Source of the DNA: a virus
Taxonomy: Duplodnaviria; Caudoviricetes
Virus record (IMG/VR): IMGVR_UViG_3300030330_003618
Coordinates: 1 to 62,996 of that record
Direction: 5' to 3' (one strand)
DNA length: 62,996 nt
Part shown: positions 1 to 62,996 of the stretch, in pieces
Layout of the letters: every line of letters begins with the position of its first letter
Position numbering within the stretch: position 1 is the first letter of the stretch
The notes under the pieces: generated by a model
Databases searched by the model: none
Seen by the model: the letters and a program-made list of their open reading frames with translations, nothing else
What the model was told of the DNA's origin: nothing
Translations under genes and position numbers: made by a program

Positions 1-99
1 TTCAAAGAGTACATCACACTTTAGAGGATAAAATAATAACAGATGAGTATTGGGATTATATCTGGGATTAAATAACAACTAACTAAATTACTAACTAAA
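1..99. repeat. Terminal direct repeat copy 1 (identical to 62898-62996), assembly circularisation overlap
   Basis: ttcaaagagtacatc...ctaactaaa is identical at both ends; it starts inside ORF 62789-62968. Confidence 0.95.
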
Positions 100-109
100 A
101 TTTTTTATT

Positions 110-280
110 ATGAATACATTTTTACTATACACGACAACGATATTGATTATAATATGTGGAATAGATTTCATGTTATTCTTTTGGCTAAGTGAAATATCTG
201 CTGAAATACTATTGATATCTTTCATTGTGTTTATGTTGAATATGTTTTCTGAGGGATATAAAAACGAAATTACTAACTAA
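110..280 (+). CDS. Small early membrane protein (56 aa, MNTFLLYTTTILIIICGIDF...), not in ORF track
   Basis: Translated by hand; two hydrophobic segments; preceded by the AACTAAAA..TATG motif. Confidence 0.7.
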   Translation: MNTFLLYTTTILIIICGIDFMLFFWLSEISAEILLISFIVFMLNMFSEGYKNEITN

Positions 281-292
281 AACTAACTAACT

Positions 293-505
293 ATGAAAAA
301 TTTGGAAATCGAAATTGTAATGCAATATATCGAGAACGAAATAGATGAAACTTACAAAAAAATATGTACCGAAAAACAGAGCAAGGAAGATGTTGATTTT
401 TTTGGAACGGACTTACTAATAGAAACGAAAGCATATAATGTAGGTAAATTTGACACACTAAGGGGAATAATGAGAAGGATAAACCTACTAACTAAAAATA
501 TATAA
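293..505 (+). CDS. Hypothetical early protein (70 aa)
   Basis: ORF track; AACTATG start context. Confidence 0.8.
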   Translation: MKNLEIEIVMQYIENEIDETYKKICTEKQSKEDVDFFGTDLLIETKAYNVGKFDTLRGIMRRINLLTKNI

Positions 506-507
506 CT

Positions 508-660
508 ATGAACGAATTAATAGAACAATTTGAGATGGAACAAGCTAACCTTGATACAAGTGTAAGCGACACCATAAACACTATCAATAATGCTTTGGCT
601 CCGTTTAGCAACAGAGAGGCACACGAAAAGATTAAACGAATGATTGAACGAATGAAGTAG
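508..660 (+). CDS. Hypothetical early protein (50 aa, MNELIEQFEMEQANLD...), not in ORF track
   Basis: Translated by hand; AACTATG start; TAG stop abuts the hammerhead. Confidence 0.75.
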   Translation: MNELIEQFEMEQANLDTSVSDTINTINNALAPFSNREAHEKIKRMIERMK

Positions 661-718
661 AGTATTACTGATGAGGTCTAATAGACCGAAACAGGAGAGC
701 AATCTCCTGTCTAATACT
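661..718 (+). ncRNA. Type I hammerhead ribozyme; predicted cleavage after C711 (GUC)
   Basis: Stem I AGUAUUA(661-667)/UAAUACU(712-718); core CUGAUGA 668-674; stem II GGUC-UAAUA-GACC; GAAA 688-691; stem III ACAGGAGA-GCAA-UCUCCUGU; C711. Confidence 0.95.
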
Positions 719-737
719 AAAACTAAAAATTATAACT

Positions 738-965
738 ATGAATACAGAAAACTTAAAAAACAAATATAAAGTACCTACTACAAACCTAGAAAGATATATC
801 AAATCTGAGGAAAGTTTAGATGTAATAATGAGTGTAATTCGACACCTTGAAAGGTTAGAGGTACAGGTAGTAAATTACAGAAAAGTAATAGAGGAGAAGA
901 ATGATGAGATTGCTGAATTGAATAAGAAAATTAAATTTAGAGAGCAAGCTATTAAATCAATGTAA
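738..965 (+). CDS. Hypothetical early coiled-coil protein (75 aa)
   Basis: ORF track; starts 26 nt after the ribozyme cleavage site. Confidence 0.8.
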   Translation: MNTENLKNKYKVPTTNLERYIKSEESLDVIMSVIRHLERLEVQVVNYRKVIEEKNDEIAELNKKIKFREQAIKSM

Positions 966-992
966 TAAAATTACTAACTAAAAACTATAACT

Positions 993-1253
993 ATGAAACT
1001 AATAATAACAAGACAAAGAAACGAGGCAAATGAAATATCTATTGATATGGATATGATAATAAACGAACAAATATACCATCTAACAGGATATGTAAACTTT
1101 CAAGAGTATGATGGGGAAATTGAGATAATATGCTTGTCTTCTACTTGGGATGAATATAAGGACTTGTATGACTTTTGTGAAGAAGCAGGATATGACTATG
1201 AAGAACTTAAAGATTATATTATAAACCATACAGACAATAAAATTACTAACTAA
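993..1253 (+). CDS. Hypothetical acidic early protein (86 aa)
   Basis: ORF track; repeat motif at start and end. Confidence 0.8.
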   Translation: MKLIITRQRNEANEISIDMDMIINEQIYHLTGYVNFQEYDGEIEIICLSSTWDEYKDLYDFCEEAGYDYEELKDYIINHTDNKITN

Positions 1254-1265
1254 AATACTACAACT

Positions 1266-1547
1266 ATGAATCTACTAAATAATGCACACGAACAAATAAC
1301 AAAAGATATGCTTGAGAATATGGAAGAAAGACAGGAAATAAAATTAAATAAAAGATTTACACTCTATAAGTATAGTATGGACTATTGTTTAGGGTACGAA
1401 TCAGATGAGGAAATACCTGAATACTTTGTATTAACAGACAATAAATATGATGATGAAGAAACATTTTGTGTACAATATGGGAAAGATGATGAAATTGTAC
1501 TAACAGATTTTTATGGATATGATGATGATGAAGATTTTAATAACTAA
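1266..1547 (+). CDS. Hypothetical acidic early protein (93 aa)
   Basis: ORF track. Confidence 0.8.
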   Translation: MNLLNNAHEQITKDMLENMEERQEIKLNKRFTLYKYSMDYCLGYESDEEIPEYFVLTDNKYDDEETFCVQYGKDDEIVLTDFYGYDDDEDFNN

Positions 1548-1560
1548 AAACTATACAACT

Positions 1561-2103
1561 ATGGGAAGAATATCAATTTATCAAATGGAGAACTCAGGTC
1601 TAGATGACTTTGATTTATTAACTTTTACAGATAACAACAACTATATGAAGAATCTAAGGAATTATATCTTAGATGTTATCAAGGAAGACTTTGAAGATAA
1701 TCATATATCTTCGGGAAGATATTCTAAAAACACTATTAATAATCCAAGTGAAGAAAATTTAATGCAACACTTTGTTAGTAGATTTGAAAAGGAATTTAAT
1801 CACGACTACAACAAGAAAATGTACCCAAGAATACACCGAAGAATAGAGAACTATTTACTAGGACTAGCTTATAACTTTGCTTATACATATCATAAACAAA
1901 CTGAACAAGCTATGGAATTTCACAATATAAATCTTAAGAATAAGAGAGATATTGAATATGTTAAAAGAAACTTGTTTGACTGGGTAAGCTCATCAAGTGG
2001 AAACGGCAGTAATTTTAGCAATTATTACTTTCAGATGATAACTCAAGAGATTATCAAACTATTAAATAAACATAAATTATACACTAAAAAATTAGCACTA
2101 TGA
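1561..2103 (+). CDS. Hypothetical early protein (180 aa; start moved from 1513 to ATG 1561)
   Basis: ATG 1561 follows the AACTAAAAACTATACAACTATG motif. Confidence 0.8.
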   Translation: MGRISIYQMENSGLDDFDLLTFTDNNNYMKNLRNYILDVIKEDFEDNHISSGRYSKNTINNPSEENLMQHFVSRFEKEFNHDYNKKMYPRIHRRIENYLLGLAYNFAYTYHKQTEQAMEFHNINLKNKRDIEYVKRNLFDWVSSSSGNGSNFSNYYFQMITQEIIKLLNKHKLYTKKLAL

Positions 2104-2213
2104 ATGACAAGGAATTAAAAGAATGGGAAGAAGAATATGAAGAAGCACAGAAAGATATTAAGTGGCTACTACCACTAATGATAACAATTATAATCTTAAA
2201 TATAATACTATGA
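2100..2213 (+). CDS. Small protein (37 aa) with acidic N-terminus and hydrophobic C-terminus
   Basis: Translated by hand; ATGA overlaps with both neighbours. Confidence 0.6.
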   Translation: MNDKELKEWEEEYEEAQKDIKWLLPLMITIIILNIIL

Positions 2214-2356
2214 ACAATATAAAACTAACAGACAAAGAACTAGAACTAATAAAAGATATGCTAATTGAAAAAATAAGATACAAAGGGGTACAGGAATTAA
2301 TGGTCAAGATCCAGAATCAACTGCAAAAACAAAAACAATTAACAGATACAGAATAA
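2210..2356 (+). CDS. Hypothetical protein (48 aa, MNNIKLTDKELE...)
   Basis: Internal ATG of track ORF 2162-2356, coupled to the upstream stop. Confidence 0.7.
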   Translation: MNNIKLTDKELELIKDMLIEKIRYKGVQELMVKIQNQLQKQKQLTDTE

Positions 2357-2372
2357 AATAAAGTGAAAATAA

Positions 2373-2404
2373 TTTGCATATATGGAATATAATTCGTATT
2401 ATTG
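2373..2404 (+). promoter_or_regulatory. Bacteroidota housekeeping-sigma promoter (TTTG-N20-TATTATTG)
   Basis: One mismatch to -33 TTTG / -7 TAnnTTTG consensus; shares a 16-bp repeat with the 62708 promoter region. Confidence 0.7.
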
Positions 2405-2438
2405 TAAACAGAAACATATTAACTAAAACTAAATAATT

Positions 2439-2678
2439 ATGAAACTAAACACAAAATACTTAACGAATCAATTAACTAACATACTAACTAACATTAAGAA
2501 TTTCTTAATCTATGTATTACTACATATAATAATGTTATCATTTTTAATAGGTGGTGGATATATGATGATGATGATAGTGATAGATAAATGGTGGATAATA
2601 CTTGAATTTATTTGTGGCACATCAATGTTGGCTTGTGGTGTTGTAATGATATTAACTGCAATAGAAATAAATAAATAA
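2439..2678 (+). CDS. Two-TM membrane protein (79 aa)
   Basis: Two hydrophobic stretches. Confidence 0.75.
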   Translation: MKLNTKYLTNQLTNILTNIKNFLIYVLLHIIMLSFLIGGGYMMMMIVIDKWWIILEFICGTSMLACGVVMILTAIEINK

Positions 2679-2704
2679 TAACTTAAAACTAAATAACTAT
2701 AACT

Positions 2705-2917
2705 ATGGAAACAACAAGCAAAAGAGTAAGTAAGTATATATATGGACACTCACTAGAACAAGATGATATTTCTGATGTAGCTTTGGAAATTGTAGATAAT
2801 ATGGTAGCAGAGGGTTTAATTCCTGATTGTACTGATACAGAAAACGAAAATGAATTTCAAGCACAAGATATCATAAGAGAAAGATTAACAGAATTGTTTA
2901 AACTTAAAACTAAATAA
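2705..2917 (+). CDS. Hypothetical protein (70 aa)
   Basis: ORF track. Confidence 0.8.
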   Translation: METTSKRVSKYIYGHSLEQDDISDVALEIVDNMVAEGLIPDCTDTENENEFQAQDIIRERLTELFKLKTK

Positions 2918-2919
2918 CT

Positions 2920-3204
2920 ATGACAAATAAAAAAACTGATGTATGGACTTTGATAGACACAAAGAATATGCTAACATTTGAAGAATTTAAAGAACAATTA
3001 ATACATTATAAAAGTAGTATATCGTGGATCGACAAGTATGGAACTAAACATTATATGTATGGGAAAGATCCGATATTAAATGATGAGGGGGAAGTAGATT
3101 TCGAGATGGCTACAAAAATATGGCGAGAAAATGACAGGAAGTGTTATGACTGGATCAGAGAAAATAAATTGGACTTATTAATTAAAAAAGATAATGGTTG
3201 TTAG
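2920..3204 (+). CDS. Hypothetical protein (94 aa)
   Basis: ORF track. Confidence 0.8.
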   Translation: MTNKKTDVWTLIDTKNMLTFEEFKEQLIHYKSSISWIDKYGTKHYMYGKDPILNDEGEVDFEMATKIWRENDRKCYDWIRENKLDLLIKKDNGC

Positions 3205-3300
3205 GTTTTTAGTTTGATAAGTAGGTTAAGGTTAGGAGAAACCAACCTTGTAATTATAAGCTATAAGTCGTGTTTATTCCCTACATATCATAATCAAAAC
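3205..3300 (+). ncRNA. Candidate structured intergenic RNA (long closing stem with two internal hairpins)
   Basis: GUUUU..UGAUA.GUAGG (3205-3225) pairs with CCUAC.UAUCA..AAAAC (3280-3300); inner hairpin AAGGUU-A-GG/CC-AACCUU. Confidence 0.45.
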
Positions 3301-3334
3301 AACTAAAGTATTAACTAAATAAATAAATAAAACT

Positions 3335-3634
3335 ATGGAATTTAAAGTATTAAGACAAGAAGTGTCAACAAGAGGTGGGGGAATAGAAATAGACCTAACA
3401 CCCTTTGGCTATAAAGGTGGTAAAATGACTGCATATCAAAACTATTTAGGTGGTGGTATGTTGGGAAGTATAGGTAATGATTGTAATATAAGTATAAATT
3501 GGGCAGAAGATCCAAAATTGGTAAATATAGCAAAACATTTGAGTATGTATTTTCATGGATTAACTAATCCGGATGATGAATATGAGGGGATGAGTTTTGA
3601 AGATAGACAGAGTTTGCCGACAAGTGCTTATTAG
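3335..3634 (+). CDS. Hypothetical protein (99 aa, glycine-rich GGGIE / YQNYLGGG motifs)
   Basis: ORF track. Confidence 0.85.
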   Translation: MEFKVLRQEVSTRGGGIEIDLTPFGYKGGKMTAYQNYLGGGMLGSIGNDCNISINWAEDPKLVNIAKHLSMYFHGLTNPDDEYEGMSFEDRQSLPTSAY

Positions 3635-3764
3635 ATATAGGTATCCTTTGATACAAATAGCTACTAACATTAAAGAAGTAGGAGTAGAAGTAGAAGATAA
3701 GAGATATATATATTTTTATATAAAAATTATATAACTAACATAATTATCTACTAATAATGGTCGG

Positions 3765-3793
3765 AAGGTACAAGAAAAAAATGACAATGTCAA
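3765..3793 (-). promoter_or_regulatory. Leftward (antisense) promoter-like element TTGACA-N17-TACCTT
   Basis: Plus-strand AAGGTA 3765-3770 and TGTCAA 3788-3793, 17-nt spacer, intergenic. Confidence 0.45.
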
Positions 3794-3818
3794 GTATTAA
3801 CAAAAAAAAAATAAAATT

Positions 3819-4043
3819 ATGAAACAACAATTAGCAGAAATAGTAATGTGGGAACAAGTAAGGCGAGATTGTAAATACCCAAAAGAAGATAACAATAATG
3901 GACTTATATATGGACTTTATCTTATAGATAATTTTGATGATGATAATTGGTGTGGAGATATTATAGATGTAGAGTGGTTTGAAACAGATGAAGAACGATA
4001 TAAGGTTATAAAAGAAAATAATTTGAAAATAATAAACGAATAA
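3819..4043 (+). CDS. Hypothetical protein (74 aa)
   Basis: ORF track. Confidence 0.8.
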   Translation: MKQQLAEIVMWEQVRRDCKYPKEDNNNGLIYGLYLIDNFDDDNWCGDIIDVEWFETDEERYKVIKENNLKIINE

Positions 4044-4047
4044 AATT

Positions 4048-4215
4048 ATGATTACAGATTTGAATAGAATCGTGGGTAAATTAAGGGAGTACGAAGAACA
4101 TGTAAAATACCCCAATTCCCCTATACATTTTAGGAAAGTGTATGAGAAAATAGAATCGTTAACGAATGATATTGAATATATCATTAATCAAAATAAATAT
4201 AATAAAATAGACTAA
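4048..4215 (+). CDS. Hypothetical protein (55 aa, MITDLNRIVGKL...), not in track
   Basis: Translated by hand; AATTATG start, fills the gap. Confidence 0.7.
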   Translation: MITDLNRIVGKLREYEEHVKYPNSPIHFRKVYEKIESLTNDIEYIINQNKYNKID

Positions 4216-4217
4216 TT

Positions 4218-4370
4218 ATGATGAAGTGGTATTACTTAAATATGAGTGATTGGGATAAAGAACCATACCAAGATCTTGTAGATAAAACAGAATGTGCATT
4301 TTGTGGAGATGTGTTAACAGAGTATAAATTTTGTTCTGATGATTGTGCAGTAGCATATTGGAACGATTAA
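4218..4370 (+). CDS. Small zinc-finger protein (50 aa; CAFC...FCSDDC), not in track
   Basis: CxxC and FCSxxC treble-clef-type motif. Confidence 0.75.
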   Translation: MMKWYYLNMSDWDKEPYQDLVDKTECAFCGDVLTEYKFCSDDCAVAYWND

Positions 4371-4381
4371 TAAATAAAATT

Positions 4382-4546
4382 ATGGAAGAAGAATATCAAT
4401 TAAATATAGATGAAGTTTTGTATCTACAAATGATAATACAACAGAATTTAGATGATGAATATGTAGAAGATGATGAAGTGTATAGAAATATGATAATAAA
4501 ACTACAAAATAAAATGTGTAGAATTAAAAATGAATTAAATAAATAA
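4382..4546 (+). CDS. Hypothetical protein (54 aa, MEEEYQLNIDE...)
   Basis: Internal ATG of track ORF 4343-4546 with AATTATG context. Confidence 0.7.
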   Translation: MEEEYQLNIDEVLYLQMIIQQNLDDEYVEDDEVYRNMIIKLQNKMCRIKNELNK

Positions 4547-4550
4547 AACT

Positions 4551-4796
4551 ATGAAAGAAAAACTTAAAAAACTAAAAGAAATAATTAAAGAACATAACAA
4601 AGATAGCCGGACTTATCTAGATGAATTTTACAAACAATGTAAAGATAATGAGGTAGAAGATTTAGATTGGGTAGAGTCGGACAATGATTACATGGACTTT
4701 ATAGGTCAACAACCTATTGAATATAATAGAATATATGATGTGGCTGTGTTGAATATAACAAATCAATTAATGGAAATTATTAACGACAAAAACTAA
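4551..4796 (+). CDS. Hypothetical protein (81 aa)
   Basis: ORF track. Confidence 0.8.
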   Translation: MKEKLKKLKEIIKEHNKDSRTYLDEFYKQCKDNEVEDLDWVESDNDYMDFIGQQPIEYNRIYDVAVLNITNQLMEIINDKN

Positions 4797-4801
4797 ACAT
4801 T

Positions 4802-5056
4802 ATGAAACAATTACCTGAAGATATTATAGCGACTAACGATAAGATCGCAGACGCAAAAGAACTATTAAGACAAAATGGATATTACATATACTCTATGTAC
4901 CACATTGAAGATGTACAATCTTATTATGAATGTACTGATTCAGAAGCTATGGATGTATTAGATCAAGCATTAGATAATGACGGAACTGCAAATCAAGTAT
5001 GGGAAAGTATAAGATACTTTGCTGAAGATATGGGTCTAAAAGAGAAAGAAGATTAA
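4802..5056 (+). CDS. Hypothetical acidic protein (84 aa)
   Basis: ORF track. Confidence 0.8.
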   Translation: MKQLPEDIIATNDKIADAKELLRQNGYYIYSMYHIEDVQSYYECTDSEAMDVLDQALDNDGTANQVWESIRYFAEDMGLKEKED

Positions 5057-5074
5057 TAACTTAAAACTAAAATT

Positions 5075-5263
5075 ATGGACAAGAAAAAAACTGCCTATCA
5101 AGATATAGTGGACAAGATCCACTACTATATGAAAAACCCACACAAGAATCCTTACGATGTATTTGATTATGAGGGAGATGAGGTTATACTAGACTCAAAT
5201 GGAGATCGTGTTGCCGGTAAAAACTTAAATAAAAAGAATTGGTATTATAATAAAAACAACTAA
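5075..5263 (+). CDS. Hypothetical protein (62 aa)
   Basis: ORF track. Confidence 0.75.
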   Translation: MDKKKTAYQDIVDKIHYYMKNPHKNPYDVFDYEGDEVILDSNGDRVAGKNLNKKNWYYNKNN

Positions 5264-5267
5264 AATT

Positions 5268-5438
5268 ATGGACAAAGAAGAATTAATAGAGTTATGGTTA
5301 AAGGCAGAAGAAGAATTAAGAAATGGAAATGATGATAGATGTATAGAGTTTAAAGATTCTTTTAGCGAACAATATGCAAAACTAAATAAGAACGAACAAG
5401 AGTATGTTAAGGACTATTTAGATAGTTGTGGGGCATAA
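5268..5438 (+). CDS. Hypothetical protein (56 aa, MDKEELIELWL...), not in track
   Basis: Translated by hand. Confidence 0.7.
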   Translation: MDKEELIELWLKAEEELRNGNDDRCIEFKDSFSEQYAKLNKNEQEYVKDYLDSCGA

Positions 5439-5465
5439 AAATAACAAATTGAAATAAATAAAATT

Positions 5466-5627
5466 ATGAAAACAAGAAATAAATTAACAATAAAAAGTTC
5501 AACAAACACATTGTTGGGTAAGCAATTAGCTTGGTTTAATCACTTTGTTGATTACGTAGGCAATATAGATAGCAACCTATATAACGAAGCGTGTGAATAT
5601 GCAGATAATTGCGAAGAAAGTATATAA
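5466..5627 (+). CDS. Hypothetical protein (53 aa, MKTRNKLTIK...), not in track
   Basis: Translated by hand. Confidence 0.7.
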   Translation: MKTRNKLTIKSSTNTLLGKQLAWFNHFVDYVGNIDSNLYNEACEYADNCEESI

Positions 5628-5644
5628 CAGTTAAAACTAAAATT

Positions 5645-5788
5645 ATGACAGATAAAACAAATCACGTATACGAAGACACGTTTCAAGTAGATATTAAGTA
5701 TACATACGATAGAAAACACAACAAGGTTTACGATATAGATTCTGCTGTTAGAGAATTTAATATGTTAATAAAAAAACTAATGAAATAG
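5645..5788 (+). CDS. Hypothetical protein (47 aa, MTDKTNHVYED...), not in track
   Basis: Translated by hand. Confidence 0.7.
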   Translation: MTDKTNHVYEDTFQVDIKYTYDRKHNKVYDIDSAVREFNMLIKKLMK

Positions 5789-5792
5789 AATT

Positions 5793-5933
5793 ATGAATAT
5801 ATTTATTAAAGGGACAATGATTTTGGTAATGTTGTATTTGTGTATATTTATAATTATATTTAGTTGTGTTGTAGCACTATCATTATATACACAAATAATA
5901 CTACCGGTAATAAAATTTATTAAAAGAATATAA
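5793..5933 (+). CDS. Small membrane protein (46 aa), not in track
   Basis: Translated by hand; long hydrophobic stretch, basic C-terminus. Confidence 0.6.
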   Translation: MNIFIKGTMILVMLYLCIFIIIFSCVVALSLYTQIILPVIKFIKRI

Positions 5934-5934
5934 T

Positions 5935-6264
5935 ATGGATAGTATAGCTTTCAGAAAAACACACGATCTTAAATTCTCAATAGAGAAGGTGGGCAAGAAG
6001 TCAAACTCCTGTCAAGATTATGTAGTTGAAAAAAAACTACAAAGAATAATTAAAAAGAGTATTAACGATCAAGAAACTATAAATTCTCTAATAGGAAAAA
6101 AAGGTTTTGGTAAAACAAAAGAATCTGTTATTGAAAATATAAAAATAGTTATTCAAGATAAAATTACATCATTAAATGGCGAGGAGATTAAGTACTATAT
6201 TGAAAAATTACAGAATGTTCCTGTTTCGAGTTGTATTAAGCAAATTAGAAAAAAATACTCATAA
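5935..6264 (+). CDS. Hypothetical basic protein (109 aa)
   Basis: ORF track. Confidence 0.75.
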   Translation: MDSIAFRKTHDLKFSIEKVGKKSNSCQDYVVEKKLQRIIKKSINDQETINSLIGKKGFGKTKESVIENIKIVIQDKITSLNGEEIKYYIEKLQNVPVSSCIKQIRKKYS

Positions 6265-6472
6265 TTTAGATCTGTTAGTAAATCATACTGAAGAAGATGA
6301 TCTATATAAATATATATTCGAGGACAATGTAGATATAAAAAAGGTAATACCGAGAGGTTGTACCAAGGAATTTATGGAAGTCCTACAACATTTATTATAT
6401 CATTATGAAGAAGATCAAGAATATGAAAAATGTCAGAAGATTTCCGACCTTATAGATCAGTGGGAGATGTAA
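6176..6472 (+). CDS. Hypothetical protein with C-terminal UVR-like motif (EEDQEYEKCQKI); true start may be downstream
   Basis: ORF track; ExYExC helical hairpin motif. Confidence 0.65.
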   Translation: MARRLSTILKNYRMFLFRVVLSKLEKNTHNLDLLVNHTEEDDLYKYIFEDNVDIKKVIPRGCTKEFMEVLQHLLYHYEEDQEYEKCQKISDLIDQWEM

Positions 6473-6521
6473 TGTCAACTGGCTTTGCGAATTATTTTGA
6501 AAAAAACTTTCAATAATAGTA

Positions 6522-6550
6522 GGATAAATGAAACTTATTTACTATATTGC
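6522..6550 (+). promoter_or_regulatory. Probable promoter of the recombination/replication operon
   Basis: GGATAAATGAAACTTATTTACTATATTGC closely resembles the 62711-62740 promoter. Confidence 0.55.
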
Positions 6551-6578
6551 AATTAAAATTAACTTAAATTAAATTAAA

Positions 6579-7088
6579 ATGACGAAACTTAAAACAATAA
6601 ATATCAAAGGAAAGAAGTATGTAGAAGTAAACGAAAGACTTAAATACTTTAGATCAAACTACCCTAATCACTCATTATTATCTGAGATAACCCATATTGA
6701 CTCAGAGATGGTTGTTGTAAGAACACAAATAATTGATCCAGAGGACAGGATTTTAGCTAGTGGTCATGCACATGAAGAAAAGTCTGCTAGTTTTATAAAC
6801 AAGACAAGCTATGTGGAAAACTGTGAAACATCATCATGGGGTAGATGTTTAGCTAATTTTGGTATAGGGATTGATGAATCTGTAGCTTCAGCTAACGAAG
6901 TAGATATAGCTATTAAAAAACAGAACATAAAATCTACAACAAAGAAGATGACTATAGAAATTTATCAAGCTATGATGAAGTCTATCAAAGATGGTAATAA
7001 GGATCTTGTTGTTGAGCATATGAATAAATATGATATGACTAAGGCTCAGAAAGATGCGATAACTAAAGCTATTAACGAAACAGCATAA
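6579..7088 (+). CDS. Single-strand annealing recombinase (Rad52/Sak/ERF-like)
   Basis: KGKKYVEVNERL N-terminus and ENCETSSWGRCLANFGIG motif; adjacent to an exonuclease. Confidence 0.75.
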   Translation: MTKLKTINIKGKKYVEVNERLKYFRSNYPNHSLLSEITHIDSEMVVVRTQIIDPEDRILASGHAHEEKSASFINKTSYVENCETSSWGRCLANFGIGIDESVASANEVDIAIKKQNIKSTTKKMTIEIYQAMMKSIKDGNKDLVVEHMNKYDMTKAQKDAITKAINETA

Positions 7089-7093
7089 TAATT

Positions 7094-7867
7094 ATGGATG
7101 AAATAATAAAAAAGTTTACCTCTGATGAGGTATACTACAGCGACTATTCTTTTGTGACTAACTCACAATTAGGATTAATTAAACGGAGCCCAGCCACCTA
7201 TCAACATTACAGGGATAATCCCAGTGATCGACCTATAACTAAAGCACTTAATTTTGGTAAAGCATTTCATATGTGTATGCTTGAGCATGATAAGTACAAA
7301 AAAGAAGTTGTGGTTGAACCTGATGTAAATAAAAGAACTAAGGCTGGTAAAGAGGAGTATCAAAAGTTTTTAACCCTACATGAGGGTATGACAATACTTT
7401 CCCATGATGAGGATGAATCTTTATCTGGTATGAGAAAGAAGTTAACATCTTCTGTTGAAGCTATGGAATTATTGTCTGGCGGTATAGCTGAACAAGTTAA
7501 TGTATGGAATGATCTAGATAGTAAAATACCTTGCAAAGGGAAAGCTGACTACTGGAATAAGGATAGGAATATTCTTGTAGATATAAAAACAACTCAAGAC
7601 TCTAGTCCTGATGGATTTAGAAAGTCAGCATATAAATATGGATACGATAGACAAGCCGCTTTTTATTTAGATGGCTTTAATGTGGACCAGTTTTGGTTTA
7701 TAGTTATAGAAAAGTCGGCTCCATATAACATGGCTATATATAATTGTAGCGAAGAATTTATAGATGAAGGTAGAATGAAATATAAAAGACTACTGGATAT
7801 GTATAGCTTATACTTTATTCAAAACCTTTTTGATCCATATGAACATGTATATACAGGAACATTATAA
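7094..7867 (+). CDS. PD-(D/E)XK exonuclease, RecE/exonuclease VIII-like (DUF3799-type)
   Basis: FGKAFH, CKGKAD, VDIKTT and YDRQAAFY motifs. Confidence 0.88.
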   Translation: MDEIIKKFTSDEVYYSDYSFVTNSQLGLIKRSPATYQHYRDNPSDRPITKALNFGKAFHMCMLEHDKYKKEVVVEPDVNKRTKAGKEEYQKFLTLHEGMTILSHDEDESLSGMRKKLTSSVEAMELLSGGIAEQVNVWNDLDSKIPCKGKADYWNKDRNILVDIKTTQDSSPDGFRKSAYKYGYDRQAAFYLDGFNVDQFWFIVIEKSAPYNMAIYNCSEEFIDEGRMKYKRLLDMYSLYFIQNLFDPYEHVYTGTL

Positions 7868-7879
7868 AAAATAAAAACT

Positions 7880-8086
7880 ATGAGTAAATTATTTAGAACA
7901 TTAAAACAGAATAAAATAACAAAAAACAAAGTTGGAGAGATAACAGGATTATCTATACCAACAGTCAGAAAGTATCTTAAAAATCCAGATTTATTTTCTG
8001 TGGGAGACGGTAAGACTATAGTAGAACACTTAAACAAACAAAACTATGAGTACACTTTTGGAGAATTATTTAACATTAAAGAATAG
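7880..8086 (+). CDS. Small HTH DNA-binding protein
   Basis: KNKVGEITGLSIPTVRKYLKNP helix-turn-helix pattern. Confidence 0.7.
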   Translation: MSKLFRTLKQNKITKNKVGEITGLSIPTVRKYLKNPDLFSVGDGKTIVEHLNKQNYEYTFGELFNIKE

Positions 8087-8501
8087 CTTTAGAGATAAAT
8101 CATTTAGCAACACACTTCTTTTAATAAGTGAAATATTTAAAGTTAAGCCTAACCAGATAATGGCTAGTGGCGGTAGGAAAAGAAGATTTGTGCAACCTAG
8201 AAATGTGTTGTGTTATATGATGTATACTAAGTTGGACTACAGGCTAGAGGAAATAGCTGAAAGGGTAGGTTATCGTAATCACACTTCTGTAATGCATGCA
8301 CTTAACATGCATAGTGTTGACCTTAAGTGGGATGAAAACTATAAAGAAAAATATCAAATTGTTGTGGATGATTTAAAAATAGATGATCCACACGAAACTG
8401 GTGTTGACTTCGGAAATACCGAAGGAACTTTAAAGTCTTTTCATTATAAACTCTTAACAATAGAGAGTAGAATGGAAGCTTTAGAGAAGTTTATTAATTA
8501 A
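8046..8501 (+). CDS. DnaA domain IV (Bac_DnaA_C)-like DNA-binding protein
   Basis: RxRxxVQPRNVLCYM...LEEIAERVGYRNHTSVMHA matches the DnaA C-terminal HTH (PRQIAMYL...IGxxFGGRDHTTVLHA). Confidence 0.8.
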   Translation: MSTLLENYLTLKNSFRDKSFSNTLLLISEIFKVKPNQIMASGGRKRRFVQPRNVLCYMMYTKLDYRLEEIAERVGYRNHTSVMHALNMHSVDLKWDENYKEKYQIVVDDLKIDDPHETGVDFGNTEGTLKSFHYKLLTIESRMEALEKFIN

Positions 8502-8525
8502 TTAACTAACTAAAATTATTTTATT

Positions 8526-8795
8526 ATGGAGAAATCCGAAAACATTTACTGCGGAAGCGGTACAGAGAAAGTCTTCGAAGAAGGAAGATCACTTGTTAAC
8601 TTTTCATTAGATCTAGCTAAATTGAAAGATCATGTGTATGAGTATAACGGTAAGAAGTATGTTAACCTTACTATGGGAGCAAACAGAGATGGTGCTAACG
8701 AGTATGGTAAAACTCACTATGTTAAAATAAATACGTTTAAGCCTGAACCTCAGACTAACTCTACGGAGAAGAAAGAGGAAGCTTTACCGTTTTAA
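8526..8795 (+). CDS. Small SSB-like protein
   Basis: Beta-rich core with acidic tail ending EEALPF; replication context. Confidence 0.65.
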   Translation: MEKSENIYCGSGTEKVFEEGRSLVNFSLDLAKLKDHVYEYNGKKYVNLTMGANRDGANEYGKTHYVKINTFKPEPQTNSTEKKEEALPF

Positions 8796-8804
8796 TTTAA
8801 CACT

Positions 8805-8840
8805 TATGGAGGGGGTTTACGGGGGTATACCTCCTCTATA
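8805..8840 (+). terminator. Stable hairpin after the SSB-like gene (attenuator or mRNA stabiliser; no clear U-tract)
   Basis: 12-bp stem TATGGAGGGGGT/ACCTCCTCTATA including G-U pairs. Confidence 0.55.
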
Positions 8841-8853
8841 TAAAAACTAAACT

Positions 8854-9351
8854 ATGTATCTAAAAATATCTGAACACACATCTATTGATAGTAATTCTGT
8901 TGCAGGATTTTCTTGTGAAGGAAGAGTCTTGTATATAATAAGAAAAAATCACGATAAACCTTTAGATATTATATATGATACAGAAGAGGAATGTAGCAGA
9001 ATATTTCAAAACCTAAATAAACATTTTAAAAGTAAAGACTTGATGATAGTGAAGTCAAGTATAGAAAAAACAGAGGATAGAGAAATAAAGATAGCTATGT
9101 TTAAGGCATTTTGGAATTTATATGATAAAAAAACAGGAATGCAGAAGTGTCAGGATAAGTTTTTAAAATACAATATGAGTACAATGCAGACAATTTTAGA
9201 ATCTGTACCACCATACATAAAAGAAACTCCTGATCCAAAATTTAGAAAGAACCCACTTACTTGGTTGAATGGAGAATATTGGAAGGATGAAAAGGTAAAG
9301 GAAGAAGAAAAGAAGAAACAAGAATTTAATGTAAACGACTTATTTAAATGA
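8854..9351 (+). CDS. Replication initiator C-terminal-like / helicase-loader protein
   Basis: FKAFWNLYDKK...KFRKNPLTWLNGEYWKDE motif typical of phage replication initiator C-termini; directly upstream of the helicase. Confidence 0.6.
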   Translation: MYLKISEHTSIDSNSVAGFSCEGRVLYIIRKNHDKPLDIIYDTEEECSRIFQNLNKHFKSKDLMIVKSSIEKTEDREIKIAMFKAFWNLYDKKTGMQKCQDKFLKYNMSTMQTILESVPPYIKETPDPKFRKNPLTWLNGEYWKDEKVKEEEKKKQEFNVNDLFK

Positions 9352-11138
9352 GCCTAAATAATGATAGAATACAGATTAATAAAACACAGGGAGAAGTAAG
9401 ATATATATGCTATAATTGTTCTGATGATCGCAAGAAGTCTAAAGAAAAATGTCTAGCTATAAATGCGGAAAATGGAGCGTACCTGTGTCATCACTGCGGA
9501 GATAGTGGTATTATTAATCAATATAAAACATACGAAAAACAAAAGGATGTAGAATACTCTAGACCTGAAATGACAAACTCAACTGATTTATCAGATGAAA
9601 TGGTAAACTGGTTCAGATCTAGAGGTATATCTCAAAGAGTATTGTTAAAAAATAAAATAACACAAAAGAAAGAATATATGCCACAAGTATCTTCAAATAG
9701 AAATGTAATATGCTTTAATTACTTTAGAGATGGAGAACTTGTGAATGTAAAATATAGAGATGGGGAAAAGAACTTTAAGCAACATAAAGACGCTGAGAAA
9801 ATATTCTATGGACTAGATGATATAAAAGATCAAAAAGAAGTATATATAGTAGAAGGAGAGATGGATAAACTGTCCTTAAATGAAATAGGTATAGAGAATT
9901 GTGTGTCTGTTCCTGATGGGGCACCAAACCCTGGAACTAAAAACTACGATAATAAATTCTCTTACCTTGATAATTGCTGGGAATATTTTCAAGAAATGGA
10001 AAAGATATATATATGTTCAGACAATGATGCAAATGGTAGAGTTTTACTAGAAGAACTTAGCAGAAGGATAGGGAGAGAGAGATGTTTTATTGTTAAGTTT
10101 CCAGATGAAATAAAAGATGCTAATCAAATGCTTGTAGATCAAGGTGTATTAGCTTTAGAAAAAGTATTGAAGGATGCTGAGCCATATCCAGTGGATGGTA
10201 TTTTTACTGTTAAATCTGAGCAAGATTACATGATAGATGTATTTAATAACGGTAAAAAGAAAGGATTAACTACAGGATATCAAGTGCTAGACAACCACTA
10301 TACCCTCAGAACTTCAGAGTTAGATGTGTGGACAGGGATCCCAGGCTCAGGTAAGACAATGATGGCTATGCAAATAATGTTAAATGCTTCTGTTTTATAC
10401 GGATGGAAATGGGGAATATTTTCTCCAGAAAACTATCCTGTGGGAGACCTGTTCGACACTCTAGCTGAAATGTATATAGGGAATACATCTGATGTGGATG
10501 TGCAAGATAGGATGAGTATATATGAATACGAGAAAGCTATAGACTTTTTACATAATCATTTTTATGCTATATATCCTGAAGACGATTTTAGTCTTGACAA
10601 TATATTATCTAAGTTTAAACATTTAGTGCTAAGACATGGTATAAAAGGCTGTCTACTAGATCCATTTAATCAGTTGGATCATAAGTTTCAGGGCAAAGAT
10701 GAAACAACTTACATAGGAGAATGCCTCACTCAGATAAGAAGGTTTGAGCAGGTAAATGATCTTAAATTTATAATTATAGCACATCCAAGAAAAATGGATA
10801 GAGATGATTCTGGGGGATACAAAAAGCCTACAGCTTATGATATTAGTGGTAGTCAGAATTGGTTTAATAAGGCGGATAACGTTATCTGTATACATAGAGA
10901 TGACTCAATGGATATTAACAATACATCTGTTGCTTTTAGTGTTCAAAAAGTTAAGTTTCAGAAACTTGTAGGGGTTCCAGGCGAGGAGTCTTTGAAGTAT
11001 GATAGAAGATCTGGTAGATATTTAGATTATCAAATGAGCTGTCCTTTAGATACGGTAAGTCAAACACATAGTTTATGGGCACAACAAACTAGATATACCT
11101 CAGAGCAAGAATGGATAACTAGAAAAGATTTAGAATAA
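9348..11138 (+). CDS. Primase-helicase, T7 gp4/Twinkle type
   Basis: N-terminal CxxC..CxxC zinc domain, TOPRIM (VEGEMD, DND), Walker A GIPGSGKT, LLDPFN, IAHPRK, DISGS..KADN. Confidence 0.95.
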   Translation: MSLNNDRIQINKTQGEVRYICYNCSDDRKKSKEKCLAINAENGAYLCHHCGDSGIINQYKTYEKQKDVEYSRPEMTNSTDLSDEMVNWFRSRGISQRVLLKNKITQKKEYMPQVSSNRNVICFNYFRDGELVNVKYRDGEKNFKQHKDAEKIFYGLDDIKDQKEVYIVEGEMDKLSLNEIGIENCVSVPDGAPNPGTKNYDNKFSYLDNCWEYFQEMEKIYICSDNDANGRVLLEELSRRIGRERCFIVKFPDEIKDANQMLVDQGVLALEKVLKDAEPYPVDGIFTVKSEQDYMIDVFNNGKKKGLTTGYQVLDNHYTLRTSELDVWTGIPGSGKTMMAMQIMLNASVLYGWKWGIFSPENYPVGDLFDTLAEMYIGNTSDVDVQDRMSIYEYEKAIDFLHNHFYAIYPEDDFSLDNILSKFKHLVLRHGIKGCLLDPFNQLDHKFQGKDETTYIGECLTQIRRFEQVNDLKFIIIAHPRKMDRDDSGGYKKPTAYDISGSQNWFNKADNVICIHRDDSMDINNTSVAFSVQKVKFQKLVGVPGEESLKYDRRSGRYLDYQMSCPLDTVSQTHSLWAQQTRYTSEQEWITRKDLE

Positions 11139-11149
11139 AAAATACAAGT

Positions 11150-11392
11150 ATGAAGAAAGTTATACATGTTAATCAACATAAAATAAAAAGCAATACTAAA
11201 CATGGTGAAAACAATCCTGTTATAACCTGTAAAACATATAAGGATAATACTTATGCTCATGAAGTAATAATATATGGACAAGATAATAAAGAGGCGGCAA
11301 GGGTGGTTTACAGACCAAATAAACCGCTAGGTTGCGGGGCTAAAGTTTGGATAGAAACCACAAATAAAGTAGAAACATTGAGTTTAGATTAA
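11150..11392 (+). CDS. Conserved phage hypothetical protein (IHVNQH...PLGCGAKVWIET)
   Basis: ORF track; motif recalled from aquatic phage proteins. Confidence 0.8.
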   Translation: MKKVIHVNQHKIKSNTKHGENNPVITCKTYKDNTYAHEVIIYGQDNKEAARVVYRPNKPLGCGAKVWIETTNKVETLSLD

Positions 11393-11393
11393 A

Positions 11394-11666
11394 ATGAAAA
11401 AACAAATATATCTATTAGATGTAGAATGTTCTTACAGGAATATTAATAGAAATAAAATTGGTAAAATGGTTGCTAGTAAAAATGTAAATAAAATAATAAT
11501 ACATAATGTTTTTACAGAAAATACAGTTGAAGGTTTACAAAACTGTGAAAGATCTATACATAAAATAGAATTTGAAATTAAAAAGAAGAATAAAAAAGAT
11601 ATAGAAATAAAAATAGAAAAAGTTTTAAACTCACTGCCAGTTGGTATGAGCAACGATATATATTAA
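11394..11666 (+). CDS. Hypothetical protein (90 aa)
   Basis: ORF track. Confidence 0.7.
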   Translation: MKKQIYLLDVECSYRNINRNKIGKMVASKNVNKIIIHNVFTENTVEGLQNCERSIHKIEFEIKKKNKKDIEIKIEKVLNSLPVGMSNDIY

Positions 11667-11682
11667 CCAAAAATTATTAACT

Positions 11683-12120
11683 ATGAAGAAATTGATTTTT
11701 ATAGCATTCATACTGACAGGTCAGTTGTTTGCACAGATTGAAAACGGATTATATTATTCTGATGATATTTACAGTTCTGATGTAGAAAATTACACGAAAT
11801 ATAATACGGTTAAAATGGAGACATCATCATATATAAATATTACCAATAATGGTATAAGAATATATCCAGAAAATAAAATAGGTGTTTATCAATCTTGGAT
11901 AGATATAGGTTTTTTTGCGGACTATTACACTTACTTGCTAAATAATGGAAGTAAAATATGTGTTGGACCAGATATAAAAGGTTTGTATTATTTTTATGAA
12001 AATGAATATGATTTCATTGAGTATAAAAAATTAATAGAATTTAGAAATATAATTAAAATATCTGAATATGATAACAATACGGAGTCATCAAGAGACGGTG
12101 ATTATATAATGGAAAAATAA
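11683..12120 (+). CDS. Exported hypothetical protein (signal peptide)
   Basis: MKKLIFIAFILTGQLFAQ is a Bacteroidota-type Sec signal. Confidence 0.75.
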   Translation: MKKLIFIAFILTGQLFAQIENGLYYSDDIYSSDVENYTKYNTVKMETSSYINITNNGIRIYPENKIGVYQSWIDIGFFADYYTYLLNNGSKICVGPDIKGLYYFYENEYDFIEYKKLIEFRNIIKISEYDNNTESSRDGDYIMEK

Positions 12121-12656
12121 TGAAAAGAAAAAAGAAATATAATAAAAAAGTAAGGAATGCCACAGCCACTACATTTAATGGCGTTAAATTTAAATCAAAG
12201 TTAGAGAAGTTTACATACCAGTGCCTTAAAGTGGCTGGCATACCTTTTAAATATGAGGAAGATAGATTTGTGCTGATAGATAAATTTAAATATAAAGGCG
12301 AATGTATTGAAAAGAAAAAGAAGAAGGGGAAGAGTGTTTTTATAAAGTCTTCTGAGAATATATCACAAGCAACATACCTGCCCGACTTCACTAACCTTGA
12401 GCAAGGATGGATCATAGAATGTAAAGGTTTAAGGACAGAAGCTTTTAATTTGAGATGGAAATTATTCAAGAACATGCTTGCAAAACAGAAAAAAAGTTAC
12501 GATCTTTACATGCCAGGGACACAGAAGCAGATAATGGAGGTTGTTGAAAAGCTTAAATTAAAAAACAATGATTTCAAAGGAAGACAAAGAAAGGTTGAAC
12601 AAAAAAATAAGAAGAGAGTCCCAGTTGGAAGCAGAAAAAAACGGAATGGACATTAG
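12120..12656 (+). CDS. T7 endonuclease I-like (DUF1064-type) resolvase/nuclease
   Basis: FKSKLE, YLPDF and IIECKG PD-(D/E)XK motifs. Confidence 0.85.
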   Translation: MKRKKKYNKKVRNATATTFNGVKFKSKLEKFTYQCLKVAGIPFKYEEDRFVLIDKFKYKGECIEKKKKKGKSVFIKSSENISQATYLPDFTNLEQGWIIECKGLRTEAFNLRWKLFKNMLAKQKKSYDLYMPGTQKQIMEVVEKLKLKNNDFKGRQRKVEQKNKKRVPVGSRKKRNGH

Positions 12657-12729
12657 ATCTAAACCGTATAGGAATAAGAAGAAATATACAAGAAAAGAAA
12701 AACACAATGATTCTAGGAGACATATTTAA
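12568..12729 (+). CDS. Hidden overlapping small basic protein (53 aa), ArfA-like ribosome-rescue factor candidate
   Basis: MISKEDKERLNKKIRRESQLEAEKNGMDIRSKPYRNKKKYTRKEKHNDSRRHI; KKxYxRKxKH resembles ArfA KGKGSYMRKGKH. Confidence 0.6.
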   Translation: MISKEDKERLNKKIRRESQLEAEKNGMDIRSKPYRNKKKYTRKEKHNDSRRHI

Positions 12730-13102
12730 AAGCTTAATAGGTAATGCATCAAACATCATAGATGAGGTAGTTACAACAAAAGAGGAAAAGCTATCCCTGA
12801 AATTGAAAATGAAGGAGCTTATTGCTAAGTCTGAAATGAATGCTCAGGAACAAGTTACTAGAAGATGGGAGGCTGATGCTAAAGCTGGATGGTTACCAGC
12901 TAATATTAGACCTTTAACTTTAGCCTTCTTAACTGTTATGCTAGTAGTAATGTCTTTCTTTGATGGTAATGTAGGAAACTTTAAAATGAACCCAATGTAC
13001 GGTCCAATTTATACTCAGCTCCTACTTGTAGTATACTCAGCGTACTTCGCTGGTAGATCATTTGAGAAAATAAAAAGTATTAATAAAAATAAAAGTAAAT
13101 AA
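12707..13102 (+). CDS. Holin (3-TM GTA-holin/DUF3154-like)
   Basis: RWEAD...WLPANIRPL and YFAGRSFEK motifs with TM segments. Confidence 0.8.
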   Translation: MILGDIFKSLIGNASNIIDEVVTTKEEKLSLKLKMKELIAKSEMNAQEQVTRRWEADAKAGWLPANIRPLTLAFLTVMLVVMSFFDGNVGNFKMNPMYGPIYTQLLLVVYSAYFAGRSFEKIKSINKNKSK

Positions 13103-13103
13103 A

Positions 13104-13394
13104 ATGGAAACAAAAAAATTAGAAGAAAAAGAAATTAAGGAGATAAAAGAAATCTCTAATGAGAAAAATCAAATAACAGTTGATTTAGGGAAAATTAAAA
13201 CAGATCTCATTTTAATGGAGGCTCAGATGGATCATATGAGAAAAATGGAAGATGACTTAGTAGCTAAATTCAAAGGTAATCAAACTAAAGGCAAAAAGTT
13301 AATGGACAAAATGAATAAAAAATATGGTGCTGGCACTATAAATATTGACGAAGGAGTTTTTACTCCATCTGCTGAGGAAAATGGGAAAGGCTAA
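13104..13394 (+). CDS. Coiled-coil hypothetical protein (KYGAGTINIDEGVF)
   Basis: ORF track. Confidence 0.8.
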   Translation: METKKLEEKEIKEIKEISNEKNQITVDLGKIKTDLILMEAQMDHMRKMEDDLVAKFKGNQTKGKKLMDKMNKKYGAGTINIDEGVFTPSAEENGKG

Positions 13395-13527
13395 TTCTAA
13401 AAAAAAAGCTTGGAGGGAAAAGTTAACCCTGCTTAACATTCTTCGTAAACGTATGAAGAGAACTAAGTCAGAGTCTAAAGCTATGGAAATTCAAAGTAAA
13501 ATAAACTCAATAAAGTCTAAGCTATAA
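13381..13527 (+). CDS. Small basic protein (48 aa, MGKANSKKK...)
   Basis: Internal ATG of track ORF 13345-13527. Confidence 0.55.
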   Translation: MGKANSKKKAWREKLTLLNILRKRMKRTKSESKAMEIQSKINSIKSKL

Positions 13528-13531
13528 AACA

Positions 13532-13558
13532 ATAAACCCATCGGAGAGATGGGCTTAT
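13532..13558. terminator. Intrinsic terminator at the convergence of the + and - transcription units
   Basis: CCCATC-GGAGA-GATGGG hairpin; U-rich tail on the - strand. Confidence 0.7.
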
Positions 13559-13656
13559 CGAAACTTAAAACTAAAACTATGTAAACACGAATGTGTAACA
13601 CACATCCAATATACAAATATTTGTTCAGTTTTTCTAAATTTATTTAAGAAATTTTA

Positions 13657-14127
13657 TTAACAATCATGATCGTAATAGGTTATGGTAACATCCTCTCCAT
13701 CTTTAATAGCTTGTGCTATCTTGGGATATATACGCATGTAAGCTCTTGTTGAGGACCCTACAAAACCGTTCTTCTTGATTTGATTATTTTCCTGGGAGTC
13801 CCCCACAAGTAAACACCCAGCGGTGTCTTCATCAGTATTTCCACAATGAATAAGTATATACTCAAAACCAGGAACGTTAAGAACGTGGAGCATACCAATA
13901 TGAATATCAGCAAAGCGAAAAGAATACTTTTTATGATACCCACCAACAGTCCTAAGACCCAGTTTATAAGTACCCGCAGGTATTCTAGTTTCTCCATATT
14001 CTTTAACGTCTCTTTGTTCATCTTCCAAAGTGTAGCATAAGAAGTTTCTCTTCTCGTCCTCTACAGAAAATAAAAGACCATTAGTAGAATCAGCTTCACT
14101 AGAGAATCTTATTACCTCAAGTTTCAT
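13657..14127 (-). CDS. DUF5675-family protein, putative endolysin (L,D-transpeptidase-like)
   Basis: CYTLED..IPAGTY..ILIHCGN..DTAGCLLVG His/Cys motif. Confidence 0.75.
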   Translation of the reverse strand: MKLEVIRFSSEADSTNGLLFSVEDEKRNFLCYTLEDEQRDVKEYGETRIPAGTYKLGLRTVGGYHKKYSFRFADIHIGMLHVLNVPGFEYILIHCGNTDEDTAGCLLVGDSQENNQIKKNGFVGSSTRAYMRIYPKIAQAIKDGEDVTITYYDHDC

Positions 14128-14541
14128 TTACGCAGAAATAAACATCATGTACTCTACAGTCAAGCTTGTTGCTACACTTGGTGTATACACAATGTCATTG
14201 TTATCATCGTGAGCACTCCAAGGCATAAACATCCAGTCTCCAGCGTATAGTCTACCCATCTCTTCACCATTAATAGTAACAGTAATATATTCTGATCTAG
14301 TTGTAGAACAGTTTTTAAGATATACTTTATGAGCTTTATTTTGACCATAAGTTGTAGCTGGAGTCCCATCAAACAAAGTAACAGCAGCAGTTGCTGTAGT
14401 TGTTTTTCTACCAATACCAGTAGTTTGACTAATACCAGTTGTTGTACCAGTATCATACAAAGTGGCTGTTGTTGTTAAGCTTAAAGCATCTGACGTTAAG
14501 TCGCTAGACGATAAAGTAAGTTGTGCAGTTGTTGTCGCCAT
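14128..14541 (-). CDS. Probable virion structural protein (Thr-rich, beta)
   Basis: MATTTAQ start, composition, own TATATTTG promoter. Confidence 0.6.
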   Translation of the reverse strand: MATTTAQLTLSSSDLTSDALSLTTTATLYDTGTTTGISQTTGIGRKTTTATAAVTLFDGTPATTYGQNKAHKVYLKNCSTTRSEYITVTINGEEMGRLYAGDWMFMPWSAHDDNNDIVYTPSVATSLTVEYMMFISA

Positions 14542-14576
14542 CTATTTTTATTTTAAATTGTTAACTAATTTTTTAC

Positions 14577-14584
14577 CAAATATA
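14577..14584 (-). promoter_or_regulatory. -7 element TATATTTG
   Basis: TAnnTTTG upstream of ATG 14541. Confidence 0.6.
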
Positions 14585-14590
14585 ATCATT

Positions 14591-14773
14591 TTATATCTCA
14601 AAACCAAAGTTCAAGATCATAAATCTAAATCTTTTGCAACTGCCTTTTTTATTCTCACAAACCAAGCAAGGGCAAAACATTAATTCAAATATAGTAAGTG
14701 TACTTATTCTAAATGTTAATTCGTATTTATCTTTTTTATTTCCTGAAGTCCAGGAGTTAATCCAATTAATCAT
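14591..14773 (-). CDS. Hypothetical protein (60 aa, Cys cluster)
   Basis: ORF track; fits the operon. Confidence 0.7.
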   Translation of the reverse strand: MINWINSWTSGNKKDKYELTFRISTLTIFELMFCPCLVCENKKGSCKRFRFMILNFGFEI

Positions 14774-14794
14774 ATTTTTTTATTTTATTTGTTA

Positions 14795-15151
14795 TTATCT
14801 TTTTCCACCATTGTATTCAACAGCGTAACCCTCTTTAACTAAGGTGTTATTTACATTCAAAGGTAAGTCTAAATTTTCAGGATATATATGTAATATAGCC
14901 AAAACTCTACCAAACTTACCAACATCTTTGCTTTCAATAACCAAACTTCCCATATCTAGTATCTCTATCAGTCTATCTTTAGAGGCTAAACCACGCTTCT
15001 TTTCTTCTAAATCTCTAGTTCTACTCTCTGGAGTATCTATACCTGAAAGTCTTATTCTTTTACGAATAGTTATATCAAAACCTAAATCTATATCCGCATC
15101 AATAGTATCGCCATCAATGACTCTAATACATTTCGCTTTATAAGTATACAT
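14795..15151 (-). CDS. Thermonuclease (SNase-like) nuclease
   Basis: RVIDGDT, RIRLSGIDTPE and GKFGRVLA motifs. Confidence 0.9.
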   Translation of the reverse strand: MYTYKAKCIRVIDGDTIDADIDLGFDITIRKRIRLSGIDTPESRTRDLEEKKRGLASKDRLIEILDMGSLVIESKDVGKFGRVLAILHIYPENLDLPLNVNNTLVKEGYAVEYNGGKR

Positions 15152-15152
15152 A

Positions 15153-15545
15153 TTAATTGAATTTTGCGATCATGATTTGATCAATACTTTCTTGAACTTC
15201 TTTCTTGTCAGCCTCAAGCTCAAACATTATATTAGCTTTAAATCTCTCTTTTTCCTCTCCACTTTCAAATATAATAACAGTAGGTATGCAGGTCACTTCG
15301 TATTCTTTTTGAATCTCTGGATATTTAGCTATATCAACTCTATATTTTGAACAATCATTTAAATCAGAAAGATCAACAAACTCATTAGAAGAGTTCCAGG
15401 AAACCCAAAATTCTACAGCTACTATATCTTTTGCTATCTTTTGTTTGAAATTATCTTTAGTAATAAATTCTTGAGAAGATGCTTTTATACTTATAAAAAC
15501 AAGAAACAAAAGGAATAGTAACAATTTTAAATCTAAGTATTTCAT
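15153..15545 (-). CDS. Exported thioredoxin-fold protein lacking CxxC
   Basis: Signal peptide; VEFWVSWN replaces VDFWAxWCxxC; RVDI..YEVTCIPTVIIF cis-Pro motif. Confidence 0.8.
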   Translation of the reverse strand: MKYLDLKLLLFLLFLVFISIKASSQEFITKDNFKQKIAKDIVAVEFWVSWNSSNEFVDLSDLNDCSKYRVDIAKYPEIQKEYEVTCIPTVIIFESGEEKERFKANIMFELEADKKEVQESIDQIMIAKFN

Positions 15546-15546
15546 A

Positions 15547-15828
15547 TTATTGCATTTTATCTATCTTGTCTCTAAGATACTTTATATCTTCTTTTATTTC
15601 AGTAACATCCTCTTGAGTTGAGAGAATGGTCTGGCGTATCATTTTATCCTTCATATCGAACTCCATTTTTGTAACTTCTGGTTCTGGTGGTTCTGGCAAT
15701 AGTTTAGCCTCATCAATATCAGCTTGTAGTGTAAACCACATACCAACTAATGTAGCTATTAAAAAAGCTATACCGCCTAATGTTTTTAGACTAACCTCAA
15801 ATTTAGAATCTTCTGATATTTCTTTCAT
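15547..15828 (-). CDS. Single-TM protein with coiled coil
   Basis: One TM, PEPPEPE linker, C-terminal heptads. Confidence 0.75.
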   Translation of the reverse strand: MKEISEDSKFEVSLKTLGGIAFLIATLVGMWFTLQADIDEAKLLPEPPEPEVTKMEFDMKDKMIRQTILSTQEDVTEIKEDIKYLRDKIDKMQ

Positions 15829-15830
15829 GA

Positions 15831-16238
15831 TTATTTCTTTTTTTTGTTAACTCTACATTTCCATTTTCTAAGTGCTAAAGCTTTTCTTGTTGGCCTACCT
15901 TTACTATCCTTCATTGGGCCCTTCATTCCACCCATTCTAGCACAAAAAGACTTACGTCTCTTAGCAGCTTTACTACCCTTCTTAACCTTCCCAGTTACAG
16001 GAGCAGCTAATTTACTTCCAGGATTCTCTCTTTTATAAGAGTCTCTTCCTTTTTTGTTTAATCCTCCAGTAGGATTTTTACCCTCTTTTCTAGTCCAAGC
16101 TGCTGTTTTAGCACCCTTCTTAGCTTTAGGGAATCCAGCTTTCATATCAGCATAAGCCTCTGGACTTATCGTAGAATCTTTTTTAGATCTACTTGTCCCA
16201 GCCTTTTTTCTCTTATTTATATTAGCATATAAACTCAT
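15831..16238 (-). CDS. Conserved basic phage protein (AAWTRKEGKN..RRKSFCARM; DUF6321-like)
   Basis: Motif recognition. Confidence 0.75.
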   Translation of the reverse strand: MSLYANINKRKKAGTSRSKKDSTISPEAYADMKAGFPKAKKGAKTAAWTRKEGKNPTGGLNKKGRDSYKRENPGSKLAAPVTGKVKKGSKAAKRRKSFCARMGGMKGPMKDSKGRPTRKALALRKWKCRVNKKKK

Positions 16239-16447
16239 TTCTTAGCAAATTTTTCTACGCCACTAATCCCAAAGCAACCCAGTACACACCATACAAAGCT
16301 GTCGTATACGAATTTATTTATGACGAGATCTTTTCCAACCCAGCCAGTAACTAGATCAGCGACCATTATTATACACATAATTATAAAAGCTATAAAACCA
16401 ACTATAGCCTTCTCGTTCCAATCGTTATTGTTTTTAAATATATTCAT
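16235..16447 (-). CDS. Two-TM holin-like membrane protein
   Basis: Two TMs, C-terminal EKFAKK. Confidence 0.65.
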   Translation of the reverse strand: MNIFKNNNDWNEKAIVGFIAFIIMCIIMVADLVTGWVGKDLVINKFVYDSFVWCVLGCFGISGVEKFAKK

Positions 16448-17523
16448 TATTCTTTCATTTGTCTAACTCCTCCAAAACTTTCCTTTAAAACGTTCATTAT
16501 CTCATCCTTACTCATATTTTGCATAAAAGCAGGTAATTTACCTTTTCCTTCCTCCTTTTTATTTTTTGATCCTTCAGCATTTTCTAAACTAGGTAGAACA
16601 GTTTCATTTTGTCCAGCTATAATGTATTTAATGTAAGGTCTAAGATACTCTTGACTATGATACATTTGATCCATGTTTTCACCAGCGTCCATCATTTCAT
16701 AAACTGTAGTTAAAAAAGGAATGTGTTCTTCAGAAGCACCATACATAGGTGGCCTCTTATCTCCTAACCACTTATCTCCACTTGGGTTTTCTGTTATTAG
16801 ATTTTTTGTTGGATTACCAGCTTCTTCTGTTGTTTGTCTATCTACACCTGGATCAAATTTTGGTTCATCATTTTGAGGTTGATTTCCACCATAGACTGGA
16901 GAGTCTGATTCTTTTTTTACCTTACCTACATCTGTTGCTTCTCCCTTCATATGCATTTCCTTTAAACCTTTACTGCTATATTTTTTCCCTTCTGTTTCAT
17001 TTCCAAACTCATCTAATTTTGCTACCGTTTTTTTATATAACTGATATTTATCTTCATCAAATCCTTCTGTTTCATTTCCAAACTCATCTAATTCAGGCTT
17101 ACCTCCATCTTGTAAAAACGCCATTGTAGTTTTGCCTCCATGACCATACTTTACATTCATCATACCCCCATCATTATAAGGTCGAAATGTTTTTTTATGT
17201 ATTTTACCATCATCTCCTTTGAAATTTATAACATATTTGTTATTTCTTCTTTCATCTTTGCTAGCATTCTTTTTATAAGACCCATCTTTTAAAGCTTCAT
17301 TAGCTTCCTCTAAACTGTCATATATATGTCCTGAAAAAGTTTCTTTACTTTTACCTCCCTCATCATATTTCATTTTACCTCCATGCTTCATAGTTCTTAA
17401 TCGAGTGTCCCCCTTACTACCCACTTCAGGGATTAATGGCTCAGGATTAACCAACATTTGGGAATGATCACCCATTCTTTTTTTATTAATTCCTCCTCCT
17501 TGATATTTTTTATTTATTTTCAT
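16447..17523 (-). CDS. Low-complexity protein with repeated K-[YM]-x-x-G-G motifs, candidate internal virion protein
   Basis: KKYQGGG, MKHGG, KYDEGG, YNDGG, KYGHGG, LQDGG. Confidence 0.75.
   Translation of the reverse strand: MKINKKYQGGGINKKRMGDHSQMLVNPEPLIPEVGSKGDTRLRTMKHGGKMKYDEGGKSKETFSGHIYDSLEEANEALKDGSYKKNASKDERRNNKYVINFKGDDGKIHKKTFRPYNDGGMMNVKYGHGGKTTMAFLQDGGKPELDEFGNETEGFDEDKYQLYKKTVAKLDEFGNETEGKKYSSKGLKEMHMKGEATDVGKVKKESDSPVYGGNQPQNDEPKFDPGVDRQTTEEAGNPTKNLITENPSGDKWLGDKRPPMYGASEEHIPFLTTVYEMMDAGENMDQMYHSQEYLRPYIKYIIAGQNETVLPSLENAEGSKNKKEEGKGKLPAFMQNMSKDEIMNVLKESFGGVRQMKE
16988..17093. repeat. 31-bp direct repeat (16988-17018 and 17063-17093) encoding LDEFGNETEG twice
   Basis: ccttctgtttcatttccaaactcatctaatt occurs twice. 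Confidence 0.9.
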
Positions 17524-18191
17524 CTTAATAAGTATTTTATTTTACCACCTTCTATATAAAGACCTTCTGGTTGTCTTATAGCTTTACCGTTTAAATCATA
17601 TATTAAACCAGTGTTAATAGATTTTTCTATAATCTCCTGCATACCAGTATTACATGGTAAACCTGTTACACAATCAACATATTCTGTCACAGGAATTTCT
17701 ATAAATTCTATTAATGTATCAATAACAAATATTTCAACATATTCTATCACATCTATATACATAGTGTCTAATACGTCTGCATACACAGTGTCAGTAACAT
17801 ATATATATTCTGTTTCAATTACAGTTTCATATTCTATTATTGTGTCATATTCTGTTATATATTCTGTTACGTATTCTATTACTGGAACATCTACATATAC
17901 AGTATCACATTCTTGAGGTGGTGGTCCACATTCTTCAGGGGGAGTAGGTTCTGCACCGTTCTCATCACTTCCATCAACGCAATCTTCCCATCCATCATTA
18001 ATATAAAAAAGTCCACCTTCTCCATTGGGAACACATCCATTCGGTGCGTACTGAGTCCAATTAGCGGGGTCATCACCACAGAAAAAACCATTTTGTTCTA
18101 CGCAATCTAAACATAATTGCTGGAAATCGTAACCCTGAGCATTAATAAACGAGCCTATAAAAGCAAATAATATTATTAATAATTTCTTCAT
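17520..18191 (-). CDS. Secreted protein: signal peptide + LDL-receptor class A-like module + beta-rich stalk + T9SS C-terminal sorting domain (start moved to ATG 18191)
   Basis: MKKLLIILFAFIGSFINAQ; C..FFC..CVP..NDGWEDCVDGSDE; TGMQE..IYDLNGK..GLYIEGGKIKY. Confidence 0.75.
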   Translation of the reverse strand: MKKLLIILFAFIGSFINAQGYDFQQLCLDCVEQNGFFCGDDPANWTQYAPNGCVPNGEGGLFYINDGWEDCVDGSDENGAEPTPPEECGPPPQECDTVYVDVPVIEYVTEYITEYDTIIEYETVIETEYIYVTDTVYADVLDTMYIDVIEYVEIFVIDTLIEFIEIPVTEYVDCVTGLPCNTGMQEIIEKSINTGLIYDLNGKAIRQPEGLYIEGGKIKYLLR

Positions 18192-18198
18192 ATCTATT

Positions 18199-18906
18199 TT
18201 ATTTATCATAACTAAAATATTTAACTTGAAAGTCGGAACTTTGTTTTCCAACTTTATCTAATCCTTTTTCTGTTAAATGATTGTTTATAACAACCATTTG
18301 TGGTTTATCCATTTCTTTCAAAACCTCTTTGTTTTTAATTGTTCTAACAAGTCTTCCATCATAATACATTTCAATTATATCTTTTCTCCAGTTGCATCCA
18401 TATTTTATAAAATGCTTTCTAGGATCTTTAAACATCATTCCAGCACGTGCAGGAAGATTAGTTTTGGTCCCTTCTGAAATATTACCGTAGTGTATGCAAG
18501 ACTCCACTTTATTGTAGGCTAATGGATTATGTATATTAAAATGTAAGTAATCTTGTCTATTACCAGTATAACCCTCGAAAATATCTATCTCTGGGGGCCA
18601 AGGTGATCCATACATCCAAAATGCTGGCCACAAAGCATATCCCGTAGGCAGCTTAGCTTCTATCTCAAAATATCCAAAATGAAATTTCTTAATAGATGAT
18701 ATAAGTCCCACACCATAGTTAGATTTATAATCTACACCATTATGTTTAATTGTTACTGGGTTAAATTGTGTCTTTAAGTGAATTACACCTTCTTCATCAA
18801 TTTCAACAGCGGACTCATCATAATGGTTCCAAGATTTATCAGGGTGTATTTTACCCCAAGGTTCTTGACACCTCCATTTAAAACCTGACCAATTCAGTTT
18901 TTTCAT
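18199..18906 (-). CDS. Glycoside hydrolase family 16 (laminarinase/beta-glucanase-like)
   Basis: GYFEIEAKLP, WPAFWM, catalytic EIDIFE, YGCNW..YYDG. Confidence 0.92.
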   Translation of the reverse strand: MKKLNWSGFKWRCQEPWGKIHPDKSWNHYDESAVEIDEEGVIHLKTQFNPVTIKHNGVDYKSNYGVGLISSIKKFHFGYFEIEAKLPTGYALWPAFWMYGSPWPPEIDIFEGYTGNRQDYLHFNIHNPLAYNKVESCIHYGNISEGTKTNLPARAGMMFKDPRKHFIKYGCNWRKDIIEMYYDGRLVRTIKNKEVLKEMDKPQMVVINNHLTEKGLDKVGKQSSDFQVKYFSYDK

Positions 18907-18908
18907 AA

Positions 18909-19982
18909 TTAAAAGAACAAATAATTAAACCCAAACTTCACTTCATAAACTGGTTTCATCCAGTATCTCATATGGGTTCCTTCTATAAACATACCTAAAT
19001 GTTTTGTTATACGAGATCCAAATACCATGCCTGCATCCCATTCTATATTATCCCACTCCTCTCTTCCATACTCAAACGAATACTCATCCATTCCATAATG
19101 AAAAGGCATACAATTAGCCCACATGTGTAGCCAAAATTTAGGAGTGTATTTATAATATGCTATTCCAACAACAGCACTTAATTCTTTTTGCATTCCAAGC
19201 TTTTCAAGTTCTCTTTCGTTGTATCTTTCTACTGCGTCTCCGAAGTAGTGGTTGAAGAACTCATCATTCGAGGTAGCAACTAAAACGGAGTCTCCACCAC
19301 TAACATCGTACCAATTTTGATTCACATAAAAACCTTGAACCCATTGTTCTGGAGCAAACCCAAAGTCTTGAGCCAACTGTTGAAATGTAGACTCGCCAGG
19401 TACCCAGAAATCTTCTATAGGGGTTACACCATAAACTGGATGCATACGAAAAACTCCACCTATTGTGAAGTCCCAATTTCCTTTATTAATTCTAAATCTT
19501 GTATCAAATGAGTTATATCTTAAATTAACCCTCTGATTATCTTTATATTGAACTTTTGTCACGCATCTATTTCCAAGGTATCTAAGCCAGAAATTTTGCT
19601 CAGTATATTTATCCCCACGATTACGTATAAATGAATAATTAAGTAAATACTCCCAACCAGTAGCATTACCAATAGTAACATTGTCTGCAACAGCTTTTTC
19701 AGTGCCATAATACCATGTTTTAACTTTGTACTCATAATCAAATCTTGCTATTTTACGCAAGCCTATAGTTAAATTATAATCATATGGATGGACTTGGGTT
19801 ACATCCTCATAACCTTTATCAATAGCAATATAATCACCTCTCTCAACAAAAGGAGTGTTCATTGTCATTGAAGTATAAAAAGTTGAATATTTAAAAAAGT
19901 CTCCTTGACCAAGAGCAGTGGATATTCCAAACACCACTATCATCATTATTATATAAAGTATTTTACTTATGTCCTTTTTCAT
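18909..19982 (-). CDS. Putative outer-membrane beta-barrel protein
   Basis: Signal peptide, aromatic-rich alternating strands, C-terminal beta-signal-like EVKFGFNYLFF. Confidence 0.7.
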   Translation of the reverse strand: MKKDISKILYIIMMIVVFGISTALGQGDFFKYSTFYTSMTMNTPFVERGDYIAIDKGYEDVTQVHPYDYNLTIGLRKIARFDYEYKVKTWYYGTEKAVADNVTIGNATGWEYLLNYSFIRNRGDKYTEQNFWLRYLGNRCVTKVQYKDNQRVNLRYNSFDTRFRINKGNWDFTIGGVFRMHPVYGVTPIEDFWVPGESTFQQLAQDFGFAPEQWVQGFYVNQNWYDVSGGDSVLVATSNDEFFNHYFGDAVERYNERELEKLGMQKELSAVVGIAYYKYTPKFWLHMWANCMPFHYGMDEYSFEYGREEWDNIEWDAGMVFGSRITKHLGMFIEGTHMRYWMKPVYEVKFGFNYLFF

Positions 19983-19986
19983 TTTG

Positions 19987-19994
19987 TAAATATA
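19987..19994 (-). promoter_or_regulatory. -7-like element TATATTTA, 4 nt before the ATG of the beta-barrel gene
   Basis: One mismatch to TAnnTTTG; same position as other late promoters. Confidence 0.5.
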
Positions 19995-20019
19995 GTTATT
20001 TTTTTAATTACTACCTCTA

Positions 20020-23000
20020 TTACTGTGTTTTTTTATCATCTTCTCTCGCCCATACCGTCATCATATATTGAATTTGAGGATCTGTTAATATACCCTCTTC
20101 AGTAAATAATTTTTCTATAGTTTCGTATCTAGTCGTATTACCTAGAGCCTCTTTTTGAGCCTCATAAATTATAAACGCTGATGTCATCTTTTTACCCTGC
20201 TTAAAATCCATAATAGCTTGTTGAAGATCAGATTCGTATTCCCCAAAATTCCAATCCATCATAATTTTTCTAGCTATTCTGAGATCTACCTGATCCCTAT
20301 TCCATAATTTTTGATCTATCACTGGATCATTACCAAGCCTACCTTCAATCTGTCTATGAGTTTCAGCTATAACATCTTGCATTAAAAAATAATAATCATC
20401 TCTAGCATCATTACTAAAACGCAATTTTTTACCATCCACATCTACCATAGCACCTGAGTTAGGATCTTTTCTTAAAGAAAATTTTTCAGATGCCGCCTTA
20501 TAAGCTAAATTTAAGTTAGCCTGGAACCTCTCCTCTGTTTCTCTTATGTGGTCAGCTTCAGCTTGTAATTGTGTTTTTTGATTTTTAAGAAGATCAATTT
20601 CTCCAATATATCTTTTTGTTACTGGACCAAAAATGTCATTTAAAAATAAATTCATTTGATTACCGTACTTCTCTTTTTCATACTCACTTAAACCTCCAGT
20701 GGCAGCCACATAACTATGATTAACCACAGCGTTCCATGGACTTCTATCCATATTAGTGAGCATAGAGCCTAATGCTGACTTTGCAGTTGTAACACCGAAA
20801 CCTCCTTCTTTTAAACCCATTTTATCAAATCTATTAGATAAATCCCTTAACCACCTATCTTCATATTTATCATAATCACCCTCATATTGAGTATATCCAC
20901 TAGCTGCCTCATTGTAATCATTCCATACAGGTCTATTGTAAAAAGCATCATAGTTACCTAAAACTTTTAAAGATACATTTAAAAGAGGGTTTGTTGATAC
21001 CAGATCCCTAGGGTTACCTCCACCAGCTGGTATAGCTTTCTGTAGTATTCTACCGTAAGAATTTTTCTCATCACCTCTACCCCAAGGAGTATATGATGCA
21101 AAATCTTTAGACTGAATAAAGTAATCACTACCTGTTATGTGTTTAAACGCTAACCCTTCCAAAGGCAATCTAAAAACATTTAATCTAGCATCACTAGGTA
21201 TCTTTAAATATCTAGGAGTCACAATCCTATTGTCAGACAACTGATTTTTTATTTCAGCTATCCTTGCATCTCTTTCTTCTCCAATCTGCATGCTTTCAGC
21301 TATTTTTAATTGCTCTTGTAGAGCCACTTCCTTTTCTTGACTAACTATATCTGTAACTTTACCAGGTAATATTATACAGTGGTAATTTTCTCGATCATAA
21401 GGGCTAATATGATTTATATAGTATCTTCTATTTTTATATAGTTTTTCTCTTATCTTTTTCTCTAATTCCCTATTTCCACTTGCTACAGCCTTATCTAAAT
21501 TATCTTGTAATCTTTTTTCTTCATCTTCATCTAAGATATCAAAATGTTGTAAGTTCATAGCCATTAAACCAAGACCAAAAACTGAAGCCCATTGTGCTGT
21601 ATCCCAAATAAATTGCTTAGGGTTTTCACTAACATACCTAACACTCTTATCAAACACTTGTGCCGCAGCATTAAGGTAAGCAAAACCTAAAGAATCAATA
21701 AACTTAATTGCTTTACCTCCATTGTTAAAGTTAGCGTAGTCAACTGCATTAGCCACAGCTCTTTTTTTAATATTTATAAGGTCCTGACCAGTAGGCTCTT
21801 GTCCATCATTTTTTTCTTTATATTCTTGTGTGTATTTTTTAATCCACCTTCTAGTATTAGCAAGTCTACCTGTCATTTCAGAAGTTGAGTTCATAGATGC
21901 AAAAACATTTTTAATTGTATCCCATCCACTTTTTGTATTAGGGTTTGTGTAAGGAGCGTCATCACCATACAACTTAGACATTTGTTCTCTAGCTGCCTTT
22001 TCTCTAGCTTGCTCTTCATTGAGAGTGTTTTCAGGGTCTGATATTATCTCCCTTGCTCTTTTTGTTAACGCCACTTCGTCTATAGCTAAATCAGATGAAT
22101 AATCCATTAATCCATATCTAGTTAAAAACTCTAAAGATCCTCCAAGCATCTTATACTCTTGACTAAGTGGACCATTTGTAGCTGCATCATACATTACAGA
22201 AGCCCAATCAACAAATGCCACCCCAAATTTAGAACCTAAACCTAGGAAAGGTACAGGATTGGTGGCCATGCCATTATAAGTGTCTGTAAACATAACTTGC
22301 TGAGCGAAATCATAAAATATGTTAGCAACAAAGAAAAATGGTGCACCAACACCAGTAGCGAATACTTTAAGTGCACTACCACTCCACCTTAAAGGTGCAG
22401 TAAGTAATTTAAGCTTATCGCCAGCAGGAACCATTTCTCTAGGGTGAGCAAATAAACTTTGATAAGCTGCATTCTTCATAGCAAACCTAATTTTCTTACC
22501 CCCTTCGTTATAGCTCATTTCAACATATCCAGGTTTTACTTTTTCCCCATCTTTTAATATATACCCTATATCTTCTATAGACATTTGAAGACCATTAATA
22601 TACTCAAATCCTTTTTTAGTTACTTCAGATATTATATTATATATACCTTTTCTAACTTCATTCTCAGCTCTTAACTTAGCTCCTGTAGCTATCGTGTTCT
22701 GCAATAACTTAACTGGATCCATGTATAAAACACTATCACTACCCTGCTTTAACATTTTTAACGGAGACTCTAAGTGATCACCTTTGTCTGACCGACCTGA
22801 TTTTCTTTGTTCATTTAAATTTCTTTCTGCAAATATTACATAGTCAACAAATTTTCTTGGATTATATTTTAAGTTTTTAAGTTCATTATAAGTTGCTTCA
22901 TCTATTAATCCCGCTTCAAAATTTCTTTTTAGCTCATTAGAATATTCTTCAAAAAGTTTATCTGTAGTTTCTCTAATAACCTTAAAATCATTACCAAGTC

Positions 23001-26000
23001 TTTTTTTCATGTTATCAATCATACCTTGAGCAAGCTCCTTGTTCATCATAATTCTACCCTCACCTTTAGGGTTTTTAACATCTGGATGTTTCATTCTCCA
23101 AGGCCAAACCTTTTTCTTAGTAGTTGGGTCTACCATTGATTTCATTCCAGGTTTAATTTTAATAGAAATATCCTTACCACTCTTATCTTTAGTAAGATAT
23201 TCTAAATAATAACCTGATCCATCCTCATTTTTCTTAATATTGATTTTAGAGTTGTCTTTATATATATTATCTAATTGACCCTCGGCTTGTTTTATCGCTT
23301 CCTTTATAGCGGCTTTTTCTTCTTTTGTTTTAGCTTTACCAAGCTTTTTAGACAGAGTATTTAAATTCTTAATAATAACGTCAGCTGCTGATTTTTGAGC
23401 ATCAGATAAATTATCAAGCTCTATTATTCTTTCAAGTGTAGATAGTTGACCTACCAGTTTTATTTGAGCAGAAGATAAAGCTCCCCATATTCTTTTATTT
23501 GCTTGATCTATAAGTTCCTTAGCTGTTCCTGGAACTGTTAACCATAAAGTTATAGAGGCAAGTGCATTCGAAGCAGTTTCTCCCAAATTCATATCTTTAC
23601 CTATATTTCTAATAGATCTTTTTATTCTAAATTTAGTGTCTACTGTTTGTTCTTTTAACTTAACATACGACTCATCTAAAAACCTCATAAAATCTGATAA
23701 CCTTCCAAAGAAATTATCTTTACCTCTAGAGAATGCTGCATCTTGATCCTTCTGTAATTCTTCTAAAGTTTCTGTGTAATCTGAATCCGTCCACCCCTCT
23801 AGGTCTATATCAGAATTTATAGCATTAATCATTTCAAGAGTTTGTCTTTCTCTCATCTCTTTTAATCTAACCTCCTCCTCTTCAAGTTTAGCCGCTTCCT
23901 CTTCTGTTAATTCAGTTTCACCAGAGACACCAGGTTCTTTAGGGTTAAATAATCCTTCTTGCTCAGATATAAAGTTTTTAAATAATTCTCTTATCTCAGC
24001 CTCTTGGTCTGGTATAAAATTATCCCCATCCTTTTGAGCCTTTTTTATATAATCTATAGCTGCATCTACAGCTTTAGCTACACTAGAAGTAGCCCTAAGA
24101 ACAACAGAAGCTGTTTTAATAGCCGCCCTAATAATAGGTATAGACATAAACGGATCTGCGTAAGCATTTCCACCTAAATCTTTATATATCTGATCTAGTT
24201 TATCTGCAAAGTCTATTAAGATTTGAAAACGCTGAACGCTTCTGCTAGAATACTCATCTCCTGTTCTGAGATCTGAGATGTCCTGGGCGTTGTCCCCGCT
24301 ATTAATAGCTCTTTGCCTTCTGGCAAGCTCTCTATTGATGTCTGTTTCAAACGACTTTTCTTGTCTTGTAGTTGTTTCGTATTCCCCATTTGTAAAAACT
24401 TTTGTGTTAATATATCCATTTTCTACGGTATTAAAAATATCTTCACCGTATTTTTCTTGTATTTCTTTTATAGCTTTATCTGCACCTTCCACCCATTTAG
24501 ATTCAAAATCCTTAACATTACCTACTGTTAACCCCTCTCCCATAGGCTTCATTAAATATTCAGGAATAAACTGCATTGATAAACCTATAACTTCTCCTTT
24601 TTGATTGTAATTTACAGTCATTCCCTCAACACCATTAGGACCAAAATGCTCATTAGCAAACATTCTAGCATCAGTCAGAGTCATAGGAGAATCAAACTCT
24701 ATTCTTCTAAAAGGTCTAGCGTTAGGATCTTGTTCTGTTGTTACTTTAGATGCGAACACAGACTCTTGTTCATTGTTAATAGCTGTAGTTAACAACTCAT
24801 CAAATAAAGGGGATAAATCTGTTCCTGCATCAACTAACATTTCTAAATTTATAGTATCTTCTACTTGATTCATATATATACCTTCTGACTGGTATGGTCT
24901 TCCCATAGCACCTAACTGAGCAACTATAGCATCTAAGTTTTGAAGTGCTTGATCCATCCTTACAGAACCTTGCATGGTTGCCGCTATCACAGCAGAAATT
25001 TCTTCATCGGTAGCATTTCTTTCTAAAGCCTTTTGAATAGCTCTAGCCGCAGCACTATATATTCTTCTTTTTTGATCTGGACTTGTGTTACCTATAAATG
25101 TGCTAGCACCTATCATAACTCTATCTGTTATCTCAGCAGATTTAACAGCATTCGTCATAGTTGCTTGATCTTTAGCTGTACCAGTTCTGTCGGCTCCACT
25201 AAAACCAGACTCGTCATATATTTGTTTTTCTATAAACCACATAGCAGCCTGTAGATCGTCAGGGTTTAAGTTCAACTTCTTGGCAGCTATAGCATATACA
25301 CTTTGTGCAAAAGCAAAATCTTTATTTCCTACTGTTGTTTCTTGAGACTGTCTTCTTCTAAATGGCACAAACCCCCCTTGAGAATATAATATTCTTCTCA
25401 TATTTCTAGCAGCCCAAACATCAATAGTAGCACTTCTATCTCTTAAGGATAAGTTGTTGTAAAACTGTCCTGTTTTATTAGCTGGATTATTAGATAACCA
25501 ATTACCATATAAAACCCTGACAATACCTGAAGTAACTACTGGAAGACCGAATGATTTTCCGTTTTTCTTTTTTATAGCAGATACAACATCTTTATCAGAA
25601 GAAGCTTGTCTTATAAGCTCTTTAGCTTTAAATAAAGCTTTTTTACCTGTACCAAAAACACCTTGATCATACTGAGCCATTATAGCTTTAACCTTATTGT
25701 CATATATCTGTAAAGACTCATCAAACTTACCCTCTGAGTAAGATTTTAAAACTTCAATAGATTTTCTGAAGTTAACTTGAGGTGGTGCTTGTGGAGATGT
25801 AACTCCTAGTAACTCAAAGAATATTGGTGCATTTCCACCAAATTTCTGTTGTATTAAGTTTTTTGTTTTACTATACCAACCTGTAGCCTTTTTTAAATCT
25901 ATTTTAGAACTATTAGCGTTAAAATCTTGAATAAGTAAATCTGAAGCTAATTCTATTTTTTGCTGCTCACTTAACCCCTGAAAGATAGGAGCTCCACTAA

Positions 26001-29000
26001 AGTTAAAAGGAAGCTTTTTTATTACAGGTTTACCATCTTTTAAAACTACAAATCCTCCGTCAAATAATATTTGCATAGGGTCTGATAAGCTACGATCATT
26101 TTTCATATCAACATTATTATGCTGATCTATTTTATTTTGTAAGTTATCTATTTGTTTAAGTTCACTTTTAGTGTAATTACTTCTAACAACTTTAGGGTTA
26201 ACTCTTAACTTAGCTATTTTATATATCTCTTTAGCTTCTATTTCGTTATACTGATCTGGATATTTCTCTTGTAAAGCCTCAAGAAATTTGGGTGCAGTAA
26301 CTTTGTTAGTTATAGCTTCTTCAGCAAATTTAACAACCCCATCATTACTAAACAGAAATCTTCTCTTTAACATTTCTATAGACTTATCAGAACCAACCTC
26401 CTTAAAAGCCTCACCAACTGTAAACTCCCCACTTTCAGTCATTTGCTCTTTAAGAGATTGTTTTACTGATCGGTCTGATTTTATAGCGTCAATAGCTTTA
26501 TTAAAAGCAACGGAAACACTCTGTCCCGCTTTTAAGCCTGCTTTTAACGTTTTTAAGAACAGTTCCCACGCCACTGGTCCTAGACCCATAGTTACGTCCA
26601 TATACAGGTTTTTGCCCTTATTTCGATTTATTCTATCTAATTCAGAGTCAATACCTCTAATTGTTCTGTCTACAAGGCTTTCTGTGTTTTCTGGAGATTT
26701 TACATTTGGATCAACGTCAGAATCATGAGCATTTGTAGATGCATTTATTAAATCTATTACGCCAGCTAAATCTTCTGTTATTTGATCATTAGACTCCCTT
26801 AGATCCATATTAACAGGACCTTGCATAGCTGTCTTTATAGTTTTTATAGCCTCCTTTTTAGTTCTACCCACTGTAGTGTTAGATGCTAATTCTACCCACT
26901 CCTGTTTACCATATTTCTTCATTAATAAAAATGGCTTACCATTAACAGTTCCTTCATAAACCTTCTTACTTCTATTGTACTTAAAAGGAGTGTCTTGAAC
27001 CACTTCAGTGTCTGTATCTGTAGAAACTTCTGTTGTTGATGGTTGTTGAAATACAAATTCATCAGGAAGTAATCCTATTTTTTGCTCCGCAAAAGGTCTA
27101 TCTTGAGGTCTTACGTAGTCAGGATCCCCCTTCTTAGGCATACTGCCATCCTCTCTTCTTAAACTTTGGTTAAAGTTAACCCATGAGTTTTGACCTCTAG
27201 TCTCTGTTGTCATAGCCCTCCTAGCGTCATGACTAAACATTCTAGAATGATTAAGCCAAGCATTTTCTTCTCCTTTAATTCCAAATCCATTACCCAACTC
27301 TGTGTGACCAAAAAAGTCGTGAACAGCTCTAAATAAATCATTAACAAGAAGGGAGTTACCGTTAACATCTTTAAATTCTGTAGGTTGTAATAGAGGGTTT
27401 TCCTCTCTCATTTGATCTGTGATTTGATCTTGACCAAAACCAGCTTCTGTTCCAAATATATATAAATGCTTATTATCTCTAACATCTTTTATCATTTCAT
27501 CACTATTAGCGTAAGGCTCTCCTTTACCAGTGTAAACTTCAATAGTATACCCAGCATTTACAAGTGATCGATACTGCATTTGAGTTTCATTAGCTAAAGC
27601 GGTGTATGCTTTTTTAACTTTTGGATCATTAGGATTATTATCCATAGCATCATAAGCGTCAGCTATATTTTTAGAGTTTTCCTCATTAATTTCAGTAACT
27701 GGAATAGCATCAGAATGTTGTATCCCTAGTTGAGGGGAATTGGTGTTTATATAATTTGACGTTATTTGTGATGTTTCTGGATTAGGATCATTGAATAATC
27801 TGTTTCCAGGGTTAACAGAACTTGCGTTTCCAGCAGAGCTTCTCACTGACTCATCCTCAAATAAAGTTAGTTGTCTATCTCCAGATGCTGGCATACCAGG
27901 CTCCTCCTCACGATCTGTTTGAGTTGTGGGCAAACCGCCAGGACCCTCTCCAATAGTAATAGTAGGTCCTCCAGGAGCATCACCTCCGTCATCACCCCCA
28001 TTTAAATTACTTAGTTGATCAGGAGTCTCATTAACCATATTATTCCAATCGTCATCTCCCCATAGTGTTAACTGCTCCCCTTGTGGTGATTTTTTATATT
28101 CATCCATAACACCTAAGAACTCTTCAACCAATTTAGTGTCTTCAGGATTTAGAGATCCAGAGTCCAGCATATCTTGAAAGTTTTGTTCTATACTATTAGC
28201 TGTTAAAGTTGTAAAAGCTGTAGATAACCCTACACAAATAATAGCTGTAGTCATCAACTTATTTATTCTCTCATCTTTTGAGTGACCAACTGTAGCCATT
28301 AAAGCTTCTTCCCAATTAAAGCCCATATTAGTTAAGTTCTCAACAAACTCACCTGAATACTCAGCTAATAACTCAGCACCACCACCCGCAAGTATTCTTG
28401 GAGGGAGAGTAGCAACTTTAACGCCTGGTTTACCTAAATTTCTATACAGTGTTAATAACCCTCTAGTTACAGGAGTTCTTTTAAATAATGCGTCCATAGT
28501 TTGCTGCGTAGCACCCTCGGCAGCACCCATTCTCCATGTAGCTTGATCACCTGATGTCATTTCAAAAGCAACCGCACCCTTAACTACTTGCTCACTAAAG
28601 TCCCACCAAAAGGCACCAGCTTTTGTACTTTTGGCAGCAAGCATAGCATTATTGATTTTAGGTATTTTGGTAAGAGTTTTTAAACCAGCACCAGCAATAG
28701 GCATAGTAGCAATCATTTCAATCATAATAGGAAGTGTAGTCCCTACACCTTGAGCTACCATATCATTTAGACTTATTTCTCCAGCTACCTTTTGTTCATC
28801 TGTTAACTTTATTCCGTAAGCATTAGCTATATCGTCATAGTAATTAATCATATCGTCTTCACTGTGAACATGTCTTTTATGTACAGCATGACCAAAAGAT
28901 TCTGACATTTGCCTTAAGAATAATCCTGTTCCAGTTTTTTCTGACCATTCTTTTCCTGGATCAACATTGAATGTTAATACATTAGATATAGCTACTAATT

Positions 29001-31551
29001 GAGTTTGATTCTCAAAGTATCTACCTTTAAAATTTTTCAACATCTCTATCATAAACTCAGCATCTTCTTTAGATCCCTCTCCAAAGTTTTTAGCTATAAA
29101 TAAAGGTATTGATTTATCTATTGATCTAAGTTGTTGTCTAACTCCAATAACACCAGTATTTCTTTCAGATTCAATATCAAATTGTTCTCTTAATTCTTTT
29201 GCACCACCACCAATACCTAAACTCCAAAGAGCACCTGTATCTCCTGATTGAGCTTGTATAAAGCTATACATTTCTTCTAGAGTCATTTTTTTACCACTAG
29301 GAAGAGTCATCTTTTCATTCTTCCATATATCCTGATTCATTAACTCAGTTGAGTATAAACCATCTTGAGCTCTCATTAATTGATCAACAAACGCACCATA
29401 ATCATCCGCTTGATTTAATGCAGTCATAAAATTATTTTCGGCAGAAACTATTTGTTGTTGCATAATCTTATCCTCTTCTGTAGCTACAGGATCTTCCACT
29501 CTTTCTCCTGTTTGGGTAAACATTTCTGTCCCCCTTTCATATCCTCTCTTTTCTCTGTTTTCAGCCAACTTTGCTTTAAGTATATCCAAATCTTTCATTA
29601 ACTTACTAGACTGCTCAATATATTCCTCTTCGTCCATCCCTTCTTTTTTAGACTCTAGTTTTTGTAGTTGTAGATTTTTTTCTTTTATAGCACTGTTTAA
29701 TTTTACCTGAGTTTTAAAAGTTTCTGAGTTTTGCCAATCTACATCAGCAACGGTCATATTAATATCATTAACTCTACTTTTTTGAAAATCTTTATAAATA
29801 TTCATAAAGACTCTATCTTGAAGCATCTCTTCGGGGTTTTTAAATTTTATCCCTTTATTGTCTTGATACTTTTGTAAAAGCTCTTTAGCTTCGGTGTCAA
29901 CAGAAAACTCATTACTTAAATCTTGTTGTATTTCATTTTTTAAATCACCTATCACTAAATTCATCTGATAACTTTCAGACCTATCAATTTTAGAGTTTAT
30001 TTGATCATTACTACTATTGTAAAAAGCTACTCTATCTTCATGAGTTTTTAATCCACCGTAAGCTGTCTTTACATCATTCACCCCATGTTTACTAGAGGTG
30101 GTCAGTATTTGTGCAGTTAACTTACCTTTAGCATTTTTTATTTTATTTATTTGATCTGTTAAATTTTCATACTGAACTCTTTGCTCTTCACTAAGTGTGT
30201 TGTAGTTAACATTTCCAAGTGTCATTTTTTGCTCCTTCACTCCCTCTTCATACACAGCTACTGGTCTATAGAATTTATGTTTTTTCTCTTCTTTATAGGC
30301 ATGTTTACCTCCAATAAGCTCACTTCTTTGATTTAATAAGCTGGCCAGATGGTTGTCCATATTTAAAATAGTCTCATACTGAGATAACCCTAATTCATCT
30401 ACAGACTGAAAAACCTGGTTTTCATCTCCTGTTTGGAGTCCTGGTGGTATACCATATTCTAATAAAAGATCTTCATTTTCACCTCCACCAATAGGAACTT
30501 CGTGGAAGAATGTGTTTGTGTCAGGATTAACAGCAGACAATAGATCTTTTCCGTTTTCAGATATAGATGTTGTTAAAGGTATTTGAAGATCTTCATAATC
30601 TATAAACTGCCCCTCCTCTTTAGACTCTAATAAAAAGTTAAAGTTTTCAGGATTTTCGTTATATATCTGTGCCGCTTTATAAAAATTATAATCTCCTTCT
30701 TGACCGTAGAATTGATCAAAGTTTTGGTTAAACTCTACCTTTTTTAACTCTGCTAATACTTCAGGATCGTTTCTTGATTTCTCTCTCTTTTGTAAATCAT
30801 GTTGATTTTGTATATCTACCTTTAGATCCGCCATAATGTTAGCAGGAACTTGAGAGGCATCTACAGACATCCCATTTTTAGTAAAAGTTTTTAATATGTA
30901 ATCATAATCCCAAACATCTTGGTCTTGATTAACATCTGTTTCGTTTGATTCTTCGGGGACGATAGCACCATCTTGTGCTTTAAATGGTTTGTTTGTTGGA
31001 ATTTCTACAATCTTAGATGCTGGAGATGTTGTCATTTTTCCTCCAGGTTTTAATACACCTTGATACCCGCCATCCGCATAAACATGTATAGGATAACTTT
31101 GTCTACCCTCTAATAATCTAGGTTCTTTACCTTTAAAATTAAGAGTAGCTGAAGTGCCTGGCTTAGACCCCTCCAATCCTTTATATAACTCTTTATCTGT
31201 GCTTAAATTAAGATCAGTTACAAAGGCTCCATCTTTAGCTGTAAAACTCTTATTATTTTCGCTTATTTCTAATTGCTCCGATTCTCCAGTTTCCAATTCT
31301 AATAAACCATTTGCCGAATCTTTTTTTTTTAAGGCGTAACGGTTAACTACACTTGTTATGTCACTATCACTAGGTGTGTATTTTGTTAGTGCACCATAAA
31401 TGTCTTTAACCATGGCTTCATAATCACCATCGTACTGGGCAAATATCGAGTCAATCTCAACCTGAGTCAACCTGTGATTAGGTTTAAACTTCTTGTAGAA
31501 ATCTGTTACGAATTTAATAGCGTTTTTATCTTTTTGATATACTACTGCCAT
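20020..31551 (-). CDS. Giant (3843 aa) polyvalent virion/ejection protein
   Basis: Last of three ejection-type genes after the tail stabiliser; hydrophobic Gly/Ala helices (~28200-28760); HDFFGH domain, HhH-glycosylase-like, SAM-lyase-like and LPD38-like (DYANFNNGG..YLNAAAQ) regions. Confidence 0.85.
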   Translation of the reverse strand: MAVVYQKDKNAIKFVTDFYKKFKPNHRLTQVEIDSIFAQYDGDYEAMVKDIYGALTKYTPSDSDITSVVNRYALKKKDSANGLLELETGESEQLEISENNKSFTAKDGAFVTDLNLSTDKELYKGLEGSKPGTSATLNFKGKEPRLLEGRQSYPIHVYADGGYQGVLKPGGKMTTSPASKIVEIPTNKPFKAQDGAIVPEESNETDVNQDQDVWDYDYILKTFTKNGMSVDASQVPANIMADLKVDIQNQHDLQKREKSRNDPEVLAELKKVEFNQNFDQFYGQEGDYNFYKAAQIYNENPENFNFLLESKEEGQFIDYEDLQIPLTTSISENGKDLLSAVNPDTNTFFHEVPIGGGENEDLLLEYGIPPGLQTGDENQVFQSVDELGLSQYETILNMDNHLASLLNQRSELIGGKHAYKEEKKHKFYRPVAVYEEGVKEQKMTLGNVNYNTLSEEQRVQYENLTDQINKIKNAKGKLTAQILTTSSKHGVNDVKTAYGGLKTHEDRVAFYNSSNDQINSKIDRSESYQMNLVIGDLKNEIQQDLSNEFSVDTEAKELLQKYQDNKGIKFKNPEEMLQDRVFMNIYKDFQKSRVNDINMTVADVDWQNSETFKTQVKLNSAIKEKNLQLQKLESKKEGMDEEEYIEQSSKLMKDLDILKAKLAENREKRGYERGTEMFTQTGERVEDPVATEEDKIMQQQIVSAENNFMTALNQADDYGAFVDQLMRAQDGLYSTELMNQDIWKNEKMTLPSGKKMTLEEMYSFIQAQSGDTGALWSLGIGGGAKELREQFDIESERNTGVIGVRQQLRSIDKSIPLFIAKNFGEGSKEDAEFMIEMLKNFKGRYFENQTQLVAISNVLTFNVDPGKEWSEKTGTGLFLRQMSESFGHAVHKRHVHSEDDMINYYDDIANAYGIKLTDEQKVAGEISLNDMVAQGVGTTLPIMIEMIATMPIAGAGLKTLTKIPKINNAMLAAKSTKAGAFWWDFSEQVVKGAVAFEMTSGDQATWRMGAAEGATQQTMDALFKRTPVTRGLLTLYRNLGKPGVKVATLPPRILAGGGAELLAEYSGEFVENLTNMGFNWEEALMATVGHSKDERINKLMTTAIICVGLSTAFTTLTANSIEQNFQDMLDSGSLNPEDTKLVEEFLGVMDEYKKSPQGEQLTLWGDDDWNNMVNETPDQLSNLNGGDDGGDAPGGPTITIGEGPGGLPTTQTDREEEPGMPASGDRQLTLFEDESVRSSAGNASSVNPGNRLFNDPNPETSQITSNYINTNSPQLGIQHSDAIPVTEINEENSKNIADAYDAMDNNPNDPKVKKAYTALANETQMQYRSLVNAGYTIEVYTGKGEPYANSDEMIKDVRDNKHLYIFGTEAGFGQDQITDQMREENPLLQPTEFKDVNGNSLLVNDLFRAVHDFFGHTELGNGFGIKGEENAWLNHSRMFSHDARRAMTTETRGQNSWVNFNQSLRREDGSMPKKGDPDYVRPQDRPFAEQKIGLLPDEFVFQQPSTTEVSTDTDTEVVQDTPFKYNRSKKVYEGTVNGKPFLLMKKYGKQEWVELASNTTVGRTKKEAIKTIKTAMQGPVNMDLRESNDQITEDLAGVIDLINASTNAHDSDVDPNVKSPENTESLVDRTIRGIDSELDRINRNKGKNLYMDVTMGLGPVAWELFLKTLKAGLKAGQSVSVAFNKAIDAIKSDRSVKQSLKEQMTESGEFTVGEAFKEVGSDKSIEMLKRRFLFSNDGVVKFAEEAITNKVTAPKFLEALQEKYPDQYNEIEAKEIYKIAKLRVNPKVVRSNYTKSELKQIDNLQNKIDQHNNVDMKNDRSLSDPMQILFDGGFVVLKDGKPVIKKLPFNFSGAPIFQGLSEQQKIELASDLLIQDFNANSSKIDLKKATGWYSKTKNLIQQKFGGNAPIFFELLGVTSPQAPPQVNFRKSIEVLKSYSEGKFDESLQIYDNKVKAIMAQYDQGVFGTGKKALFKAKELIRQASSDKDVVSAIKKKNGKSFGLPVVTSGIVRVLYGNWLSNNPANKTGQFYNNLSLRDRSATIDVWAARNMRRILYSQGGFVPFRRRQSQETTVGNKDFAFAQSVYAIAAKKLNLNPDDLQAAMWFIEKQIYDESGFSGADRTGTAKDQATMTNAVKSAEITDRVMIGASTFIGNTSPDQKRRIYSAAARAIQKALERNATDEEISAVIAATMQGSVRMDQALQNLDAIVAQLGAMGRPYQSEGIYMNQVEDTINLEMLVDAGTDLSPLFDELLTTAINNEQESVFASKVTTEQDPNARPFRRIEFDSPMTLTDARMFANEHFGPNGVEGMTVNYNQKGEVIGLSMQFIPEYLMKPMGEGLTVGNVKDFESKWVEGADKAIKEIQEKYGEDIFNTVENGYINTKVFTNGEYETTTRQEKSFETDINRELARRQRAINSGDNAQDISDLRTGDEYSSRSVQRFQILIDFADKLDQIYKDLGGNAYADPFMSIPIIRAAIKTASVVLRATSSVAKAVDAAIDYIKKAQKDGDNFIPDQEAEIRELFKNFISEQEGLFNPKEPGVSGETELTEEEAAKLEEEEVRLKEMRERQTLEMINAINSDIDLEGWTDSDYTETLEELQKDQDAAFSRGKDNFFGRLSDFMRFLDESYVKLKEQTVDTKFRIKRSIRNIGKDMNLGETASNALASITLWLTVPGTAKELIDQANKRIWGALSSAQIKLVGQLSTLERIIELDNLSDAQKSAADVIIKNLNTLSKKLGKAKTKEEKAAIKEAIKQAEGQLDNIYKDNSKINIKKNEDGSGYYLEYLTKDKSGKDISIKIKPGMKSMVDPTTKKKVWPWRMKHPDVKNPKGEGRIMMNKELAQGMIDNMKKRLGNDFKVIRETTDKLFEEYSNELKRNFEAGLIDEATYNELKNLKYNPRKFVDYVIFAERNLNEQRKSGRSDKGDHLESPLKMLKQGSDSVLYMDPVKLLQNTIATGAKLRAENEVRKGIYNIISEVTKKGFEYINGLQMSIEDIGYILKDGEKVKPGYVEMSYNEGGKKIRFAMKNAAYQSLFAHPREMVPAGDKLKLLTAPLRWSGSALKVFATGVGAPFFFVANIFYDFAQQVMFTDTYNGMATNPVPFLGLGSKFGVAFVDWASVMYDAATNGPLSQEYKMLGGSLEFLTRYGLMDYSSDLAIDEVALTKRAREIISDPENTLNEEQAREKAAREQMSKLYGDDAPYTNPNTKSGWDTIKNVFASMNSTSEMTGRLANTRRWIKKYTQEYKEKNDGQEPTGQDLINIKKRAVANAVDYANFNNGGKAIKFIDSLGFAYLNAAAQVFDKSVRYVSENPKQFIWDTAQWASVFGLGLMAMNLQHFDILDEDEEKRLQDNLDKAVASGNRELEKKIREKLYKNRRYYINHISPYDRENYHCIILPGKVTDIVSQEKEVALQEQLKIAESMQIGEERDARIAEIKNQLSDNRIVTPRYLKIPSDARLNVFRLPLEGLAFKHITGSDYFIQSKDFASYTPWGRGDEKNSYGRILQKAIPAGGGNPRDLVSTNPLLNVSLKVLGNYDAFYNRPVWNDYNEAASGYTQYEGDYDKYEDRWLRDLSNRFDKMGLKEGGFGVTTAKSALGSMLTNMDRSPWNAVVNHSYVAATGGLSEYEKEKYGNQMNLFLNDIFGPVTKRYIGEIDLLKNQKTQLQAEADHIRETEERFQANLNLAYKAASEKFSLRKDPNSGAMVDVDGKKLRFSNDARDDYYFLMQDVIAETHRQIEGRLGNDPVIDQKLWNRDQVDLRIARKIMMDWNFGEYESDLQQAIMDFKQGKKMTSAFIIYEAQKEALGNTTRYETIEKLFTEEGILTDPQIQYMMTVWAREDDKKTQ

Positions 31552-31569
31552 ATTTAATTAATTTTAATT

Positions 31570-33660
31570 TTATGCCATCATTGTTTCAGAACCAGGAAAT
31601 ATGTAATCATCATTAATAAGACTATCGTCACCCATAGCTATTTCCTTTCTCTGACCATTTTCTATTATAACCTTCTTAATATCCTTAACTCTATCAAGCC
31701 CTTCTTTGTAAGGTTTTAACTCATCAGTGCTTAAAAGAGAACTATTTATAGGGAAGAATCCTGGAATACCTTTATTGTTTCTCATTATATTATCAATCCA
31801 TACTCTCTCTTCATTTTTTAAATTACCCTCAGCATCTCCAGAGTACAACTCTCTAACATCTTCTGGATTTTTAGCTTTCCAATATCCATCAAAACCAAAC
31901 ACAACCATAGCATTATTTGCGTCTTCTTCATTGGAAAATATAAACGAATTACTTTGCTTGTCAAATTGAGTGTTAGCCATTAATCGACCTGTTCGCTTAT
32001 CTACAACCCTATAACCCATTGTTCCTGCGGATAACTCACCTTGAGCAGCACCTTCTTGTAAAATTTTAGTCAGTTTAGGGTCAAAAGCTTGAAATCCTAC
32101 GTCATTATAATCATTTAAATTATTTATACTTGTAGGTTTCCATGGTCTGTCAATATTAGGTAAATCCTTACTTACGGTATGTATTCCACCCATCGCATTA
32201 ACAGTTGTCGTTCCATCCATTAACTCTATCTTTGTATTAAGAGTTCCAGCATTATCCCAATCCCAACTTAAATTTTTATTATCTATACCTGTAACAGTTG
32301 GATTATTAATCTTCACGCTAGTATGTCTAGCTTTCCACTGTTCTAATATCATCTCAGTCATGTAATCCTGATAAGTCTCTAACGTTCTGCCTGGAGCATA
32401 TTCACTAGCTCTTTTTAATTCTTCTGGTAATTCCCCTAGTAACTCTTCTGGGTTTTCAGGGTTAGGTCTATTTCCTAGTTTAATTTTTCTAACAACTTCA
32501 TCTTTAGCTCCTTGGCTAGGTTTTAAATTACCTTGTTCTTGCAATATCATATCTGCAACCTGCATAGAAGCTATAGTACCATAGTCGTTTTGCCAATCTC
32601 CTCTACCTTCTAATGCATCAGGATTCCAGCTAGAAACACTAAAAGCTTGATCCCATATACCATTCATAGCTTCAGCAGTTAAATAAGAATTTGTACCACC
32701 AACAGCCTCATCGTACATTCCTTCAAATTTTAAGCCATTAGATATTTCATATAATCCGTTTGTAGAATATTGTTTTTTATCTAATTTAGTGAAGTCTCTA
32801 CTCCATTTTTTATAAAAAGGAACCTCACTACCTTCTTCTCCGTATACTATATTTCCTTTAGCATCAAACTTAGTTAGTAGAGGATTATACTCCTCATTAT
32901 AGATAGACTCAAATTTGTAAATTCCTGATTTAGTTTGAACAACCTCATTGTTTCCGTCTAGCTCATATGCTGTTAAAGGTTTTCCATCTTTACCTAATAA
33001 ATATTGCTCTCCATTAGGACCTGTTTGGTACTGATATTCTCCGTTCTCATTTTTTAATGCTGTTTGTTGTCCCAGTCCATCGTCAAAAGCTGTTCCTTCA
33101 GCATTCCACATCCAGCTATAATCATCCATACTCTCTATAATGTTTCCATCATCATCTTTAGCCATTTTTTCCTCAACCATTTCCTTCGTTAGAAGAACTT
33201 CCTCTTGCTCTATTAAATCTAGATTGTAAGTATTATTACCAAACTCATCCACTTCATAAACTTTATCGTGATAAGCTTTATAGTCTGTAACATATCCTGC
33301 TGTATGTTCTGAAAAAGATATTATTTGACGCTTCATGTTTTCATATATAGACCAGTGGTGTTGACTAAATTCACCCTCTATATCATCGTCAGCAGTGTTT
33401 TTGTGATTTAATTCATTAGCATATGTGGCTGCGTATTGATCTAATTGTCTGAGTAATTCTTCCTGACCAGGCATGAATTTTTCTGCAAACTTAGGATCTA
33501 TCTTAGACTCCCTAACCGCAGACTGCCTCATCTTATCAGCCTCCTCTCCCTTTTTTTTATTGATCTGTCTCTCCTTGAGTCTTAATTCTTGTTTTCTTAA
33601 TCTGTGACCAGCAAAGTCAAATATCTGAGGGTCAAAGCCACTAGTAAATCCTCCAGCCAT
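31570..33660 (-). CDS. Putative internal virion/ejection protein (696 aa)
   Basis: Position between the pilot-like and giant proteins. Confidence 0.7.
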   Translation of the reverse strand: MAGGFTSGFDPQIFDFAGHRLRKQELRLKERQINKKKGEEADKMRQSAVRESKIDPKFAEKFMPGQEELLRQLDQYAATYANELNHKNTADDDIEGEFSQHHWSIYENMKRQIISFSEHTAGYVTDYKAYHDKVYEVDEFGNNTYNLDLIEQEEVLLTKEMVEEKMAKDDDGNIIESMDDYSWMWNAEGTAFDDGLGQQTALKNENGEYQYQTGPNGEQYLLGKDGKPLTAYELDGNNEVVQTKSGIYKFESIYNEEYNPLLTKFDAKGNIVYGEEGSEVPFYKKWSRDFTKLDKKQYSTNGLYEISNGLKFEGMYDEAVGGTNSYLTAEAMNGIWDQAFSVSSWNPDALEGRGDWQNDYGTIASMQVADMILQEQGNLKPSQGAKDEVVRKIKLGNRPNPENPEELLGELPEELKRASEYAPGRTLETYQDYMTEMILEQWKARHTSVKINNPTVTGIDNKNLSWDWDNAGTLNTKIELMDGTTTVNAMGGIHTVSKDLPNIDRPWKPTSINNLNDYNDVGFQAFDPKLTKILQEGAAQGELSAGTMGYRVVDKRTGRLMANTQFDKQSNSFIFSNEEDANNAMVVFGFDGYWKAKNPEDVRELYSGDAEGNLKNEERVWIDNIMRNNKGIPGFFPINSSLLSTDELKPYKEGLDRVKDIKKVIIENGQRKEIAMGDDSLINDDYIFPGSETMMA

Positions 33661-33662
33661 AA

Positions 33663-35114
33663 TTAATTATATTTAAGTATTGGTTTAGGTCTATATCCCA
33701 TTTTAGCTCCACCCATAGCATTTTGATTCATATTTTTTTCAGCATGCTCTCTAGCGTTTTGATCCCACTTAGCGAATAATTGTTTTAATTTATTAAATAC
33801 AGCATTTTTATCTCCGTCAGCAATTAATCTTTCAAATTCATTAACGTCTTTAGGGGGCATAATAGCCTCACCACCAGTCATTTCACCTATCTTTTCTCCA
33901 TCTTGAACTATATCAATAGGATTCTCTTTGTGAGAAAATTTACCTGGAGTTACATCAGCTTCATTAGCTGGCATCATATCTTGTTTTGCTCCCTCTTCAT
34001 ATTCCTGCATCTTAGCTCCCTTTTCAGCTTTCATCTCTTTCTCTTCCCCTTCTCCTTCTATTTTTTGTAGCTGTATATCTAGCATATCATAATCAACACC
34101 CAGTGTGTTTTTATCCCTCTTTTTAACAGCGTCTTCATGTTCTGTACCTATAAGATCTTGTGCTATAACACCTCTATATCTACCAGGTCCCTCTGGAGCG
34201 TCTTTATCTTTTTTGTAATTAAAGTCACTAACAGGAACCCCTGACTCAGTTTCTCCTACTTTTTCAATATTCTTTTTTAATTTTTCATCTGATGGAATTA
34301 AACCTATAAGAGCCTCAATACCTGAAGCAAATAAATCTGACCAAGCTGCTTGTTGCTGACCTTGTAATTCTATTATACCTGCTATTGCTGACGCTGATAA
34401 ATCACCTCCTGCCTGTGCCGCTTGAGATGTTAAATCTCCTGCTAAATCATAGGCTGCCATACCTTGATCAAACTCCTGCCCCCCTAATTGACTAATTATA
34501 GATGTTTCTTGTCCTGTTTCAAATTTTTCAATATCTGTTAATTGTTGCTGGTATCTTTCATCCATTTGAGCACCCTTTTCTTGAGCCTCTATCATAGCGG
34601 TGTCCCCAGCTTTTAAAACATCTTCTATTCCAGTCATCTTACCTGTCTTACCTATGTCTGTAATCACCCCCCTTGTTCGTTTATCTATAGAGTCTTTAAC
34701 ACCTTCCAGAAACTCAGTGGAAGTTTTTTTAGGCTTTGTGAGTGATATGCCTTGATCATAATAGTCTTGTAGCTGAGTCGAGACAGAAGGAAGCATATAT
34801 TCTAATTGGCCAGCTAAATCAGCACCAGTTTCTGCTGCATCTAACTGTTGTTGCACACCCATACCGTACACACCACCTGCTGCTGCTGCATCCGCTTCAA
34901 ATGTATCACCGCCAAGAGTATTCATCATACTACCTATACCAAAAAGATCAGCTATAGGATCAACAATAGGGTTTAAAATTGACATCCAACCACTGAAAGT
35001 CCCATCTTGAGCATTATAATGATTATTTCCAACCCTATAAGTTTTTTTCTTATTCTTTCCCCCTTTGCCATATTTTACGGAAGATGTAGGCTTATATGTA
35101 TACTTTTTTCTCAT
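33663..35114 (-). CDS. Putative DNA pilot/ejection protein with an internal peptidase S74 (autocleaving chaperone) domain
   Basis: Ala/Gly/Gln-rich amphipathic N-half; SDEKLKKNI..FNYK..GVIAQDL..VDYDML. Confidence 0.75.
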   Translation of the reverse strand: MRKKYTYKPTSSVKYGKGGKNKKKTYRVGNNHYNAQDGTFSGWMSILNPIVDPIADLFGIGSMMNTLGGDTFEADAAAAGGVYGMGVQQQLDAAETGADLAGQLEYMLPSVSTQLQDYYDQGISLTKPKKTSTEFLEGVKDSIDKRTRGVITDIGKTGKMTGIEDVLKAGDTAMIEAQEKGAQMDERYQQQLTDIEKFETGQETSIISQLGGQEFDQGMAAYDLAGDLTSQAAQAGGDLSASAIAGIIELQGQQQAAWSDLFASGIEALIGLIPSDEKLKKNIEKVGETESGVPVSDFNYKKDKDAPEGPGRYRGVIAQDLIGTEHEDAVKKRDKNTLGVDYDMLDIQLQKIEGEGEEKEMKAEKGAKMQEYEEGAKQDMMPANEADVTPGKFSHKENPIDIVQDGEKIGEMTGGEAIMPPKDVNEFERLIADGDKNAVFNKLKQLFAKWDQNAREHAEKNMNQNAMGGAKMGYRPKPILKYN

Positions 35115-35119
35115 TTTTA

Positions 35120-35127
35120 CAAATATA
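35120..35127 (-). promoter_or_regulatory. -7 element TATATTTG, 5 nt before ATG 35114
   Basis: TAnnTTTG consensus. Confidence 0.65.
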
Positions 35128-35151
35128 TTTATTATTTTTCACTTGTACAAG

Positions 35152-38100
35152 TTAGTCGTCACTTAACTCACTATTAAATATAGTAGCACCACCACTAAAT
35201 ATTTCTAACAATCTTCTTGATCTTTTTCTCATTTTAACCTCCATATACCTTCCTTTCATTCTATCCCCTTCAGCATAACCGTTTCTTTTTATAAATAAGA
35301 AGTTATTACTAAAGTCAGAAGGGGCGTTAGCTGCTAGGGTTAATTCATTATTACTATTAATAGAAGATATTGTTCCCACAAGAATATCATTACCTGAATC
35401 ATTATAATATAATTGATCACCATAATTACCTAATGAATCATCTGAAGATGTTCCTGTTATTATATTTGCGTCCCCAAAACTAGTTCCATTACCATTAACA
35501 GTTATTAAATCTGTAGGCTCTACAGAACCAAAACCAAGACCTATTATTTCTGAGCCTGTGCTATTTACTGTCACAAAAGGTATTTGTGCATATTGTTTAT
35601 TTTCTCTTTGATCAAAATTGTGTCTATCAACAAGGGTCTCTGTCATATCAGTAACTAAAGTAACATCATAAGAGGTATTAAGTTCACCTTCAAACTCAAA
35701 ACCTTGAGAGTCTGCTTCAGGAGCTTGATTAGCTTCTAAAGTTAGTGATTTAAAACCTTTTACTGAAGATGGACCATCGTTAATAGAAAAATCTAATTCA
35801 GTATAAAAAGTTACCCCATAAAAAGTATTGTAGTTTTCTTCATCTAAATCGTGTAAATATAAAAATCCCTCATCCCAAGAGACAAATAATCTATTTATTT
35901 TACAGTAATATTCAGCAAAATGAGAATAAAAACTAGTCCATCTCTTTTGTTTATCTCTCCACGCTGTTACAGAGCCTCCAACCAGTATATCTTGTTGATC
36001 AGTTTCACCTGAACCATCCCATTCACCTAAAACATCAAATGTTTCTGATTCATTATCAAAATGACCAATAGGTGCTGGTATAGAATCCATTTGAACTATA
36101 TACTCCTCATGTTTAGGATTAAAACCACCTTTTATTCTAAAATATTGATGTTGACCATCTAACATACTTCCAGATATATTACCGTAATCATTACTCCAAT
36201 TATATTGAGGATCATATGTTCTAAAATCTTCTTCTCTATCTCTAAAGTAATCATGCATCTTAACATCAGATATAGGTGTTATACCATCCCCAGACAATCT
36301 TACAACAGCCCCTCTCCTTATATCTGTCCAATATAAAACCCCTCCATTAGCTACAAATGACTCAGGATTTTTACTTATACCATAGTTACCAACAAAAGGA
36401 ACCATTGGATTTAATATTTTATTAGATACACCAACTGTACCTTGACCATCTGCACTAAGAAGTATATCTCTTTGAATAGGAATTTTATAAGTAGCATCTT
36501 CCTGTATCATTACTATATCAGTCTCTCTATAGTGTATTTTTTGTATAGTGCCATATATTCTACTATAATCTTCCCAATTACCCTCATTATAATCAAACGT
36601 ACTTAAACCATTAAAGCTAGTGGCTGGTTGATAAACATCAGAGTACGTTATAGAAGCCTCTTTATCTAATTGTTTATATACAGGAGAATATATATTAGCT
36701 CTACCTATACTTATATGATTACTGTCTGTGTAGTCATTTAGGAAATAATCCTCAACATAAAAGTTTTGAAGACCTCTAACGTTGTTAGCAAACCTCTGCA
36801 TGTTCCTGCTTTTGTAATATACGTCTCCAAACATAAACTCACCTACCGCTGGAGTTGTAGATGTAAGATTTCCAAAAGCGTCAGAAGTCCATGGAGTTCC
36901 TTGATCAGCTATAGGGCCTAAATGCTTTCCATATATATCCACATCATAAAGTTCACTAAACTCAAAATATAATGTTTCATCTGGATCAGGCTCTGGTTTA
37001 GGTTTGTATATTTCAACTACAGCCTGCTCTAATAAATCTGAGTTTGCAGCAACAGATGCAGCGTTATAATTAGCTAAAGGAGCTCCAGTAGAGTCTATTA
37101 ACTGTTCTATAATAAGATACCACCCATCTTCAGATCCGTCAAGGTTAAGACTGTTTTCTCCATTAATATCTCTTATAGGTATATTAGGATTGCCATGATC
37201 ATAAAACTCAAATCCTGAAACTCTAGCGTCAAGATATGTTGTTAAAAAAGTATCACCAGTTGTACTTCCATCCGATCCATCAAATGCTGTTGGAATTTGA
37301 CTACCTCCAGTTATAATCCTTACTCTATCACCCTTTGTGAACTCATAATCTAAAATACTTATATCTGGATTTGGAACTGCATCGGGATCTAGTTCAGCAT
37401 TTGTTATGTATGAATCATCAGACCCTTTTAAACCTCTTAAGCTCAAGAATATCCTATTATCATTAGATGCTGGATCCTGGTTATTAAATGCTTGCAAGAC
37501 CCTAAATTGAACAAATTCATCTACACTATTATTTCTTGAGTAAAACCATCTATAATGCTTAGCCCAAAGAGGAGCCCTATGGTTTATCTCCCATTTCATT
37601 GTTACAGCTCCAGTTAGATCAAAGTTTGCTACACCAGCAGGTATATCTGCATCTACTCTTTCTGTGGGAAACTTAACATAACACCTACCATTAGTTGAAT
37701 TACCTCCTTTCTGTTCTGTATCAAGCAATACAGTAGAACATCTTCCCCTTTCATCATAATAAACTATACCAAAACTATGATAAGCTCCACTTTTAAAAGA
37801 AGGAACAGCACCACCTGTTTGAAGAGTTACTGGATCTTGATAAGTCGGACCTCCGTATATTCCACTTGAACTATAACCATATTGAGGACTTATAGTAAAA
37901 GCCATTTTAGGAACATTAAAACCTTCGGTATAATTACCATATGCTAATCTATTATTACCTAATATAGTTTGTGTATGTGCAGACCTAGGAACAGCATCAA
38001 ACAATCTACTACCTTCTCCTGCTTCTGTAAGTGGAAAAGCTTGATCGTTGAAAAAAAGAAATGTTTGCTCTGAATTTGGATCTAATTGCCAAGCACTAAA

Positions 38101-40116
38101 ATCATTATCTAACGTAGCTACAATAGAATATGGACCTCTATTACCTCTAGATATTTGTCCTAAATCCTTACATTTTCTTCCAGCTACTTCTATTTTTTTA
38201 ACTATACCTGAAGAGTTTTTTACAGATATTATTAAATGGTTATCAACTTCAGGAGTTATATTGGTTTGTGATACATTATTATTATCAAAAGCAGATCGTA
38301 CAATATCACTAATAGGCGACCAAGCACTAACTTCATTGTCATAAAAAACATATCTATATCTAAATTGAAATAAATTTCCAAAAAGCTCATTTCTAGATAT
38401 ATTAGGGCTACTTCCAAACACATAGGTAGGTGCATACATAGGCGGTCTTTTAATAACCTCTACATATTGTCTTTTAGATTCTGATGGATATAATGGGTCA
38501 TATAAATTATATGGATAATAATCCTCTAAACTTATATCATCCGTCCCACCCTCTTCATTTAGTACATATGGATCATCAAATAAATCTACAGCAGCTATAC
38601 TGTTTTTAGACTTTCTAACATTTATAGAACAGGGTTCCCCATATTGTCTAGAGGTCCAATATAGAACATCTCCCACTTTATCAATGTCATTAATAAGAAA
38701 GTTTTTTCTCCAATTAAAAGCAGCTGTGTTTACATTTCCTGAGTCTCTGAAAACAGTTGCTATAGCGTTTGTTTTAATATCATATTCTAATATTAAGTGA
38801 AAATGATGATCACTAGCTACAAACCAATATATTTTATCATTCCTAGTATCCTCATAAGCACCTATAGTATCATAATTAATAGGGTCACCTTCATCTGTTA
38901 CATCATTAGATATAGTGGCATTAGCTCTTAGAAACATCTTTTCTACAGTTCTAGGATCTCCACCTGGCCCAGGATCACCTATAGTCCATCCTACAGATTC
39001 TATTTCATTTAAATACTCCGTAATATAAAGTTCTCCTTCGTCTGACTCCCCAACAACACCCCAATCAGAAGAGTTATTTAATAGTTCAGGTTCATTTGCG
39101 TAACCATAACCATCCTCAATAGCAGTTTCTTCTACAGGCCAAAAATATGGTAATTCTCCATTTGCATTAGGTGTAAATAAAGTTCCAGTTATATCATCAG
39201 GTGCACCAGCGTATTGCGGTTGTACACTAGCTGACGGTCTTAAATCAACATAAAACATGCCTTCTTCTTCGATTCCATCACTAGTGTAAGGTTTTTCAAA
39301 CAAAAGTGCATATGCAAAAACTTGCCCTGGAGTATATTCTGGATGATTAGCCACATTTGACATGGCGGATGCACCAAAAAAGTATTCGTTGTTAAAATAA
39401 GGACTATTATTATCAATAACACTAACTGTTATCCCTAATGCAGCTAAATTAGCAGAGTTTGCTTGAACCCAAAAAGTTAGATAGTTATACATTCTCACAT
39501 GATCCTCTCCGTTATATGATATCTGAAACCGCTGGCTATAAGGGGGATTTTGTATTTCAGACAGAGAAGAACCTATACATATATCAAAAGTCCTTAAAAC
39601 TATTGAGGGTCCACCAAGATCAATGTAGGTTTGAGACTCTGGACCATCTTCACCTGGATTATCACCAGGACCGTATTGTTGAGCGTAATAGGCTGGATAA
39701 GGATAATATGTAACCTCTTCAAATATCTGATATCCTAAAGGATACCCATTTTCATCAACAGCAGATATTGCAGTGGTATATGTACGAGGATCATTTTCGT
39801 CTCTAAGGTGACCATCAAAATTTTCTACTACCACTGATTGGTCTGATTCAAGGGAGCTTCCACCATAATTCCACCAATAATTAAACCAAGGCATAAATAA
39901 AGTTATTCTTCTTTTACCCTGCTGTGGTGGAGTTGGAAAGTCGTAAGCAACCTTCTTATTTCCTTTTATATTTTCTACAACACCCTCCGTATTAGCTTCT
40001 GAAGAAATATTTCTTATGTTTAAAGCGTGGTGATAATCACCATTCTTCAAAGCTCTAGGATCAGTGTCCTTATCTAATCCACCAACAAATAATCTTTTAG
40101 ACTGTGTACTCGGCAT
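35152..40116 (-). CDS. Tail stabilisation / muzzle protein (P22 gp10 / crAss-like)
   Basis: GGLDKDTDPR..ALNIR..GVVENIKGN N-terminus; YGISKNPESF, GGFNPKHEEY and KGRYMEV motifs. Confidence 0.85.
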   Translation of the reverse strand: MPSTQSKRLFVGGLDKDTDPRALKNGDYHHALNIRNISSEANTEGVVENIKGNKKVAYDFPTPPQQGKRRITLFMPWFNYWWNYGGSSLESDQSVVVENFDGHLRDENDPRTYTTAISAVDENGYPLGYQIFEEVTYYPYPAYYAQQYGPGDNPGEDGPESQTYIDLGGPSIVLRTFDICIGSSLSEIQNPPYSQRFQISYNGEDHVRMYNYLTFWVQANSANLAALGITVSVIDNNSPYFNNEYFFGASAMSNVANHPEYTPGQVFAYALLFEKPYTSDGIEEEGMFYVDLRPSASVQPQYAGAPDDITGTLFTPNANGELPYFWPVEETAIEDGYGYANEPELLNNSSDWGVVGESDEGELYITEYLNEIESVGWTIGDPGPGGDPRTVEKMFLRANATISNDVTDEGDPINYDTIGAYEDTRNDKIYWFVASDHHFHLILEYDIKTNAIATVFRDSGNVNTAAFNWRKNFLINDIDKVGDVLYWTSRQYGEPCSINVRKSKNSIAAVDLFDDPYVLNEEGGTDDISLEDYYPYNLYDPLYPSESKRQYVEVIKRPPMYAPTYVFGSSPNISRNELFGNLFQFRYRYVFYDNEVSAWSPISDIVRSAFDNNNVSQTNITPEVDNHLIISVKNSSGIVKKIEVAGRKCKDLGQISRGNRGPYSIVATLDNDFSAWQLDPNSEQTFLFFNDQAFPLTEAGEGSRLFDAVPRSAHTQTILGNNRLAYGNYTEGFNVPKMAFTISPQYGYSSSGIYGGPTYQDPVTLQTGGAVPSFKSGAYHSFGIVYYDERGRCSTVLLDTEQKGGNSTNGRCYVKFPTERVDADIPAGVANFDLTGAVTMKWEINHRAPLWAKHYRWFYSRNNSVDEFVQFRVLQAFNNQDPASNDNRIFLSLRGLKGSDDSYITNAELDPDAVPNPDISILDYEFTKGDRVRIITGGSQIPTAFDGSDGSTTGDTFLTTYLDARVSGFEFYDHGNPNIPIRDINGENSLNLDGSEDGWYLIIEQLIDSTGAPLANYNAASVAANSDLLEQAVVEIYKPKPEPDPDETLYFEFSELYDVDIYGKHLGPIADQGTPWTSDAFGNLTSTTPAVGEFMFGDVYYKSRNMQRFANNVRGLQNFYVEDYFLNDYTDSNHISIGRANIYSPVYKQLDKEASITYSDVYQPATSFNGLSTFDYNEGNWEDYSRIYGTIQKIHYRETDIVMIQEDATYKIPIQRDILLSADGQGTVGVSNKILNPMVPFVGNYGISKNPESFVANGGVLYWTDIRRGAVVRLSGDGITPISDVKMHDYFRDREEDFRTYDPQYNWSNDYGNISGSMLDGQHQYFRIKGGFNPKHEEYIVQMDSIPAPIGHFDNESETFDVLGEWDGSGETDQQDILVGGSVTAWRDKQKRWTSFYSHFAEYYCKINRLFVSWDEGFLYLHDLDEENYNTFYGVTFYTELDFSINDGPSSVKGFKSLTLEANQAPEADSQGFEFEGELNTSYDVTLVTDMTETLVDRHNFDQRENKQYAQIPFVTVNSTGSEIIGLGFGSVEPTDLITVNGNGTSFGDANIITGTSSDDSLGNYGDQLYYNDSGNDILVGTISSINSNNELTLAANAPSDFSNNFLFIKRNGYAEGDRMKGRYMEVKMRKRSRRLLEIFSGGATIFNSELSDD

Positions 40117-40120
40117 TTAA

Positions 40121-40846
40121 TTATAATTTAGGAGACTGCTTAAAAGCTTTTCTTGTAGTCTGCATAGCTTCCTGCTTATTAAACGACTGCATTCTAGCTC
40201 TAGCAAGTCTCTTTTGGTTATAGTATTCTTTCTTAGCTAACATTTTTTCATTCATATTGATGGCTCTTTTTCTATATATAGACTTCCAGTATATGTATGA
40301 TTTTAAAGCTTCTTCTGCAAAAGAATGTATTTTTATTTGATCACCTTCTAAATCAGATGAACCATCTGAAATGTACTCTATTATCACCGTTCCTGAAATG
40401 TTAGAAAACTCAATCGTTTCTTCATCAAAATTTTCCCTGTAGTAACCGTTAACATTATTTCCTCCTCCCTGGCCGTATCTGCCCCATAAACCATCTCCAG
40501 GGGTATTGTCAGTAAAAACTGGATGTTGAGTTTTATCCTCTACATTACTAGATGTGGCTCCATGAACTAGATTTATTCTATCTCTAGCTCCCAAGTAATT
40601 TAATTCACCATTACTGTTAGTTGTGGCTATTCTTAAATACGACACATAGTCAGTAGGTAAACTAACTGTGTTTTTATGGTCTATTTCTAGCTCTATAGAT
40701 TTTATTTGTCTAACAGTGTCAAAATTTAATTCCTTAAGACCACTCATAGCTAAATTAAAATACCTTAGATATTCATGTTCACTAGACTTTCCTTCTTCTA
40801 TTAAAAGATTCTGTATTACTTCTTCAACTGATATAAACTGAGCCAT
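40121..40846 (-). CDS. Tail ring / tubular adaptor protein
   Basis: LPTDYVSY..AEEALKSYIYW..YYNQKRLARARM; position. Confidence 0.75.
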   Translation of the reverse strand: MAQFISVEEVIQNLLIEEGKSSEHEYLRYFNLAMSGLKELNFDTVRQIKSIELEIDHKNTVSLPTDYVSYLRIATTNSNGELNYLGARDRINLVHGATSSNVEDKTQHPVFTDNTPGDGLWGRYGQGGGNNVNGYYRENFDEETIEFSNISGTVIIEYISDGSSDLEGDQIKIHSFAEEALKSYIYWKSIYRKRAINMNEKMLAKKEYYNQKRLARARMQSFNKQEAMQTTRKAFKQSPKL

Positions 40847-40848
40847 TA

Positions 40849-42477
40849 TTAATCTATATTATCATTAGACATATCGTCACTAGCATTTTTCATAACCGTT
40901 AGCAACTCAACTAAATTTTTTATTATTATTTTTTCGTAATCTGCTGGTATAGGGTAAACTGAATGATCTTCTACTCTATTAGAAGTTCCTATATAAGTAA
41001 CCCTTAACCTATTCCCATATCTTTCATTAAAAAAGTCATAATCATACTTTTTGTATAGATATAGAGCCGCACCTCCTATTTCTCCAGTGTCTTCTTCAGC
41101 GTTTACTAAATTTTCCACATAATAATATTGTCTTCCTGTTTTTTCAACAGTTTTATTATACAAAGAATTATGTTCACCTCCTGATGGCATTCTATAAAAA
41201 ATTGTCGGTTTAAACCCTTCTGCCGCTGGAGATGGGTCAGGGCTTGTATCACTATTAAGAACAACATTAAATGCTGTTCCTGGAGTTATAGGATCTATAT
41301 CAAAACCTCCCTGTGGATATACTTCAGTGAACATCACAACTGGGATTGCAAAACCAGTACCTAAGTAACCTTTGTCACAAATTATATTTTGCTCTTTAGC
41401 TATTTTTTGAGAATTTTCTAGAACAAACTTTTCTATAATATCTATTGGTGCTAAAGATGTTTTAGGAGAAACAAACTCAGAAGTATATACAGTTCCATTT
41501 ATTATAAAACCTATACCATGAGAGTTTTCATGTGCTGTTATGGTTTCTTCATCTGAATTTATACTCTGATTCTCATAACTCAGCGTCCACATAAATCCTA
41601 AATCATCATTTGTAGCGTTTGCACCAGATAAAACTATACCCCCATACTCAGTTGCAGGATTTTCGTCATATGTGCCAATTCCATTTATTTTTAAATTACT
41701 TATTTTAGAACCATAATTAGTGCTTAACCTTACCTGAATCTGTTGAGATATATTATATAAGCCATCTATAATAGTGTTGTCATTGGTGTCGTTTTCAGTT
41801 ACTCCATATTTAATATCATAATCCTTTGCAAACTTTTTAAAACCAGGGCTATTTACTAATGCAAATAGAAAATTATAATGCTGATTTTCAAAAGAATTAT
41901 ACCCAGTTGTATCAACATTAAAACTTATATTCTTAGTTCTAACGCCTCCGTATTGATGCTGCGTTGTTGCTCCATCAGACATTGTGGTTGTCTCAAGAAT
42001 ATAATCAAAAGAAACATGGTACTTTTTATCTAACACTTTTGGTCCAGCGGAAAACACTATATCTGTTGAGTCTCTTTTATATTCTGTTTCTTTTAACCCG
42101 CCAGTAACTTTATACATTACACCTTGTTTTTCATATCGAGTGTCAACTGACTCCACTTTTTGTATACCCATATCATTAGGTAATGAAATGTAGCTAAAAT
42201 GGAAAGGTGCACAGAGAGCTCCATATCTACTTTCATCTTTTCTTACATAAACTGTAGCTTGAGATATCCATCCCCCATTTATTTCCAACTCACCTTTAGC
42301 TGTTGCTGTTGATTTAGTGTAATACCAATCTGTTATCTCTGATTTAATAAGAGAATCTCTTTCTTGATCAACCAAAAGCATTACCTCTCTTATATCTATA
42401 GAGCTGTCTTCAGTGGGATCTCCACCGTTCACTATTCTAAGTACCTGTTCTGCTATTTTATATCTTGTTGTTGCCAT
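40849..42477 (-). CDS. Tail ring protein with large insertion
   Basis: Helical N- and C-termini (YPIPADYEKIII) typical of ring proteins. Confidence 0.65.
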   Translation of the reverse strand: MATTRYKIAEQVLRIVNGGDPTEDSSIDIREVMLLVDQERDSLIKSEITDWYYTKSTATAKGELEINGGWISQATVYVRKDESRYGALCAPFHFSYISLPNDMGIQKVESVDTRYEKQGVMYKVTGGLKETEYKRDSTDIVFSAGPKVLDKKYHVSFDYILETTTMSDGATTQHQYGGVRTKNISFNVDTTGYNSFENQHYNFLFALVNSPGFKKFAKDYDIKYGVTENDTNDNTIIDGLYNISQQIQVRLSTNYGSKISNLKINGIGTYDENPATEYGGIVLSGANATNDDLGFMWTLSYENQSINSDEETITAHENSHGIGFIINGTVYTSEFVSPKTSLAPIDIIEKFVLENSQKIAKEQNIICDKGYLGTGFAIPVVMFTEVYPQGGFDIDPITPGTAFNVVLNSDTSPDPSPAAEGFKPTIFYRMPSGGEHNSLYNKTVEKTGRQYYYVENLVNAEEDTGEIGGAALYLYKKYDYDFFNERYGNRLRVTYIGTSNRVEDHSVYPIPADYEKIIIKNLVELLTVMKNASDDMSNDNID

Positions 42478-43391
42478 TATCTTCTTCTTGTTGGAGTCGG
42501 TGGACTTATTCTAGGTCTACCCACTGATGGTGTTGATGCACTTTGCTCTTTAACTTTAGCCTCAGCATAAGCCATAGGCTCTTGATCTCTTAGTGATATT
42601 CCTATGTAAGACAACATTCTTTGAGCAATTTCTCTATGGGTTTTACTAGGTAGAGTTAATTCTTGATTACTAGCACTAGATGGATTATACACGTATTGAT
42701 TATTAACCATATTATAACCCCAATGAGGAGATGGTGGTTTAGCTATATAAACTAAATATATTTGTTTGTCATCTGAATCTTTTAATTCTGCTATATCATT
42801 TTGTATTCCATCGTCATTCAAACCAGGTTCATATCCATAGATTTCAAATCCTTTATCAAACATTACAGCTACATAGTTATTTTGGTCTGGGTAAAGAATC
42901 TCACTATGTAACCTATATGATAATTGATCATGTGTTAATAAATCTATCTTCCCTCTTAATAATTCCTTATTTGGATCTCCTCCATCATCATTTGTGTGAG
43001 GCACTCCAGGCTGGACTTCATTTGGGTCAGGTGTCGCATTTCCAGGTATATGATAAAGCCTTAAAAAATGTAAATATTCACCAGACATCTTACCTTTTGA
43101 GTCCATTTCATTTTCTGGATACTTCCACACACCAAGACCAGCACTATCATATGCAAGCTGCTTTCTAAAAACAACACTTCTAATATCATCTAAAACAGAA
43201 TGATTTTGAACTAAAACCTTAGATCCTTTACTCATAGCCTCTGATTCAGTCTTGTATCTAGCAACTCTATCATGTATTAAATCTAGCTGAGCTTGTTGTG
43301 CTAATAAGTTAAATTCAGAAGGTTTTATAAACCCTCTTTGTTCCTTGTTTGCTATAAGCTGTACAAACCTATATAATTCATCTATTGTCAT
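42477..43391 (-). CDS. Head-tail connector / tail tubular protein (P22 gp4-like ring)
   Basis: MTIDELYRFVQLIANKEQRGFIKPSEFNLLAQQAQ; YIAKP..P.WGY. Confidence 0.8.
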   Translation of the reverse strand: MTIDELYRFVQLIANKEQRGFIKPSEFNLLAQQAQLDLIHDRVARYKTESEAMSKGSKVLVQNHSVLDDIRSVVFRKQLAYDSAGLGVWKYPENEMDSKGKMSGEYLHFLRLYHIPGNATPDPNEVQPGVPHTNDDGGDPNKELLRGKIDLLTHDQLSYRLHSEILYPDQNNYVAVMFDKGFEIYGYEPGLNDDGIQNDIAELKDSDDKQIYLVYIAKPPSPHWGYNMVNNQYVYNPSSASNQELTLPSKTHREIAQRMLSYIGISLRDQEPMAYAEAKVKEQSASTPSVGRPRISPPTPTRRR

Positions 43392-43409
43392 TACTTATTT
43401 ATTTTAAAA

Positions 43410-43417
43410 CAAATATA
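43410..43417 (-). promoter_or_regulatory. -7 element TATATTTG for the tail operon
   Basis: TAnnTTTG just downstream of a terminator. Confidence 0.65.
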
Positions 43418-43419
43418 GC

Positions 43420-43456
43420 AAAAAAAAAGGAGGTAACAAACCTGCAACCTCCCTTT
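43420..43456 (-). terminator. Intrinsic terminator ending the capsid operon
   Basis: GGAGGT/ACCTCC stem followed by a T9 run on the - strand. Confidence 0.8.
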
Positions 43457-43480
43457 AAATGATATTATTATATACTTCTA

Positions 43481-44380
43481 TTAATCTATAGACCCCATTT
43501 TTGCTTTTATTTGATCTATAACTCCGCTTCCTTTGTCTGTCATGCACATATCTGCTAAACAGTCTATAGGCTTAACACCTAAGGGAATATGAGTTATAAC
43601 AGGTCTTTGATTTCCTTGAATCCACATTATTTTCTGAGAGTTCCAATCTAAAACTCCAGCCTCCTTACCTCTAAGTATAGTTTGTTTTATTTCCATTTTA
43701 GGATCATCTAGTCCATTTATGAAATTAACAGGATCTTTTTCTGCTAAAACTTTCATATCATATCTAATCTCATCAGTAGATTTATCTGTATTAACACCTA
43801 AAACCTGTGCATATCCCAATAATTTATTTAAAGGCATTTCAAAAACAGTTCTTAAAGCGTCCATGGATTTAATTTCTTTTTCCATTTTTTCTTTTGCGTC
43901 TTTTTCAAAATCTAACCTCTTAAAAACTCTTGATGATCCAGGTATTCTATTAGGATTGCTAGCATTAGAATTACACATATCTAAGTATTTTTTTAGAGTA
44001 GGATTAGTATAATCAACCATTATCATTCCATTATTAAATGTAATAGGAGATTTTACCATAGCGTCTTCTTTTTGCTCATCTTCAAATATAGATGACTCAC
44101 CAGGTATGTATCTTATTTTTCTATTTATACCCTTTTCTGGATCAAAAATAACATCTTCAGCTTTAAGCATGTGAACAATAGGAAATTTTACTCTCCCTGT
44201 CTTTTTATCAGTACGCTCTTTATAAAGTCTATATGTAGTAGGTTTTCTTGTTATTTTTCTCCCACCTTGATTAAGGTTGGCAATCCCATGAGTATTTGAT
44301 TTAGTTGCTGTAGGAGTCTCAATAGTTTTCGTAACCACTGGCTCTACAGTCTTTGTAGTTGTTGTTTTTTTCTTTGTCAT
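43481..44380 (-). CDS. Conserved head-module protein of unknown function (299 aa)
   Basis: Position after MCP; RKIRYIPGESSIFEDEQ. Confidence 0.8.
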   Translation of the reverse strand: MTKKKTTTTKTVEPVVTKTIETPTATKSNTHGIANLNQGGRKITRKPTTYRLYKERTDKKTGRVKFPIVHMLKAEDVIFDPEKGINRKIRYIPGESSIFEDEQKEDAMVKSPITFNNGMIMVDYTNPTLKKYLDMCNSNASNPNRIPGSSRVFKRLDFEKDAKEKMEKEIKSMDALRTVFEMPLNKLLGYAQVLGVNTDKSTDEIRYDMKVLAEKDPVNFINGLDDPKMEIKQTILRGKEAGVLDWNSQKIMWIQGNQRPVITHIPLGVKPIDCLADMCMTDKGSGVIDQIKAKMGSID

Positions 44381-44419
44381 TTCTAAAATTAAATTAAAAT
44401 TATTATTAAGATACCCTTG

Positions 44420-44442
44420 GAGGGAGATATACTCCCCCTCCT
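44420..44442 (-). terminator. GC-rich hairpin downstream of the capsid genes
   Basis: GGAGGGAG / CTCC-CCCTCC inverted repeat. Confidence 0.55.
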
Positions 44443-44498
44443 TAGATATGTTCTTTATACTGCCTGTATATCATTTCAAGACAGTCTATTAATTGTTA

Positions 44499-44966
44499 TT
44501 AGTCAGAACTTATAGTGTTACTTGTAACATGTCTTCTAACTTGAAGTCCAGTAACATTTTCGATAGGGTAAACACTGTTTACAGCATCGAACTTTAAAAC
44601 TGGTCCAGCAGTAATTGAGTTCATCTTCGCCCAAAGGTCTTCGATAACCGCAGCTTCTTTTCCAGAAGTACAAGTAATTCTAACAAAAGCTTGTTCAAAC
44701 GCCTCAGCCATAATAGCTTGGTCAGCGTCATCAGCAGTGTCATTTGTAACACCACCCATAAACATGCCTGGTTCGTACTTAGTTCCACTCGCAAAGTAAA
44801 TGTAAACCAAACCACTACCATTATTTTCTGCCGCCATAGAACTAATGTTTTTAGCAGGAAAAGCTGCTAAGTCAATATTAGTACCATCATCAGCATTGGT
44901 AACAGAGTTTGCATCTACTGTAGAAACATGAAACATTAATAATTTATCTCCAAATATTTGTGCCAT
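44499..44966 (-). CDS. Possible auxiliary capsid/decoration protein
   Basis: Immediately after MCP; similar composition. Confidence 0.55.
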   Translation of the reverse strand: MAQIFGDKLLMFHVSTVDANSVTNADDGTNIDLAAFPAKNISSMAAENNGSGLVYIYFASGTKYEPGMFMGGVTNDTADDADQAIMAEAFEQAFVRITCTSGKEAAVIEDLWAKMNSITAGPVLKFDAVNSVYPIENVTGLQVRRHVTSNTISSD

Positions 44967-44993
44967 TGTATAAAACTTTTAAAAGGTTAATAA

Positions 44994-46442
44994 TTAAGAT
45001 TTCTTGATCAACATATAACGATTAGCTCCAAATCCTTCAAAACCTCTTTCACATCTATAGTGTGATTGTAACACGTCAGATGTATTAGTTTTATTTTGTA
45101 GAATAGCAGAACCAGTTAACCAGTGTTCCATATCTCTCGAATAACCATTAGCAGCTTTATATCGTATTCTCAACGATGGAATACTCTCACCAGATTTAGC
45201 ATCTTTTTTCATATCCATAGGAATACAAACACCATATCCAGGATAGTTAAATCCAGAAGCACCTAATAATCTAGGGTGATTAAACAAATCATAAGTTTTC
45301 TTATGGAATGTATACCCACCTCTATGAAAAGAATTAAACCCTAAGTTTAACGCCATGTTTTTGTTATTTTGGAAAGTACCATAGTTAGCACCACCAGCAG
45401 CATAAGCACCTTGAGCAGCTAATAAATCATCGATATCTAAAGATAAATCAATACCAGCATAAATGCAGTATTCTTTAGCACCTCTATATTTATCTAATGA
45501 TTTAATCATAGCGTCAAAGTCCGCCATTGTGATTGCAGCAGCACCTAAGTCCATAGACTGTCCGTCTGTTTCAATCCAAGGAAGTAGACCTTGAGTTCCT
45601 CTAAGTGTTGAGTTACTTTGGTTTGTACCACTCTTAAAGCTTGTATTAACGCCCTCTAATGTAGTGTTATCAATATCCTCTCCTAACATCATCATGATCT
45701 CAGCATAATCTAAGAATCTCTTATAAGTATCTGATTCACCTTTTAAGTACCATACATATCCTGAACCCATTTTTTCATTGTCAACTTTTACGTAAACAAC
45801 GTTTGTAGCTTCAGAACCTGTTACTTCAAAAGATTCTTTTAAAATCATACACTTATTAGAGTATTCATGTACTAATGGAGATAAACTATCTGGTTGTATA
45901 CCACCTTCTGGGTGAGCATTACCAATGATAGCAAATTCATAATCAACACCTGTTGATTTAGCACCTGCACCAGAAGATGAAATAGAATACATCACCACCT
46001 CGTAAGGAGCACCTGAATCTGGGAATGAAGTTTCTGTTACATAGAACATATCTCCATCTTTATCTCGTAAAATATCACCAGGTCGTACTGGAGAATATTC
46101 ATTAGTAGTACCTGCAAAGTTAGAGGCATAACCTCCAGCTTGTACAGCTAAAGTTACTGACGCTGTTCCTGGTGCAGCACCTGGAAACTGTCCTGTAATA
46201 CTATTATGTCTGAACGCTTCTTCATAGTGCTCAAACGTAGTGTTGTTTGACGGAGCTTTTGAGCCCATCAACTCCATAAGTCCCGTAATACCTTGATCGC
46301 CATAACGCTTAACAAGTTTATCAGAGACATCTCTTTGACGTAAAGAGTTCGTAGTTAAGTTACTTACGTAGTTCTCATTGGTAGCAATTTGAACCGCAGA
46401 AGGCTTAATATGAACTTGACCGCCTAAATTTACTGTAGCCAT
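44994..46442 (-). CDS. Major capsid protein
   Basis: 482 aa after the scaffold; LNLGFNSFHRGGYTFHKK and HYRCERG motifs of Bacteroidota podophage/crAss-like MCPs. Confidence 0.88.
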   Translation of the reverse strand: MATVNLGGQVHIKPSAVQIATNENYVSNLTTNSLRQRDVSDKLVKRYGDQGITGLMELMGSKAPSNNTTFEHYEEAFRHNSITGQFPGAAPGTASVTLAVQAGGYASNFAGTTNEYSPVRPGDILRDKDGDMFYVTETSFPDSGAPYEVVMYSISSSGAGAKSTGVDYEFAIIGNAHPEGGIQPDSLSPLVHEYSNKCMILKESFEVTGSEATNVVYVKVDNEKMGSGYVWYLKGESDTYKRFLDYAEIMMMLGEDIDNTTLEGVNTSFKSGTNQSNSTLRGTQGLLPWIETDGQSMDLGAAAITMADFDAMIKSLDKYRGAKEYCIYAGIDLSLDIDDLLAAQGAYAAGGANYGTFQNNKNMALNLGFNSFHRGGYTFHKKTYDLFNHPRLLGASGFNYPGYGVCIPMDMKKDAKSGESIPSLRIRYKAANGYSRDMEHWLTGSAILQNKTNTSDVLQSHYRCERGFEGFGANRYMLIKKS

Positions 46443-46475
46443 TTTTAAAATTTTTTAACTATTAATTATTTATTA

Positions 46476-47609
46476 TTATCTAATCCACATTGATCCTGTT
46501 CCATTCATTTGATCATCTAATTCATCTAAAACATCTTTCTTTTGTTCTGTGTTATGTCTAGGTTCGTTATTAAACGAAGGATTTTTAATATCCCTTACTA
46601 CCTGCTCGGTTCCCTTAGATCTATATTGATTAGCTACACTTCTTATTATATCTTGAAAATTACTCAAAACAAACATGTCGGTATTTAACTTATCAAAATT
46701 CCAGTTACCATCCTCCCCAATATACTGATCAAAAAAAGAATTTAAATTTGAATTTGCATCCATTAAATCTTTCCTATGTTCATCTGTTAGGGAAAAAGTG
46801 AACTGCTCTCCAGAATCATTAATATCAAATGTTATAGATTCAACCTCATTGACTTCAGATTGCATGTTGTTAACCCATTCTTTCTGAGCAGCTTCCTGTT
46901 CAGGTGAATTATCATTATTTTCAACAGGCATTCTATATTTTTCCTGCATCTCAATAAGATTCTTCCTTGCGTTAGCAACATCCTTCTTTAATTCAATTTT
47001 ACCAAGAGTTTTTTCAGCTTCACTGTATTTATCCTTACCTAACTTGTATTTAGAGTCTATTAAAACATTTACTTCATCCAAAGTTAATTCTGGATTTTCT
47101 TGTTTCAAAGTTAATCTCATAACATCTTCGTTAGACATTTTAGAATAATCAACAGCCTGAGTTCTAATGTAGTCCGCCATACTTCTCCCTGTCTCACTAA
47201 TAAAATTATTCATCTTCTCTATCTGCTCGTTAGCGAATGATGTTTTTTTACTAGATAAGGCTTTACTGAAAGAATCAATAGAGTCAAATTCTTGTTTAAA
47301 CTGCTCGTTTATAAATCTTAAAAACTCTTTTTTATTCTTTTCATTAACTTCTTCAGCGTCTACAACCTCCTTCTGAGATTGATTACTAGATTCATTATTT
47401 AAAGAACGATCAACATTATCCTGTGACTCTGCTGGAGCCTCTTTTGGAGCCTCTACAGTTTCATCAGTTTTACTTTCTGTTGTGGTTTCTGGTTGAGGTT
47501 CTGAACCCCCTGTTAAATCTACAACTTCTTTTTGTAATTCTTTAGGTTGTTCTTCTACAACGTTACCACTTAATTGTTCAGCGATTATATCGCCCATTTC
47601 ATCTGCCAT
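46476..47609 (-). CDS. Scaffolding protein
   Basis: Acidic disordered N-terminus, helical, between portal and MCP. Confidence 0.75.
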   Translation of the reverse strand: MADEMGDIIAEQLSGNVVEEQPKELQKEVVDLTGGSEPQPETTTESKTDETVEAPKEAPAESQDNVDRSLNNESSNQSQKEVVDAEEVNEKNKKEFLRFINEQFKQEFDSIDSFSKALSSKKTSFANEQIEKMNNFISETGRSMADYIRTQAVDYSKMSNEDVMRLTLKQENPELTLDEVNVLIDSKYKLGKDKYSEAEKTLGKIELKKDVANARKNLIEMQEKYRMPVENNDNSPEQEAAQKEWVNNMQSEVNEVESITFDINDSGEQFTFSLTDEHRKDLMDANSNLNSFFDQYIGEDGNWNFDKLNTDMFVLSNFQDIIRSVANQYRSKGTEQVVRDIKNPSFNNEPRHNTEQKKDVLDELDDQMNGTGSMWIR

Positions 47610-47639
47610 AATATATTAAATTAAATTAAACCTTTTTTG

Positions 47640-47647
47640 CAAAAATA
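47640..47647 (-). promoter_or_regulatory. -7 element TATTTTTG for scaffold/MCP
   Basis: TAnnTTTG consensus. Confidence 0.6.
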
Positions 47648-47686
47648 TAACATTTACAGATATAATCAAATTATCTATAAGTTTTT

Positions 47687-50083
47687 TTACATTCCTAAAT
47701 TTAAGTCTGGATCCTCTATAGGACCCTCCTTACCTTTTCTTTGTTCAATCATTTTAGATTGAAAATGTGCACTTTTCTCTACTGTCTTCTCCCTAGACTC
47801 CCCTTGAGCTTTGTTTGCTGCAACTTTACCAATATTACCAGCCTGTATCTCTTTTAATCTCCGTATATGAGCAGCTTCCTCAAATTGATTTTTCATTTGA
47901 TACTCCATCTGCATTTTTTGCATTTCAAACTGAGCATCCATCTCTTTCATTTTAGCATCTATCTGCATCTGCATCTGAGCTTCTTGTTGTTTCATTTGTG
48001 CCGCCATAGCTGCTGATTGCTGTTGTTGCTGTGCGTTACCTTGAGATTGCACCTGAGCCATTTTCATCTGTTCCTCCTGATACTTCTTTCTCCTCAACAT
48101 AAGCATTCTAGATCCCAACTTAGGATTATTAATTTCCCTTATTGTTATAGCATCTTCTATTCTTAATTCTTTTTGAGCTAAAGACATTTGTATAGCTTGT
48201 TCTAATTGTGCTTTTTCCTGTTCGTTTGGAGCGGCTTCAATCCCTATACCAAAATCATGCAGAGAAACATCCTTGTTAATTTCTATTGTTTTCATAGCGG
48301 TTTTACCAAGAGCAGATATATATCCTTTTACAGGTTTATCATACTCAACTATGTCTTGCAGTTTCATGCATACAGATCTAGCTAAATCTTCAACAACTTT
48401 ATTAAACCCATCATCTATAGCTCTAGTGGCATTATTAGAAGCCATTAACTGTATTTTTTGAACGCCCACTAACGCTTCACTAGAAGGTTTAGCTCCATCC
48501 CTAGCTTCATTAACACCTGTAACGTCTCGAATCATTCCTAAATTATGTTGATATATTTGTATAAGTTGCATCATATCCCTACCTATACCGTTTTCCAATT
48601 CTTGTATAGGAACTGTATTTGAAGCTATACCTTCATCATCTACACGCCTATAGTATATATTACCAGTTTGATCATAAATCTCCTGTAATTCTAAAGGGGT
48701 AAAAGTTCCTCCATCTCCTTTTGATACGTTTTCTAATGATCCTATTTCAAAAGCGGCTCCTTTTGGTCTAGCTTTGGCTAACACTTGCTGCATTTTTAAA
48801 TGTGCTAATTGTATCTGATCCGCAAATGGTATCATTCTTTGAACTAAAGAAACATTACGCATATTGTTTAAGTTGGGACTATATATTACATATGATAATT
48901 TAGTTTCCGACAAATTAGACTTAGGGCGAGACATATTTTTAGATAGTCCATAATCAAATATATAATCAGTTCCAATAATGTACTTCCCAGAGTAAACAAC
49001 TTTTACAGTGCTACTTAATTGTTCCCTTTTATATTTAGATTTTTTAGGAGGTTTGTATCCTTTTTTTCTTTTACTAACACTAAAACCCCCAAAAGAATTA
49101 TCTTTTTTCTCATAATTTAAATCATATATTGATATAAATTCAGCGTCCATTATTTGAACAGAAAACTTATCATGCTCACTAGCATAAGATGAATAATTAC
49201 CAAAAGACCTTCCATACAAACTATCCTCGTCTTTACTTTTGTTAGCGTGATTTTTAGCTATATCATCATATTCCTCATCAGTAAATTGATCTCCAGCCAT
49301 TTGTTTTAGCTGAGCTATAGTAACTGTATATATTTCTCCAGCGTGTTGTATATCTTTATAATCAGATGAATTTGAGTGAGATGTTATTAAGTTGAGTGGA
49401 TCCACGTATCTTATTTTTATGCCTTCAGAAGAATCTATGTAGGTTTTTAAAGATGATGTTCCAACCACAACTAGATCCCTTATACATTTCTTTTTTATCT
49501 CATCAAAATCATTTTGCTGAAAAACAAACTCTATACCTCTTTCAATAGCTATCTCATGTGCCTGTTTATAATTTAAAGTCATAAAAAGCTGTATCTCCTC
49601 CATGTCATCAGCAACAAATCCCTTTTTGTTTTGATCAAACCCTGTTATTTTAGAGACCTGCTGCCTAATAGGCTTGTTCATCATGTCGGCTATCATTGTT
49701 TTCTTTGCCTTCTTCTTGTTGTCTATGGAAATTTTATCTATAGCATTTGCTTTTATAGCAAACTCTCTGTTTGTCATATCTCCGCAGACTACATCAACAA
49801 ATTTAGGTATTATAGAAACTGGGGTCCAATCAATATTCATGTAAGAAGAGTCGCCCTCAACATCAAGAAGATCTTTATATTTTGAAACACTTTGAGTTCC
49901 CTCTGCATAAGCTCTCATTTTATTAAAAGCTCTTTTTTTATCTTGATAAGCCAACTCGGTATTATTTTTCCAATCACTATACATAGTCTTAAAATACTGA
50001 AGACCATATTCTTTTGTAGATTTCTCTTCATTCGTTGCAAATACTGTTGGATACCCCCCTATTAGTTCAAATTGTTTTTTCAT
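47687..50083 (-). CDS. Portal protein
   Basis: 798 aa after TerL; IIPKFVDVV, DVTGVNEARDG; Gln/Met-rich C-terminal barrel. Confidence 0.9.
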   Translation of the reverse strand: MKKQFELIGGYPTVFATNEEKSTKEYGLQYFKTMYSDWKNNTELAYQDKKRAFNKMRAYAEGTQSVSKYKDLLDVEGDSSYMNIDWTPVSIIPKFVDVVCGDMTNREFAIKANAIDKISIDNKKKAKKTMIADMMNKPIRQQVSKITGFDQNKKGFVADDMEEIQLFMTLNYKQAHEIAIERGIEFVFQQNDFDEIKKKCIRDLVVVGTSSLKTYIDSSEGIKIRYVDPLNLITSHSNSSDYKDIQHAGEIYTVTIAQLKQMAGDQFTDEEYDDIAKNHANKSKDEDSLYGRSFGNYSSYASEHDKFSVQIMDAEFISIYDLNYEKKDNSFGGFSVSKRKKGYKPPKKSKYKREQLSSTVKVVYSGKYIIGTDYIFDYGLSKNMSRPKSNLSETKLSYVIYSPNLNNMRNVSLVQRMIPFADQIQLAHLKMQQVLAKARPKGAAFEIGSLENVSKGDGGTFTPLELQEIYDQTGNIYYRRVDDEGIASNTVPIQELENGIGRDMMQLIQIYQHNLGMIRDVTGVNEARDGAKPSSEALVGVQKIQLMASNNATRAIDDGFNKVVEDLARSVCMKLQDIVEYDKPVKGYISALGKTAMKTIEINKDVSLHDFGIGIEAAPNEQEKAQLEQAIQMSLAQKELRIEDAITIREINNPKLGSRMLMLRRKKYQEEQMKMAQVQSQGNAQQQQQSAAMAAQMKQQEAQMQMQIDAKMKEMDAQFEMQKMQMEYQMKNQFEEAAHIRRLKEIQAGNIGKVAANKAQGESREKTVEKSAHFQSKMIEQRKGKEGPIEDPDLNLGM

Positions 50084-52108
50084 CTATATTTTCTTAGACA
50101 TTAATCCTATATTCCTATATTTTTTCACAAAGTTAAGATTTATTTTTGGAATTTTCTTTTCTATTACATATTTTTGTGCGGCTAAAAGAGCTAAACTTGA
50201 AGCTACCGTAGCATCATACTTTGTTCTATTTGATGGTTCAAATCTACTCCAATCATCTAAAAGTCTATTAAAATAACATTTTCCCATCTCTTGAGTTTCA
50301 GTGTTCATGCCCACATAATCATACACATAGCTAGCTATAGCCTCTGTTTGAGCGTTAAGCACAGCTACACCTGTAGACGGTATACCTTTTGTTTTTTGTT
50401 TCCTGCTACTTTCTGTATGAGTAGACTCTGGCCTATCCATTAAATAATTATAATATCCTCTTCTTTCAAAATACTTTATTATACCAACTTTATTATTCTC
50501 TATTAATATTGGACACCCATAAAAGATACAAGTTTTTAAAACATCCTCATAAAACATCTCAGCCTTTGGAGGTCTAGCTATATACTCACAAACAAACTGA
50601 TTAGAAAAATCATCCATCATGCTAAATTTTTTATAAACATAGCACGCAGCATCAGATCTTCTACCGTCAGTAGTAGTGTCATGATCGTAAGGGTCACATC
50701 CAGCAACTAATTCTAAATCATTTCCAGGAGATTTTTTATTATAAATCATTTTAAATTTATTTCTCCTATCTTCTGGTGGTATCCAAGATATTCTCCACCT
50801 ACCCTGAGACCCTGGCTTCCATAACACAGTAGTATCTTTTTCTCCACTACTCCAAATAAAATCACCTTTAACTATTAAATTTCTAGCCTCCTCATTAAAA
50901 TCCATTTGTTGATATATTCTTTCCACATCAAAAGGACTATATCTTGAATCACTCCTGAACGCTTCATCAATAGTAAATGGTCTTTGTCTTTTTTCTTCAG
51001 ATAACTTAGTAGTGTTTCCTTGATAAGCGTCTCTTATGTTTTGCAAATATTCTTTAGCACCTATCTTTTTCTTTATAAATTTTGCCTGCTCTTTTGTTGG
51101 TGTATCTATAACTGAAAAACCATACTCATCTATAAAGCCTTCATAACCATCATAAGCTGGAGTAAAATAAGAATACATACCAGATCTAGTTCTACCATTA
51201 GCATCTCTCTCTTCTATATCACTATCATACCATATGTTTTTAAAATTTTCACCTCCCGATATTTCTAATTCATTAACAGTAGATGGCATAAAACATCTTC
51301 CTATTATCTTGTCTCCTAAAGTTAAGCATGATCTTACTACTTCCCAGTTTTTTTCTACACTTGCCTCCGTCCATTTCCCAGCCTCATCACATAAATATCT
51401 TATTAGCTTAACTGAGTCATATGAATTTTCCCTAGTATTTCTCCAATCTATTCTACTATTTAAAGCTTCTGACTTAGTCACCTTAGAATAGTTTTTTGTT
51501 ATCTTTTGACCAGGAGTATTAAAACTAAGAGTGCTTTTAGGATTATCACTACCATCTATAATTGGTTGAAAAAAGAAAGGTAGACTTCTAAACATATATA
51601 CAAGCTTGTCTGTGAATAAAGACTTAGCGTCAGCACCAGTTTTACTTGTTATCCCCCCATGTGAATTATATCTCGCTGTTATTTCATATAACAACATAGC
51701 TGCACCTTTATAGGAAGCTCCCTCTCTACGGTGTTTAACCATTATCATACCAAAACAATCTGGATCTTGCTTGCATATTTCCCAGAAGATAAAAAACCTT
51801 CGATCCCTATCTCTATATTCAGGATATCCAATATCCATTTTGCACCAGTTTAAATAATAGTAATGCTCCCCTGTTATATAGGTAGGCTCTCCATTATTCA
51901 TAAACCAAACACCTTCATCTCTTCTTTTAAATTCCTGATCTATAAACCATGAGTATTTAGGGATAGTATCCTCATTAAGACCCTCTGGCATATCAGTTCT
52001 TTTCCATTTTTGATCTTTTTTCTTTAGATCTGAAAACAATATGTCTTTTTTCTTGGGTTTAACAGGGAGCTTAAATTTTAAACCATTTACTTTTATATAA
52101 CCTGCCAT
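50084..52108 (-). CDS. terL: Terminase large subunit (start moved to ATG 52108)
   Basis: KHRREGAS Walker A variant, LCDEAGKW Walker B, nuclease GCDPYD, IENNK, KYDATVA. Confidence 0.92.
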   Translation of the reverse strand: MAGYIKVNGLKFKLPVKPKKKDILFSDLKKKDQKWKRTDMPEGLNEDTIPKYSWFIDQEFKRRDEGVWFMNNGEPTYITGEHYYYLNWCKMDIGYPEYRDRDRRFFIFWEICKQDPDCFGMIMVKHRREGASYKGAAMLLYEITARYNSHGGITSKTGADAKSLFTDKLVYMFRSLPFFFQPIIDGSDNPKSTLSFNTPGQKITKNYSKVTKSEALNSRIDWRNTRENSYDSVKLIRYLCDEAGKWTEASVEKNWEVVRSCLTLGDKIIGRCFMPSTVNELEISGGENFKNIWYDSDIEERDANGRTRSGMYSYFTPAYDGYEGFIDEYGFSVIDTPTKEQAKFIKKKIGAKEYLQNIRDAYQGNTTKLSEEKRQRPFTIDEAFRSDSRYSPFDVERIYQQMDFNEEARNLIVKGDFIWSSGEKDTTVLWKPGSQGRWRISWIPPEDRRNKFKMIYNKKSPGNDLELVAGCDPYDHDTTTDGRRSDAACYVYKKFSMMDDFSNQFVCEYIARPPKAEMFYEDVLKTCIFYGCPILIENNKVGIIKYFERRGYYNYLMDRPESTHTESSRKQKTKGIPSTGVAVLNAQTEAIASYVYDYVGMNTETQEMGKCYFNRLLDDWSRFEPSNRTKYDATVASSLALLAAQKYVIEKKIPKINLNFVKKYRNIGLMSKKI

Positions 52109-52129
52109 AATAAATTTTAGCCAATTATG

Positions 52130-52137
52130 CAAATATA
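52130..52137 (-). promoter_or_regulatory. -7 element TATATTTG upstream of terL
   Basis: TAnnTTTG consensus. Confidence 0.6.
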
Positions 52138-52157
52138 GTAAAATAAAATTATTTTAT

Positions 52158-52451
52158 TTATTTCTTAGCGTATTTTTCTGAGAAGCCAGCTTTGAAGGAT
52201 TTGTCTTCTGATTCTATTTCATTGTCTGTTAAGCTGCCTTCATTGATTTGATTTTGCATTTTATGTATAGCCATCAGTATATCTTGAGCGTCCATAAAAC
52301 ACTCTTTCTTAGCTTTCATAGCGTTTCTAGCTTTATCATCTTGTAAGTCTGGATCTATAGGTTTTTTAACTTCTTCTAATAATAAGTCAAATGCTTTATT
52401 ACCCGACTCTATCAATTTCTCTATTTTCTTGCTTACATTTATTTCTTTCAT
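52158..52451 (-). CDS. Possible terminase small subunit
   Basis: Small helical protein directly upstream of terL. Confidence 0.5.
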   Translation of the reverse strand: MKEINVSKKIEKLIESGNKAFDLLLEEVKKPIDPDLQDDKARNAMKAKKECFMDAQDILMAIHKMQNQINEGSLTDNEIESEDKSFKAGFSEKYAKK

Positions 52452-52689
52452 TTAATTTAATATTTAATAAAACAGCACACCTTTCATAATATTCCATGTC
52501 TTCATAATAGTTAATCATAAAATCTATAAAACTGTCAAATATCTCTTGATCAAGATCTTCCTCAACAACATTCCATAAAAAATATGGTCTACTTGATGAA
52601 TCTAATATGTCTTCTATAGATTTTTTACCTGTTAATAAATTGTATGAATTTTCCACACATATATCTATTATTTCTTGGGTATCTAACAT
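52399..52689 (-). CDS. Hypothetical protein with UVR-like motif (EDMEYYERCAVL)
   Basis: ORF track. Confidence 0.7.
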   Translation of the reverse strand: MLDTQEIIDICVENSYNLLTGKKSIEDILDSSSRPYFLWNVVEEDLDQEIFDSFIDFMINYYEDMEYYERCAVLLNIKLNERNKCKQENREIDRVG

Positions 52690-53267
52690 TATTCGACTTT
52701 TGCTAATATATCAAAGTTACGCATTCTTAACATTTTTTCCCCCTCTATTATCATTTCATATTCAGAATTTTCAGAAAAAATCACCTCATCACCCTTTTTC
52801 ACCCCTAAATTTTTTAAATCTTTATTCATATACTCAATGTAACCATGTAGTTCTACATCATCAGCTTCTGGCTTTAAATATATTCCTGTGTCAGATATGT
52901 AATTAGATTCATCTTCCACTTTTTGTTTTACAAAATTCCAATGATGCAACATCTTTACTCTACCTTTCCTAACAATGGCATACACATAAGACCAATGTAT
53001 ACTGAACACTTTTTCATCCTCATGAAATTTAACTCTATTTTCTTCGTTTGTTAAAAAATGGTGACAATAAATTTTATCTCCCACTTTAACATCTAGATTT
53101 ACATCTTTGGGTAAACTATGAGGTAGTGCAACAACTGTGCCATACTGTCTAGCATGTTTTAACTCATCATAAGAGGTGTCCATAAATAATTCTTTTCCAT
53201 TTACTATTATGGTGTCCTCATGCGTTTTTTCTACTTTTACAAAGTAGTAATCTTTTACTGGTCTCAT
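52689..53267 (-). CDS. Co-chaperonin with two tandem GroES/Cpn10-like domains (start moved to ATG 53267)
   Basis: MRPVKDYYFVK..GTVVA..VKVGDKI and FVK..GIYL..GVKKGDEVIF..IEGEK...DILA. Confidence 0.8.
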   Translation of the reverse strand: MRPVKDYYFVKVEKTHEDTIIVNGKELFMDTSYDELKHARQYGTVVALPHSLPKDVNLDVKVGDKIYCHHFLTNEENRVKFHEDEKVFSIHWSYVYAIVRKGRVKMLHHWNFVKQKVEDESNYISDTGIYLKPEADDVELHGYIEYMNKDLKNLGVKKGDEVIFSENSEYEMIIEGEKMLRMRNFDILAKVE

Positions 53268-53268
53268 A

Positions 53269-53544
53269 TTAATTAACTTCGTAGTTTTCTCTATCTTGAA
53301 TATCATACTCTATAGCTGTAGGTTGATCAAAAAACCTCTTCCAAGGTCTTGAAAATTCGTCACCTCTAGCTTTAACATAAACATCATAAACAACTTGTTG
53401 ATGCTTGTACCATGCGGCCTCATCTTGTATAATAGCTGTTATCTCTATATTTCCAGCATTCATCAACTGACCAACTTTATATGTTAATCCCTGTTTTAAA
53501 TCTCCTATAGTTATTTTTCTAATGATAGGACTTATAGCTTCCAT
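53269..53544 (-). CDS. Conserved hypothetical protein (IIRKITIG..Y.VGQ..WKRF..PTAIEYD)
   Basis: ORF track. Confidence 0.8.
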   Translation of the reverse strand: MEAISPIIRKITIGDLKQGLTYKVGQLMNAGNIEITAIIQDEAAWYKHQQVVYDVYVKARGDEFSRPWKRFFDQPTAIEYDIQDRENYEVN

Positions 53545-53551
53545 AATTTTA

Positions 53552-53932
53552 TTATTTTTTATTTTCGTAGTATATATCTAAATCTTCTATTGTTGCTATA
53601 GGCTTTCCATTTATATTAGCATGACCACCCATAGCTATAGTTTCTTTAAATGAATTATATTCATCACTTCTTTCTTTATGCATAGCAACTTTAAGTAATA
53701 TTAAATAACCTATAAGATCTGATACCGTATCTTCCGTTTTATCATTTATCCCTTTGTTTTGTATACGCATAAGTTTATCATCTATACGTGCACATAAAGA
53801 ATCTATTGGTGATCCTGAAGAAAATACGCTTGATGGGTTAGTGGCTGAATCGCCATAGTCTCGATTCTTCTGTATAAGAAGATCTTTCATAGATTCGCAC
53901 ATCTCCTCTATGAGTTGTTCTGTGTCTTTCAT
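53552..53932 (-). CDS. Nucleotide modification-associated domain 1 (DUF1599-like)
   Basis: KNRDYGDS..RIDDKLMRI..EDTVSDLIGY. Confidence 0.8.
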   Translation of the reverse strand: MKDTEQLIEEMCESMKDLLIQKNRDYGDSATNPSSVFSSGSPIDSLCARIDDKLMRIQNKGINDKTEDTVSDLIGYLILLKVAMHKERSDEYNSFKETIAMGGHANINGKPIATIEDLDIYYENKK

Positions 53933-53976
53933 AATATTGTATTAAATTAAATTTCCACTAATATAGTGAAAAATTT

Positions 53977-55335
53977 TTATTCAAACAATACTCTGCTGAT
54001 TTTTTGGTAATGAACTACTAATTCTGTTGTTTTAGATCCTGCCATTTGCTGAACACCAATATAGGGTATGAAGTCATGGTCATCTGCTAAAGCTAATGAT
54101 TTTGTTGTTGTTGAGCTTTGAGTTGCTCCACCAGCTGTTGCTGAAGTCACTAATCCATACTGCACGTCATTTACAAATACAGAAACTTGTCTATTTGAAT
54201 CTATCTCTATTCTAAATCTATAAGTGGTAGAAGCAGCTACTGCTATTCCTAAGTCTGTTACATAATCCGTTCCATCATTAGAATACACAAAGTGTAAATT
54301 AGCGTTTGTTGTTAGAGCACCTTGATCATCATCTGTACAGAATAGGAAATAAGCTTGATCCGCATCTGTTGTATAAACAGGAGTATTTGTTAACTTTAAA
54401 CCAGCATGAAAAGAGTAATCTGTTATAGTTCCATGAGTGGTTATAGCACACTCCCATTCTACTTGATTTTCAGTTCCCCACATAATACCTGTCCAGGCTG
54501 ATTGGTTGGAGTCTAAGTGTGGAGCTATAATAACCTGATCGTTGTCAGCACCGTCTGTTTGTATTTGTACACCAGCGTAATTGTTAGAAAACGTAGCATC
54601 ACCACTTCCAGCGTTAGTTCCCACTAATTCAAAGTCTGGATTAGCTATCATTCTATGGGTTTCAGAAGCATTTTGAATATCAGCGTTTCCTTGTGGTAAT
54701 CTTTTAAAGAACTCTTCTAGATAATATCTTTCAGAACTTCTTCTAAGGTTTCCTTTTATTTCTACATCTGCATTAATACTAACTTTGTCGTTAGTGTTAT
54801 CTACAACAAATAAACTAGTATTACTACTGCTAGTAATTTTAAACACTTCAGTTCCTGGACCTAAAGAAAATAGTGCAGATCCAGAGTTGGATCCTACATG
54901 TAAAGTGCAAGAAGGAACAGTTTGACCTACACCAAAATAGGTTGAGTTGGAAACCACTCTAGAGCTGGAGTCTTGTACATAAAAATACGTATTGTTTCCA
55001 GGAGAGCTGGAGTCTATATCCCCAATCTTTACATTATAAGCCCCTAAAAAATCTCCTATGTAAAATTTGTTATATCCATTAGAATTTTGAACCAACATAG
55101 ATTGAGTTGACGTACCTATTATATGTAAGTTAGCTCTAGGGGTTGATGTAGTAGATAGGTTAAAAGATAAGCTTCCTACAATATTAACTCTAGATTGACC
55201 TAGAAACATAGCACTCTGTTTACCACTTCCATCTTCAATTCTAGTTGGAGTTTCACCACTAAAACCTACAGTTGATTCTGTTTTTAATAAACTTCTATAA
55301 GTGTCCTTTATTGCCTGCCCTGTTAATGTTGCCAT
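53977..55335 (-). CDS. Tail fibre/spike-like structural protein with C-terminal beta-sandwich
   Basis: MATLTG..IKDTYRSLLK N-terminus, fibre repeats (P..LHV), lectin-like C-terminus. Confidence 0.7.
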   Translation of the reverse strand: MATLTGQAIKDTYRSLLKTESTVGFSGETPTRIEDGSGKQSAMFLGQSRVNIVGSLSFNLSTTSTPRANLHIIGTSTQSMLVQNSNGYNKFYIGDFLGAYNVKIGDIDSSSPGNNTYFYVQDSSSRVVSNSTYFGVGQTVPSCTLHVGSNSGSALFSLGPGTEVFKITSSSNTSLFVVDNTNDKVSINADVEIKGNLRRSSERYYLEEFFKRLPQGNADIQNASETHRMIANPDFELVGTNAGSGDATFSNNYAGVQIQTDGADNDQVIIAPHLDSNQSAWTGIMWGTENQVEWECAITTHGTITDYSFHAGLKLTNTPVYTTDADQAYFLFCTDDDQGALTTNANLHFVYSNDGTDYVTDLGIAVAASTTYRFRIEIDSNRQVSVFVNDVQYGLVTSATAGGATQSSTTTKSLALADDHDFIPYIGVQQMAGSKTTELVVHYQKISRVLFE

Positions 55336-55336
55336 A

Positions 55337-55636
55337 TTATCCTCTACTTACGCTTAATACTCCGTTATTATTCCATAATTGACCAGCGGATCTAGGATCT
55401 ACTGTAGGTAATGAATCCCCCATTGTGTTTGGTAGTAACAATTCAGCACTTACTATATATCTTCTTAATTCATCTATATCATCCTGCATCAATTCCATTT
55501 GATGCATTAAAGCAGCTTCACTAGGGAAAGCTATTAAATTATGATGTTTATCAGCATTATATGCGTTTGTCATTTCAGTTAAATCACTCCCTGTCTTATC
55601 ATGTATCTCTGCCGATCTTTTACTTGCTAAAGCCAT
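55337..55636 (-). CDS. Small tail-associated protein
   Basis: LPTVDP..AGQLWNNNGVLSVS fibre motif. Confidence 0.65.
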   Translation of the reverse strand: MALASKRSAEIHDKTGSDLTEMTNAYNADKHHNLIAFPSEAALMHQMELMQDDIDELRRYIVSAELLLPNTMGDSLPTVDPRSAGQLWNNNGVLSVSRG

Positions 55637-55654
55637 ATTATTATATTTTTATTA

Positions 55655-57298
55655 TTATGCTGTTAAAGTTACTTTTGCCCCCCATAAGTATACAGCACTA
55701 CCTCCTAAAGCTACTTTTATCCATAAATCCTGAGCTGCACCTCCAGCTATTGAATTACCTCCTAAAGATATGTCGGTGTTTGTATCTCCACTGGTTGTTG
55801 TTACAGCATTATCTGCTCCAGTATTATAATTGTAAGCACCAACAGTTACCGCACTAGAAACAGTAGCACTTGTATAAACATGAACACTTGTTACTGTGTG
55901 ACCAAAAGGAATCTCAACATGAGCATACAACTCATCATTACCATCGAACTGATGAACACCCAACTTATTAGTTTGTTGATCCGCAACAAATACAGGTCTT
56001 CCTGAATCTCCATTAGGGATAAACCTATCAGGCATAACTTTTAGAAAAGCTTGTTGAACCACCACTCTACCTGAACACTCCATTAGAGCAGCTGAGTTTG
56101 CACCTTGTTCAAAAGTTATCGCTGCGGAAGCATCTAAAGTTATAGCACCATCAGCTTCAATCTCAATATGACCAGCAGCAGCAGCTGTGTCAAGAGTGCT
56201 AATCTTAGTAGAACCATGCTCAAACACCTCAATAGCGAAGTAGTCAAGGCTGGTAGCTCCACCTGCTTCAAATATTTGAAATATAGAACTATTATCTCCC
56301 GATGCCGCAACGCCTAGTGTTGCAATAGTGCCCAGAGAATTTAAAGATGTTCCAGATGCTCCAGGATTTGCAGCTTTAAAAGTAATAGCCCCTGGCATTC
56401 CAGATCCAGTTGACTGTCCCGCAGATAAAAATAATATTCCTCCAGGGTCATTCGTTTGACCAGCAGTAGCATTTCCTCCTTGCACCTCTAGTCCACCACC
56501 ACCACCATCAGAGTGAGGTAGTTTTGATATTGTATAAATACTTGCATCGTCACCACCAACAAAGATATCTGATCCAGCAGGATCTATATACATATCTCCA
56601 TCAATAACAAATTTTAAATGAGCGTTTGTTGCATCTGCATCCACTGTAGTTATTGTTGTCTCTCCATTAACCCCTGTTTGTAAAGTAAAGTAATCATTTG
56701 GATCAGTAGAACTTTGAAGATAGAAGTCGTATCCCCCATCTGTAACCTGCTGAAATAAACCATATGTTGTTCCTGCTGTACCACCTGTTAATGTGTTTTT
56801 TATACCATACTGTTCATCACCACCATTCAATGACTGTAAAAGACCGAACTGCTTAGTAGTTCCTGTAGCGTTGGAGTGTGTTAATGTATTTTGTATACCC
56901 CACATTAAAGATGCTCCACTAGCATGATTTGTTGCTGAATCATTACAGGTAACAATAATAGCTTTACCGTTATAAACTTGACCACTTCCTGTAACACCTG
57001 TTTTATCTAGATCTATCGTTAAAGCTTGATTAGCTAAACTAGCTGTTGAAGAAGTGTTCAGGATTACATTCATGGCATTAGCCGAAGTGAGAGAGTTAGC
57101 AGTTAATTTAAAAACATCAGCAGTGGTGTTTGAAGCTACTAATTCCATCAATAACTGATCAGTATCTTGATTTGTAATGGTTGCAGTTGCTTCCCCTAAA
57201 GAAGCTGAACTTTTTATTTTTAATTTTCCCCAATTTTTTGCTGAGGTTCCAAGACCTCCTTCGGTGTCGGCTCTAGGGACTACATTTGGTGTTGCCAT
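55655..57298 (-). CDS. Tail fibre protein
   Basis: VPRAD.EG.LG..K.W; two DYF....G.T.I.T.D repeats; Gly/Ala/Thr-rich. Confidence 0.75.
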   Translation of the reverse strand: MATPNVVPRADTEGGLGTSAKNWGKLKIKSSASLGEATATITNQDTDQLLMELVASNTTADVFKLTANSLTSANAMNVILNTSSTASLANQALTIDLDKTGVTGSGQVYNGKAIIVTCNDSATNHASGASLMWGIQNTLTHSNATGTTKQFGLLQSLNGGDEQYGIKNTLTGGTAGTTYGLFQQVTDGGYDFYLQSSTDPNDYFTLQTGVNGETTITTVDADATNAHLKFVIDGDMYIDPAGSDIFVGGDDASIYTISKLPHSDGGGGGLEVQGGNATAGQTNDPGGILFLSAGQSTGSGMPGAITFKAANPGASGTSLNSLGTIATLGVAASGDNSSIFQIFEAGGATSLDYFAIEVFEHGSTKISTLDTAAAAGHIEIEADGAITLDASAAITFEQGANSAALMECSGRVVVQQAFLKVMPDRFIPNGDSGRPVFVADQQTNKLGVHQFDGNDELYAHVEIPFGHTVTSVHVYTSATVSSAVTVGAYNYNTGADNAVTTTSGDTNTDISLGGNSIAGGAAQDLWIKVALGGSAVYLWGAKVTLTA

Positions 57299-57329
57299 AT
57301 TATTTCTTTTTTCTTTATATTATTTATAT

Positions 57330-57680
57330 TTAACCTTCACTATTGTAAGGGTTAGGGAATACCGCTGGATCTATAGGTTGAACATCTCCACTAGCGTCTA
57401 CATTCCAATAACCCTCATCATACGTTTCTTCTAATTCATCATCAGGATCAGTAGGGGTATAATCATATAAACCATTTACTAATCCAGTAGCTGTATCTAA
57501 ATCCCAGGTATCATTAAAATCATACAAGGTTGGTATAGGTGTCACTGCATCATATGTACTTCCAGATCCAGTTGAGGTTGTTCCCACCCACATGTAATCT
57601 TCTATGACTACTGCTGTAGAAGAGGATCCAGCACCCGCTAAATCTCCAAAGATTAATGAAATTCCCAACCCTAACGCCAT
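57330..57680 (-). CDS. Small acidic structural protein
   Basis: MALGLGISL start; WxxDxxG..P repeats. Confidence 0.6.
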   Translation of the reverse strand: MALGLGISLIFGDLAGAGSSSTAVVIEDYMWVGTTSTGSGSTYDAVTPIPTLYDFNDTWDLDTATGLVNGLYDYTPTDPDDELEETYDEGYWNVDASGDVQPIDPAVFPNPYNSEG

Positions 57681-57691
57681 ATTTTAATTTT

Positions 57692-58057
57692 TTAATGTGT
57701 TGGGCCAAAGTAAACTATCATCCCTCCATCAGCATCACCACTAGCCATCATAAGAGCTTTCCATCGTCCATAAATAGTCAACCCTTTAGGGAATATTGTG
57801 TTAATTGTAACTAGATCTCCACCAGACCCTTCACTTCCTGTACCTGATGAATGAGCAGCGTTACTCATATTAAAGAATATTCTTGTGCCAGCATCAGACT
57901 CGTAAGCTTGCATCGCCTGTAGAGTTGTGTCCGCCATAAATGTAATTGCACATATAATTCTATCTGCTGGAGGTTGAACAAGATCTGTTCCATTTACAAA
58001 TGCTGATCCATACTGACCTAACGTTACCTCTTGTGCTTTTGTTCCTGATAATGCCAT
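57692..58057 (-). CDS. Structural protein (FPKGLTIYGRW motif)
   Basis: First gene of the tail-fibre operon. Confidence 0.65.
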   Translation of the reverse strand: MALSGTKAQEVTLGQYGSAFVNGTDLVQPPADRIICAITFMADTTLQAMQAYESDAGTRIFFNMSNAAHSSGTGSEGSGGDLVTINTIFPKGLTIYGRWKALMMASGDADGGMIVYFGPTH

Positions 58058-58083
58058 GTTATATTATTTTTAATTGTTCCGTA

Positions 58084-58130
58084 CAAATATAGTAATTAAT
58101 TCCAAATATAAGAAATATTTAGTATATTTG
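58084..58130. promoter_or_regulatory. Divergent promoters: TATATTTG on - (58084-58091, 58103-58110) and on + (58123-58130)
   Basis: TAnnTTTG on both strands between divergent genes. Confidence 0.65.
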
Positions 58131-58155
58131 CTTTAGTTTAATTAAATTTACCATA

Positions 58156-58479
58156 TTGGACAGGGATAATTATCTAAAATATTACAGAAATGTTCTATTT
58201 GATTTTAGAGATAAATACAGCCTTAAAGTGTCAGATATAGAGTTTTTATTCTTTGTTTACGATAGAGATTACTTTACAGGTTACACTATAGCTAAAGATT
58301 ATAGGTGCTCAAATAGCTTTATAACAAGAAACCTTCCAAAATTAATGAATAAGGGGTATGTGACTATATATCTTGAGAAGGCACACAATAGAGCTAGGAG
58401 ATATATGATATCCCAAAGAGGAAAAATATTAGTTACTAAATTTTATAAAAAACTAAAAGAATATAACTATGGCTTATAG
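58156..58479 (+). CDS. MarR-like winged-helix DNA-binding protein (TTG start)
   Basis: LKVSDIEFL..ITRNLPKLMNKGYV..RRYMISQRGK. Confidence 0.75.
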   Translation: MDRDNYLKYYRNVLFDFRDKYSLKVSDIEFLFFVYDRDYFTGYTIAKDYRCSNSFITRNLPKLMNKGYVTIYLEKAHNRARRYMISQRGKILVTKFYKKLKEYNYGL

Positions 58480-61072
58480 TAAAAAAAAGAAAAGGTATAA
58501 ACTAAATAAAGGTAAAAAAGTAAGAAAAGCACAAGATGGATTAACTGATGTAGTAGATGCTGTTACTGATTTTGCTGGTAATTTTGGTGGTGGAGAAGGT
58601 ATTCCACTAGAGGATGTGTGGTCTGGTGTTGTTGATACTGTTACAAACTTAAACTTAGGAAATATTAATTTACCCTCAATAGGTGGTTCTGGAGGATCTA
58701 GGGGAGGAGTTTCGGAAGGTGGCAGTAGTGATAAAGCTCCATCTAGTAAAACCAACAAGCCTTCTTTTTTTAATCGTGGATATGCTAATTTGTCAACAGA
58801 TGAACTAAGAGATGCTTATGGTAAGCACTATGATTTTGGTAGAATGGTGGACATGATTGATCATGAAAAAAACCCTAGTGCAAATAGATTTAAAACTGGA
58901 AGACATCATAAGTGGTCTCAGTTATTTCACACCCCAGAAAATGTTAATTTTGACTACACAGATGGGAAAGGAAGAAAAGTCGGAGCAGCAACAAACACAC
59001 ACCCCGCCAACCTTTCTGCTATATTAATGGATGTAGCTCAAAAGGACCCTGAAGCTATAAAATGGTTAATGACAAATAGCCATCAATATGCACCCAGAAA
59101 AGCTGGCACAAACCTAAATAAAAAGTATAATCTTGAAAGGGGAGCTATATCAAGTAAGGATAGAAGATTTATGAAGGGAATTGATGAAGATCAAGTGAAA
59201 AGAGAGTATGAAAAACTTGACTTAATGAAGCAGGGTAAGAGGTATGGTAAATATAGAGGTCACGCTTATGATGTAGATATGATGAATCAATTACTTGGAC
59301 CATACCTACCTAAAGGGTTTAATGACGGAAAAGGTATAGATAGTCAAATAGCTGATTTAATGCATGACGCTGTAGATAATAAAATGTGGACTGACGCTAT
59401 GGCTTCTATGCATCCTGATATTTTTGACCCAGGTGTTGTAGGTGTAGATGATAAAGGTAGGTTCGGAGCTTATCAAACAAGAAGAAACCCTGGTGAAGGA
59501 ATGGATCAGTTTATTAACGCTCCTTTAAATTACCAATATAACATGGAGGCATCTGGTTTGGACCCGAATCGAAAGCCTAGTCAAGACTGGCTAAGAGTAC
59601 AGTATATGTCTAACCAAGGTGCTAAAGATGGAGTGGGTGGTTATAATAAAGACCAGATTGCACAAATGCTAATGCAAGATGAAGAGTTTTTAGCAAAACA
59701 TAATTTAAACAGAGGTGAGTTAAGAGATTCTGGGCTTGGTTATAAACAGACAACTGGAGACTTATACAGGTTCGGTGTTACATGGGATGATAAGAATAAA
59801 AAATGGTATTCTGAAGGAACGAAAGATTGGTTAACTCCAGAGCAAGCTGAAAAATGGACGAGTGCTATTGCTAATAAGTATATAGACGAATCTGGATGGC
59901 AGCAGTATAACCCAACTAGCGAATTAGACCCTGTCAATATAGGAACTGTACCTTCTAACAAAATAGATGAAAAAATAAGTAAACCTACTGGTCCTTTGTC
60001 TTTTAATGAGGCTGACTCAGATGTTGGTGATGATATAAATGAAATTCAAGATGGTTCGGTTGAGGTGGGTACAATAACTGGAGGTTATGAACTAGATTCC
60101 GAAGGAAATAGAGTTCGAGTTCCATCTGCAAGGTCACGTGCTGCATCTGGAGGGTCTCGTCAAAAGAAATCTATGGATGCTATTTTAGATTCTGTAACAA
60201 GTGGGACACACGTAACAACTGGGGAAGATTATAATGAAGCTGATTTAAAGAGAGACGCTGCTATTATAAAAAGAGAGTTCGGTAATGATGCTTACGATGA
60301 TTTAATGAATCAGTTAATGAGTGTAGATACAGTAGAGCCTGGATCTGAACAATCTGTTATTGATGAAAGAGAAACAGGAGATAGAGATAGAGATAGGGGG
60401 GTATCCTTAAATAAAATAAATTTAGTGGCAGATCAAATAGAAGAGGAGGAGGATGATGATGAGTTGTCTTACTCAGAACAGGTTCGTCAAATGGCTTATG
60501 GAGATGATAATGAAGATGATGAAGAAGAAGAAGAAGAACTGGAAGATCAAGAAGAAGGAGCTGATTATAGTGGAGCCTCTAGTGGATTTGCTGGTGATTC
60601 AGGAACTGGTGGTAAATATAGTGGTGGTGACCCATATTCATTCTTCCCTAAAATGATGAGTGCTGAGGAAATGCAAAGAATGATGGCACTGGGTGAGACT
60701 CCTACATATAAACATGGAGGGTTTGGTAAAAATTTCAGCATGGATAAAATGAGATTTAATAAAGGAGGTAAAACTTATGCCTCAGATGTTGCTGGACACT
60801 TTGCTCCTAGAGGTAGAGGAGGTATTTCAGGGCAATTTAAACTACCTACATTTTATGAGAGTAATAGGGAAATGGATCCTATTAAAGGGGGAGAGGTTTA
60901 TTTGAATGCAAAAATACTTAGATTAGATAGTGAATTAGGTAAGTTGGATCCAAATGATCCTGCAAACAAAGAAGCTATAGCTGCTTTACAGCAAGAGATT
61001 TTAGATAGTCAAGCAGAATTAGCTGCGGTAAAACAAGGAATTGGCACAACAAAAAATATGCCTCCTGCATAA
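58469..61072 (+). CDS. Large hypothetical protein (867 aa; basic N-terminus, acidic tract), possible internal virion protein
   Basis: ORF track; KAQDG, YKHGG and FNKGG motifs. Confidence 0.8.
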   Translation: MAYSKKKKRYKLNKGKKVRKAQDGLTDVVDAVTDFAGNFGGGEGIPLEDVWSGVVDTVTNLNLGNINLPSIGGSGGSRGGVSEGGSSDKAPSSKTNKPSFFNRGYANLSTDELRDAYGKHYDFGRMVDMIDHEKNPSANRFKTGRHHKWSQLFHTPENVNFDYTDGKGRKVGAATNTHPANLSAILMDVAQKDPEAIKWLMTNSHQYAPRKAGTNLNKKYNLERGAISSKDRRFMKGIDEDQVKREYEKLDLMKQGKRYGKYRGHAYDVDMMNQLLGPYLPKGFNDGKGIDSQIADLMHDAVDNKMWTDAMASMHPDIFDPGVVGVDDKGRFGAYQTRRNPGEGMDQFINAPLNYQYNMEASGLDPNRKPSQDWLRVQYMSNQGAKDGVGGYNKDQIAQMLMQDEEFLAKHNLNRGELRDSGLGYKQTTGDLYRFGVTWDDKNKKWYSEGTKDWLTPEQAEKWTSAIANKYIDESGWQQYNPTSELDPVNIGTVPSNKIDEKISKPTGPLSFNEADSDVGDDINEIQDGSVEVGTITGGYELDSEGNRVRVPSARSRAASGGSRQKKSMDAILDSVTSGTHVTTGEDYNEADLKRDAAIIKREFGNDAYDDLMNQLMSVDTVEPGSEQSVIDERETGDRDRDRGVSLNKINLVADQIEEEEDDDELSYSEQVRQMAYGDDNEDDEEEEEELEDQEEGADYSGASSGFAGDSGTGGKYSGGDPYSFFPKMMSAEEMQRMMALGETPTYKHGGFGKNFSMDKMRFNKGGKTYASDVAGHFAPRGRGGISGQFKLPTFYESNREMDPIKGGEVYLNAKILRLDSELGKLDPNDPANKEAIAALQQEILDSQAELAAVKQGIGTTKNMPPA

Positions 61073-61083
61073 AATTAAAATAC

Positions 61084-61551
61084 ATGAGTGAAACAATGAT
61101 GATTATTATAGAGCCTGTGAGCTCGCACTCCAAAGAAATGTCCAGTAATGGTCAAGGTGGAGAAATGGATGTAATGGGTTATCAAACTCAAAATTTTCAC
61201 GTATGCCCAGGGGCACAAGAATCTTTTAGTATGATGATCAAACAAGGCCATAGAGGTGAAGATGCTGAAGCTTTAGTCAACCTAGCTATGTTAGTAGATG
61301 AATATTTAGGTATGAAATCAAGTGCTATGGAGTCAGGCTCAAGCCCAGACCTTATCAAAAGCATGATAGACATGGGTAATAATGCTATGTTTCATTTAGG
61401 ATCTTTTGCTAATAAATTAGGTGATGAATCTATGATTCAGTTATTTGACTTTATGCCTGGACACGTTCTACATGCTATGGGTGTTAATGATGAACCTATA
61501 TCATTAGAAGATCAAGAGTATGATGACGATATGGACGAGGGGTCTTGTTAA
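61084..61551 (+). CDS. Hypothetical acidic, Met-rich protein (155 aa)
   Basis: ORF track. Confidence 0.75.
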   Translation: MSETMMIIIEPVSSHSKEMSSNGQGGEMDVMGYQTQNFHVCPGAQESFSMMIKQGHRGEDAEALVNLAMLVDEYLGMKSSAMESGSSPDLIKSMIDMGNNAMFHLGSFANKLGDESMIQLFDFMPGHVLHAMGVNDEPISLEDQEYDDDMDEGSC

Positions 61552-61931
61552 TCCCTTACTTTAGATCTATTCTTTCTATATTCACGCCTAGCGGCTTTAC
61601 AACCTTCACAACGACATCCTTTTCTATACGCTGTAGTTGACGGACATGGAGCCCCTTCTTTCTGCCTAGCAGCAGCATAATTACAAGAAGAGTGTGAGAA
61701 CGCTATATTATCCATATCAAAAAAGTTTTTAGCTGGATCATCAGAATCTAACCAAGGAGTCTTATGCTCTACAGTCATTCTTCCAGCGTGCTTTATCTCA
61801 GCTCCACACTGATAACACCAGTTAATTTTAAGCTTTTTAGCTAAACTGAATAATAATAGTTTTTTTAGTCTGTTTGATGCGGTGCTGGGATTCATCCCTA
61901 GCTGTTTAGTTTTTTTAGTTTTAATGCACAT
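61548..61931 (-). CDS. HNH endonuclease with extra C-terminal Cys cluster
   Basis: CYQCG..VEHKTP..NIAFSHSSCN; CRCEGC. Confidence 0.8.
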   Translation of the reverse strand: MCIKTKKTKQLGMNPSTASNRLKKLLLFSLAKKLKINWCYQCGAEIKHAGRMTVEHKTPWLDSDDPAKNFFDMDNIAFSHSSCNYAAARQKEGAPCPSTTAYRKGCRCEGCKAARREYRKNRSKVRD

Positions 61932-62176
61932 TACCTTTTACGTTTGTTAAGCTTTGTTCCCCTAGCTCTACGATCACCAGGAGTTCTAGTGCCATTACCC
62001 CTATTCTTAGAAGGGTTTTCCATAATCACAGAACCATCAGCCATGTGAGAAACGTCTTTACCACCCTTACCATATATCTTTTTCTTTCTACGGATCTTGT
62101 TAAGTGTGGCACGCTTTTTCTTAGCCTTAGGGTTCTTATGAAACTTTTCGTATTCCTTTTTGTAATTTCTTGACAT
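61931..62176 (-). CDS. Small basic HNH-like protein (MSRNYKKEY...; start moved to ATG 62176)
   Basis: RNYKKEY..GKDVSH..NPSKNRG motif. Confidence 0.7.
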   Translation of the reverse strand: MSRNYKKEYEKFHKNPKAKKKRATLNKIRRKKKIYGKGGKDVSHMADGSVIMENPSKNRGNGTRTPGDRRARGTKLNKRKR

Positions 62177-62180
62177 AGGG

Positions 62181-62188
62181 CAAATATA
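62181..62188 (-). promoter_or_regulatory. -7 element TATATTTG, 4 nt before ATG 62176
   Basis: TAnnTTTG consensus. Confidence 0.6.
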
Positions 62189-62707
62189 TAAAAAAAATGT
62201 GAGATAAGTATAGGTTTGGGATAATAATGTAATGTAACAGGTGTGCAACCGATACCGAAACCGATATTTTTTAGGGGGGTAGGTCTATATATCTATGCAA
62301 GTACGATTTGAAACGTCGATTTTTGATAACTATTATCTAAATACATACATATAATATACACCTCTACCCATACCCAAAATATATATATACATATATACAC
62401 ATACCCGAAGTCCATTTGTGTTTTGTTTTGATTGTTTGGTGAGCGGATCCGAGCCGTTAACTATGTTTGTGTGAAGTGTGCGGAGCTAGGAGCTAACTAC
62501 CCTACCAATTTAATACATAATCCATCTAACATACTGAAATCAAATTTAAGGCACATTTTCTTACGTTTAAGAAACTTTCTATCTATTGTGAAGCTCTACT
62601 ATTAAAAACTCTTGTTTCGCCATTAGAATCAATCTACCTCTGGTACCTCATATAGATATTTTTTTTAAACTTTTTTCCTCGAGAGAATGAAAATAATTTG
62701 CATTTTA

Positions 62708-62740
62708 TTTGGATATATGAAACCTTTTTATATATCTTTG
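62708..62740 (+). promoter_or_regulatory. Main early promoter TTTG-N21-TATCTTTG
   Basis: Perfect Bacteroidota -33/-7 consensus upstream of the first early ORF. Confidence 0.85.
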
Positions 62741-62788
62741 CTAAAGATGACACACACAAGGTATGTCAATAACTAAAACTATACAACT

Positions 62789-62968
62789 ATGAATAAAATT
62801 AAATGTAGAGAATATCAAGAAGCAAAGATATTATTGTTAAGGGACTTGAAGAAATTAGTAAGACACATTGAGAACGATAAAATGGAAACTAATCATATTC
62901 AAAGAGTACATCACACTTTAGAGGATAAAATAATAACAGATGAGTATTGGGATTATATCTGGGATTAA
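62789..62968 (+). CDS. First early gene (59 aa, MNKIKCREYQEAK...), not in track
   Basis: Translated by hand; AACTAAAACTATACAACTATG start context. Confidence 0.75.
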   Translation: MNKIKCREYQEAKILLLRDLKKLVRHIENDKMETNHIQRVHHTLEDKIITDEYWDYIWD

Positions 62969-62996
62969 ATAACAACTAACTAAATTACTAACTAAA
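62898..62996. repeat. Terminal direct repeat copy 2
   Basis: Identical to 1-99. Confidence 0.95.

Follow-up and report, generated by a model that had tools for sequence, protein, structure and literature searches.

In the accessible parts of the published work, hammerhead ribozymes of phages and prophages are described as flanking prophage genes, and a role in the processing of long phage transcripts has been proposed for them (Perreault et al. 2011, PMC3088659). Tandem prophage hammerheads cut polycistronic RNAs of ~2 kb in vitro, and in HF1/HF2 the hammerhead precedes a start codon by 13 nt, a 5' end having been mapped to within 3 nt of its cut site (PMC3088659). A 2019 review repeats the processing idea, calls for more work and leaves the purpose in phages open (PMC6765202). 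Type I hammerheads also fill short intergenic regions before the ORFs of fungal and plant RNA viruses, cutting a few nucleotides before the start; there, the predicted 5' end was confirmed in vivo and a role in cap-independent translation was proposed (PMC13725137). From what these papers state, the protein-free processing of a polycistronic message is a hypothesis already published in 2011 (PMC3088659) and 2019 (PMC6765202).

The stretch of DNA analyzed here at its full length (the window) corresponds to an entire virus record (62,996 bp), a podophage genome of ~63 kb. Its two ends (1-99 and 62898-62996) are an exact 99-bp overlap and an ORF starting at 62789 crosses the junction, which indicates a circular assembly with an arbitrary position 1. 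Terminase, portal, primase-helicase and virion proteins were recognized through PHROGs, and the portal protein matched only phages of Flavobacteriia (Flavobacterium, Cellulophaga, Maribacter and Tenacibaculum) at 25-35% identity. The structural block contains a giant ORF of 3843 aa (20020-31551, minus strand), with DUF7178, just under the Pfam cutoff, and two PHROGs of unknown function as its sole matches. Positions 1-8000 of the window had no megablast match in the phage collection, and a blastn search of the same collection with 655-740 returned only two chance-level matches, both to the A/T-rich leader.

The term early operon is inferred from the arrangement of the locus, where tiny ORFs on one strand form a block that follows a single promoter-like site. 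This site (62708-62740, plus strand) has the pattern TTTG..TAnnTTTG, which we take to be the Bacteroidota promoter consensus, and lies in the non-coding gap just before ORF 62789, with the ribozyme ~0.8 kb further downstream, beyond the circular junction. It is a lead only, as the pattern has six matches versus 3.1 expected, which is not significant as a count. In a sigma-70 scan of 1-3500, promoter-like sites were no commoner than in shuffles, and no terminator-like site was found on the plus strand of the same region. The other structured intergenic gaps of the plus strand were only 8796-8853, a plain hairpin, and, weakly, 3205-3334. The former is a 58-nt gap preceding an ORF start and harbors a strong 12-bp G/C-rich hairpin (8805-8840, plus strand; -21.5 kcal/mol) with a z of about -6 against mononucleotide shuffles and -3 against dinucleotide shuffles, and with no T-run after it.

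The consensus of type I hammerheads consists of CUGANGA, GAA, an A15.1-U16.1 pair and a non-G at the cleavage site, together with G10.1-C11.1 at the base of stem II. Judged by its sequence, window 661-718 (plus strand) encodes a complete, true type I hammerhead. The 5' strand of stem I (AGUAUUA, 661-667) pairs over 7 bp with the 3' strand (UAAUACU, 712-718). The core CUGAUGA (668-674, presumably C3-A9 in hammerhead numbering) was located by the sequence, the descriptor and the family model alike. Stem II (GGUCU/AGACC, 675-687) pairs 675-679 with 683-687, i.e., 5 bp with a 3-nt loop, or 4 bp with the 5-nt loop UAAUA in the family register, and has the pair G675-C687 at its base (GC in 36/37 family rows). 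The conserved GAAA (688-691) follows, with A691 pairing with U710, and stem III (691-710) is formed by 8 bp between 691-698 and 703-710, capped by the GNRA loop GCAA (699-702). CUGAUGA, GAAA, A691-U710 and C711 all agree with the consensus, and the core positions are invariant or nearly so across 37 relatives. From this architecture, self-cleavage is predicted between C711 (C17) and U712, the cleavage triplet being G709 U710 C711. The element is flanked on the same strand by two small genes, ORF 508-660 (50 aa) upstream and ORF 738-965 (75 aa, ATG at 738) downstream, neither of which has a Pfam match above the cutoff or a PHROG family.

A first-pass annotation had described a hammerhead spanning 656-740 and starting on the base after the stop codon of ORF 508-660. 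The conserved core nucleotides, the three stems and the GNRA loop are all where it had put them, and stem I does begin one base past the TAG (658-660), at 661. The span itself needs correction: it does contain the hammerhead, but the motif proper is 661-718. Folding of 650-730 gives the hammerhead, with no deviation, as the minimum free energy (MFE) structure (-21.7 kcal/mol, z -3.9), a value equaled by none of 200 shuffles, and the 58-nt core alone (661-718) gives the same MFE fold. In both, three helices surround one junction, with loops closing stems II and III and with stem I open. No T-run follows the hairpins. With more context, the predictions change at stem I. In a 321-nt fold, stems II and III are kept, and the upstream coding sequence takes up part of the core together with the 5' strand of stem I in an alternative pairing; in a 240-nt context, 712-718 are unpaired with a probability of 0.93. 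The formation of stem I would, from these longer folds, depend on co-transcriptional folding or on tertiary contacts that the programs do not model.

The first-pass annotation had suggested an Infernal search against the Rfam hammerhead models, and its outcome was negative by the thresholds of the database: nothing in the window reached the gathering score. The best match under permissive filters was RF02275 (HH9), with 24.8 bits versus a gathering score of 52 (E = 5e-4 in 401 nt and 0.083 over the whole window), and at E <= 1 the whole window gave only this weak match and two chance-level ones. Ten related loci rich in these hammerheads behaved in the same way, with one hammerhead match at E <= 0.01, below the threshold. 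A descriptor requiring CUGANGA, GAAA, U followed by non-G and three stems, applied to both strands, found a single site in the window (stems of 7, 5-6 and 8 pairs); the same descriptor gave four loose matches in 300 first-order Markov random genomes (~0.013 per genome), all with much shorter stems allowed. A covariance model built from 37 other phage hammerheads with the window excluded (R1) scored the site at 65.7 bits, with a rough E of 1.2e-14. No other or degenerate hammerhead was detected in the window, where the next R1 match had only 13.7 bits. A chance origin is excluded.

A pattern fixing just the core and the stem II of the window retrieved 31 loci in viral contigs (designated by L numbers). 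A full type I hammerhead was present in 29 of the 31, each with its own stem I and stem III sequences; at L031 and L034 the pattern matched without a full hammerhead. Scanning of these loci added 39 further distinct hammerheads. Typical of the subgroup are a stem II region of 13 nt that hardly varies and an A/U-rich stem I of 6-7 bp. We aligned 37 sequences, omitting L006:4064-4138 (an odd long stem III), L013:3387-3450 (a near-duplicate) and the window. Paired cells amounted to 98.8%, versus 26-38% with the partners slid, a percentage that is partly built in, since the extra copies were chosen with a descriptor that demands pairing, although the diversity of pair types is not. Changes on both sides were seen in 12 of the 16 pairs, and none of 500 shuffles reached the covariation score of these 37 sequences. 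Covariation in related phages had been put forward as a check in the first-pass annotation, and all three stems do covary. When the window is compared with L035, stem I, core and stem II are identical, and stem III has an entirely different sequence that is still paired.

Between one and five hammerheads were found per locus. The genome of the window has one, and four related records, searched whole, have one or two each. With a single hammerhead here and up to five in other genomes, the ribozyme is not a general feature of this operon. L011 (1039-3369) and L030 (136-2403) each carry five hammerheads within ~2.3 kb, one before each of five successive small ORFs.

A tertiary contact between stem I and loop II is needed for fast hammerhead cleavage at low Mg2+. 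As a candidate for this contact, the AGU(656-658)/ACU(722-724) extension of stem I had been proposed to dock loop II. The extension does form in the fold of 650-730, but it is not conserved in the nearest relatives, as L035 keeps two of the three pairs and L033 and L028 lack the helix, and we discarded it. The covariation within the family points to the nucleotides directly flanking stem I instead. This was examined in the 39 of 43 members whose stem II region is 13 nt long, leaving aside four with other lengths. Loop II starts with U in 38 of them, and an A directly precedes stem I on its 5' side in 38. The final base of loop II covaries with the nucleotide just 3' of stem I (U/A in 27, A/U in 10 and other combinations in 2). 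Both states are found within L020, and also within L030; the window has A/U. This pattern fits either a small two-pair contact or a joint lengthening of both stems by one pair.

Cleavage at C711 would leave a leader of 26 nt (712-737) on the downstream RNA, predicted to be unstructured, and the claim that this leader carries the initiation motif of ORF 738-965 was borne out. An invariant AACTAAA block and TAYAACTATG at the start codon are common to ten ORF starts of the plus strand (78-112, 261-295, 476-510, 706-740, 961-995, 1234-1268, 1529-1563, 2673-2707, 58437-58471 and 62757-62791), i.e., to that of ORF 738-965 and nine others. TAYAACTATG alone has eight matches versus 1.0 expected. No Shine-Dalgarno sequence is visible at any of the ten, and AACTAAA..TAYAACTATG probably serves this phage group as its signal for translation initiation. 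The 3' strand of stem I, which doubles as the first 7 nt of the leader, sits where other leaders carry TTACTAA. Owing to this overlap with the leader motif, the ribozyme looks like a 51-nt addition before an ordinary leader.

The position of the cut relative to the genes appears to follow a rule across the family. In a set of 40 distinct hammerheads that included the window and Cellulophaga phage phi19:3, 32 had an ORF of at least 30 aa whose ATG followed the cut site by 20-27 nt, versus 335 of 8800 random same-strand positions (3.8%). Several of the eight outliers are artefacts of the ORF criterion, e.g., where the ATG falls within stem I or the ORF has fewer than 30 aa. In 18/40, an upstream open frame ended with its stop codon within -3 to +4 nt of stem I, versus 550/8800 in the control (6.3%). 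Some leaders have Shine-Dalgarno-like AGGA runs (L011, L023 and L032) and others lack them, so the rule holds across hosts with different start signals.

The closest relatives of this region are L035/L014 (two hammerheads) and L036. A homologue of ORF 993-1253 is present two ORFs downstream of a hammerhead in L035 (81% identity) and one ORF downstream in L036 (66%). A homologue of ORF 2705 (2705-2917; 79% identical) is located upstream of the hammerhead in L036 (2891-3094) and 2 kb downstream of it in the window. In the window, a structured element of ~65 nt (3221-3285, plus strand) stands alone in the gap 3205-3334, upstream of ORF 3335-3634, and no hammerhead core was found around it. It is ~80% identical to a 58-nt insert within stem III of the hammerheads of L036 (3330-3400) and L046 (about 880-945, minus strand). 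These two hammerheads have kept their cores, with different but compensated stem II sequences, and that of L036 has an extra U after the core. L048, which matched a second insert pattern, looks unrelated. On a more speculative reading, which we regard as doubtful, the module would tolerate cargo such as this insert of L036 and L046, free-standing here at ~3221-3285, and stem III could dock a regulatory domain.

Our preferred reading, to which we assign a probability of about 80%, is that this is a true hammerhead that would cleave itself in vivo and split a polycistronic message. Such a protein-free cut of the early message was also the mechanism put forward in the first-pass annotation. The block of small same-strand genes would be transcribed as a long message running through the gap, in which the 58-nt motif is predicted to fold into the three-helix junction. 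The 2'-OH of C711 would then attack the next phosphate, so that the RNA cuts itself after C711; such an attack is the established chemistry of hammerheads. The weak, A/U-rich stem I of 7 bp would then fall apart and, with a duplex of only -3.8 kcal/mol, the products should part. The upstream RNA would carry the stop codon and the 51-nt ribozyme body, ending in two hairpins and a 2',3'-cyclic phosphate. This product is predicted to keep both hairpins (-19.2 kcal/mol). The downstream RNA would begin with a 5'-OH and the unstructured 26-nt leader with the usual start motif of the phage; the first 79 nt of this product have a predicted MFE of 0. As the most likely consequence, the two parts of the message would become uncoupled and decay at different rates, the upstream part being protected by its hairpin-capped 3' end and the downstream part having its 5'-end-dependent decay altered by the 5'-OH. 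These separate decay rates are the least certain step of the model.

We considered and rejected an unmasking of the start site by cleavage. The mean unpaired probability of 719-752 is 0.84 uncleaved and 0.92 cleaved, with an MFE of 0 for the cleaved leader; exposing the start site is not the purpose, since it is predicted to be open before and after the cut. A more ambitious extension of self-cleavage, which we regard as doubtful, is that the 51-nt module docks on the leader of a gene and cuts 20-27 nt before the start, giving each early gene a uniform unstructured 5'-OH leader and the gene upstream a hairpin-capped 3' end. The 20-27 nt would then correspond roughly to the smallest leader that a ribosome needs, and the module would be a natural counterpart of synthetic ribozyme insulators, in hosts with and without Shine-Dalgarno sequences.

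Self-cleavage that splits the message has to be weighed against readings in which the cut is absent, incidental or conditional. An inactive hammerhead-like sequence, arisen by chance or decayed, or a signal at the DNA level (hairpin promoter, terminator or origin) would fit the Rfam score below gathering. All the core positions are canonical, however, an independent family model gives an E of about 1e-14, the stems covary around an invariant core, and neither a T-run after the hairpins nor a terminator-like site on the plus strand of 1-3500 was found, which makes this reading highly improbable. The evidence from gene neighborhoods bears on a real ribozyme acting chiefly as a portable junction module. 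In that case, ~51 nt (the 5' strand of stem I, core, stems II and III and GUC) would have been placed before a standard leader, the first bases of which provide the 3' strand of stem I, and the module would spread or persist by mosaic reshuffling of early-gene cassettes, with a cleavage that is nearly neutral or marks borders. Promoter-stem-loop cassettes of T4-type phages are similar in this respect. Several observations go in this direction. Between relatives, the ribozyme is nearly identical outside stem III, yet the ORFs directly flanking it, including ORF 738-965, have no similarity between the window and L035 or L036. The gene order is shuffled, with the ORF 2705 homologue on opposite sides of the hammerhead in L036 and the window, and L030 and L020 have a hammerhead before their homologue of ORF 3335, unlike the window. 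L046 has the same insert-bearing hammerhead as L036, yet no early protein of the window matches L046. The overlap of the stem I 3' strand with a leader motif common to other ORFs adds to these. Still, we consider this reading unlikely: the core and three stems are intact, with compensatory changes, in at least 40 copies, which argues for selection on the RNA fold and not on DNA homology alone, and copies within the same genome differ in stems I-III, leaving only ~15-20 nt of identity for recombination.

The cut might also be conditional. A ribosome that stops at the TAG (658-660) would sit on the 5' strand of stem I and, given the alternative pairing of this strand in the longer folds, cleavage may compete with the translation of the upstream ORF or be tuned by it. 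Taken further, ribosomes ending ORF 508-660, or the pairing with upstream coding RNA, would decide the folding, and the cut would serve as a readout of the translation state of the upstream gene or of its timing. The stop abuts or overlaps stem I here and in 18/40 family members, and the 5' strand of stem I has a predicted alternative partner in the upstream coding sequence. Genome compaction explains the abutting stops equally well, though; no covariation evidence for the alternative pairing was found, and 22/40 members lack an abutting stop by the criterion used. We therefore see a cut that reports on upstream translation as decidedly improbable, and self-cleavage that splits the message remains our choice.

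Members of the family are also present in cultured phages. Among five cultured or named phage records searched with R1, two were positive: Flavobacterium phage elemoA_5-9B (MT497111.1 27355-27418, minus strand; 50.9 bits) and Cellulophaga phage phi19:3 (KC821608.1 21766-21820, minus strand; 47.5 bits). No family member was found by this search in phi38:1, MW202828 or Panino. Both hammerheads lie, unannotated, between same-strand hypothetical genes. In elemoA_5-9B, a 35-aa CDS is annotated on the opposite strand over the hammerhead (MT497111.1 27343-27450; L044 744-851), probably a spurious call. Phage phi19:3 also has a pistol ribozyme (L043 104-171, minus strand; KC821608.1 about 20369-20436) on the strand of the hammerhead and ~1.4 kb downstream of it, with 46.5 bits versus an Rfam gathering score of 34.5. 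A literature search for hammerheads together with Cellulophaga or Flavobacterium phages found no link between them among the matches listed.

The abundance of hammerheads in phage DNA has been recognized since 2011 and, for this genome alone, the result is a gain in annotation and no surprise. What the family adds is a well-defined subgroup of hammerheads that the Rfam thresholds miss and a quantitative rule for its placement (the cut 20-27 nt ahead of the start, the stop abutting stem I) that any functional model must explain. With unannotated members in elemoA_5-9B and phi19:3, which have culturable hosts, the processing hypothesis is directly testable there.

In the early mRNA of T7, the host RNase III cuts long imperfect hairpins between cistrons, leaving 5'-phosphate and 3'-OH ends and an upstream product that ends in a hairpin. 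The likeness to the present locus, i.e., intercistronic cuts that split an early message and leave a hairpin at the upstream end, is no more than an analogy and implies no family relation: in the phage studied here, the RNA would cleave itself, generating 5'-OH and 2',3'-cyclic phosphate ends, and a long imperfect hairpin of the RNase III type is absent, the longest helix in the MFE folds being 8 bp. RiboJ is an engineered insulator derived from a satellite RNA, with a hammerhead plus an added hairpin upstream of the ribosome-binding region, that provides a uniform short 5'-OH leader. The element described here is likewise a hammerhead just upstream of the ribosome-binding region but, unlike RiboJ, it is natural, and insulation would apply by analogy only.

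Like the type I hammerheads of RNA viruses, it fills a short intergenic region, here in a DNA phage of bacteria and not in a eukaryotic RNA virus (compared with the available text of PMC13725137). With the phage type I hammerheads (clan CL00010), as far as they are described in the accessible text of PMC3088659, it shares the core, the three-helix junction, the open stem I, the location between same-strand genes and the processing hypothesis. It differs from those in Rfam in that it falls under the gathering score of every Rfam hammerhead model. The 20-27-nt spacing from cut to start of the present subgroup is not stated as a rule in the accessible part of that paper (PMC3088659), the alignments and figures of which may already include members of the subgroup. 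A parallel in position is HHphage of HF1/HF2, as described in the same part of PMC3088659, which also belongs to the early region of a tailed dsDNA virus and precedes a start codon by a few nucleotides in a polycistronic transcript, with a 5' end mapped near the cut. HHphage has a variant core and is found 13 nt before a helicase gene in a virus with an archaeal host, whereas here a canonical core is followed by a 26-nt leader and a 75-aa ORF.
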